The notes: a model not told the origin generated them from the letters alone. Positions 1-39,118 are shown, counted from the first letter of the stretch. The stretch is DNA of 39,118 bases from Flavobacteriales bacterium (GCA_031410075.1 JANNYL010000212.1:1-39118), one strand, 5' to 3'. Numbers and translations: made by a program.

Positions 1-22
1 ACGGTTTTTGCGCTGGCGGCTT

Positions 23-186
23 AGAGCCCGTTTGGGGTCTCTTCAAACTCGTCCCTCGGTCCTTTTTCCGCCCATGCTTTGCCTGAAAAATAATCTCGTA
101 GGCACCGCTACGCGATGATTTTCCGGCTGTGCCTGATCGAAAAATGGCCTCGAGGTCCTTCGTTCAAGAGATCCCAAACAGGCTCT
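23..186. ncRNA. Candidate structured RNA or inverted-repeat element with a rod-like fold and central internal loop (6S-like architecture); strand undetermined
   Basis: Imperfect inverted repeat 23-48 vs 162-186 gives 22 Watson-Crick pairs plus 1 G-T by hand pairing. Inner helices 54-58/151-155 and 61-68/139-147 extend it. An unpaired internal loop (~69-80 / ~128-138) follows, then a terminal helix 85-124 capped by hairpin 97-112. There is no credible ORF in 1-266. Confidence 0.25.
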
Positions 187-236
187 TAGAGAGGGAAAAG
201 GAACGCTGTTCGCACGGGTCAGTGAGGATGGTTTCT

Positions 237-265
237 GATCCCAGCCCATCTGCCCCATCTGCGTG
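237..265. repeat. Short CAGATG/CATCTGC-type heptamer repeat cluster directly downstream of the permease stop codon
   Basis: gatcccagcccatctgccccatctgcgtg (reverse complement cacgcagatggggcagatggg). The same word family occurs at 24890-24927 and 27161-27255. Confidence 0.5.
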
Positions 266-266
266 T

Positions 267-1484
267 TCAGCGTCCCATCAGATACCGCTGCCCCAATCCG
301 CGTAGTGATGTCCAAGTGGCCAGCACGCCAATAGCGATCACCGCGCAGAAGATCATCGCGATATCGCTGCCCAACACCTTTATCGGATAGCTCTCCACTA
401 CGGAGTTTTCCAACCCCACGAGGCCGGTCCATTTCTGAAGGCCGCAGACCAGCAAGCCGAGGACCAAGCCCGCGAAAGTCCCTACTGCCACGATCAGCAT
501 GCCTTCGGCGAAGAATACACGTCGCACGAACGTGTATGTGGCACCCATGCCGGTCATGGTGCGCATGTCGCGTTGCTTCTCGATCATCATCAACGTGAGC
601 GAGGCGATGATGTTGAAGGCGCCGATCAAACCGATGAAGGCGAGCACCGCGAACGTGAACCATTTCTCGGTGGCGTTGGTGCGGTACATCAATGCGTTCT
701 TTTCATAGCGTGACTTCACGTTGAATCGTGATCCGGCGATCGCGATCACATCGGAAGCAAGATCCTCCAAGCGCGTGTTCGGCGTGGCTTTGATCTCCAA
801 GGCGTTCACAGCACCGTTGTAGTGCAGCAGGGTGTCCATGAGTTCGATCGGTGCGATGACGAACTGCTGATCAAATTCCATATTGATGGTGAAGGCTCCT
901 GCCACGGCCACCCGCTCTTGCTCAAAGGCCTTTTCCTTGTCGCGCATCATTTTTCGCCCACGCACCGGCGCGCTGATCAGCAATGGTCGCAGTACCCCAT
1001 CATCGTGTTGCACCCGCAACTGATCCTTGAGCGCGGCGCCCAGGATCACCAGTGGGCCGTTCTCGCTGCTCAGAATTGGATCGCCGTCATACATGTTCTG
1101 CGCCATCGCGCTCATCGCCAGGTATTGCGGTTCCACACCCTTCACGGTCGCTACGGCTTGTTGGTCGCCGCTTTGGAGTAGAACGTTTTCTTCGATGACC
1201 CAGCTCGCTGCCTGCACACCAGGCAACGCCAAAATCTTCGCGAGATCAAGGCTGTCGCGTGCGAACGTTTTTCCTTCTGCTGGTGTGATGGTCACATCCT
1301 GATCGAACGGACTGTACAGCTTGTCCACCAGTTCCGTAATGCCGTTCAACGTGCTGAGGACCACTACCATTGCCGCGGTAACCACCGCCACCACCACAAT
1401 GCTGATGCCTGTGATGATATTCACCGCGTTCGCGGAGCGCTTGGCCAGCAAGTAGCGGCGGGCGAAGAGGAAGGGGAGGTTCAT
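267..1484 (-). CDS. ABC transporter permease, LolC/LolE / FtsX family
   Basis: 405-aa ORF. The N-terminus MNLPFLFARRYLLAKRS is typical of LolC/E. It has an N-terminal TM, a large periplasmic domain and a C-terminal 3-TM FtsX-like block. Confidence 0.9.
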   Translation of the reverse strand: MNLPFLFARRYLLAKRSANAVNIITGISIVVVAVVTAAMVVVLSTLNGITELVDKLYSPFDQDVTITPAEGKTFARDSLDLAKILALPGVQAASWVIEENVLLQSGDQQAVATVKGVEPQYLAMSAMAQNMYDGDPILSSENGPLVILGAALKDQLRVQHDDGVLRPLLISAPVRGRKMMRDKEKAFEQERVAVAGAFTINMEFDQQFVIAPIELMDTLLHYNGAVNALEIKATPNTRLEDLASDVIAIAGSRFNVKSRYEKNALMYRTNATEKWFTFAVLAFIGLIGAFNIIASLTLMMIEKQRDMRTMTGMGATYTFVRRVFFAEGMLIVAVGTFAGLVLGLLVCGLQKWTGLVGLENSVVESYPIKVLGSDIAMIFCAVIAIGVLATWTSLRGLGQRYLMGR

Positions 1485-1526
1485 GGCGTCATGTGTTCAT
1501 ATGAACATGTGCCCATGAGCATCGGA

Positions 1527-2336
1527 TCACTTCCATGCCCGCGCAATAACGCCTGTGCCGGTGGCGTGCGTGGTATTGGTATCCAACCAGTTCAAGATGA
1601 AGGCGAACGGATAGGTGAGCAGGTAGTAGAACGGCAGTATGACAAAGAAGAGCTTGCTCGTGTTCAGCATGAGCAATGGCCACTTCATGCTCAAGCGCCA
1701 GCTGATCTTGCCTGGCGTACCATAGCTGTAACGCGCCTCCACTTTGCTGAACCCATTGCGCAAGCATTTCGCTTTCAGGTCCTCGATGTTGTAGCCGTCG
1801 CGCACATGTTCCTCAATGAAGGAGCCTTCTTCTTCGCCATGCACATCGCTGCCACCCTGATCGCTCGGCGTGCTGATGATGAGCATACCGCCCTGCTTCA
1901 AGGATGTTGAATAGCAGCGCAGCGCCGCCTCATCTTCCAGGATGTGCTCCATCACGTCCACGCACACCACCAGGTCGAACGCATTCGGGTTGGTGTACTT
2001 CGTCACGTCGCCCACTTCGAACTTCACGTGCGGCCTGCCGATCTTCTGGAAGAACGCGTTGCAATCCGCGACCTGTTCGTCCTTCACATCCAGTGCGGTG
2101 ATGCGCCAGTCGCGGTTGAAGCCACTGAGCCAATAGCTGTATTGCCCGTAGCCCGCGCCGGCATCGTAGATGTGCACTCCGCCATTGTTCCGCTGGGCGA
2201 TCCATTTGCGCAACTCCTTGTGCACATGCCAAGCACGCAACAAAAGCAGGTCCAAAAGCTTGTAGAAAACCTTGCGCAGGAACGGTGTGTTGTTGAACAC
2301 AGCGCCAAGCTGGCGTTTGACCGGATCGTATTGCAT
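1527..2336 (-). CDS. Class I SAM-dependent methyltransferase with hydrophobic C-terminal segment
   Basis: 269-aa ORF with motif I IYDAGAGYGQYS, then VVCVDVMEHI and GGMLIISTP. The C-terminal ~50 aa are hydrophobic (FFVILPFYYLLTYPFAFILNWL). Confidence 0.85.
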   Translation of the reverse strand: MQYDPVKRQLGAVFNNTPFLRKVFYKLLDLLLLRAWHVHKELRKWIAQRNNGGVHIYDAGAGYGQYSYWLSGFNRDWRITALDVKDEQVADCNAFFQKIGRPHVKFEVGDVTKYTNPNAFDLVVCVDVMEHILEDEAALRCYSTSLKQGGMLIISTPSDQGGSDVHGEEEGSFIEEHVRDGYNIEDLKAKCLRNGFSKVEARYSYGTPGKISWRLSMKWPLLMLNTSKLFFVILPFYYLLTYPFAFILNWLDTNTTHATGTGVIARAWK

Positions 2337-2410
2337 GCCCCGTTATGGGAATGATGAATATGGAATGCTGAAGAACGCGTGATGAGGAATGACGATCAAC
2401 GAACGAGGGT

Positions 2411-2752
2411 TCATCCCTTCTTCAACAATTTGTCGATCTCTTCCTGCCGATCGAGCGAATCGTCCAGATAGAAGTTGAGTTCCGGTACCACGCGCATCTG
2501 TTTGCCGATGCGATGGCCCAGTTTGCCTCGCAATTGGTGGCTGTGGCCCTTGATGTGTTCCAGCGCCGCTTTTTTGTCCTTCACCGGGAAGAGGCTCAGG
2601 TAGACTTTCGCCAAGCCCAGGTCCGGACTGATGCGTACACCGGTAACGGTGATCAGTCCACCCGGCAACAGTATCCGGCTCTCTTGCTGGATGATCTCCG
2701 CCATCTCCTTCTGGAGAAGGCTGTTCACCTTGTTCTGTCTGAGGGTATCCAT
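2411..2752 (-). CDS. rbfA: Ribosome-binding factor A
   Basis: Internal ATG at 2752 gives 113 aa: MDTLRQNKVNSLLQKEMAEIIQ...ITVTGVRISPDLGLAKVYLS...VPELNFYLDDS, the classic RbfA pattern. The 33-aa upstream extension in the ORF track is judged spurious. Confidence 0.92.
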   Translation of the reverse strand: MDTLRQNKVNSLLQKEMAEIIQQESRILLPGGLITVTGVRISPDLGLAKVYLSLFPVKDKKAALEHIKGHSHQLRGKLGHRIGKQMRVVPELNFYLDDSLDRQEEIDKLLKKG

Positions 2753-2886
2753 TGAAGATCGCGAAGATAGAGGGCGCCGAAGGACCTGCAGGTCAGGAGA
2801 TGTAGGGCCTATTACGGACCACAGGGTCGGCAGCTGCCGGAAGGCCCGCAACCCTCAACCACCGGTACATTCGCGCACTTTCTTCC

Positions 2887-4707
2887 ATGCGCCAGTTCTT
2901 CCGCATCCTTCGCTTCGGCAAGCCCTACCGGCGCTATGCCATCATGAACGGTGTGTTCAATCTGCTGGCAACCGTGTTCCACTTGTGCAGCATGTTGTTG
3001 CTGATCCCTTTTCTGCAATTGCTTATGAACCAGGCGGACGCGGTGCATGAGCAGCCTGCGTTCTCCTGGAGCAAAGACTATTTCCAAGGCTCGTTCAAGT
3101 ATGCGCTTACCCACTTGATCGACACAAAAGGCCAGCTGGTGGCACTCGCGATCATATGCAGCGGCGTGGTGTTGCTCTTCCTGCTGAAGAACCTGTTCCG
3201 GTATTTCGCGGTGAACGCCATCTGTGTGTTCCGCAATCGCATCATCCACGAGCTGCGCGGCCGCATCTACGACAAGATGTTGGAGCTACCATTGCGCTAC
3301 CACAGCGGCGAGCGTAAAGGCGATCTGCTCAGTGTGATCACCAACGATATGCAGGTATTGGAATACAGCGTGATGTACAGTATCGAAATGGTATTCCGCG
3401 AACCCATTTCCGTCCTGTTGTTCATTGGAGCCATGGTCGCCATGAGCGCCAAACTCACGCTGATCTCGCTCGTGCTGCTGCCGATCAGCGGACTCATAAT
3501 CGCACGCGTGAGCAAGAGCTTGCGTAAACGGGGTACGCGTGTGCAGGAGAAAAGCGCCGACCTGCTGGCGCGCGTGGAGGAAACGCTTGGTGGTATCCGT
3601 GTAGTGAAAGCGTTCAACGGCGAGAATGATATGCGCCGCCGATTCGAACGTGAGAACGAACTGCTCACCCGCGCGAGCATTTCACTCTTGCGCCGGCAGG
3701 ATATCGCTTCGCCACTGAGCGAGACCATGGGTGCGGCCGTGATGGCCGTAATGGCCTACGTCGGCGGGTCGCTTGCGTTGGGCACATCCCCCGAATTGGC
3801 GGGCACAACGTTCATCGCGTACATCGCGATCTTCGCTCAGTTGCTTACGCCCATCAAAGGCTTCTCCCAAGGATGGAGCGGCATTGTACGTGGTGGTGCG
3901 AGCGCGCAGCGCGTGTTCGATCTGCTAGCCGTGGAGAACACCGTGAAGGAGGCGCCCAACGCGAAGCCGATCGATGATATGCGGAGCGAAGTGCAATTCA
4001 AGAACGTTTCGTTCGGGTACGACGATAAGCTTGTGTTGGATGCCATCGACCTCACCATCGGCAAAGGCAAGAGCGTTGCATTGGTGGGTTCTAGCGGCGG
4101 TGGCAAAAGCACCATGGCCGGATTGCTTCCGCGGTTCTTCGATGTGACTTCCGGCGCAGTGGTGATCGACGGAACGGATATCCGCGAGTTGCGGATCAAC
4201 GACCTGCGTTCGCTTATGGGGATCGTTACGCAGGATAGCATCCTCTTCAATGACACTGTTGCGAACAACATCGCCTTCGGAAAACCGGGCACCAGTGAAA
4301 GTGATGTGAAGCGCGCTGCGGAGATCGCGAATGCGGACGGGTTCATCAGTCAGCTCGAGAGCGGCTACCAGACCAACATCGGTGATGGTGGCAACCGCCT
4401 CAGTGGCGGACAGAAACAACGGATCGCCATCGCGCGCGCTGTGTTGAAGAACCCGGCGATCCTGATCCTGGACGAGGCTACTTCAGCACTGGATACCGAG
4501 AGCGAACGCCTGGTGCAGGATGCGCTCTTCAAGCTGATGAAGGACCGGACATCGCTCGTGATCGCCCATCGCTTGAGCACCATCCAACATTGTGATGAGA
4601 TCTGTGTTCTGCAGGCGGGTCGCATAGTGGAGCGTGGGACGCACGCAACGCTTATGGCTGCCAACGGAGCCTATGCCCGGCTGGTGAACATGCAGGCGTT
4701 CGACTGA
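2887..4707 (+). CDS. ABC transporter ATP-binding/permease fusion (MsbA-like exporter)
   Basis: 606 aa. N-terminal 6-TM domain, Walker A GSSGGGKST, signature LSGGQKQR, Walker B ILILDEATSALD, H-loop AHRLST. Confidence 0.93.
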   Translation: MRQFFRILRFGKPYRRYAIMNGVFNLLATVFHLCSMLLLIPFLQLLMNQADAVHEQPAFSWSKDYFQGSFKYALTHLIDTKGQLVALAIICSGVVLLFLLKNLFRYFAVNAICVFRNRIIHELRGRIYDKMLELPLRYHSGERKGDLLSVITNDMQVLEYSVMYSIEMVFREPISVLLFIGAMVAMSAKLTLISLVLLPISGLIIARVSKSLRKRGTRVQEKSADLLARVEETLGGIRVVKAFNGENDMRRRFERENELLTRASISLLRRQDIASPLSETMGAAVMAVMAYVGGSLALGTSPELAGTTFIAYIAIFAQLLTPIKGFSQGWSGIVRGGASAQRVFDLLAVENTVKEAPNAKPIDDMRSEVQFKNVSFGYDDKLVLDAIDLTIGKGKSVALVGSSGGGKSTMAGLLPRFFDVTSGAVVIDGTDIRELRINDLRSLMGIVTQDSILFNDTVANNIAFGKPGTSESDVKRAAEIANADGFISQLESGYQTNIGDGGNRLSGGQKQRIAIARAVLKNPAILILDEATSALDTESERLVQDALFKLMKDRTSLVIAHRLSTIQHCDEICVLQAGRIVERGTHATLMAANGAYARLVNMQAFD

Positions 4708-4718
4708 TCGCTGTCGCC

Positions 4719-5594
4719 TCAAACCAATCCGATCGACCGGGCAACTTCTGGCTGGCAGAGCAGAAAATTGAAGTGCCCGCTCCGCGTCAGGGTGGCTACA
4801 CGGGGCGGTGGCCACGTCACATCGTCGATGTTGTAGTAGAGGTAGCCGACGTCCTTGATCTGTTCTTCCACGCGCTTCGCCACTTCATCGTTGAGGATCT
4901 CTATCAGCAAACTTGGCTTGTCGCGAAGGAGGATCTCCCGGAAGCCCGCGAGCACTTCGGGTTCGTGTGTCTCCACGTCGATCTTCATCAGGTCTATGCG
5001 TTCCAGGCGATGCTCCGCCGCGATGCCTGCGATGGTGCGTGCTGGGACAGTGGTCGCTTGGAGCAACGGGTCGTTCCGCATGAACTCCTTGTTCAACGAA
5101 ACGGACAAAACGTGTTCTCTGGCCGGCGTATCGTACAACGTCACCTCACCTTCTTGATCGGTAACTGCCGCGCGGATGGCGATAACCCCCTTGCCGTTCA
5201 AACCGATGTTCTCTTCCAATTTGAGGAAGACCCGCTCAACCGGCTCCACTGCGATGATGGTCGCTCCTGGTCGCAAGGCCTGCGCAAGGAGGGCGTACAC
5301 GCCGGTATTCGCTCCAACGTCTAGTATGGTATCCGATCTTTGGCATAAGCGTGTCCAGAGCTCCAAGGAGACTTTCTCCCAACCCTTGATCCCCTGCCAG
5401 AACAACTCGTTCTCGATCATATAGCCATGGTGCCGCATGAGGAACGATCGACCCTTGCCAACACGCACGCGGATCACGCCTTCGAAGTGCAGGTGTTGAT
5501 AGACGCTGGTGGGAAGCGGAAGTAGACGGAGAACGGAGAATACCGACTGCTTGAAGGGAAGAGACCGATAAAGCCGCTTGAGCGTTTTTTTCAT
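4719..5594 (-). CDS. FkbM-family methyltransferase
   Basis: 291 aa with DVGANTGVYALLA...IIAVEP...AAVTDQEGEVTLY, typical of the FkbM family. Last gene of the GT2 / GT-C operon. Confidence 0.85.
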   Translation of the reverse strand: MKKTLKRLYRSLPFKQSVFSVLRLLPLPTSVYQHLHFEGVIRVRVGKGRSFLMRHHGYMIENELFWQGIKGWEKVSLELWTRLCQRSDTILDVGANTGVYALLAQALRPGATIIAVEPVERVFLKLEENIGLNGKGVIAIRAAVTDQEGEVTLYDTPAREHVLSVSLNKEFMRNDPLLQATTVPARTIAGIAAEHRLERIDLMKIDVETHEPEVLAGFREILLRDKPSLLIEILNDEVAKRVEEQIKDVGYLYYNIDDVTWPPPRVATLTRSGHFNFLLCQPEVARSIGLV

Positions 5595-5689
5595 GATCCA
5601 AGTACCGGTCCACTACCAGACGGTCCGCAACATAAGGGTTGCCCCTGATCCAGCTTTTGTTCGAGCCGCACCTTTCACGCCATGCTGGT

Positions 5690-7195
5690 TCAGCGATCGC
5701 GCTCGTAAGCTGTGTATCTGCCGGCACGGAAAGAGGGGTGGAAACCGGTGAACACTTCTTTTTCCAACCTCACGAATGCGGTGCTGTCGGCACTGAGCAG
5801 GAAACGCAATTGGCCATTGCGCGCTGGATCGAAAAGAATACGGTGGTCCAATACAAGGTTGCTCCGGCTCTGCCGTATGATGTCCTTCATCTTCATCCAA
5901 GCCCGTGTACCGAGGGCCTGGTCGATGAAGGAGTGCTCACCTACCACAAAGACCGCATCGGTGGCTTGAAGGCCATGAGCGCGCAGTTCATCGATCGCAG
6001 CGAGGTCGTCGTTGTAATTCGCGATCTGATCCGGTGGATAACCCGAGAACACGAACACCTTGGTGAACCAGGTGGCGCGCAACAACACAATAGCGCAGAG
6101 CGCCAAAGCCAAGCCATGCCGCAACAGTGGAAGAGTACCTGCCGACCGGCTGATGAACAGTACACAAATGATCGCGCATGCAAGCCAGTGCTCCATGAAA
6201 TAGTTCATGTTGCTACCCACTTTGGCGGCTGTAACGAAAGCCCATACGTACATGACGATGGCAGCGAGGAACAGGAAAACAGACTGCGTTGAGAACAGTT
6301 TTCGGTATCGCCATCCAATGAACAACGCTGCGGGTGTTATCCAAAGCCCCATGCCGATATATGGTTCTCGTGGGTCGAACGCGAACCATGGCCAGCCGAA
6401 CCCGTTCACATTACCGAGTACGAGATTGGAATACACGTTTTGCCAACCGTCGAGCAGGCAGAGCGCCGATAGGAACAGAACATTGAACAGTAGAACACCC
6501 GATGCATATCGGAAGATGGTCTGCCGATCAGAAGTAAGCAAGAAGCCAATACCAACAGCCAATACCGGGCCCACGCCGCTTTGTTTGCAGAAAAGCACCA
6601 GCGCGGACCATAAGCCCAAGCGCATGGCGCTCGCCCAGCCCAACTTCCCTTGCCCCAACGAACGCAGCACGGCGCTCAGGAATACTGCGCAGCACAACTG
6701 GTAAACACTGTCCGGTCGGGAGAAGAAAGGCTCGTGCATCCACGTGAACATCAAGCCCATGAGCAACAGCCGCAGCCACAGTTCGAGGCGCAAGTGCACA
6801 CCAAGTCGCCAAAGGACCCACAGCATTATCAAATTCGCCAGAAGAGAAACGACCCGGTTCACCATGTAAATGCTGTTCGGCCGATCGTGTTCCAAGCCCA
6901 GCATTTCGGCACACGCCCACGTGATGTAATAATGGATCGGCGAGTATTGGATAATGTCGAATGGCGGCTTCTCAGGATCGCCGTACAACGGATATCCATC
7001 CATGAGGCGGATCACGCCATCCACAACATTCTGCTCGGAGAAGCCGATGTTGTGCACATGCCGTGGTATGATGTAGGCCCTCGAAAAGACAGCGGCTGCT
7101 ATGGCGAAACCCAAGAGCCAGGGCATTGCACGGTAGGCTGAACGAACCAAGCGCTCGGACATGGTCTCCTGTTCGACGTTTTCAGGAATGCTCAT
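5690..7195 (-). CDS. Polytopic membrane protein, GT-C-fold (ArnT/PMT-like) glycosyltransferase candidate
   Basis: ~501 aa with more than 10 predicted TM helices and a soluble C-terminal ~100 aa. It sits directly downstream of, and overlaps, the GT2 gene. Start is uncertain: ATG 7195 preferred, with alternatives at 7162 and 7240. Confidence 0.6.
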   Translation of the reverse strand: MSIPENVEQETMSERLVRSAYRAMPWLLGFAIAAAVFSRAYIIPRHVHNIGFSEQNVVDGVIRLMDGYPLYGDPEKPPFDIIQYSPIHYYITWACAEMLGLEHDRPNSIYMVNRVVSLLANLIMLWVLWRLGVHLRLELWLRLLLMGLMFTWMHEPFFSRPDSVYQLCCAVFLSAVLRSLGQGKLGWASAMRLGLWSALVLFCKQSGVGPVLAVGIGFLLTSDRQTIFRYASGVLLFNVLFLSALCLLDGWQNVYSNLVLGNVNGFGWPWFAFDPREPYIGMGLWITPAALFIGWRYRKLFSTQSVFLFLAAIVMYVWAFVTAAKVGSNMNYFMEHWLACAIICVLFISRSAGTLPLLRHGLALALCAIVLLRATWFTKVFVFSGYPPDQIANYNDDLAAIDELRAHGLQATDAVFVVGEHSFIDQALGTRAWMKMKDIIRQSRSNLVLDHRILFDPARNGQLRFLLSADSTAFVRLEKEVFTGFHPSFRAGRYTAYERDR

Positions 7196-8117
7196 CCGAT
7201 GAGGGTCGTTCGGCCACAGAAGCGGCTCTTCTGGATCCAACTCTGCGAACTCCCGTTTGCGACAATAGCAAGCCCATGGCGAAGAAGCCCAAGCAAAGCA
7301 AGGTGCAATTCAATAGCGATGCGATCAACGTGCTTGCCCACCCCGGTATCGCGTTGTTGGTGAACAACTTCTCGTACAGGATGTAGGCGATGCTACCCGA
7401 GGATAGAACAGCAAGGCCGAAAAATCCCTTGAGCAGAAGCGCCAGCACTTCATCGCCGTATTCGATCAAGGATTTGAACGCATGTATGGACAAGCTCTTG
7501 AACCCCATTTTGGAACGACCATCCATACGCGCTCGTCGGTCGCTGACGAGTGTGGTCGTTGTGGCTTTCTGTTTCGACAAGAAGGCTGCGTAGTGCGTGA
7601 AACCCTTGTCCAAAACCGCTTGGAGGATCCTGCGATCGATCACCGAGTAGTTCCCGAAACTCATGGACCGGCTGGTTACCAAGCGGAACAATTTGCGATA
7701 GATGAAGTATCCGAGTTTGAACAACCACGCCTCCTGGCGCTTGCCACGTGCGATGAGAACTATTGACGCCTCTTTCGCAAGGGCTGCAGGTATGGCTTGC
7801 GGATCATCCTCACCGTCGGAATCCATGACCACGAATCGATCGTATTCGCCTTCTGAAGCTGCGAGCAATCCTTGGTAGATCGCTTGCTGATGACCCATGT
7901 TGTATGGCAGGGCGAGCACCTCCACCCGTACGTTCGGTGTGCGACTCGTGTAGTTCGTGATCACCCCAGCGGTTCCGTCCGTGGATCCATCGTCCACAAT
8001 GAGAATTGTACAGGGTGTGCCGAGCGAGCCAAGCACCTGTTCCAATTCGGCTACGAACCGCTGCCCGATAGCGGCCTCATTGAAGCACGGTGCAACAATG
8101 CAGGTCTTCAATGGCAT
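7182..8117 (-). CDS. Family 2 glycosyltransferase, polyprenyl-phosphate sugar synthase type (GtrB/ArnC/DPM1-like)
   Basis: CIVAPCFNEA...ILIVDDGSTDGT...MDSDGEDDP, plus two C-terminal TM helices. ATG at 8117 is preferred over the GTG at 8156. Confidence 0.88.
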   Translation of the reverse strand: MPLKTCIVAPCFNEAAIGQRFVAELEQVLGSLGTPCTILIVDDGSTDGTAGVITNYTSRTPNVRVEVLALPYNMGHQQAIYQGLLAASEGEYDRFVVMDSDGEDDPQAIPAALAKEASIVLIARGKRQEAWLFKLGYFIYRKLFRLVTSRSMSFGNYSVIDRRILQAVLDKGFTHYAAFLSKQKATTTTLVSDRRARMDGRSKMGFKSLSIHAFKSLIEYGDEVLALLLKGFFGLAVLSSGSIAYILYEKLFTNNAIPGWASTLIASLLNCTLLCLGFFAMGLLLSQTGVRRVGSRRAASVAERPSSDEHS

Positions 8118-8239
8118 CTTAATGGCGGCAGGTTTACTCGGATCCAAGGGGCGCACAAGTTAGAACGGAGGACTCATCCAATATGTCCATTGGGTGTGGA
8201 CCGGACGTACCCTAAAGGCACTGTAAGAAAGCCTTCGTG

Positions 8240-9487
8240 TTATTGCTGATCGCTGGTGCCGCCTTCCTCCTCTTCCATCCAACCCTGGTAGAGCAAGTCC
8301 TTTTCGTACGGATACCGCGTAAGGTGTATCGACTTCACCCGCTCGTACATGAGCTTGCGCAGGGCATCCACATTGTCTTTTCGAACCGCACTGATGAACA
8401 TGCAGTCCTGGTCGTTCATGCGTGACATCCATGTTTCCTGCATCTCCGCGAGCGTGAACTGGTCAGGCCGTTTGGGCGCGAGATCGTGCGGGTCATGTGC
8501 AGCGGGTTTGTACGCATCGATCTTGTTGAAGACCACGATCACCGGTTTGCCGCCAGCACCTATCTCAGCCAACGTGCTTTTTACCGTGTTGTACTGCTCT
8601 TCGAAGTTGTGGTGACTGATGTCCACAATATGCAGCAGCAGATCCGCTTCGCGCGTTTCATCCAACGTGCTCTTGAAACTCTCGATCAATTGCGTGGGCA
8701 GTTTGCGGATGAAGCCCACGGTGTCGCTCAGAAGGAACGGCAAATTGCCCAGTACCACTTTGCGCACGGTGGTATCCAGCGTGGCGAAAAGCTTGTTCTC
8801 CGCGAACACATCGCTCTTGCTCAACACGTTCATCAGGGTGCTCTTGCCCACATTGGTATAGCCCACCAAGGCTACGCGTACCATCTTGCCGCGGTTGCCG
8901 CGTTGGGTCGCCATCTGCCGGTCGATGTCCTTGAGCTGGCCCTTCAGCAAAGCGATACGATCACGTACCAAGCGCCGATCGGTCTCGATCTCTTTTTCAC
9001 CTGCACCCCCCCGTGTACCGGTACCACCGCGCTGTCGCTCCAAGTGGGTCCACAACTTGGTGAGGCGCGGCAGCATGTACTGGTATTGAGCCAATTCCAC
9101 CTGCGTTTTGGCATGACTGGTCCGTGCGCGTCGGGCGAAGATGTCCAGTATCAAACGCGGCCGATCCAGGACCGGCCGGCCGAGTTCCTTCTCCACGTTG
9201 CGCTGCTGGGCGGGTGAAAGCTCATCGTCGAAGATCACCATATCACCGTCATTCGCCTCCATCCACGCCTTTATCTCGTTCAATTTGCCACTGCCCACAT
9301 AGCTATGGCCGTCGGGTCGGTGAAGCCTTTGCGTGAACCGCTTCACTGCGCGTATGTCCGCCGTGCTCGCCAGGAATTCGAGCTCATCGAGGTATTCCTG
9401 CACTTGCTCGGCATTCTGCTCATCGTGGATCACGCTGATCAACACAGCGGTTTCTCCCTTCAGGCGAGTTTCCTTCAGATCGATCAT
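8240..9487 (-). CDS. hflX: GTPase HflX
   Basis: 415 aa. HflX N-domain (VGSGKLNEIK, AQQRNVEKELG..VLDR..LILDIFA), G1 GYTNVGKST, G3 DTVGF, G4 NKID. Confidence 0.95.
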   Translation of the reverse strand: MIDLKETRLKGETAVLISVIHDEQNAEQVQEYLDELEFLASTADIRAVKRFTQRLHRPDGHSYVGSGKLNEIKAWMEANDGDMVIFDDELSPAQQRNVEKELGRPVLDRPRLILDIFARRARTSHAKTQVELAQYQYMLPRLTKLWTHLERQRGGTGTRGGAGEKEIETDRRLVRDRIALLKGQLKDIDRQMATQRGNRGKMVRVALVGYTNVGKSTLMNVLSKSDVFAENKLFATLDTTVRKVVLGNLPFLLSDTVGFIRKLPTQLIESFKSTLDETREADLLLHIVDISHHNFEEQYNTVKSTLAEIGAGGKPVIVVFNKIDAYKPAAHDPHDLAPKRPDQFTLAEMQETWMSRMNDQDCMFISAVRKDNVDALRKLMYERVKSIHLTRYPYEKDLLYQGWMEEEEGGTSDQQ

Positions 9488-9816
9488 GCAGGCTTGCGCA
9501 ACGTGATCACATGGTCCACAACGGCTACGATCTCTTTCTTGCTCAGCATGGTCTTGTACGCCATCATGGCGCCTTTGCCGTTGTTGACCAATGCGATCAT
9601 CTCTTCACGCTTCATAATACTCAAGGTGAGGTTTTTCGCTCCATTGAGCCCCAGGTCGCCTTTACGACCATGGCATAACGCACACTGCGTGTTGAAGAGG
9701 AGCTGGCCTTCCGAAGGGGCACGCCCCTGTGCATCGACTTCCATAGGGGAATCACCGCACGCCAGCACCATACCGAATACCACAGCAAGGATGAGAAGTG
9801 AGCGCATCATAGCCAT
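9484..9816 (-). CDS. c-type cytochrome (class I, mono-haem), probable lipoprotein
   Basis: 110 aa. Signal/lipobox LAVVFGMVLAC-GDS, haem site CALCH, distal Met region GKGAMMAYK. The stop overlaps the hflX ATG (ATGA). Start could be 9816, 9810 or 9807. Confidence 0.85.
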   Translation of the reverse strand: MAMMRSLLILAVVFGMVLACGDSPMEVDAQGRAPSEGQLLFNTQCALCHGRKGDLGLNGAKNLTLSIMKREEMIALVNNGKGAMMAYKTMLSKKEIVAVVDHVITLRKPA

Positions 9817-10331
9817 GATCGTCCAAAGCCTTCCCGGAACGGCCAGGGCATCATCATGATCATAAGCAACAAGGCGGTCAGATAGAAGATGGCGATGCGC
9901 AGTTGCTTGCCGGGTTCGGTTTTGGCCTTCTTGCTCACCATGCGCCCGATCGTTACGAGGGCGATCACGATGATCATCATGGCGATATGCTCGTATTTCC
10001 AATAGCGGATCACCGATGTGGAAAGCGATGATTGGAAGCCCCGTGGGGTGAGCAACGTGTAGCTTTTGTATTTCACCGCATACAGCGCGAGGCCGATCAC
10101 CAACTGCACATGGCACAACACCATGGCCAGTATCGTGAGCGATCGTTCCCAAACGATGATGGGCTGCTTCCGGATGTAACCCACCAACGCGATGACACCG
10201 GCGCTTGAAACGGATAACAGAACAAGCCAGCGCAGAATGCTGTGAAAGAGTCGAAGCAAGTCGAATTGATCGTCCATGTAATAAGGATCGGTTGGAGCAG
10301 GCCAAATGTAGACTGCTGGTCCGTTCCGCAT
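9807..10331 (-). CDS. Integral membrane protein (about 4 TM), function unknown, upstream partner of the cytochrome c
   Basis: 174-aa ORF with four hydrophobic helices and conserved His residues (LFHSILRW, LCHVQLV, YEHIAMM). An alternative ATG lies at 10277. Confidence 0.6.
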   Translation of the reverse strand: MRNGPAVYIWPAPTDPYYMDDQFDLLRLFHSILRWLVLLSVSSAGVIALVGYIRKQPIIVWERSLTILAMVLCHVQLVIGLALYAVKYKSYTLLTPRGFQSSLSTSVIRYWKYEHIAMMIIVIALVTIGRMVSKKAKTEPGKQLRIAIFYLTALLLMIMMMPWPFREGFGRSWL

Positions 10332-10381
10332 TGCCCATACCTGAAGCTCGAAGACATTGGTATCGGTCTACATTCGCCGCG

Positions 10382-13300
10382 ATGCTTTATTCCTCGTTGC
10401 GCAGCCTTTTGTTCGTTGGTGTCCTTGGCGGCTCACTTTTTTCTTTTGCGCAGGTGAATGCACCGGTGAACGGGCCAGCTACGAAGCTGGGCGTTACCAC
10501 CGCCTTTATCCATGCCACAGTGCACCCCTCAGCTGGCGAGGTGCTTACCGATGCGACCATATTGGTGTTGGATGATCGGATCGTCGCAGTGGGTGCGCGT
10601 GTTACGGTTCCAGCAGGTGCGGTCAAGTATGACTTGAAAGGGTTGCACGTTTGGCCCGGCTTGGTGGAGCCTTATTCGGACTTCGGAATGCCGAAAGGGG
10701 AACGGGGTAAAGAGGAAAACCCCCTTGGTGCTCGCTTCTGGAATCCCGCTATTCGCCCTAGTACCCGGGCCGATCAATTGTACATCTATGATGAAGACAA
10801 GGCTGCCAGCCTGCGTGCCCAGGGATTTACAACCGTGGTTGCACACCGAATGGATGGCATCGCCCGCGGAACGTCTTGTACGGTTTCTCTGACAGGGCTC
10901 ACGGCCAACGAGGATGTTATTTCGCCGCGTACCTCAGCTCAGTTCTCTTTCCGCAAGGGCACCAGCAAAGAAGCCTACCCCAACTCCCTAACGGGTAGTA
11001 TCGCGCTGCTGCGCCAGACCTTCTATGATGCGCGTTGGTACAGTGCGGCGGGCAAGCTCGAGCAGAGCGACGCGGATCTGCAGGCCTTGAACGATCAACT
11101 CAATTTACCGCTGGTATTCGAAGCGAGCAACCGGAACGATGTGTTGCGTATCGCTTCGATCACTCGGGAATTCGGATTCCGGTACATCGTTAAAGGAAGT
11201 GGTGACGAGTACGCTCGCCTTGCGGACATCCTGGCGGATGATCGTCCGCTCATCCTGCCCATCGCCCTTCCGGAAGCCTATGATGTGGAAGATCCTTTCG
11301 AAGCGTTGGAAGTAAGTCTTGCCAAACTCAAACACTGGGAATTGGCTCCCACCAATGCACCGCGCATCGCTGAAGCGGGTGGCACGTTCGCTTTCACCAC
11401 GCAAGGGTTGAAGGATGTGGGATCGATGTGGGCTTCTCTTCGGCGGATGATCAAGTGCGGCCTGGACAGCTCTGTGGCTATTGCCGCGCTTACCACTGTT
11501 CCTGCGCAGTTGTACGGTATGCAGGACTTGGTAGGGGCGATAAGGCCGGGCATGTTGGCGAACCTGGTGATCTGTTCACATCATCTTCTGAACCCCAAGA
11601 ACGTGGTCCATGAAACGTGGGTGGCCGGTAAGCGCTTTGTTCAGAACGCGATACCTGGCGAAGATCCGCGCGGCACGTTCGACCTCAATCTGCGCAGTTC
11701 CATCCTGAAGTTGAAGGTGTCTGGAGAGTCTCAAAGACCCGAAGCCGATGTGGCATTGCCTAGGAACGACAGTCTCCACGTGAAGGCCTCGTTCAAGATG
11801 GAACGTGATGCCGTGACCCTTGTTTTCGAGGGAGAAAAAATCGGCTTCAAAGGGCTCGTGAGGTTGAATGGGGTCGTTCACGACCGCGGAGCTATTTGGG
11901 ATGGCCAAGGCCAATTGCCCGGTGGTGAATGGATCGCGTGGAGTGCTTTGCGGCAGAGCGCATATGTATCCAAGGACAAGAAAGAAAAGAAGACCGATGC
12001 CTTGGATAGTCTGTGGTCTACACCCACGGGGAGTGTCTGGTATCCGTTGGGGGCCTATGGGTTGCCCATGCTGCCCGATACAGAAGCGATCGTCTTCCGC
12101 AACGCGACCGTTTGGACCAATGGCGCCTTGGGTATTTTGCCCAAGGCCGATGTGTGTATCAGTGGTGGCCGCATCATCGGGGTGGGTGAGCGGTTGAACG
12201 TTGATGGGCTATTCTCCGGAAGGCGCAAACCTTCTTTTCTAGAGATCGACGCAACAGGCAAGCACTTGACCTGTGGTATTATCGACGAGCATTCGCACAT
12301 CGCTATTGAACGTGGGGTGAACGAAGGATCCCAATCAATTACCGCCGAGGTGCGCATGGGTGATGTGGTGGATCCGGACGATGTGGATCTTTATCGCAAC
12401 CTCAGTGGTGGGGTCGTCGCCATCCAGCAATTGCATGGCAGTGCGAATGCCATTGGGGGGCAGAGCTCATTGATCAAGCTGCGTTGGGGCCAGAGCGCCG
12501 ACCAAATGCACATTGCTGGCTCATCGGGGTTCATCAAGTTCGCTTTGGGCGAGAATGTGAAACAGAGCAACTGGGGAGATCGGGGGAGCCGCTTTCCACA
12601 GACCCGTATGGGCGTGGAGCAGTTGATGTACGACGCGTTCTACCGCGCCAAAGAATACAAGCTGGAATGGAACGCGTTCAATACATCAGCGCCCAAGCCC
12701 GGTCGGAAGAACGCGAAAACCACCAAGGGTCCAGTTTTGTCCGACGCGCGAGAAGGTTCAAGGCCTCGGCGTGATCTTGAACTGGAAGCGCTGGCGGAGA
12801 TCCTCGATCGCACACGTTTCATCACCTGCCATAGCTACGTGCAAAGCGAGGTCGCGATGCTGATGAATGTTGCTGACAGTATGGGATTCAAAGTACAGAC
12901 ATTCACACACATTCTTGAAGGATACAAGGTTGCCGCTAAAATGAAAGCACATGGTGTGAATGCGAGCACCTTCAGCGATTGGTGGGCGTACAAAATGGAA
13001 GTGGCCGATGCCATACCCTATAACGCCGCGTTGCTGCAAGAGCAAGGGGTGAACGTGTGCGTGAACAGCGATGATGCGGAGATGAGCCGTCGCCTGAACC
13101 AAGAGGCGGCCAAAGCCATGAAGTACGGTGGTGTATCTCCAGAGAACGCATGGAAGATGGTGACATTGAATGCTGCCAAAGCCCTGCGTCTTGACTCGCA
13201 CATGGGCTCGGTGGAGGTAGGTAAAGACGCGGACATTGTGTTGTGGAACGCGGATCCGATGGGCATTGATGCCAAAGCGGAACTGACGTTCGTGGATGGC

Positions 13301-13474
13301 GTGCGCCGCTTTGATCGAAGAGCAGATGCTGAGTTACGAAATACCATTCGTGCTGAACGTGAACGGATCATCGCAAAAATGATCGCGGCGAAAAAGGCAG
13401 GAGCTCCCGCGCGTAAGCAAGAGCGCAAGGAGAAAGGGCATTGGCAGTGCGAAACGATCGGAGAAGAACCATGA
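10382..13474 (+). CDS. Secreted amidohydrolase-family protein (two amidohydrolase-like modules)
   Basis: Start at the ATG that gives signal peptide MLYSSLRSLLFVGVLGGSLFSFAQ. The C-terminal module carries the metal motif GIIDEHSHIAIE, then HSYV and NSDD. The N-terminal module has PGLVEPYSDFG where HxH would be. Confidence 0.88.
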   Translation: MLYSSLRSLLFVGVLGGSLFSFAQVNAPVNGPATKLGVTTAFIHATVHPSAGEVLTDATILVLDDRIVAVGARVTVPAGAVKYDLKGLHVWPGLVEPYSDFGMPKGERGKEENPLGARFWNPAIRPSTRADQLYIYDEDKAASLRAQGFTTVVAHRMDGIARGTSCTVSLTGLTANEDVISPRTSAQFSFRKGTSKEAYPNSLTGSIALLRQTFYDARWYSAAGKLEQSDADLQALNDQLNLPLVFEASNRNDVLRIASITREFGFRYIVKGSGDEYARLADILADDRPLILPIALPEAYDVEDPFEALEVSLAKLKHWELAPTNAPRIAEAGGTFAFTTQGLKDVGSMWASLRRMIKCGLDSSVAIAALTTVPAQLYGMQDLVGAIRPGMLANLVICSHHLLNPKNVVHETWVAGKRFVQNAIPGEDPRGTFDLNLRSSILKLKVSGESQRPEADVALPRNDSLHVKASFKMERDAVTLVFEGEKIGFKGLVRLNGVVHDRGAIWDGQGQLPGGEWIAWSALRQSAYVSKDKKEKKTDALDSLWSTPTGSVWYPLGAYGLPMLPDTEAIVFRNATVWTNGALGILPKADVCISGGRIIGVGERLNVDGLFSGRRKPSFLEIDATGKHLTCGIIDEHSHIAIERGVNEGSQSITAEVRMGDVVDPDDVDLYRNLSGGVVAIQQLHGSANAIGGQSSLIKLRWGQSADQMHIAGSSGFIKFALGENVKQSNWGDRGSRFPQTRMGVEQLMYDAFYRAKEYKLEWNAFNTSAPKPGRKNAKTTKGPVLSDAREGSRPRRDLELEALAEILDRTRFITCHSYVQSEVAMLMNVADSMGFKVQTFTHILEGYKVAAKMKAHGVNASTFSDWWAYKMEVADAIPYNAALLQEQGVNVCVNSDDAEMSRRLNQEAAKAMKYGGVSPENAWKMVTLNAAKALRLDSHMGSVEVGKDADIVLWNADPMGIDAKAELTFVDGVRRFDRRADAELRNTIRAERERIIAKMIAAKKAGAPARKQERKEKGHWQCETIGEEP

Positions 13475-14814
13475 AGTACTTCGCGAACAACAGTCAGTTG
13501 GCCGTGCGCAAAGGAGCATGGTTGCTCGCCGTTTCCTTCCTGCTGCTGGTTCAGCTGCAGGGAACAGCTCAGAAACCCACCCCCGCACCCCCACAATCGA
13601 AGTCCATCTTGCTCAAGGGAGGAACGCTGCATGTGGGCAATGGCACCTCGATAGATGATGCTGCGGTGGGTTTTCGGAATGGCCTGATCGATTACGTAGG
13701 CCATAGCTATGGTGTAACTGCCGCGTACGATACGGTGATCAATACCATCGATCAGCACATCTATCCCGGTTTGATACTGCCGGACAACTCGATCGGGCTG
13801 CACGAGATCGACCTGGTACGTGCGACCGAAGATGCCGATGAAACCGGACGACTTGAACCCGAGGTCCGCGCCATGTCCGCCTTCAACACCGATTCTCGGA
13901 TCATCCCCACACTGCGTTCCAATGGGGTCCTCATCGCGCAAACCACCCCGCGTGGCGAAGTGATCGCGGGTACCAGCAGTGTTGTGCAATTGGATGCATG
14001 GGATAATTCCACCGCCGCCATCAAAGTGGATGATGGTGTTCATATGACATGGCCCAAGGCATACGACCGCGAAGGTTGGTGGGCCGAACCCGGTGAAGTG
14101 ATCAAAAGCAAGGGTGATGAGCGGACGAAGAAGTTGGATGAGTTGGACCAATTTTTCCATAAGGCCAAAGCGTATGCGCAGCTGCTCGAACACGCGGCAA
14201 CAGACCTGCGGATGGAAGCGATGCGCGGGCTCTTCGATGGGACAAAGACGCTGTTCGTAAATGCTGATCTGGCCAAGGAGATCCAAGAAGCCGTGCTGTT
14301 CGCACATGACCTCGGTGTGAAGCGAACAGTGATCGTGGGCGGCTATGATGCATGGCGTGTAGCCGATCTGCTCGTTGATAAAAAAGTGGATGTGATCCTT
14401 CGTCGACTGCACAGCCTTCCCTTGCGGGATGATGATGACGTGGATATGCCTTTTCGTCTGCCAACATTGTTGAAAGCCAAGGGCGTCCGCTTTTGTTTGA
14501 GCTATAGTGGTGACATGGAGCGAATGGGCAGTAGGAACCTGGCTTTTCTAGCCGGTACAGCCGGTGCCTTCGGCCTTGCGAAAGAGGATGCCCTGCAGGC
14601 CATCACCTTGGATGCGGCTCGTGTGCTTGGGATCGATCAGAAATATGGAAGCCTCGCCGTTGGCAAGAGTGCTACGGTATTTGTTTCGGCTGGTGATGCG
14701 CTGGACATGCGCACGAACAAAGTGCTTCATGCCTTTATCGATGGCCGCCATCTGGACCTGGACGACCACCAGAAAAAGCTGTACCGCCAATACAAACAGC
14801 GGTACCCGGAGTGA
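13471..14814 (+). CDS. Secreted amidohydrolase-family protein (HxH motif absent)
   Basis: ATGA overlap with the upstream stop codon. Signal peptide MKYFANNSQLAVRKGAWLLAVSFLLLVQLQGTAQ. Amidohydrolase-like core with PGLILPDNSIGLHEID in the HxH position. Confidence 0.82.
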   Translation: MKYFANNSQLAVRKGAWLLAVSFLLLVQLQGTAQKPTPAPPQSKSILLKGGTLHVGNGTSIDDAAVGFRNGLIDYVGHSYGVTAAYDTVINTIDQHIYPGLILPDNSIGLHEIDLVRATEDADETGRLEPEVRAMSAFNTDSRIIPTLRSNGVLIAQTTPRGEVIAGTSSVVQLDAWDNSTAAIKVDDGVHMTWPKAYDREGWWAEPGEVIKSKGDERTKKLDELDQFFHKAKAYAQLLEHAATDLRMEAMRGLFDGTKTLFVNADLAKEIQEAVLFAHDLGVKRTVIVGGYDAWRVADLLVDKKVDVILRRLHSLPLRDDDDVDMPFRLPTLLKAKGVRFCLSYSGDMERMGSRNLAFLAGTAGAFGLAKEDALQAITLDAARVLGIDQKYGSLAVGKSATVFVSAGDALDMRTNKVLHAFIDGRHLDLDDHQKKLYRQYKQRYPE

Positions 14815-14904
14815 TCTTCCACCTGGATCGTTGACATCGTTCTAGAGTCGCTGGGTCTCCGCTGATCCGCGATCCTAAATTCGTCGCGCTGATCCGATCA
14901 CTCA

Positions 14905-15750
<846 letters not shown>

Positions 15751-15773
15751 AGAAGAAGCACACACCATTCAAC

Positions 15774-16895
15774 ATGGCAAAGAAGAAAGCGGCTACGGCC
15801 GGTAAGAAGCGTAAAGTGGCCCTCATCACCGGTGTTACCGGCCAGGACGGTGCGTACCTCAGCGAATTGCTCCTGAACAAAGGCTACGAAGTGCATGGCG
15901 TTAAACGCCGCAGTTCCCTGTTCAATACGGATCGTATCGACCACCTTTATCATGATATGCACGAGAAGGGCCGTCCCTTCCATCTGCATTACGGCGACCT
16001 CACCGATAGTGTCAATTGCCTGCGATTGGTGAAGGAGATCCAGCCGGACGAGATCTACAATCTCGCCGCCATGAGCCACGTGGCAGTGAGCTTCGAAATG
16101 CCGGAGTACACAGCCAATGCTGATGGTATCGGAACCCTCCGTTTTCTGGAAGCGATCCGCATTTTGGGCATGGAGAAGAAGACGAAATTCTATCAGGCCA
16201 GCACAAGCGAATTGTACGGCGGTGTTCTGCCGAAAGCACAGAACGAGGAAACGCCTTTTTATCCGAAGAGCCCATACGGTGTGGCCAAACTCTACGGGTT
16301 CTGGATCACCAAGAACTACCGCGAGAGCTATGGCATGTTCGCGTGCAACGGCATCCTCTTCAATCACGAAAGCCCGCTGCGTGGTGAGACCTTCGTAACC
16401 CGCAAGATCACGCGTGCTGTAGCCAAGATCAAACTCGGTTTGCAAGACGCGCTTTACCTCGGCAATATCGACGCCAAGCGCGATTGGGGCCACGCCAAGG
16501 ATTATGTGGAAGGCATGTGGCTGATGCTGCAAGCCAAAAAGCCCGATGACTTCGTGCTCGCCACCGGCAAGACCTACACCGTGCGCCATTTCATTGATCT
16601 GGCCTTCGCTGAAGTGGGCATCAAGCTCGAGTGGAAAGGCAAGGGGATCAACGAAAAAGGCATCGACAAGAAAACGGGTAAGATCCTCGTGGCCATGGAC
16701 AAACGCTACTACCGCCCTGCGGAAGTGGACCACTTGGAAGGTGACCCCAGCAAAGCACGGCGCGTACTCGGCTGGAAACACAAGTACGACCTGAAAGCAC
16801 TGGTTGGCGAAATGGTAGCGAGCGACCTGGATCTCTTCAAGCGCGATGTTTACCTGAAGAAAGGAGGACACACTATCCTACACGAGCAGGAGTAG
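15774..16895 (+). CDS. gmd: GDP-mannose 4,6-dehydratase
   Basis: 373 aa from ATG 15774. [35 protein letters not shown] (YxxxK), LFNHESP. Confidence 0.96.
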
Positions 16896-16897
16896 CT

Positions 16898-16974
16898 GTT
16901 GCGTGTTGACGTGTTGGCGTGTTACGTGTTGTACATGCTCCCAACGCGTAACACGTAACCAACCAACACGCAAC
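16898..16974. repeat. Long imperfect hairpin (~28 bp paired) built from CGTGTT(G/A) simple-sequence units; fills the gmd-fcl spacer
   Basis: GTTGCGTGTTG/CAACACGCAAC (11 bp), GTTGG/CCAAC (5), GTGTTACG/CGTAACAC (8) and GTTG/CAAC (4), with loop TACATGCTCC. Confidence 0.85.
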
Positions 16975-16982
16975 GATCTCTT

Positions 16983-17939
16983 ATGAACAAGCAAGACAAG
17001 ATCTACGTCGCTGGCCATCGCGGTATGGTAGGCAGCGCCATCGTGCGCCGCCTGCAGAAGGATGGTTTCAACAACATCGTTACCCGTGGAAGCAAGGAGC
17101 TTGACCTGAGGGAGCAACAAGCCGTTCGTGATTTCTTCGCCAGCGAAAAGCCCGATGTAGTGGTGCTCGCGGCCGCCAAAGTGGGCGGAATCCAAGCCAA
17201 TAACATCTACCGCGCCCAGTTCTTGTACGAGAACCTGATGATCCAGAACAACGTGATCGACAGCGCGTATCGAAATGGTGTGAAGAAGCTGTTGTTCCTC
17301 GGATCCTCGTGCATTTACCCAAAGCTGGCACCACAGCCGTTGCAAGAAGAAAGTCTCCTGACAGGCGTGCTGGAACAGACCAACGAACCCTATGCCATTG
17401 CCAAGATCGCGGGCATCAAAATGACGGAGAGTTATCGTAGGCAATACGGTGTGAACTACATCAGCGCTATGCCTACCAACCTCTACGGGCCGAACGACAA
17501 CTACGACCTCAACAACAGCCATGTGTTACCTGCGCTTATCCGCAAGTTCCACACGGCCAAGGTCACCGGTGCACCCAGTGTGGAAGTGTGGGGCACAGGC
17601 TCGCCTATGCGCGAGTTCTTGCACGTGGATGATCTGGCGGATGCTTGCTTTTTCCTGTTGCAGAACTACAACGACGAGCTGCATGTGAACATCGGCACCG
17701 GCGAAGACCTTACCATCAAAGCGCTGGCCGAATTGGTGAAGGACATCGTTGGCTTTACCGGTGAATTGAAATGGAACACCGAGAAACCGGACGGCACACC
17801 CCGCAAACTGATGGACGTATCGCGCCTGCACAACATGGGCTGGAAGCATCGCATCGGCTTGCGTGAAGGGATCACCAGTGTGTATGCCGAGTTCGCCAAG
17901 AGCGCCCCGGAGTCGGCATCCGGGGTGGCGAGCACATAG
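16983..17939 (+). CDS. fcl: GDP-L-fucose synthase (GDP-4-keto-6-deoxymannose 3,5-epimerase/4-reductase)
   Basis: 318 aa. [27 protein letters not shown], typical Fcl/WcaG. Confidence 0.95.
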
Positions 17940-18023
17940 TGCGCAACTTGTTCATTCGGTTGTGTTCTTTGCGTTGTTCCTTCGCTGAAGCCTTGGCTTA
18001 AGTGACCTTTGCATCAGCGCAGC

Positions 18024-18365
18024 ATGAGCACCTTCTCCACCCACATCCTTGATACCGCGCGCGGCATGCCCGCTCGTGGTGTGCGCGTCACATTGCAACG
18101 TTCCACAGGACCCGATACGTGGGAGGACATCGCGATGGGCAGCACCAACGCCGATGGCCGCATCCCGGACTTCGTTCCGGAGAGCACACCACTCCCAGCA
18201 GGCATCTACCGCGTTCGCTTCGATGTCTCGGCCTACTTCAGCGAGCACAAGACCAAGAGCTTCTATCCATACATCGAGGTGGTGTTCGAACTCTCTGCGG
18301 ACGGCCACTACCACGTGCCGCTGCTATTGAGCCCGTGGGGTTTCTCGACGTATCGGGGGAGTTAA
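18024..18365 (+). CDS. uraH: 5-hydroxyisourate hydrolase (transthyretin-like)
   Basis: 113 aa from ATG 18024. STHILDTARGMPA...YHVPLLLSPWGFSTYRGS, with the HIUase C-terminal YRGS signature. Confidence 0.93.
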   Translation: MSTFSTHILDTARGMPARGVRVTLQRSTGPDTWEDIAMGSTNADGRIPDFVPESTPLPAGIYRVRFDVSAYFSEHKTKSFYPYIEVVFELSADGHYHVPLLLSPWGFSTYRGS

Positions 18366-18410
18366 GGGAATATCGAACATCGAATGGCGAACACTGAACA
18401 TCGAAGTGAA
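18366..18410. repeat. Left inverted-repeat arm of the 4HB cassette (CGAACAT-type simple sequence)
   Basis: gggaatatcgaacatcgaatggcgaacactgaacatcgaagtgaa. The reverse complement of 18822-18869 is gggagtgaatgtcgaacatcgaacattgaatttcgaatgtcgaaggaa. They share the 12-mer tcgaacatcgaa and matching termini ggga/tccc. Confidence 0.8.
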
Positions 18411-18797
18411 ATGCCCGGGACAGTTCAACCGAGGAAGTTTGATCTGGAAGATCGCTTGGTCGACTTCTCTGTGTTGATGTTGAAAGTGGCCGATGCACTT
18501 CCAAAGTCTTATGCGGGTCAACATCTCTCGGGGCAACTCACGCGTTCTGGCACTTCTCCAGCTTTGAACTATGGCGAAGCACAGAGTGGCGAATCGCGGA
18601 GGGACTTCATCCACAAGGTGAAGATCTGTTTGAAGGAATTGCGTGAGAGCCGTGTATGTCTGAAGATCATCGACCGTTCAGGAATGCTGAAGGACCATGA
18701 CCTTGTGAAGCAAGGCATGGCCGAATGCAATGAACTCACGGCCATATTCGTCAAGAGCGTCAGAACTGCGGAAGCCAATCTTCGCGCTTCGTCATGA
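18411..18797 (+). CDS. Four-helix-bundle protein (23S rRNA intervening-sequence protein / DGR Avd-like family)
   Basis: FDLEDRLVDFSVLMLKV...SGQLTRSGTSPALNYGEAQSGESRRDFIHKVKICLKELRESRVCLKII, the characteristic family pattern. Start is 18411 or 18384. Confidence 0.88.
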   Translation: MPGTVQPRKFDLEDRLVDFSVLMLKVADALPKSYAGQHLSGQLTRSGTSPALNYGEAQSGESRRDFIHKVKICLKELRESRVCLKIIDRSGMLKDHDLVKQGMAECNELTAIFVKSVRTAEANLRASS

Positions 18798-18821
18798 ACC
18801 TGTTTCGAGCAGGTGCTGCAT

Positions 18822-18869
18822 TTCCTTCGACATTCGAAATTCAATGTTCGATGTTCGACATTCACTCCC
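18822..18869. repeat. Right inverted-repeat arm of the 4HB cassette
   Basis: Imperfect reverse complement of 18366-18410. It ends 1 nt before the ATG of the next gene. Confidence 0.8.
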
Positions 18870-18870
18870 T

Positions 18871-20301
18871 ATGAACTTCAGCGTTCCCACCAAGGACAAG
18901 TCCCGCATCCTCGACACGCTCGGCAAGGCCAACAAGGCGTTCCAGGCCATCTACCCCGGCGATCGGCCCGACCGCCAGCCCGTACACACCGTGTATGGTG
19001 GCGCCGACCTGTTCAGCGCCGACACCGCGCAGAAGATGGCCAATTCCGCGCTGAAGACGCTGCTCGAGAACGCAGCTGATTTCACCGAGTTCGCACGCGC
19101 GTTGGAACTGCCCGGCCACGAGAAGCTGCCGAAGAAACCGGCCGACATTGCCAAGCTGGTGAAGCGCCTCGACAAGCTGTCGCCCGCAAAGCGTAAAGAC
19201 GAGAATGGCTGGCTCGCCTACGCCACTTACAACAAGGTGATCCACAAGCTGCGCACCGAAGCGCTGGAAGATTTCCGCATCGACTTCGAGGACGGTTTCG
19301 GCAACCGCAGCTGGGAGGAGGAGGACGCCACCGCCGTGCAGGCCGCGCTGGAAGTGGCCAAGGGCATGAAAGCGAAGTCACTGCCGCCCTTCATCGGCAT
19401 CCGCATCAAGCCCTTCACCGAGGACCTGAAGGAACGCGGCGCGCGCACGCTGGACATCTTCCTCACCACGCTAGCCAAGGCCACCAATGGCAAGCTGCCC
19501 GACAACTTCGTGGTGATGCTGCCGAAGGTGACGATCCCCGAGCAGATCACAGCGCTGGTCGCTCTTTTCGAAGCGATCGAGAGCAATACCAAGATCTCCA
19601 AAGGCGCGCTGAAGATGGAGATGATGGTGGAGACCACGCAGTCCGTGATCGGCGCGGACGGCAGCAACCCGCTGCGCCGCTATGTGCTCGCCAGCAAGGG
19701 CCGCATGATCGCCACGGCCTTCGGCACGTACGACTACACGGCCGCCAACAACATCACCGCGAAGTACCAGGACATGGGCCACGCCGTGTGCGATTTCGCG
19801 CACATGATGATGAAGGTCGCGCTCGGCGCCACCGGCATCTGGCTCAGCGACGGCGCCACCAACGTGATGCCCATCGGTCCGCACCGTGGCGCGAAGCTCA
19901 CGCCGAAGCAGCGCGCCGAGAACAAGGCCGTGGTGCACCGCAACTGGAAGAAGGCGTACGACCACACGCGCCACTCGCTCTGGAAAGGCCTCTACCAGGG
20001 CTGGGACCTCAACCCCGCGCAGTTCCCCATGCGCTACGCCGCCGTCTACAGCTTCTTCCTGGAGAGCTACGACGATGCCGCCGCGCGCCTCAAGGCCTTC
20101 GTGGAACGCGCCGCCCGCGCCACGCTCACCAGCGATGTCTTCGACGATGCCGCGACCGGTCAGGGCCTGCTCAACTACTTCCTGCGCGGGCTGAACTGCG
20201 GGGCGATCAGCGATCAGGAAGCGCTGGCCACGGGGCTGTCGTTGGCAGAGATCCGTACGCGGTCGTTCTTGAAGATCCTCGAAGGACGGAGGAAGAAGTA
20301 G
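18871..20301 (+). CDS. Uncharacterised TIM-barrel protein of the malate synthase / CitE / HpcH-like fold
   Basis: 476 aa from ATG 18871. RIDFEDGFGNRSWEEED resembles the malate synthase DFEDSxxPxW motif. MVETTQSV resembles LIET, and FGTYDYTA resembles GRWDY. No exact family name is recognised. Confidence 0.75.
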   Translation: MNFSVPTKDKSRILDTLGKANKAFQAIYPGDRPDRQPVHTVYGGADLFSADTAQKMANSALKTLLENAADFTEFARALELPGHEKLPKKPADIAKLVKRLDKLSPAKRKDENGWLAYATYNKVIHKLRTEALEDFRIDFEDGFGNRSWEEEDATAVQAALEVAKGMKAKSLPPFIGIRIKPFTEDLKERGARTLDIFLTTLAKATNGKLPDNFVVMLPKVTIPEQITALVALFEAIESNTKISKGALKMEMMVETTQSVIGADGSNPLRRYVLASKGRMIATAFGTYDYTAANNITAKYQDMGHAVCDFAHMMMKVALGATGIWLSDGATNVMPIGPHRGAKLTPKQRAENKAVVHRNWKKAYDHTRHSLWKGLYQGWDLNPAQFPMRYAAVYSFFLESYDDAAARLKAFVERAARATLTSDVFDDAATGQGLLNYFLRGLNCGAISDQEALATGLSLAEIRTRSFLKILEGRRKK

Positions 20302-20307
20302 GTTGTT

Positions 20308-20398
20308 GGGGCGTGCCCCTCGCAAAGCCTCGGGTCGGGCTATCCGCAGTAGTCCTCGGCGATTACGCCTCCGGGCTACTTGCTCCTATCCCTCACGC
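20308..20398. repeat. REP-like GC-rich intergenic element (small hairpin plus two degenerate tandem units)
   Basis: ggggcgtgcccc, followed by cctcgggtcgggctatccgcagtagtcctcggcg and cctccgggctacttgctcctatccctcacgcg. Both units contain CGGGCTA...TCC(C)TC...GCG. Confidence 0.4.
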
Positions 20399-20477
20399 GA
20401 AATGCACGCGCATGGCCATGCCGCACTGTTCTGATGCCCGATGAGATTCCGTGCATCACGTCGACTGGAGCGAAGGG

Positions 20478-21143
20478 TTAGCCCTCGTTGGTGAGTTCGA
20501 CATCACTCTTCCCGATGTTGCAAACGTTGCAGAGAACTCTCAGGTTCTGTAGCGTCGTTTCTCCGCCCTTGCTCCATGGAACCAGATGATCGACATGGAG
20601 CAGCGCGCCATTCCGGGCCTCTGCACCACAGAGCTGGCAGCGCGCCCCATCGCGCATTAGGACGAGGGCCCGCAACCGCCAGTTTATGTTTCGCGGGCTG
20701 CGATGATGATTCGGGCGTGAGGCCGTCGGCGGAGCAGCCTGGGGCGTGACGCCTTGATTGGCCAAGATCACGAATGCTTCGAGCCCTTTACGCCAAGTGC
20801 CAAAGCGGTTCTCATATGTGCCTGCGGAGTAGAGGGAGTGCTCCTTTGTTAGGTCCTGGTACTTGGGCTGACGACCGAGTTTCAACCAAACAGCGACGAG
20901 GTTCTCGAACAGCTGCTCATTGGTCAGATTAAGGTTCCGCGTCTTCGTTAGACCGGCGGCTTCGAGTGCTTTGAACCACGAGCCGAAGCGCCGTGTGAGC
21001 GTGCTGCTGTTGTACTTGCCATGCTCGTTGAACTGATCTATGGTCACGGTGCTCTTGCCCAGTTCACCGGCAACGCGACGCAACTCTCCAAGAAGTTCGT
21101 CATCAGGAACGTTGCGGTGATGGGCTTCGAGTTCGAACTGCAT
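20478..21143 (-). CDS. HNH endonuclease with two N-terminal homing-endonuclease-associated repeats
   Basis: 221 aa. Repeat 1 is ...TLTRRFGSWFKALEAAGL and repeat 2 is ...TYENRFGTWRKGLEAFV. The C-terminal HNH is CQLCG...LHVDHLVPWSKGG...NLRVLCNVCN. Confidence 0.88.
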   Translation of the reverse strand: MQFELEAHHRNVPDDELLGELRRVAGELGKSTVTIDQFNEHGKYNSSTLTRRFGSWFKALEAAGLTKTRNLNLTNEQLFENLVAVWLKLGRQPKYQDLTKEHSLYSAGTYENRFGTWRKGLEAFVILANQGVTPQAAPPTASRPNHHRSPRNINWRLRALVLMRDGARCQLCGAEARNGALLHVDHLVPWSKGGETTLQNLRVLCNVCNIGKSDVELTNEG

Positions 21144-21158
21144 GTGTGCAGAGGTTAA

Positions 21159-23408
21159 CTAGGCATACAAACTCATCAACACTTTCTCCGGCGTGTACGG
21201 CGCATCGAACACCATGCGCGCATCCGGCCGGAATGCCTTGATCGCGTTTTGGATCGCGAAGTACACCCCGATGCCATACATCAGCGGTGGCTCGCCCACG
21301 GCCTTGCTGCGGCGGATGGCCAGCGGATGGCCATCGGTCGGTAGCGCTTCGACCGTGATCTCCTTCGGTACGCTATGGATGTCGGGCACCTTGTAGGTGC
21401 TCAGCGCGTTGCTTAGGAGCTTGCCTTTGTCGTTGTAGACGATCTCCTCCATCGTCATCCAGCCGAGGCCCTGCACCAATCCGCCTTCGATCTGGCCGAT
21501 GTCCACCGCATCGTTCATGCGCTTGCCGAAGTCGTGTACCAGCTTCACGGCATCGATCTCGTAGGTGCCACGGATGCAGTCCACCGTGACCATCACAGCC
21601 GCCGTACCATAGACGTGGTACGCGAAGGGATGCCCCTTCTCCTTCGTCTTGTCGAAGTGGATCTCCGGCGTGGCGTAGTGACCGCTCTCGCTCAGGTTCA
21701 CACGGTCCCAGTGCGCAGCGTGGATCAGCTTCTTCCAATCGAGGTCGGTGGGCTGGCCGTTGTTCAGTACGCGCTCGTCAACGATTGTGATCACATCAGC
21801 CGTCGTCTTCAACATCCGCGATGCCTTCTCCTTCAGCCGCGCCAGGATAGTGTTGCAACCGTTCTCCAACGCCTTGCCATTCAGGTCCGCTGTGGCGCTG
21901 GCCGCGCTGGGGCTGGTGTTCGCCACGCGCGTGGTGTTGGTGCTTTCGACCTTCACCCGCGATGGGTCGATCGAGAAGACCGCTGCGGCCACCTGCACCA
22001 TCTTGGTGTTGAGGCCCTGGCCCATCTCCACGCCGCCGGTGCTCACGCCTACACTGCCGTCCTGGTAAACATGCACCAGCGCCCGCGCATGGTTCATCGG
22101 TGTGTTGGTGAACGAGATGCCGAAGCAGATGGGCATGATGGCCATGCCTTTCACGTGCGTCGTGCTTTTCGCATTGAAGGCATCGATCTCTGCCTGTTGC
22201 TTGGCGAAGTCGAAGGTCTTGTCGGCCAGTTCCCAGGCAGGAGATGCGTTCACGCGGTCCGCGATCTGGCCGTACGAGAAGCTGTCGCCATCCTTCAACA
22301 GGTTGCGCTGCTGGATCTCACGCGCAGGCACACCGAGCTCTTGCGCCGCCTTCGCGATCGCACTCTCGATCACGAACATGCCTTGCGGACCACCGAACCC
22401 ACGGAACGCGGTGTTCGGCGGCAGGTGCGTGCGGCAGGAGTGGGCCGTCACTTCCACGTTCGGTACGAAGTAGCTGTTGGTCGCATGGAAGAGCGTGCGC
22501 TCCATCACGGCCGGTGACAGGTCAGCGGCAGCGCCGGCGTTCTGGTGGAAAGTGGCTTCGTATGCGAGGATCTTCAGGTCCTTGCTCAGTCCGATCTTGA
22601 AATCGCTGCTGTACGGATGCCGCTTGCCCGTCATGCGCATGTCGTCCATGCGGTGCATTGCCAGCTTCACCGGTTTCTTCAGAATGAACGCAGCAAGCGC
22701 GACCAGCGCGGCCCACGCTGACGCTTGATCCTCCTTGCCGCCAAAGCCGCCGCCGAGACGCGTGACATCAACTTCAATGCGGTGCATCGGAATGCCCAGC
22801 ACACGCGCCACAGTACGCTGCACGGCGGTTGGACCTTGTGTGCTCGATGAAATGCGGATGCTGCCGTGCTCCGTGGGGTAGGCGTAGGCGCCTTGCGTTT
22901 CAATGTACAGATGCTCCTGGCCGTTGTTGTCCGCGCGGCCTTCGATCACATGCGCGCACTGCGACCAAGCCTGCTGTGTATCGCCGAGCTTGAAAGTGCG
23001 TAGCGGGATGATCAGCTCGCCTTTTGCGCGTGCATCGCGCGGATCGGTGATCACCGGTAGTTCCTCCAACTCGATGGAGATCAGCTTGCGTGCTTGAATT
23101 GCGGCGTCTTCTGATGTCGCAATGATCAGCGCAACCGGCATGCCCCAGAAGTGGATCTCGTGCTCGGCGAAGAGCGGCTCATCCGGAATGATCCCGCCGA
23201 TCTGGTTTTCGCCGGTGATGTCGGTGTACGTGAGGATGCGCACCACGCCCGGCGCTGCAGCGGCCTTCGACAGGTCGAGCTTCTTGATGTGCGCGTGTGC
23301 CGAAGGAGCATCGTAGGGCAGCGCGTACAGCGTTCCCTGCTGCACTGGAATATCGTCGAGGTAGATCGATCGACCCGTGACGTGGCCTGCGCTGTCGATG
23401 TTCTTCAT
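21159..23408 (-). CDS. xdhB: Xanthine dehydrogenase, molybdopterin-binding subunit
   Basis: 749 aa. Aldehyde oxidase/XDH a/b-hammerhead and Moco domains (GGGFGGKE, FRGFGGPQG, VGEPP). ATGA overlap with xdhA. Confidence 0.93.
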   Translation of the reverse strand: MKNIDSAGHVTGRSIYLDDIPVQQGTLYALPYDAPSAHAHIKKLDLSKAAAAPGVVRILTYTDITGENQIGGIIPDEPLFAEHEIHFWGMPVALIIATSEDAAIQARKLISIELEELPVITDPRDARAKGELIIPLRTFKLGDTQQAWSQCAHVIEGRADNNGQEHLYIETQGAYAYPTEHGSIRISSSTQGPTAVQRTVARVLGIPMHRIEVDVTRLGGGFGGKEDQASAWAALVALAAFILKKPVKLAMHRMDDMRMTGKRHPYSSDFKIGLSKDLKILAYEATFHQNAGAAADLSPAVMERTLFHATNSYFVPNVEVTAHSCRTHLPPNTAFRGFGGPQGMFVIESAIAKAAQELGVPAREIQQRNLLKDGDSFSYGQIADRVNASPAWELADKTFDFAKQQAEIDAFNAKSTTHVKGMAIMPICFGISFTNTPMNHARALVHVYQDGSVGVSTGGVEMGQGLNTKMVQVAAAVFSIDPSRVKVESTNTTRVANTSPSAASATADLNGKALENGCNTILARLKEKASRMLKTTADVITIVDERVLNNGQPTDLDWKKLIHAAHWDRVNLSESGHYATPEIHFDKTKEKGHPFAYHVYGTAAVMVTVDCIRGTYEIDAVKLVHDFGKRMNDAVDIGQIEGGLVQGLGWMTMEEIVYNDKGKLLSNALSTYKVPDIHSVPKEITVEALPTDGHPLAIRRSKAVGEPPLMYGIGVYFAIQNAIKAFRPDARMVFDAPYTPEKVLMSLYA

Positions 23409-24868
23409 CGGACGAGCTCGTTCAGCGTGAAACGCTCCGGGAAGAGCTCCATGAAATGCGCGAAGAACAGCTGGCGCAGCAGCAAACGTTTGTAATCCGC
23501 TGTGCCGCGCGCATCGCTGATGGGTGCGATCTCTTCGTTGATCAACTTGATGGCAGCGCTCACGGTTTCCGCATTCGCTGGCTTGCCCACAAGGAAGGCC
23601 GAGGTGTTCGCGAGGTACTTCGGTACCGGCGCCACGCCACCGGCACTCACATGCGCTTCGACGATCGTATCGCCGTCCATCTCCAAGCGGATCGCGGTGT
23701 TCACGCTAGCGATGTCGAGGTAGGTGCGCTTGCTCACCTTCTCGAAGTGGAAGCGCGTGTTCTTTCCTGGAACTTTGAAGCGCACGGAGGTCACGATCTC
23801 GTCCGTTGACTTGTCCAGTTGTTTGTAGCCTTTGTAGAGGTCGCGGAGTTTCAAACTGCGTGCATCATATGCGCGATTCCGGCTCAACCCCGGGTCAAAA
23901 GCCCGGGGCGGAATGACAGCATCCTGGGAGAGTGTGACGGTACTGTCCAGCGCCAGGAAGAAGACCGTGAGGTCACCGATGGGCGAGGCGTTCACGAAGT
24001 TGCCGGCCACTGTGCCCATGTTGCGGATGGGCGTGGAGGAGACCAGCAGAAGATGCTTCTCGATGTTCGGGAAGTGCGTGCGTAGTTCTTCCGAGGCCAA
24101 CAGGTCGTTCGCCACACACGCCCCGCCGATGATGCATTGATCGCCGTCGATGCGAATGCCTTTCAACTCCACTTCGTTGAACACCGAACGAATGGCCGCA
24201 TGATGCATGCTGTCGTGCTTCTGCACATACAGGTCGGTGCCGCCAGAGAGGACGATGCCAGTGTCGGCTGATCGTTGTCTGTTGGCCGTCCCGCGGGCCA
24301 ACGCGCCAAGTCGCTCCTTGATGGTCGTGAAATAGGAGGGGAGGAATCCGTTCCCCACGGACCACTTCACCGGATTGGTAACATCCTTCTTCGCGAGCTT
24401 GTCCGCAATGATGGCTGCTGCGCGCTCGATGGACTTGTAGCCGGTGCAGCGGCAGATGTTGCCGTCGATCGCGCGCACTGCGAGTTCGTTGGTCACCTTC
24501 TCCCGCGACAGGCAGCAACCGCTGAGCGATACCACGAAGCCCGGCGTGCAGAAGCCGCATTGCGTGCCGCTTTCATCCACCAGCGCTTGTTGCACCGGCG
24601 AGAGCTTCTCCATGTTGAGCCCTTCCACCGTCACGATGTGCTTGCCCTGCACGTTCGCCAGTGCGAGCAGGCAGGAGGTCATCGAGCGGTAGACAACCTG
24701 ATCGTTCTTCAACTCGCCCACGAGCACCGTGCATGCGCCACAATCCCCTTCGCGGCAGCCGATCTTGGTGCCCGGCAGGTGTTGGTGGTAGCGGATGATG
24801 TCCAGCAGCACCGTGCCCTCATGCGCAGTGCTCTCCACGAGGGTGTCGTTCAGGAGGAAGGAGATCAT
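23405..24868 (-). CDS. xdhA: Xanthine dehydrogenase small subunit ([2Fe-2S] + FAD-binding)
   Basis: 487 aa. CREGDCGACTV and CGFCTPG iron-sulfur motifs, CRCTGY, then a FAD-binding domain (LSGGTDL). Confidence 0.93.
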   Translation of the reverse strand: MISFLLNDTLVESTAHEGTVLLDIIRYHQHLPGTKIGCREGDCGACTVLVGELKNDQVVYRSMTSCLLALANVQGKHIVTVEGLNMEKLSPVQQALVDESGTQCGFCTPGFVVSLSGCCLSREKVTNELAVRAIDGNICRCTGYKSIERAAAIIADKLAKKDVTNPVKWSVGNGFLPSYFTTIKERLGALARGTANRQRSADTGIVLSGGTDLYVQKHDSMHHAAIRSVFNEVELKGIRIDGDQCIIGGACVANDLLASEELRTHFPNIEKHLLLVSSTPIRNMGTVAGNFVNASPIGDLTVFFLALDSTVTLSQDAVIPPRAFDPGLSRNRAYDARSLKLRDLYKGYKQLDKSTDEIVTSVRFKVPGKNTRFHFEKVSKRTYLDIASVNTAIRLEMDGDTIVEAHVSAGGVAPVPKYLANTSAFLVGKPANAETVSAAIKLINEEIAPISDARGTADYKRLLLRQLFFAHFMELFPERFTLNELVR

Positions 24869-24889
24869 TGAGCGTCGACCGGATAGGAA

Positions 24890-24927
24890 CGCAGATGACG
24901 CGGATCGGGCGGATCAACGCTGATGGG
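24890..24927. repeat. CAGATG/CGGAT heptamer repeat cluster in the guaD-xdhA spacer
   Basis: cgcagatgacgcggatcgggcggatcaacgctgatggg. Confidence 0.5.
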
Positions 24928-24962
24928 ATACGGGTACTCTTGTTCGTTCATGTCACGGAACA

Positions 24963-25439
24963 TCAGTACTCCACCTTTCTTATGCTCGCCTTCCACTTCT
25001 CGAAAGCCGCCAGCGCTTCTTCTCGCATCAATTGTCGCGTGAAGAGCTTGCGCTCAGCGATGGGTCGCTCGATCTCTTCGTAGATGAACTGATCGTCGAA
25101 TTCGATCGCAGCGGCGTCGCTCTTGGTGTTGGCGTAGTAGATCGCTTTCGGCCGCGCCCAGTAGATCGCGCCCAGGCACATGGGGCAGGGCTCGCAACTG
25201 CAGTAGATCTCGCAATCGTCCAATTGGAACGAGCCGAGTTCCTTGCATGCCTTGCGGATCGCCACCACCTCGGCGTGCGCGGTAGGGTCGTTGGTGGACG
25301 TCACCTCATTCGCACCACGCGCGATGATGATCCCGTTCTTCACGATGACCGCACCGAAGGGCCCGCCCTTGCCGCTTTCCACGTTCTCGATGGAAAGCCT
25401 GATGGCTTCACGCATATGCTCCTGCTTCGGCTCCTGCAT
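24963..25439 (-). CDS. guaD: Guanine deaminase (CDA-fold nucleoside/nucleotide deaminase)
   Basis: 158 aa from ATG 25439. GGPFGAVIV, HAEVVAIRKA, CEPCPMCLGAIYWA zinc motifs. The long upstream extension of the ORF overlaps the S8 gene and is rejected. Confidence 0.88.
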   Translation of the reverse strand: MQEPKQEHMREAIRLSIENVESGKGGPFGAVIVKNGIIIARGANEVTSTNDPTAHAEVVAIRKACKELGSFQLDDCEIYCSCEPCPMCLGAIYWARPKAIYYANTKSDAAAIEFDDQFIYEEIERPIAERKLFTRQLMREEALAAFEKWKASIRKVEY

Positions 25440-25473
25440 GAAGCCAAAGTAACGGCCTGGAAGACCGTTCCAG

Positions 25474-27024
25474 CTACAGTGCCAATGCGCAGTTGACCGC
25501 GGCGCTCGCGTTGATGTTGCCGTAGCCCTTGCTGCCGCTCGGAGCGCTTGCGAACTGCGCGGTGCTGGTGAGGCAGCTGAGCACCTGCGCGCGGGTCGCC
25601 GTGGGCTTGGCGCTCCAGACGAGCGCGGCGATGCCCGCAGCCGTTGCCGTGGCGCTGCTGCTACCGCCGATGTAGCTGGGCGCAGCGCCGCTGGGAGAGA
25701 GAGAGAGCGAGTTCCGGTCGCTGTTGCTGCTGCGCTCCATGCAGATGGTGAGGTCGATCTGCGACCCGTCGTGGCAACTGGAGCACCTGCTGCCATTCTC
25801 CTTCACGCCGGTCACGGCCACGCAGTTGCTGTACGCCGCCGGGTAGATCACGCCCCACCAACTCGTCCAGCTGAAGCTCGTACCGCCGGCCGCCATCACC
25901 AGCTTGCCTTGGCCGGTGGCATAGTTCACCCCGTCGCTCAGCACGCCGTAACTGAAGGGTGTGCCGATGCTCAAGCTGATCACGCGAACCGCGGGATCGG
26001 CACCCATGGTCAAAAGCGCATTCTTCACGGCTGTGCGTTCGCTGCTCTTGTCCAGCACCACGTCCTCGCTTGCGCGTATGAACCGCAGGTTGCTCTTGTA
26101 AGCGACACCGGTGCTCGCGCCACCGCCGTTTCGCGGCCCTACTGCCTGGCCGGACATGCTGGTGCCATGCGAACAGGTCGTGTAGGCCGAGCTTCCGAGC
26201 GTGGCGGATGCACTGAACGTGCGGCCCACGTTGCTCTCACCATCGTTGAAGGAACTGCCGATATAGGCCTGAGCCGAACTGAGCCCCGCGTCGATCACGC
26301 CGACGGTGATACCGGAACCTTGGGAGCTGTTCCACGCCGCAAGGATGGAGTGGTTGTTGAAATTCCAGGGAAGCAGCGCGTTGGGGAAGATGGTGCTGTA
26401 GTCCGCCGCGTTCAACGGGTAGGTGGATGGGCTGCAGCCGGAGGTGCTCCGCTCTTCGCTGGCAACGGCCGGCCAGTAGTCCAACGGCTCGATGTAGCGC
26501 ACGTTCTCCAAATTGTACAGGCGCGTGATGATCTCCTTGTTCGTGAGGCGCAGGGTGATCACCGGCAGTATCCGGTCATCCTCCACGATGATGTCGGCGG
26601 CAGTCACCGGTCGTGTGCGGCCATCGTTCAGCCCGGTGAGCACCAGGTCGATGAGCGCATCATGCACCGCGCGCCATTCGCTATTGCTGATGTCGATTTC
26701 GTGGATGATGTCGTCGATGTTGCCGGCGTTGGCAGGCTTGTAGCCAATGGCCACGCTGTGATCGTTGTAGAGCGTGGCGCTCCATAGCGTGCGCACATCC
26801 ATCCACTCCCAGTGGAAGTCGTTGCGCTCTTCCAGTTTGCCGATCACTGCACGGTCCAGGTCCTCCTGGCTGAGCGGATCGCCTTGCGGAACTTCCACCG
26901 GGTTTGGCTTCATTTTCAGGATGTCACCCGTGCCAACATTGTCAGGTTCCAAGACGGGTTCGCGACGGCAGCCAATGACGAAAAGCAACGCAACAAGAGA
27001 GAGGGTGGAGAGCTTGCGCAACAT
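25474..27024 (-). CDS. S8-family (subtilisin-like) serine peptidase, lipoprotein
   Basis: 516 aa from ATG 27024. Lipobox LLFVIGC. Catalytic Asp (VGVIDAGL), His (SHGTSMSG), Ser (GGSSSATATAAGIAAL). N-terminal propeptide-like region. Confidence 0.85.
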   Translation of the reverse strand: MLRKLSTLSLVALLFVIGCRREPVLEPDNVGTGDILKMKPNPVEVPQGDPLSQEDLDRAVIGKLEERNDFHWEWMDVRTLWSATLYNDHSVAIGYKPANAGNIDDIIHEIDISNSEWRAVHDALIDLVLTGLNDGRTRPVTAADIIVEDDRILPVITLRLTNKEIITRLYNLENVRYIEPLDYWPAVASEERSTSGCSPSTYPLNAADYSTIFPNALLPWNFNNHSILAAWNSSQGSGITVGVIDAGLSSAQAYIGSSFNDGESNVGRTFSASATLGSSAYTTCSHGTSMSGQAVGPRNGGGASTGVAYKSNLRFIRASEDVVLDKSSERTAVKNALLTMGADPAVRVISLSIGTPFSYGVLSDGVNYATGQGKLVMAAGGTSFSWTSWWGVIYPAAYSNCVAVTGVKENGSRCSSCHDGSQIDLTICMERSSNSDRNSLSLSPSGAAPSYIGGSSSATATAAGIAALVWSAKPTATRAQVLSCLTSTAQFASAPSGSKGYGNINASAAVNCALAL

Positions 27025-27160
27025 GGGGGTGGGTTTTGAAACGACCAAGCTATTGGTTCCCGCTTTCCGTGCAAGGGGAGTTTTCCACAGCTTCTTCGCG
27101 CGAGCGGGTCCGATCCCACCGGGCGCGCGACGGTTCTCGAACCGTTCCGCCGGTTATTGT

Positions 27161-27255
27161 CCGCAGATGACACAGATGGTTCGCCACAGGTGGCGGCCAT
27201 CCGCATACGCGCAGTATCTGCGTCATCGGCGCCATCTGTGGCTGACCATCCGCGT
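27161..27255. repeat. Largest CAGATG/CATCTG/ATCCGC repeat cluster, with both orientations present (hairpin-capable)
   Basis: ccgcagatgacacagatgg...ccatccgcatacgcgcagtatctgcgtcatcggcgccatctgtggctgaccatccgc. 9-bp stem cacagatgg/ccatctgtg, with inner hairpins cgccac-ag-gtggcg and gcgcag-tat-ctgcgt. Confidence 0.5.
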
Positions 27256-27390
27256 GCTCGCGACCGCGCTGCGTGCCGCCGGAAGGCATCGGGACCGAGC
27301 GCCGTGTACGGATCCTCTTTCGCGCACCCAACACACCTATTTTCGCGCCCCGTTCCTTGGAAATCAATCCTGATCGGTGTCCAACGTCCA

Positions 27391-27462
27391 GGCCCCATAG
27401 TTCAATGGATAGAATAGGAGTTTCCTAAACTCTTGATCCAGGTTCGACTCCTGGTGGGGTCA
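27391..27462 (+). tRNA. tRNA-Arg (anticodon CCT)
   Basis: The cloverleaf folds by hand. Acceptor GGCCCCA/TGGGGTC, D-arm GTTC-AATGGATA-GAAT, anticodon arm GGAGT-TTCCTAA-ACTCT, T-arm CCAGG-TTCGACT-CCTGG, discriminator A. CCA is not encoded. Confidence 0.92.
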
Positions 27463-27479
27463 CATAGGCTGGTTGTTTT

Positions 27480-27503
27480 CGCTGTGTTACAGCGGTTCTT
27501 CTT
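27480..27503 (+). terminator. Weak candidate intrinsic terminator after the tRNA
   Basis: cgctgt-gtt-acagcg (6-bp stem) followed by gttcttctt. The stem is short and the T-tract interrupted. Confidence 0.25.
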
Positions 27504-27582
27504 GGAGCACGGATCCAAGACAAAGACGTTGCGTGCGATGGGAATAGCCATCTCGGGATCTTCCTTGCGCCCGTTGAATACC

Positions 27583-27594
27583 TGACGAACGTCA
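27583..27594 (+). promoter_or_regulatory. Crp/Fnr-type box 1 (TGACGAACGTCA) upstream of the P-type ATPase
   Basis: Palindromic TGAC-N4-GTCA. A 26-nt spacer leads to CTTTG (27621-27625). The box centre is 41.5 nt upstream of GTG 27630. Confidence 0.6.
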
Positions 27595-27629
27595 GTTCTT
27601 CCCAGACGTCGATCAGCCCTCTTTGCGCT

Positions 27630-30008
27630 GTGCAAGTCAAGGAGCTGACATCCGTCACCTGCTACCACTGTGGCGACCCGTGCGCGGAAACGCATCGTGT
27701 GCACGCCGGTAAGGACTTTTGCTGCCAAGGCTGCGAGGTGGTGTACGACCTGTTGAACGAAAGCGGGTTGTGCAACTACTACGAACTGGAGAAACAACCG
27801 GGCGTCAAGCAGATCGGTACGCTGGACCAGCAACGCATCGAACTGTTCGATCTCGCGGAAGTGCGCGAGCGTGTTGTTGAATTCAGCGAAGAAGGGATCA
27901 CACGAGCGCGGTTCCATATCCCGCAGATGCATTGTAGTTCGTGCATCTGGTTGTTGGAAAACCTGCACCGCATCGAACCGTCGGTGATGCGCTCACGCGT
28001 ATCGTTCACAACCAAAGAACTCACGGTCACCTTCCGCGAGGAACGCTTCTCCCTGGCACAACTGGTAACCCTGCTGCGGCGCATCGGCTATGGCCCGCAG
28101 CTCACCGCATCAAGCGGAGCGAAAGGCAACACCACAGCGCCACGCCTTATGTACATCCGCTTGGGTGTGGCCGGTTTCATCTTTGGAAACACGATGATGT
28201 TCAGCTTTCCGGAATACCTCGGGGCGAACACCGAAGCGGGATTGAAGACGGGCTTCCAATGGCTCACCATCCTGTTCTCGTTGCCGGTGGTTTTCTTCCT
28301 GAGCACGGATTTCTTCAAAAGCGCGTGGGCGGGCATCCGATCGAGACAGGTGAACATCGATCAACCCATTGCCCTAGGCATCGTTGCCCTTTGGACGCGC
28401 AGTTTGTGGGAAGTGCTCAGCGGCATTGGTCCCGGATACTTCGATTCATTGGCGGGCTTGTTGTTCTTCCTGCTCATCGGCCGTTGGTACCAGGCACACA
28501 CTTATCGCGCCTTGCGTTTCGATAGGGCTTTGGAGGATTTCCTTCCATTGGTCGTTCTGCGAAAAACAAGGACCGGTGAAGAAGCCGTGAAAGTCGCCGA
28601 GTTGTCACCCGGTGATCACATTATCATCCGGGATCAAGAGCTTGTCCCGGTGGATGCGGTCCTCTGCGAAGGCACGGCGCACATCGACAGCAGCTTCATC
28701 ACAGGCGAGCCCTTGGCCGTGCGCAAGAACATCGGCGATACCATCAAGGCCGGTGGTCGGCAACGCGGTGCGGTGATCGAACTGGAAGTGCTGCGTTCGT
28801 TCGCCGACAGTCGATTGAAAAAGCTGTGGGCCGAGCAAGGCAGTGCGCACGACCGACCTGCGATGCCCCGCATGATCGACAACGTTGCACGCCGGTTCAC
28901 CATCGCGGTTCTACTGATAACATTGGGCGCGGGCTTGTATTGGTGGGGCAAGGATCCTTCGCAGATCTGGCCTGTAGTAACGGCCGTGCTCATTGTGGCG
29001 TGCCCTTGCGCGTTGGCGCTCAGCATGCCGTTCGCGTATGGCCACACGATAAGGTTGATGGGCAAGCAAGGCTTGTTCCTGCGCGACGCTGAAGTGGTTG
29101 AACGCATGGCGCACGTGGACACGGTGATCTTCGACAAGACCGGCACGCTCACCGCACGCGAAGCGCACGAGGTCACATGGCATGGCGCCCGTACCAGCGA
29201 GCATGATCGATCATTGATCCGCTCCTTGGTCAGGAACAGTACTCATCCACTGAGCGCTGTGTTGTTCCAGGAATTGGGATCGGAGATGTTGGATGCTCGC
29301 GATGTGGAGGAACATGCCGGGCAAGGCATTCGGGGAACGATAAGTGGATCGGTCGTGCGCGTTGGTTCGGCCTTGTTCTGCGGCGGCGAGGAAACATCCC
29401 GTTCGAACGGCGAGGCCCACGTGCACGTGACGATCGGCGGTTTGCATCTGGGTCATTACACCATCCGCAAACGCGCGCGTAATGGCATTGTGGCCGCAGT
29501 TGCACGCCTGCGCGAACATGTGCGCGTTGGATTGCTCACTGGTGATGCGCAAGTGGATATCGAACTGGCCGAAGCGTTCCACGGATCCACAGTTCGCACG
29601 CACTGCTCCCCGGTCGACAAGTCGAACGCGATCGGTGCGGAACAAACATCCGGACATCGCGTGCTGATGGTCGGCGACGGATTGAACGATGCTGGAGCAC
29701 TCGCCCAGAGCGATGTGGGCATCACCGTTACCGAAACCAGTGCGGCGCTTACACCAGCCAGCGATGCCATCCTGGACGCGCTGGCCATCGAGCAACTTCC
29801 CCACTTCCTGCGCATGGCAAGGCGCGCACGCCGCATCGTGATCGGTAGCTTGTTCATCTCGCTGTGCTACAACATCACTGGTGTGTCGTTCGCGGTGAGT
29901 GGAAAACTCACGCCCTTGATCGCGGCGATCCTGATGCCGTTGAGTTCTGTGACCGTGGTTGGGTTCGTGACCGTGGCGGTGATGTGGGCGGCGCGCCGAA
30001 GGAACTGA
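27630..30008 (+). CDS. Heavy-metal (Cu) translocating P1B-type ATPase, CcoI/FixI-like
   Basis: 792 aa with a GTG start. N-terminal CYHCGDPC...CCQGCEVVY domain, HMA-like MHCSSC, TM CPC (ACPCALALS), DKTGTLT, VGDGLNDAGAL. Confidence 0.93.
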   Translation: MQVKELTSVTCYHCGDPCAETHRVHAGKDFCCQGCEVVYDLLNESGLCNYYELEKQPGVKQIGTLDQQRIELFDLAEVRERVVEFSEEGITRARFHIPQMHCSSCIWLLENLHRIEPSVMRSRVSFTTKELTVTFREERFSLAQLVTLLRRIGYGPQLTASSGAKGNTTAPRLMYIRLGVAGFIFGNTMMFSFPEYLGANTEAGLKTGFQWLTILFSLPVVFFLSTDFFKSAWAGIRSRQVNIDQPIALGIVALWTRSLWEVLSGIGPGYFDSLAGLLFFLLIGRWYQAHTYRALRFDRALEDFLPLVVLRKTRTGEEAVKVAELSPGDHIIIRDQELVPVDAVLCEGTAHIDSSFITGEPLAVRKNIGDTIKAGGRQRGAVIELEVLRSFADSRLKKLWAEQGSAHDRPAMPRMIDNVARRFTIAVLLITLGAGLYWWGKDPSQIWPVVTAVLIVACPCALALSMPFAYGHTIRLMGKQGLFLRDAEVVERMAHVDTVIFDKTGTLTAREAHEVTWHGARTSEHDRSLIRSLVRNSTHPLSAVLFQELGSEMLDARDVEEHAGQGIRGTISGSVVRVGSALFCGGEETSRSNGEAHVHVTIGGLHLGHYTIRKRARNGIVAAVARLREHVRVGLLTGDAQVDIELAEAFHGSTVRTHCSPVDKSNAIGAEQTSGHRVLMVGDGLNDAGALAQSDVGITVTETSAALTPASDAILDALAIEQLPHFLRMARRARRIVIGSLFISLCYNITGVSFAVSGKLTPLIAAILMPLSSVTVVGFVTVAVMWAARRRN

Positions 30009-30035
30009 TCGACTGTCAAGGATCAGTTCGCTACG

Positions 30036-30047
30036 TGACCAACGTCA
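30036..30047 (+). promoter_or_regulatory. Crp/Fnr-type box 2 (TGACCAACGTCA) upstream of the giant T9SS protein gene
   Basis: Same TGAC-N4-GTCA core, with a 26-nt spacer to CTTTA (30074-30078). Confidence 0.55.
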
Positions 30048-30120
30048 GTATCGCAGCGCGGGGATATGCAGAACTTTAGTGAAGAGGCAGGGATCCTTTA
30101 GGTCCTTGAACTTATCGACC

Positions 30121-33100
30121 ATGAAACAACTCAACCGCTTGTTGTTTACGGGGGCTTTTGCTCTCGCCGCATTGACCGTAGTGCATGCCCAACCGAATAC
30201 ATGGGTGCGTTCGGAAAACCTGAACGGTCCTGCGCGTCATGATGCGTTAGGCTTCGCCATCGGCGACAAGGTCTACACGTGCCTAGGCCTGAACATGGAT
30301 GGTGACACGCTGACCGACCTGTGGGAATACGATCCCGCCAACTCCACGTGGACGGCGAAGGCGGCCTTTCCCGGAACGCCACGTGTGGGTGCCGTGACCT
30401 TCACGATCGGCAACGTGGCATATGTGACTACGGGTGGTACGGTGAATGATACCCTGAACGACCTATGGGCATACGATCCCGTAAGTGATGCTTGGACACA
30501 GAAGGCCGATCTGCCGGGTAGTGCGCGCACGCGGGCTGGCACGTTCGCTGTTGGCGCGTTGGGGTACGTCTTCGCAGGCATAGGTCCACCGTTACAGGAT
30601 GAGAACGGCTACGACATGTATCCCAGTTTAGGGGATCTGTGGGCTTACGATCCCGTGCCGGATAGTTGGGTCCAGCGCGCGGATCTGTTTACCGGGTTCA
30701 TTGGTTCTGATCCCCCGATCTACCGATCATGCGGCTTCACATTGGGCGGAAATGGATACGCGACCAGAGGCAATGCCGTGGATTCGTACGATCCTCCAAC
30801 GAACAGCTGGACCACCAAGGCGGACATCGATCCCGACCTTTTCTTCGACCCGCACCAGGACTACATCGGGTTCTCTTTGGGTGGTCATGGCTACCTGACC
30901 AATATGGGTCGTGGTAGTTCCGGCTCGTGGTCCCAAACCCATCCCAATAAACTGTTGCGGTACGATCCGGTCGCTGATACCTGGATCCTCGCGGGATACT
31001 TCCCCGGCCTCGCACGCGATGAGGTTGCATTCGCGCGCATAGGGTCGGTGGTCTACATCATATCCGGCGCGCACTACTGGCGCACATGGTTCAACCCGGA
31101 TCCTGAGGCAGAGCCGTTCTCTCTCGAAGATCATCGCGTTGACCTCGGCGAAGTGTGGATGTATGATATACGGGACTGTCAAGGGATCCCGGATGGAACA
31201 ACTGTTCCTGGTGGACCTTGCAACGACGGGAACCTTGGAACCTATGGCGATGTCTATGATCTCCAGTGCACATGCACGGGCGTCTCACAACCCATGCAGC
31301 CGTTCCACCCGGACCAAGTGGACAACAGCTTCATCACCGGCACCGGCTTCGACGGTGAAGTACAGGCGCTCTTGCTTCAACCGGATGGCAAGATCCTCGC
31401 CGCCGGTGCCTTCAATACGTTCAACGACACGGCCTGCAACGGCATCGCCCGCTTGAACACCGATGGCTCGTTGGATGGCACATTCAATGGCGCTTTGGGA
31501 GGAAGGGCACTTGCGCTTCAACCCGATGGGCGGATCCTGGTCGGCGGCAATGGCATCACACGGCTCATGCCTGATGGATCCCTGGACCCCTCGTACGACA
31601 CCTACTTGTCGGACATTGGTATACTGCCTGTCAATGCGTTGGCCCTTCGCCCGGATGGGCGCATCATTGCCGGAGGATCGTTCGGTCTTGTGGACGAGTT
31701 TGGCACCAATCAAACACCGGGGCTCATGCAATTGATGCCGAACGGCAGTCAGGATGCATCCTTCGTCCCCGACCTGATCCTGGTCCAAGCGACCGTGCAA
31801 GTTTTGTTACTGCGACCCAATGGAAGAGTGCTCGTTGGTATGGCGAACGCATATGCCGGGGATCCCGCAGGATACAACCTGGCAGAACTTCAGGCGGATG
31901 GTTCGATCTCCATGCCCTTCAATGGCAACATCCGCCGATCGTTCCTTGAGCCGGTGAATGCCTTGCAGTTGCGACCGAACGGTGAGTTGGTCGTTGGCGG
32001 AGAATTCCTCCTCTTCAATGATGAACCCTGGTTCAGTGATGGTATCCCTCGCAAGAACATCGCACTGCTCGCTGCGGATGGGACTCTTTCTGCCGCATTC
32101 GACCCAAGTACTTCCACTGACGGCTTTATCCGTGCATTGGCCATCGGTCCACAAGGCCAGATCATCGCCGGTGGGGACTTCACGAACTACCGGTATGCAC
32201 TCCATAGCGGCATCGTACAGTTGAATGACTACGGGTATGCTGACGCATCGTTCCAGTCGGGAACCGGCTTCAACGGTGGCGTGCGCGCCTTCTCACTACA
32301 AACCGATGGCCAGCTCATCGTCGGCGGGGCGTTCACGGCGTACAATGGAACCGTCTGCGGCCGCATCACACGCTTGCGCACGCCACCGATAGGCGATTGT
32401 GAAGGCGTGGCTGGTGGAGGCGCTCTCCCGGGAACAGCATGCAATGATTGTGACCCCACGACTTTCAATGATGTCTATGATGTGAACTGTGTTTGCGCAG
32501 GTATCACCACCACAGGCCCGGCCTATCAGGCAGGCAGCCTCGATCCAACGTTCGATCCAGGTTCAGGCTTCACTGGCGGGGCTGGCAGCATGGCGCTTCA
32601 GCCGGATGGCAAGGTGATCGTATCGGGAGGCTTCACGGCTTTCAATGGCACCACGAAGAACCGCATCGCACGCATCAATGCCGATGGTTCGTTGGACGCC
32701 GGATATGCCACTGGCACCGGTTTCAATGACCGCACCATTGACGTCGCCCTGCAACCTAACGGCAAGGTGCTCGTGAGCGGGGATTTCACCTCGTTCAATA
32801 ACGCGCCCCGCGACCTCGTTGTGCGGCTGAACGCCAACGGCTCCTTGGACGCCTCCTTCAACCCGGGAACGGATCACAATGCCACGAGCACCAATAAGCT
32901 GGCCTTGCAACCGGACGGCAAGGTGCTCGTCGGTGGTGGCTTCTTGAACTTCAACGGATCCGATGTATACGACCTGCTGCGCTTGAACGCGAACGGGAGT
33001 TTTGATCCCACACACGATATCGGCTTGGGCTTCGACTTTCCATCGGACCTGAACGGGGATCCAACAGATATGGTCATACAACCGGACGGCAAGGTGATCG

Positions 33101-34314
33101 TGGTGGGTGGATTCCTATGGTATGATGGTCTATCCCCCTTCGTTGGCACCATCTGCCGGGGGATCGCACGGCTTGATCCGAACGGTGCGCTGGACTACAG
33201 CTTCGAGCATGGAGGGAGTTATTCCGATCCGGATGATGGATTCACTGGCGTCCCCTTGGTGATCGCCTTGCAACCCGATGGACGTATCCTGGTCGGTGGA
33301 GATTTCACTTCCTATGAGACAGTAGCGCGAAATCGGATCATCCGATTGAACGCGGACGGAACCGTGGATCCCACCTTCGATCCGGGCAACGGGTTCAATG
33401 ACGAAGTGCTCGCCATGGTGCTCCAACCAGACGGAAAGATCCTGGTGGGTGGTGCTTTCACCTCTTTCAATGGGGCACTGCGCGAGCGGATCGCACGGCT
33501 GAACCCGGATGGCAGCTTGGATGCCACCTTCCAACCATGCGCGGGGTTCAATGCCAGCGTGAAGGATCTCGTCCTGCAACCGGATGGGAGGTTGCTGGCC
33601 TGTGGCAATTTCACTTCCTATGCCGGCGTGGCACGCAACCGCATCGCCCGCCTCTTCACCGTGGATGCCACCTGCATCGCCTCGCAGCTCACCACCACCG
33701 CCGATCCCGTGATCAGTTGCGGCGCTACCAACCTGAAGTTCAACGGCACCAGCACCATCGCCGCCACGGAAGTGCCCGGCGCGAACAAGTACCAGTTCCG
33801 GTTCACGAACATCACCGGCCAACCGGCGTATTCCCGCAACATCGCCTGGCCCACGCGGAGCTTCACCCTCACCAAGTGGACCACCAACCCGCTGAAGGCG
33901 GGCCGTACGTACAACGTGCTGGTCCGCGCCAGTTTCGACAACGGGACCACGTGGTGTGACTGGGGTCCTTCATGCACGGTGAAGGTGAGCTGGACACCGT
34001 TCGCACCGGGTACCCAGCCGCGTGACATGGAAACAATGAATTCCTTGGAACCTGAGCTGCACCTCTACCCCAACCCCAACAATGGGGATCAACTACGCAT
34101 CAGCCTGAACGGAACCGATCCGGACCTTACCACTGTTGCGCTCGAGATCACCGACCTCTTCGGGAAGCGGGTAATGACCTCCACACTTGCTCTGCAGGAT
34201 GGTGAGATGAACGCGCTATTGCCATTGCGCAATGATCTCGCTGATGGACTGTACATCGTGACCATCACCGCAGGTGAACGCGTGTTCAACGAGCGGTTGG
34301 TGATCACGCAATGA
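30121..34314 (+). CDS. Giant secreted Kelch-repeat + delta-60-repeat protein with T9SS C-terminal sorting domain
   Basis: 1397 aa from ATG 30121 (signal peptide MKQLNRLLFTGAFALAALTVVHAQ). Kelch-like blades carry DLW(E/A)YDPxxxxW. There are two 36-aa Cys motifs (nt 31174-31281 and 32395-32502). Each is followed by many DGSLDxxF...LQPDGK(I/V)LVGG delta-60-type repeats. An Ig-like domain follows, then the T9SS CTD (nt 34045-34311: LHLYPNPNNGDQLRISL...GLYIVTITAGERVFNERLVITQ). Confidence 0.9.
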   Translation: MKQLNRLLFTGAFALAALTVVHAQPNTWVRSENLNGPARHDALGFAIGDKVYTCLGLNMDGDTLTDLWEYDPANSTWTAKAAFPGTPRVGAVTFTIGNVAYVTTGGTVNDTLNDLWAYDPVSDAWTQKADLPGSARTRAGTFAVGALGYVFAGIGPPLQDENGYDMYPSLGDLWAYDPVPDSWVQRADLFTGFIGSDPPIYRSCGFTLGGNGYATRGNAVDSYDPPTNSWTTKADIDPDLFFDPHQDYIGFSLGGHGYLTNMGRGSSGSWSQTHPNKLLRYDPVADTWILAGYFPGLARDEVAFARIGSVVYIISGAHYWRTWFNPDPEAEPFSLEDHRVDLGEVWMYDIRDCQGIPDGTTVPGGPCNDGNLGTYGDVYDLQCTCTGVSQPMQPFHPDQVDNSFITGTGFDGEVQALLLQPDGKILAAGAFNTFNDTACNGIARLNTDGSLDGTFNGALGGRALALQPDGRILVGGNGITRLMPDGSLDPSYDTYLSDIGILPVNALALRPDGRIIAGGSFGLVDEFGTNQTPGLMQLMPNGSQDASFVPDLILVQATVQVLLLRPNGRVLVGMANAYAGDPAGYNLAELQADGSISMPFNGNIRRSFLEPVNALQLRPNGELVVGGEFLLFNDEPWFSDGIPRKNIALLAADGTLSAAFDPSTSTDGFIRALAIGPQGQIIAGGDFTNYRYALHSGIVQLNDYGYADASFQSGTGFNGGVRAFSLQTDGQLIVGGAFTAYNGTVCGRITRLRTPPIGDCEGVAGGGALPGTACNDCDPTTFNDVYDVNCVCAGITTTGPAYQAGSLDPTFDPGSGFTGGAGSMALQPDGKVIVSGGFTAFNGTTKNRIARINADGSLDAGYATGTGFNDRTIDVALQPNGKVLVSGDFTSFNNAPRDLVVRLNANGSLDASFNPGTDHNATSTNKLALQPDGKVLVGGGFLNFNGSDVYDLLRLNANGSFDPTHDIGLGFDFPSDLNGDPTDMVIQPDGKVIVVGGFLWYDGLSPFVGTICRGIARLDPNGALDYSFEHGGSYSDPDDGFTGVPLVIALQPDGRILVGGDFTSYETVARNRIIRLNADGTVDPTFDPGNGFNDEVLAMVLQPDGKILVGGAFTSFNGALRERIARLNPDGSLDATFQPCAGFNASVKDLVLQPDGRLLACGNFTSYAGVARNRIARLFTVDATCIASQLTTTADPVISCGATNLKFNGTSTIAATEVPGANKYQFRFTNITGQPAYSRNIAWPTRSFTLTKWTTNPLKAGRTYNVLVRASFDNGTTWCDWGPSCTVKVSWTPFAPGTQPRDMETMNSLEPELHLYPNPNNGDQLRISLNGTDPDLTTVALEITDLFGKRVMTSTLALQDGEMNALLPLRNDLADGLYIVTITAGERVFNERLVITQ

Positions 34315-34359
34315 TCGATCAATCCGGGTCACGTCCCGTTTCAACTCAAAGAACCTATC

Positions 34360-34941
34360 ATGCGCACAGGAAACTTGTGGAACGAAGAACAACGTGATCC
34401 TCGGAAAGCGAAGCCGAACGATCCGGATCCACGGCACGAAGCTGAGCGTCGGCATCATGAGCCGCATGTTATCCCGCGTGAAGAAAGATCAGCCGCGGAA
34501 GATCGGCGGAGCGCGGCGGCCGTCGGTCGCGGATCCTTTCAAGGGCGATGGTTCCTGCTGATGCTGCTCATTTGGCTATCGGGCACAGCTCTTTATGGTG
34601 GCGGCGCCATGTTGTTGCGGCCCGATGGAAGTTTGTTACGGCTGGCTCCTTCCGACATGGCGACCAGTTTGTTCGCGGACTTTTTCTGGCCCGGAATGAT
34701 CCTGTTCACGGTATTCGGAGTGGGCGGCGCACTCTCTACTATCGCGATCATCCGTCGGCACTCGTGGGGCTACCTGCTGGCAATGGTCATTGGGTCCGGT
34801 CAGATCGTATGGATCCTGGCGCAAACCGTGCTGGTGGCAAAACCGGCGATGTTGCAAGTGTTCTACCTGCTGCTCGGCGTGGCGATCACAGCGTTGGCTT
34901 CACGTGCTGGTTATCATATCCGGCCAGCGGGATCCATTTGA
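34360..34941 (+). CDS. Small integral membrane protein (4 TM) with a highly charged N-terminal extension; function unknown
   Basis: 193-aa ORF. ~60 aa of charged N-terminus, then four hydrophobic helices. The start codon is uncertain. Confidence 0.55.
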   Translation: MRTGNLWNEEQRDPRKAKPNDPDPRHEAERRHHEPHVIPREERSAAEDRRSAAAVGRGSFQGRWFLLMLLIWLSGTALYGGGAMLLRPDGSLLRLAPSDMATSLFADFFWPGMILFTVFGVGGALSTIAIIRRHSWGYLLAMVIGSGQIVWILAQTVLVAKPAMLQVFYLLLGVAITALASRAGYHIRPAGSI

Positions 34942-34970
34942 ACGTTCGGTGCACGCGCTCAGCAGGAACC

Positions 34971-34982
34971 TGACCGATGTCA
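34971..34982 (+). promoter_or_regulatory. Crp/Fnr-type box 3 (TGACCGATGTCA) upstream of the Usp gene
   Basis: 26-nt spacer to TAGCTTTC (35006-35013), a near-consensus Bacteroidota -7 element TAnnTTTG. Confidence 0.6.
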
Positions 34983-35047
34983 CTAAAAAACCACGGCAAG
35001 TCCGGTAGCTTTCGACTCGTTCCATCAAGTCAATAAACACGAACCAC

Positions 35048-35854
35048 ATGGCGCATTTGCTCCTTCCCACAGACTTCAGTGATCAATCGTTGAAGGCCGC
35101 GACCTTGGCTATCGATCTTTTCGGTAGCAAAGGGAACCAGTTCACCTTGGTCCATTCATACAACGCTGCTGGATTGGCGGACCCCTTGGTACCGGGTGCC
35201 CTTCCTGATCTGCACAAGATCCATTCGGATGGGCTGGAGGAATTCGAGCAGAAGTTGCGCTCGAAGTGCGATCTCGCATCAGCCAAAGTGAACAGCATCG
35301 TGGCCTTCGGTCCTTTATCCGGGGTGATCGACGATGCAGCGAAAGAGAAGGATATCGATCTCGTCGTAATGGCTTCAGCAGGTAGGTCCGGTTCGTCCTT
35401 CTTCGGAAGCAATGCAACAGGTGTGATGCAGGGTGCGCACATTCCTGTTCTGGAGATCCCAATGGATGTGACCTCGCTCTCTTTCAGGAAGATCCTGTTC
35501 GCGGATGACAAGTCACCGATAGAGCCGCAAGCGCTGGATATTCTCGCTGCGATCGCACGGAATTCTGGTGCAACCGTGCTCATCGCCCATGTGGCTACCG
35601 GACGACCCGCACGGGACCAGGTGGATAATACCGCTTTGTTCGATCGTGTGTTCGCGGCCATTCCGCATCGTTCGATCATGGTGGAACACAATGATGTGGA
35701 AACGGCACTTTTCGATCTTGCAGCGAAAGAGCTGGTGGACCTGATCGCCATGCTGCACAGGCACAAAGGACTCTGGGGTAGCCTGTTCCATTCAAGTGCT
35801 ACCAAGGCCGTGGCACTGCACAGCAAGATCCCGGTGCTTGCATTGGAGCAGTGA
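35048..35854 (+). CDS. Universal stress protein (tandem UspA domains)
   Basis: 268 aa. MAHLLLPTDFSDQS...LVVMASAGRSG, with a second domain ...LIAMLHRHKG...SATKAVALHSKIPVLAL. Confidence 0.88.
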   Translation: MAHLLLPTDFSDQSLKAATLAIDLFGSKGNQFTLVHSYNAAGLADPLVPGALPDLHKIHSDGLEEFEQKLRSKCDLASAKVNSIVAFGPLSGVIDDAAKEKDIDLVVMASAGRSGSSFFGSNATGVMQGAHIPVLEIPMDVTSLSFRKILFADDKSPIEPQALDILAAIARNSGATVLIAHVATGRPARDQVDNTALFDRVFAAIPHRSIMVEHNDVETALFDLAAKELVDLIAMLHRHKGLWGSLFHSSATKAVALHSKIPVLALEQ

Positions 35855-35891
35855 ACAACGAACGAGGAACACCACCAACCGAACGAACTTC

Positions 35892-36215
35892 ATGGTAGAT
35901 AGAGGCTTTCGTAAGACGCTGCTCGGAGACGCATCATCAGACGATATTGAACGGCTCCTTCGCCAAGGCGCTACGGTCGTGGACATTCGGTCGGACGAGG
36001 AGTTCAAGGAAGGGCACGTGCCGGGATGCTTGCACATCCCACTAACGGATCTATTACGACAACTGGCATCCATACCCAAGGACCGCCCCGTGGTAACTTG
36101 TAATGCGGAAAATGCGCTGAGCGCCACCGCAGCGGAGATGCTCGAAGCGCATGGATATGAAGCCTACGATGGCGGTGGCTGGACCAGGGTCGCGCACCTG
36201 TTGAACAAGAAGTGA
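35892..36215 (+). CDS. Rhodanese-like domain protein (single domain, atypical active-site loop)
   Basis: 107 aa. VVDIRSDEEFKEGHVPGCLHIP...DRPVVTCNAENALSATAAEML. The Cys is present, but the loop CNAENAL lacks the usual CxxGxR(S/T). Confidence 0.8.
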   Translation: MVDRGFRKTLLGDASSDDIERLLRQGATVVDIRSDEEFKEGHVPGCLHIPLTDLLRQLASIPKDRPVVTCNAENALSATAAEMLEAHGYEAYDGGGWTRVAHLLNKK

Positions 36216-36683
36216 TCACAAATCGGAGAGTGTCCCTGCTCCTTCCATTCGCTCGAACCTTCCCGTCTTCTGACCTAACCGAATGCGGAACGCAACAGTT
36301 CGTGGGCGCGTACCATCGGGTAAGGGGTCGACCCTCGCAGGGTCCGAGGTTATACTCGGCTTGCGCGGCCTCAGCCATCGCGTGAAAGAAGCGATCACCT
36401 TCGTTGTCTGCTCGGGGCTCAGTTCTTCGAAATAACCTTGGGCCACAACGCTTTCCCAATTGGTCATCTCGCGCATGTTGTCCACTTCGAAGCATACTGA
36501 CGGGTTCGCCCGCATCATGCGCAACTTCTGGCCTTCTGCCGAATGGCAGTACACATCCTCTCCGTCGTACCAATAGTTGACAGGTACCACGTAAGTCATC
36601 CCGTCCGCATGGCAGCCGATCCGCCCGACGCATTCTTGTTGAAGCAGTCGCTCGATATGTTCCGGCCCGAGTTTTCCTAGCAT
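36216..36683 (-). CDS. Pyridoxamine 5'-phosphate oxidase-family (FMN-binding split barrel) protein
   Basis: 155 aa from ATG 36683. GRIGCHADGMTYVVPVNYWYDGEDVYCHSAEGQKLRMMRANPSVCFEVD. The stop abuts the rhodanese stop codon (convergent). Confidence 0.85.
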   Translation of the reverse strand: MLGKLGPEHIERLLQQECVGRIGCHADGMTYVVPVNYWYDGEDVYCHSAEGQKLRMMRANPSVCFEVDNMREMTNWESVVAQGYFEELSPEQTTKVIASFTRWLRPRKPSITSDPARVDPLPDGTRPRTVAFRIRLGQKTGRFERMEGAGTLSDL

Positions 36684-36729
36684 GAGGCAGGATTTTCCCA
36701 AGGATACCCAAGTGGCACAGGTCCGTTCC

Positions 36730-36741
36730 TGACGATCGTCA
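36730..36741. promoter_or_regulatory. Crp/Fnr-type box 4 (TGACGATCGTCA, perfect 12-bp palindrome) in the divergent PNPOx / YegP spacer
   Basis: 26-nt spacer to CACCTTTG (36765-36772) towards yegP. On the other side, CCTTG (reverse complement of 36699-36703) lies at the mirror-image distance towards the PNPOx gene. Confidence 0.6.
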
Positions 36742-36789
36742 TTTCAACCGCAGGGGATACCGAACACCTTTGAATTCAACCCATCACCG

Positions 36790-37122
36790 ATGAGTCACGG
36801 AAAGTTCCACATCAAGCCCGACATACGCGGTGAGCACAGGTTCAATTTGGTAACCGGGAACGGCGAGGTGATACTGAGCAGCGAGGGCTACGCGATGCAT
36901 GCTTCCTGCGTGAAGGGTATAGAAAGCGTTCGTCGGCACGCACCGGATATCGCCAATTATGAACGCACTATTTCCGCGAGCGGCAAATATCACTTCAACC
37001 TGAAGGCCAAGAACGGCGAGGTGATCGGTACCAGCCAGATGTACAGCAGCTCTGAAAGCATGGAGAAGGGCATTGCTGCCGTGATGCGCGCGGCGCCCGT
37101 TGCCGATGTTACAGCACCTTGA
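36790..37122 (+). CDS. YegP-family protein (two DUF1508 repeats)
   Basis: 110 aa. GEHRFNLVTGNGEVILSSEGY and GKYHFNLKAKNGEVIGTSQMY tandem repeats. Confidence 0.88.
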   Translation: MSHGKFHIKPDIRGEHRFNLVTGNGEVILSSEGYAMHASCVKGIESVRRHAPDIANYERTISASGKYHFNLKAKNGEVIGTSQMYSSSESMEKGIAAVMRAAPVADVTAP

Positions 37123-37128
37123 GGGGTA

Positions 37129-38103
37129 TCATCGCTTCTTCTTCTCTTCTTCCTTTTTCTTTTCCTTGAAGAACTTCCGGAAGAACCAGTTACGCTGCAA
37201 CGCATGCAGGTCCTCGTTCAAGGTGGCCGCGCTCGAATCCATGTTCGCGACCGCGCGCTTCAGATCCCCGGCAATGGAGGTGTCTCGTGTGAGTGTGTGA
37301 CCAAGGCCTCCAGGGGTTTCCAGTCCTTGTGAGAACCGGCTGATATGGTGGCTGACGATCTGTAATGTGTCGGAAACGGAACTCAGCGTTCCCAATAGAT
37401 CGCGCACTTGCTGCTCAGAAGCTGGATCGCTAAGCAGCAAACCCACCGCTCCTTTGCCCGCTTGCAAGTCTTGCACAAGGCTGTTCACACGGCCGGTGAT
37501 CTCACTCGCATTCGCCGCCGTACTGCGCAATTCCGCTACCACCGCGCGCATGTCCTTCGCGATGCTTGTATCAGTGAAGAGTGAGACAGGACCCTTTTCC
37601 GTATTCAGTTTACGGGTCAATTCACGTAAGTCTCCGGTGATCGCCACGAGGTTGTCGTTGGAGTTGCCGAGCACGCGCAGCATCGCATCTGTATCCAACC
37701 CGGGCGACGTGTTCAGAACGGATCCGTCAATGAGCGGTCCGCTGGTTCCCGTAAGCGGTTCGATACTCACGAGCTTGTTGCCCATCAGCCCGTCGGAGGC
37801 GATGCTGGCAACGGCGTTCAAGCGGATGTGCGCGGCGGCATCGCGGCGGACCATCATGTCCACCACTACCTCGGTATCGTTCACGATGGTGATAGTCTTC
37901 ACGGTGCCCACGTCGATCCCGGCGTAGCGTACGTTGTTGCCCTCGCGCAATCCATTCACCTCGCCGAATCTGGCCGACACATCGATCGTGCGACTGAAGA
38001 GATCGCCTTTGAGGCCGAGAAGATAGAGACCCAGGACAAGGACGGCCACGCCCGAAAGAACGAAGATCCCGAGCTTGATGTTGTTGGTGCGTTCGTTCGC
38101 CAT
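37129..38103 (-). CDS. mlaD: MlaD-family (MCE domain) protein
   Basis: 324 aa. N-terminal TM, MCE domain (VNGLREGNNVRYAGIDVGTVKTI), coiled C-terminal region and a Lys/Glu-rich tail. Confidence 0.88.
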   Translation of the reverse strand: MANERTNNIKLGIFVLSGVAVLVLGLYLLGLKGDLFSRTIDVSARFGEVNGLREGNNVRYAGIDVGTVKTITIVNDTEVVVDMMVRRDAAAHIRLNAVASIASDGLMGNKLVSIEPLTGTSGPLIDGSVLNTSPGLDTDAMLRVLGNSNDNLVAITGDLRELTRKLNTEKGPVSLFTDTSIAKDMRAVVAELRSTAANASEITGRVNSLVQDLQAGKGAVGLLLSDPASEQQVRDLLGTLSSVSDTLQIVSHHISRFSQGLETPGGLGHTLTRDTSIAGDLKRAVANMDSSAATLNEDLHALQRNWFFRKFFKEKKKEEEKKKR

Positions 38104-38891
38104 TACATGAAAATGAAGAAGGGTTTTACCTGGGGGTCCTCCATGGCGTGCAGTTCGTCGTAGGTGCCTTCGGCGTGGTTGCGGCCATCGATCAGCACCG
38201 CGATCCGGTTGGCGGCGAGCTTGGCCACGTTCAGATCGTGCGAGATGATCACGGACGAGGTGCCGTACTTCTTCTGCAAGGTGAGGATCAATTCCACGAT
38301 CTCCTTGCCCGTGATCGGATCGAGACCGGTCGTGGGTTCGTCGTAGAGGACGATCTCCGGTTTCAGGATCAGCGTGCGCGCCAGGCCGATGCGGCGACGC
38401 ATACCACCAGAGAGCTCGCTGGGGTACATGTCGATGGCGTTCATCAGGCCCACGTTCTCCAACGCTTCTTTCACCAACGCTTCACTATCACCCCCCTCTT
38501 GCGCGATCCAATGGCGCCTCAGCGGGAACTCGAGGTTCTCCCGCACCGTCATGGAATCATACAGCGCACTGCTCTGGAAGAGGAAGCTGATCTTCACACG
38601 TATGCGGTCCAACGCATCGTGATCGAGGGCCAGCATGTCTTCGCCGAGCACGGAAATGCTCCCGTTGTCCGGCGTCAGCAGGCCCACGATGCACTTGATA
38701 AGCACGGATTTTCCGGAGCCGGACTTGCCGAGCACCATCACGCTTTCGCCGCGGCGCACCGTGAGGTCGAACCCTTGCAATACCTTGTTTTCACCAAAGG
38801 ACTTCCATAGGTCCTTGATGGCGATCACCACCTCCGCGTCCGGGGCGATGTTCGCGGGGGCGCTGATACCGGGGGTGGCTTCTGCTTCCAT
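38103..38891 (-). CDS. mlaF: ABC transporter ATP-binding protein (MlaF-like)
   Basis: 262 aa. Walker A GKSGSGKS, LSGGMRRR, IVLYDEPTTGLD. 1-nt overlap with the mlaD start and ATGA overlap with the mlaE stop codon. Confidence 0.92.
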   Translation of the reverse strand: MEAEATPGISAPANIAPDAEVVIAIKDLWKSFGENKVLQGFDLTVRRGESVMVLGKSGSGKSVLIKCIVGLLTPDNGSISVLGEDMLALDHDALDRIRVKISFLFQSSALYDSMTVRENLEFPLRRHWIAQEGGDSEALVKEALENVGLMNAIDMYPSELSGGMRRRIGLARTLILKPEIVLYDEPTTGLDPITGKEIVELILTLQKKYGTSSVIISHDLNVAKLAANRIAVLIDGRNHAEGTYDELHAMEDPQVKPFFIFM

Positions 38892-39118
38892 CAGTTCAGG
38901 CCCATGATCTCGGTGATCTGTACGGCAACCAGGTCGAGGATGAAGACGAGCAGGGAGGCGAGCACCACGGCCGAGTGCGCCGCGCGGCCCACACCCTCAG
39001 TTCCCTTCTCGGTGGTGAAGCCCTTGTAGCAGCCCACCACGCCAATGGCCAGCCCGAATAATATCGACTTGATGAGCGCCGGCAGTACATCGCTGAACAC
39101 GAGCGCATCGAACACCTG
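38891..39118 (-). CDS. mlaE: MlaE-family ABC permease (C-terminal part; gene runs off the window)
   Basis: The partial ORF ends ...KSILFGLAIGVVGCYKGFTTEKGTEGVGRAAHSAVVLASLLVFILDLVAVQITEIMGLN, typical of an MlaE C-terminus. Confidence 0.88.
   Translation of the reverse strand, partial: QVFDALVFSDVLPALIKSILFGLAIGVVGCYKGFTTEKGTEGVGRAAHSAVVLASLLVFILDLVAVQITEIMGLN

What the first reader, a model, noticed from the sequence alone, without database searches (positions are those of the whole stretch)
27583..36772. Four TGAC-N4-GTCA palindromes, each exactly 26 nt upstream of a CTTT(G) -7-like element: a fixed-geometry Crp/Fnr-type regulon
The four sites, each written as box, 26-nt spacer, then -7-like octamer, are as follows.
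- Box 1 (27583): ccTGACGAACGTCAgt, then CCTCTTTG.
- Box 2 (30036): cgTGACCAACGTCAgt, then GAACTTTA.
- Box 3 (34971): ccTGACCGATGTCAct, then TAGCTTTC.
- Box 4 (36730): ccTGACGATCGTCAtt, then CACCTTTG.
All four boxes are intergenic, all have CTTT at the identical offset, and all face a plus-strand gene start. Those genes are the CcoI-like Cu-ATPase, the giant T9SS protein, Usp-rhodanese and YegP. TGA-N6-TCA is the core of FNR/FixK/CRP-family sites. The octamer matches the Bacteroidota -7 consensus TAnnTTTG to varying degrees. The box centre falls ~41.5 nt from the predicted transcription start, which is the classic class II activation geometry. From base composition I roughly estimate fewer than one TGAC-N4-GTCA per window by chance, and far fewer in the ~10% that is intergenic. 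The gene set (a cbb3-assembly-type ATPase, Usp, rhodanese, a PNPOx-family flavoprotein and YegP) fits a low-oxygen or redox-stress regulon. Including a 1397-aa surface protein in it is unexpected. The regulator itself is not in the window. I did not scan coding regions exhaustively by eye.
Basis: partly seen in the sequence, partly recalled or inferred. Interest (0 to 1): 0.72.

Follow-up and report, generated by a model that had tools for sequence, protein, structure and literature searches.

The report
Low-oxygen FNR-type promoter boxes, Flavobacteriales
Four promoters in this Flavobacteriales genome fragment carry the same 12-base palindrome at a fixed distance from the core promoter; related genomes show it is the docking site of an oxygen-responsive Crp/Fnr-type activator that controls high-affinity respiration and stress genes.

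Summary
TGAC-N4-GTCA occurs 5 times in the window against 0.68 expected. The four intergenic copies each lie exactly 26 nt before CTTT.

About 36 of 41 related Flavobacteriales genomes keep the box, the 26-nt spacer and a (C)TTTG element upstream of the ccoI-like ATPase. Cytophagales and one Flavobacteriaceae MAG (Croceitalea) keep it too. In relatives the same module precedes ccoS-ccoNO, ccoG, nrdJ, usp, yegP and a peroxiredoxin. It also precedes an operon encoding a CDO-like cupin, a FixL-like haem-PAS histidine kinase and a fused receiver–Crp/Fnr regulator. That operon is the likely autoregulated regulator locus.

The published Flavobacterium -7 box sits at -12 to -5, which puts the palindrome centre at -41.5, the class II activation position where the -33 element would normally be.

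- Boxes 1, 3 and 4 are conserved in orthologous promoters.
- Box 2 (T9SS giant protein) keeps only its proximal half-site in relatives.
- The intragenic box (centre +22.5) is maintained by biased codon choice, so it is probably a second operator.

No regulator lies in the window and no expression data exist. I rate this a new variant of a known kind.

The parts
27583..27594 (.). Box 1, TGACGAACGTCA. Predicted activator site centred at -41.5 of the ccoI-like ATPase promoter.
   Evidence: Exact match. An exact or 1-mismatch box with the same geometry is present in about 36 of 41 orthologous promoters. It scores 31.1 with a PWM trained on relatives only, against a null maximum of 16.5.
27618..27625 (+). 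-7-like element CCTCTTTG of the ATPase promoter. The predicted transcription start is at about 27630, the G of the GTG start codon, which would make the mRNA leaderless.
   Evidence: The 26-nt spacing is read. Orthologues carry a conserved CTCTTTGC followed by 4-5 nt and then ATG/GTG. The position of TAnnTTTG at -12 to -5 is taken from PMC9723704.
27630..30008 (+). CcoI/FixI-like copper-translocating P-type ATPase gene.
   Evidence: Pfam PF12156, PF00122, PF00702 and PF00403. In relatives the gene is followed by ccoS-ccoNO.
27646..27657 (.). It lies inside codons 6-10 (L-T-S-V-T) of the ATPase gene, centred at about +22.5, 63 bp from box 1. It is a putative second operator.
   Evidence: Exact match. 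It is exact in 22 related loci. The Val codon at this site is GTC in 26 of 33 homologues, although GTC is only 15% of Val codons in these genes, and the adjacent Thr third positions vary freely.
30036..30047 (.). Box 2, TGACCAACGTCA, upstream of the T9SS delta-60/Kelch giant protein gene.
   Evidence: Exact match, with CTTTA 26 nt downstream. PWM score is 16.8, about equal to the null maximum. The homologous promoters L091 and L089 keep GTCA + 26 nt + CTTAG/GTTTG, but the distal half is AAAC/AAGC.
30071..30078 (+). -7-like element GAACTTTA of the box 2 promoter.
30121..34314 (+). 1397-aa T9SS-secreted delta-60 repeat / Kelch protein gene.
   Evidence: Pfam DUF5122 x11, Kelch and Por_Secre_tail. 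No full-length orthologue was found; the best hits are 52-62% identical over 53-72% of the query.
34360..34941 (+). orf193, a membrane protein with no family match. It is a conserved upstream neighbour of usp.
   Evidence: No Pfam or NCBIfam hit. Homologues precede usp in L080 and L083, and homologues also follow the ATPase gene in L002 and L005.
34971..34982 (.). Box 3, TGACCGATGTCA, upstream of usp-rhodanese.
   Evidence: Exact match. Orthologous usp promoters keep the box: TGACGTCCATCA + 26 nt + CTTTA in L083/84, TGATGATCGTCA in L080, and an exact box in L010. Usp paralogues sit next to boxes in L025 and L035.
35006..35013 (+). -7 element TAGCTTTC. Of the four, this is the best match to TAnnTTTG.
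35048..35854 (+). Tandem-domain universal stress protein gene.
   Evidence: Pfam PF00582, 3 stretches.
35892..36215 (+). Rhodanese-domain gene, probably co-transcribed with usp.
   Evidence: Pfam PF00581. The ATG at 35892 gives a 107-aa product, as in L078.
36216..36683 (-). PNPOx-like (Pyridox_ox_2) flavoprotein gene, divergent from yegP. Regulation from box 4 is uncertain.
   Evidence: Pfam PF12900. The divergent layout is conserved in L080, but the CTTG element on this side shifts by 2 nt.
36730..36741 (.). Box 4, TGACGATCGTCA, upstream of yegP.
   Evidence: Exact match. YegP orthologues in three other genomic contexts (L080, L085/86, L087/88) all have an exact box + 26 nt + CTT[TC]. PWM score is 23.5.
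36765..36772 (+). -7-like element CACCTTTG of the yegP promoter.
36790..37122 (+). YegP (DUF1508 x2) gene.
   Evidence: Pfam PF07411.

Best explanation
The TGAC-N4-GTCA palindromes are binding sites for a dimeric Crp/Fnr-family transcription activator of an oxygen-limitation regulon.

Shown:
- The palindrome is conserved.
- It is always followed by 26 nt and then a (C)TTT(G) element that matches the 3' half of the Bacteroidota sigma-A -7 box TAnnTTTG.

Inferred:
- With that box at -12 to -5, the palindrome spans -47 to -36 and is centred at -41.5. It therefore occupies the place of the missing -33 element.
- The bound dimer recruits RNA polymerase in the class II manner.

The most likely regulator is inferred from relatives, because it is not in the window. 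It is a fused response regulator (receiver domain + cNMP-binding-like domain + Crp-type HTH, recognition helix VGTATESLIRCL). It is encoded directly after a FixL-like haem-PAS histidine kinase, in an operon that starts with a CDO-like cupin and carries the same box. Low O2 would switch on the kinase, and the phosphorylated regulator would then activate its targets.

Window targets: ccoI, usp-rhodanese, yegP and perhaps the T9SS protein.
Targets elsewhere in relatives: ccoS-ccoNO, ccoG, nrdJ and its own operon.

A second, codon-embedded box at +22.5 in ccoI is probably an operator that limits or shapes ccoI expression when the regulator is abundant.
For: - Motif excess: 5 copies against 0.68 expected in the window, and 90 against 10.4 in related loci, with only 7 of the 90 deep inside stop-free frames.
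- Fixed geometry: TTT[GC] peaks at a single offset after the box, while the distance to the start codons varies from about 4 to 42 nt. The element is therefore tied to the box, not to translation.
- The -7 box lies at -12 to -5 in mapped Flavobacterium promoters (PMC9723704), which gives a centre of -41.5.
- No TTG or TTTG is present at -33 in the four window promoters (sequence).
- Box 1 is conserved in about 36 of 41 Flavobacteriales orthologues. It is also present, with the same spacing, in Rufibacter, Nibribacter, Sabulibacter, Hymenobacter and Croceitalea.
- Targets in relatives:
  - COX1+FixO ccoNO
  - CcoG, CcoS and NrdJ equivalogs, all above the curated cut-off, and a peroxiredoxin
  - usp and yegP
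- Regulator:
  - Its domains are Response_reg + cNMP_binding + HTH_Crp_2.
  - The kinase gene lies directly upstream in about 72 of 80 metagenome loci.
  - Its PAS domain best matches FixL and DosP haem-PAS structures, with the proximal His aligned.
  - In the relatives first examined, all six cupin-kinase-regulator operons carry the box.
  - All 11 metagenome operons with upstream sequence carry the box + 26 nt + GTT[TC]GC.
  - The recognition helix GTA[TS]ES[LA]IR is shared with Cys-rich FNR-like proteins encoded next to ccoI in L042 and L043, where the same box occurs.
- Intragenic box: GTC is used in 26 of 33 Val codons at that site against 15% gene-wide.
Against: - No regulator gene is in the window, and the rest of the source genome could not be retrieved.
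- There are no TSS, expression or binding data, so activation rather than repression is inferred from position only.
- The related loci were all collected around one gene and are phylogenetically related, so the counts are not independent.
- Box 3 scores only 9.8 with the PWM, which is biased towards ATPase promoters (null mean 8.6).
- The distal half of box 2 is not conserved in the nearest homologous promoters.
- Other Crp-like paralogues exist in relatives. One of them (L041, helix NEATIR) might read a similar box.
- A leaderless mRNA starting with GUG, as predicted for ccoI here, would be translated poorly in model bacteria (own knowledge).
- In the FixL-like PAS domain the distal Arg of FixL is replaced by Met, so the ligand could differ from O2.
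Confidence: 0.75

Rival explanations
1. The promoter logic is the same, but in this genome the regulator is a single-domain Crp/Fnr protein rather than the kinase-controlled REC-Crp fusion. It could be a Cys-rich [4Fe-4S] FNR-like sensor, as found next to ccoI in L042 and L043, or another paralogue.
For: L042a and L043a carry N-terminal Cys motifs and the same GTATESAIR helix, and they sit beside ccoI with the same box. L041 encodes a 244-aa Crp-like protein with an E-x-x-I-R helix directly after the ATPase gene. The window genome's regulator is unknown.
Against: In the high-GC Flavobacteriales clade that contains the window (ATPase identity 62-85%), the Crp/Fnr proteins with this helix that were found are all REC fusions, and each is autoregulated by the box. 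Over a hundred clusters of 70-99% identical REC fusions exist in this clade.
Confidence: 0.17
2. The palindromes are repressor operators or roadblocks rather than activator sites. The genes would then be derepressed under some stress.
For: Position alone cannot prove activation. One copy (27646) lies downstream of the predicted start, where binding would repress.
Against: The four intergenic boxes sit exactly where the -33 element should be, and no -33 TTG is present. The rigid helical-phase spacing to the -7 box across dozens of unrelated promoters is typical of class II activators. Repressors tolerate variable placement.
Confidence: 0.05
3. It is a carbon or cAMP (CRP- or MalR-like) regulon rather than an oxygen regulon.
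For: Crp/Fnr homologues in Flavobacteriales MAGs were provisionally assigned to MalR-like carbon sensing in PMC8510549. The regulator retains a cNMP-binding-like domain.
Against: The targets are cbb3 oxidase subunits and assembly genes, B12-dependent RNR, Usp and a peroxiredoxin. The partner kinase has a FixL/DosP-type haem-PAS domain. No sugar-utilisation genes were seen behind the boxes.
Confidence: 0.03

Closest known systems
E. coli FNR class II promoters (TTGAT-N4-ATCAA centred at -41.5)
   Same: - The site is a dyad with a TGA-N6-TCA core and a 4-nt central spacer.
- Its centre computes to -41.5.
- It replaces the upstream promoter element.
- The recognition-helix residues E and R (E209 and R213 in FNR, from own knowledge) are kept as E-S-L-I-R.
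   Different: - The outer T/A of the FNR box is not conserved; flanks are c/g.
- The core promoter is the Bacteroidota -7 TAnnTTTG type, not -10 TATAAT.
- The Ser of E--SR is replaced by Ile.
- The likely regulator has no N-terminal Cys cluster and carries a receiver domain instead.
Rhizobial FixL-FixJ-FixK (and hFixL-FxkR-FixK) cascade controlling fixNOQP and fixGHIS
   Same: - The kinase has a haem-PAS domain with the proximal His aligned to FixL His200.
- The targets are the same: ccoNO(QP)=fixNO(QP), ccoG=fixG, ccoI=fixI, ccoS=fixS.
- The DNA reader is a Crp/Fnr-type protein.
   Different: - The cascade is collapsed. The receiver domain is fused directly to the Crp/Fnr module, so one protein would do the jobs of FixJ (or FxkR) and FixK.
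- No LuxR-type or OmpR-type output domain is present.
- No solved structure covers REC and Crp in one chain.
- The operon starts with a CDO-like cupin.
Pseudomonas aeruginosa Anr/Dnr regulon
   Same: The gene content overlaps: cbb3 oxidase, class II RNR nrdJ and universal stress proteins are Anr/Dnr targets (own knowledge). Here nrdJ, usp and cco genes carry the box.
   Different: The sensor type differs (Fe-S in Anr), as do the phylum and the promoter type. YegP and a T9SS protein are not known Anr targets.
Bacteroides thetaiotaomicron MalR (BT4338) and other Bacteroidota Crp/Fnr proteins
   Same: They belong to the same protein family and the same phylum.
   Different: MalR is linked to carbohydrate use. 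The PWM approach in PMC8510549 did not recover an oxygen regulon in Flavobacteriales. The targets and partner kinase here point to O2.

Membership tests
Crp/Fnr-family (FNR/FixK-type) class II activated promoters | Dyad-symmetric site with a TGA-N6-TCA core | tested here: met
   Five exact TGAC-N4-GTCA copies in the window. The motif is conserved in relatives.
Crp/Fnr-family (FNR/FixK-type) class II activated promoters | Fixed spacing to the core promoter element, placing the site centre near -41.5 | tested here: met
   There are 26 nt between the box and CTTT in all four window promoters, with a sharp peak at the same offset in relatives. With TAnnTTTG at -12 to -5 (PMC9723704), the centre is -41.5.
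Crp/Fnr-family (FNR/FixK-type) class II activated promoters | Experimentally mapped transcription start and activator-dependent transcription | not testable with these tools
   No RNA or binding data are available for this uncultured lineage.
Crp/Fnr-family (FNR/FixK-type) class II activated promoters | Cognate Crp/Fnr-family regulator encoded in the genome | tested here: inconclusive
   None is present in the 39-kb window, and the source contig could not be extended. Regulators are present in relatives L004, L024, L025, L029, L032 and L057 (REC fusions) and in L042/L043 (Cys-rich).
Crp/Fnr-family (FNR/FixK-type) class II activated promoters | Motif upstream of the regulator's own gene or operon (autoregulation) | tested here: met
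   Tested in relatives only. Six of six genome loci and 11 of 11 metagenome cupin-kinase-regulator operons with upstream sequence carry the box at the same spacing.
Crp/Fnr-family (FNR/FixK-type) class II activated promoters | Regulon content typical of O2 limitation (cbb3 oxidase and its assembly genes, anaerobic-type RNR, Usp) | tested here: met
   In the window: ccoI and usp. In relatives: ccoNO, ccoS, ccoG, nrdJ and a peroxiredoxin.
FNR sensu stricto ([4Fe-4S] oxygen sensor) | N-terminal cysteine cluster plus one central Cys for the Fe-S centre | tested here: not met
   The REC-Crp fusions of the window's clade lack an N-terminal Cys cluster (sequences). Only the distant L042a and L043a proteins have C-x2-C plus further Cys.
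FixL-FixJ-FixK cascade | Haem-PAS histidine kinase (FixL) | tested here: met
   Tested in relatives. The PAS domain of the L029 kinase best matches FixL (E about 1e-15) and DosP haem-PAS structures, and the proximal His aligns. The distal Arg is Met.
FixL-FixJ-FixK cascade | FixJ-type response regulator (REC + LuxR/GerE HTH) that activates a separate fixK gene | tested here: not met
   The partner response regulator carries cNMP_binding + HTH_Crp_2 as its output. No separate FixJ or FixK pair was seen in these loci.
Bacteroidota sigma-A promoter (-33 TTTG / -7 TAnnTTTG) | -7 box TAnnTTTG | tested here: met
   Partial matches are present: TAGCTTTC (usp), CCTCTTTG, CACCTTTG and GAACTTTA. The regulator operons have TAGGTTTG.
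Bacteroidota sigma-A promoter (-33 TTTG / -7 TAnnTTTG) | -33 TTTG/TTG element about 19 nt upstream of the -7 box | tested here: not met
   The position is occupied by the GTCA half-site and non-TTG bases in all four promoters. This is consistent with dependence on an activator.

The most novel reading that the evidence does not exclude
High-GC Flavobacteriales and other Bacteroidota sense oxygen with a compressed FixLJ-FixK pathway. A haem-PAS kinase phosphorylates a receiver domain fused directly to a Crp/Fnr DNA-binding module. That protein binds TGAC-N4-GTCA at -41.5 and substitutes for -33 recognition by the Bacteroidota sigma-A. A second operator, written into codons 6-10 of ccoI at +22.5 (six helical turns from the first), makes expression of a leaderless ccoI mRNA band-pass: on at microoxia and damped when the regulator is maximal. 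The regulon also extends to YegP and a T9SS surface protein.
Probability: 0.3. Interest if true: 0.7.

Novelty: new variant of a known kind. Interest (0 to 1): 0.55.

Why it matters
Flavobacteria are known to induce the cbb3 oxidase strongly under oxygen limitation (PMC9723704). In the searchable literature I found no paper that names the regulator or its cis-element.

This finding supplies three things:
- a precise, testable cis-element with its geometry;
- a candidate two-component regulator of unusual architecture (receiver fused to Crp/Fnr, partnered with a FixL-like kinase), which public records label only as 'response regulator';
- a core regulon.

It would show how class II activation is implemented on the non-canonical Bacteroidota promoter. 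It would also give a handle on microoxic physiology in abundant, uncultured wastewater Flavobacteriales. The motif could be used to annotate low-oxygen regulons across the phylum.

Tried and rejected
1. Searched the window for a Crp/Fnr gene (Pfam on 20 ORFs; phmmer with CRP and FNR on all ORFs). None was found.
2. Tried to extend the source contig by exact-protein look-up. One protein was not on record. YegP was found only on 1.9-3.7 kb near-identical contigs.
3. Scanned metagenome contigs with the Usp protein. No relatives were found.
4. Looked for full-length orthologues of the T9SS giant protein. Only partial paralogue-like matches turned up, and their promoters keep half a box. Box 2 therefore could not be confirmed.
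5. Scanned the window with a PWM trained on relatives. It found no sites beyond the five boxes. The PWM is biased towards ATPase promoters and under-scores box 3.
6. Considered divergent control of the PNPOx gene from box 4. The CTTG element on that side shifts by 2 nt between the window and L080, so this is left open.
7. Considered box 2 as a remnant of the ccoS-ccoNO promoter that follows ccoI in relatives. This was rejected, because its flanks align with promoters of T9SS homologues instead.
8. Rfam and the sigma-70 promoter / terminator scans added nothing except the tRNA.
9. Considered a restriction-modification or repeat-element origin. This was rejected because of the fixed promoter geometry and the enrichment rather than avoidance.
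10. Literature searches for a described Bacteroidota FNR/FixK motif or REC-Crp regulator returned nothing relevant.

Full report
**Observation**

An exact search finds TGACNNNNGTCA five times in the 39-kb window, at 27583, 27646, 30036, 34971 and 36730. Dinucleotide-preserving shuffles give 0.68 on average, and none of 100 reached five.

Reading the sequence confirms that each of the four reported boxes is followed by exactly 26 nt and then CTTT: CTTTG at 27621, CTTTA at 30074, CTTTC at 35009 and CTTTG at 36768. CTTT has a per-position frequency of about 0.003 here, so the shared offset is not chance.

- a CcoI-type P-type ATPase (ATPase-cat_bd, E1-E2, HMA);
- a 1397-aa DUF5122/Kelch protein with a T9SS sorting domain;
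- a tandem Usp followed by a rhodanese (ATG at 35892);
- YegP/DUF1508, divergent from a Pyridox_ox_2 flavoprotein.

It lies in codons 6-10 of the ATPase ORF. The window contains one tRNA-Arg just upstream of box 1 and no Crp/Fnr-like ORF.

**Origin and relatives**

The ATPase protein recovers about 42 loci from uncultured, high-GC Flavobacteriales MAGs, mostly from wastewater, at 62-85% identity. More distant loci come from Cytophagales, one Flavobacteriaceae MAG (Croceitalea), Ignavibacteria and a few Proteobacteria.

In 782 kb of the Flavobacteriales loci the exact palindrome occurs 90 times against 10.4 expected, and only 7 of the 90 lie deep inside long stop-free frames. After the box, TTT[GC] peaks sharply at one offset: 33 of 190 oriented flanks, against a background of 0-3. 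A minor peak 22 nt further on comes from promoters with two tandem boxes. These loci share ancestry and were collected around one gene, so the counts illustrate conservation rather than independent events.

**Box 1**

In about 36 of 41 orthologous ATPase promoters, an exact or one-mismatch box is followed by 26 (occasionally 25) nt, then a conserved CTCTTTGC, then 4-5 nt, then the ATG/GTG start.

The same arrangement, TGA[CT]-N4-GTCA + 26 nt + TTTG, stands upstream of ccoI in Rufibacter, Nibribacter, Sabulibacter, Hymenobacter, a Croceitalea MAG and another Bacteroidota MAG. It is absent in Ignavibacteria. The element is therefore old and spans at least two Bacteroidota orders.

**Geometry**

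A transcription-start map of Flavobacterium psychrophilum places the sigma-A -7 box TAnnTTTG at -12 to -5 (PMC9723704). With the G of (C)TTTG at -5, the palindrome spans -47 to -36 and its centre is -41.5. This is the textbook class II position for Crp/Fnr activators (own knowledge).

No TTG or TTTG -33 element is present in the four window promoters, as expected if the activator replaces it. The distance from the -7-like element to the start codon varies from about 4 nt (ccoI) to about 42 nt (T9SS gene), while the distance to the box is constant. The element therefore belongs to the promoter and not to translation initiation.

For ccoI the predicted start is the first base of the GTG codon, giving a leaderless or near-leaderless mRNA. 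Leaderless mRNAs make up 5.5% of mRNAs in F. psychrophilum. A GUG-initiated leaderless mRNA would be unusual, so this remains an open point.

**What else carries the module in relatives**

- ccoS followed by fused ccoNO (COX1+FixO; CcoS equivalog). Here two boxes lie 22 nt apart.
- ccoG (equivalog above cut-off).
- B12-dependent ribonucleotide reductase nrdJ (L080, exact box; NrdJ_Z above cut-off).
- A peroxiredoxin.
- A divergent pair consisting of a CxxCH lipoprotein and a 415-aa membrane protein.
- usp and yegP.

This is the gene content of FNR/Anr/FixK-type low-oxygen regulons (own knowledge).

**Boxes 2-4**

The segment between the ATPase and mlaD (30009-37128) is variable. The closest relatives go ATPase-(rhodanese)-mlaD. 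L080 has ATPase-orf100-usp-rhodanese-PNPOx-yegP-mlaD without the T9SS gene.

- Box 4 is well supported. YegP orthologues of 61-83% identity in three other genomic contexts all have an exact TGAC-N4-GTCA followed by 26 nt and CTT[TC].
- Box 3 is supported. Orthologous usp promoters carry TGACGTCCATCA + 26 nt + CTTTA (L083/84), TGATGATCGTCA (L080) or an exact box (L010). Usp paralogues sit beside boxes in L025 and L035.
- Box 2 is the weakest. No full-length orthologue of the T9SS protein was found. The promoters of the closest homologues (L091, L089) align with the window and keep GTCA + 26 nt + CTTAG/GTTTG, but their distal half-site is AAAC/AAGC. The full palindrome may be a recent gain in this lineage.

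A PWM trained only on relatives scores box 1 at 31.1, box 4 at 23.5, box 2 at 16.8 and box 3 at 9.8, against a null maximum of mean 8.6 and highest 16.5. It finds no further sites in the window. It is dominated by ATPase promoters and penalises the TTTC of box 3.

**The fifth box**

The palindrome at +17 to +28 of the ATPase gene encodes L-T-x-V-T. It is exact in 22 related loci.

In these ATPase genes GTC makes up only 15% of Val codons (GTG is 71%). At this position, however, 26 of 33 Val codons are GTC, and 23 of 24 where the L/V-T-x-V context is kept. The third positions of the neighbouring Thr codon and the whole x codon vary freely.

That pattern indicates selection on the DNA sequence itself. 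The site lies 63-64 bp, six helical turns, from box 1. Bound protein there should hinder transcription. I therefore infer a second operator that damps or shapes ccoI expression at high regulator activity. Cooperative looping is an alternative. Neither has been tested.

**The regulator**

phmmer with E. coli CRP and FNR finds Crp/Fnr-like ORFs in several relatives.

In L029 the gene directly upstream of ccoI encodes a 355-aa protein with Response_reg + cNMP_binding + HTH_Crp_2. It is preceded by a PAS histidine kinase and a CDO_I-like cupin. The operon has its own box + 26 nt + TAGGTTTG, and the same holds in L004, L024, L025, L032 and L035.

The kinase PAS domain best matches FixL (E about 1e-15) and DosP haem-PAS structures. 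The proximal His is aligned (rsrH / rhrH), but Met replaces the distal Arg. No PDB chain covers REC and Crp together.

The fusion is abundant. 7988 proteins match with E <= 1e-30 (some may match only part of the query), and sources name them only 'response regulator' or 'CRP-like/CheY-like'.

In 80 metagenome loci of 44-82% identity, the kinase gene lies directly upstream of the regulator in about 72. All 11 cupin-kinase-regulator operons with upstream sequence carry the box at the same spacing, with GTT[TC]GC as the -7 element.

The recognition helix VGTA[TS]ES[LA]IR is shared between these fusions, including the one in Hymenobacter, and the Cys-rich FNR-like proteins encoded beside ccoI in L042 and L043, where the same box occurs. 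It keeps the E and R of FNR's E--SR motif and replaces the Ser (own knowledge of FNR). This fits the loss of the outer T of the FNR box.

The fusions have no N-terminal Cys cluster, so they are not Fe-S FNRs.

The simplest reading is that the pathway is compressed. A haem-PAS kinase controls a receiver fused to the Crp/Fnr module, which would combine the roles of FixJ and FixK. Whether the window's own genome uses this fusion or a single-domain paralogue cannot be decided from 39 kb.

**Comparison and novelty**

Functionally this is an FNR/FixK/Anr-type low-oxygen regulon with class II promoters, which is a known kind. It differs in four ways:
- its implementation on the Bacteroidota -7 promoter;
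- the box variant, which lacks the outer T/A;
- the probable REC-Crp regulator with a FixL-like partner;
- the codon-embedded second operator.

I found no description of this motif or regulator in the searchable literature. A study of wastewater MAGs assigned Flavobacteriales Crp/Fnr homologues to MalR-like carbon sensing (PMC8510549). The F. psychrophilum transcriptome paper reports cbb3 induction under O2 limitation without naming a regulator. I therefore rate it a new variant of a known kind, of moderate interest.

**Limits**

- There are no transcription-start, expression or binding data.
- The regulator is not in the window.
- The related loci are not independent.
- Activation rather than repression is inferred from position.

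Noticed in passing
window 27621-27632: The -7-like TTTG of the ccoI promoter ends only 4 nt before the GTG start codon (4-5 nt before ATG/GTG in orthologues). This predicts a leaderless or 1-nt-leader mRNA, and in many lineages one that starts with GUG.
   Followed up: partly
window 27391-27463: tRNA-Arg (CCT) lies immediately upstream of the ccoI promoter. The tRNA 3' end is seen in the same place in L004, L024 and L055, so the tRNA-ccoI junction is conserved.
   Followed up: partly
window 30009-37128: The block between ccoI and mlaD is a variable island. Closest relatives have only a rhodanese there or nothing. L080 has orf100-usp-rhodanese-PNPOx-yegP. Only the window has the 4.2-kb T9SS gene. 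Three of the four boxes lie in this island.
   Followed up: partly
window 34360-34941: orf193 is a hydrophobic protein with no Pfam or NCBIfam match. It is a conserved neighbour immediately upstream of usp (L080, L083), and homologues also follow the ATPase gene in L002 and L005. Its function is unknown.
   Followed up: partly
L007 13946-13991; also L002 17345, L006 14810, L009 15464, L029 13742, L041 14979, L066 21383: A divergent promoter pair between a CxxCH lipoprotein and a 415-aa membrane protein. It has two boxes 34 nt apart, and the TTTG inside each box serves as the -7 element for the promoter driven by the other box. In most of these loci (not L029), a separate palindrome CGGAC-N6-GTCCG lies between them.
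   Followed up: no
L004 12379-12412, L010 14073-14106, L022 11586-11619, L032 12393-12426; Rufibacter L048 upstream of ccoI: Tandem boxes 22 nt apart (about -63.5 and -41.5) at ccoS-ccoNO promoters, and at Cytophagales ccoI promoters. Usually one box is exact and the other has one mismatch.
   Followed up: partly
L029 7096-7611 and equivalents in L004, L024, L025, L032, L094-L107: The first gene of the regulator operon is a cysteine-dioxygenase-type-I-like cupin, a member of an O2-consuming enzyme family. Its role next to an oxygen-sensing two-component system is unexplained.
   Followed up: no
window 20478-21143 (-): An HNH endonuclease with two homing-endonuclease-associated repeats lies directly beside xanthine-dehydrogenase-family genes (21159-24868). 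It is possibly a mobile or selfish element.
   Followed up: no
whole window: GGATCC occurs 27 times against about 12 expected from base composition. Several copies lie in the intergenic regions near the boxes.
   Followed up: no
L012 12382-12393: An exact box right after ccoI precedes a small protein with a CYDCH haem-binding motif. The element 26 nt downstream is a poor CTTC.
   Followed up: no
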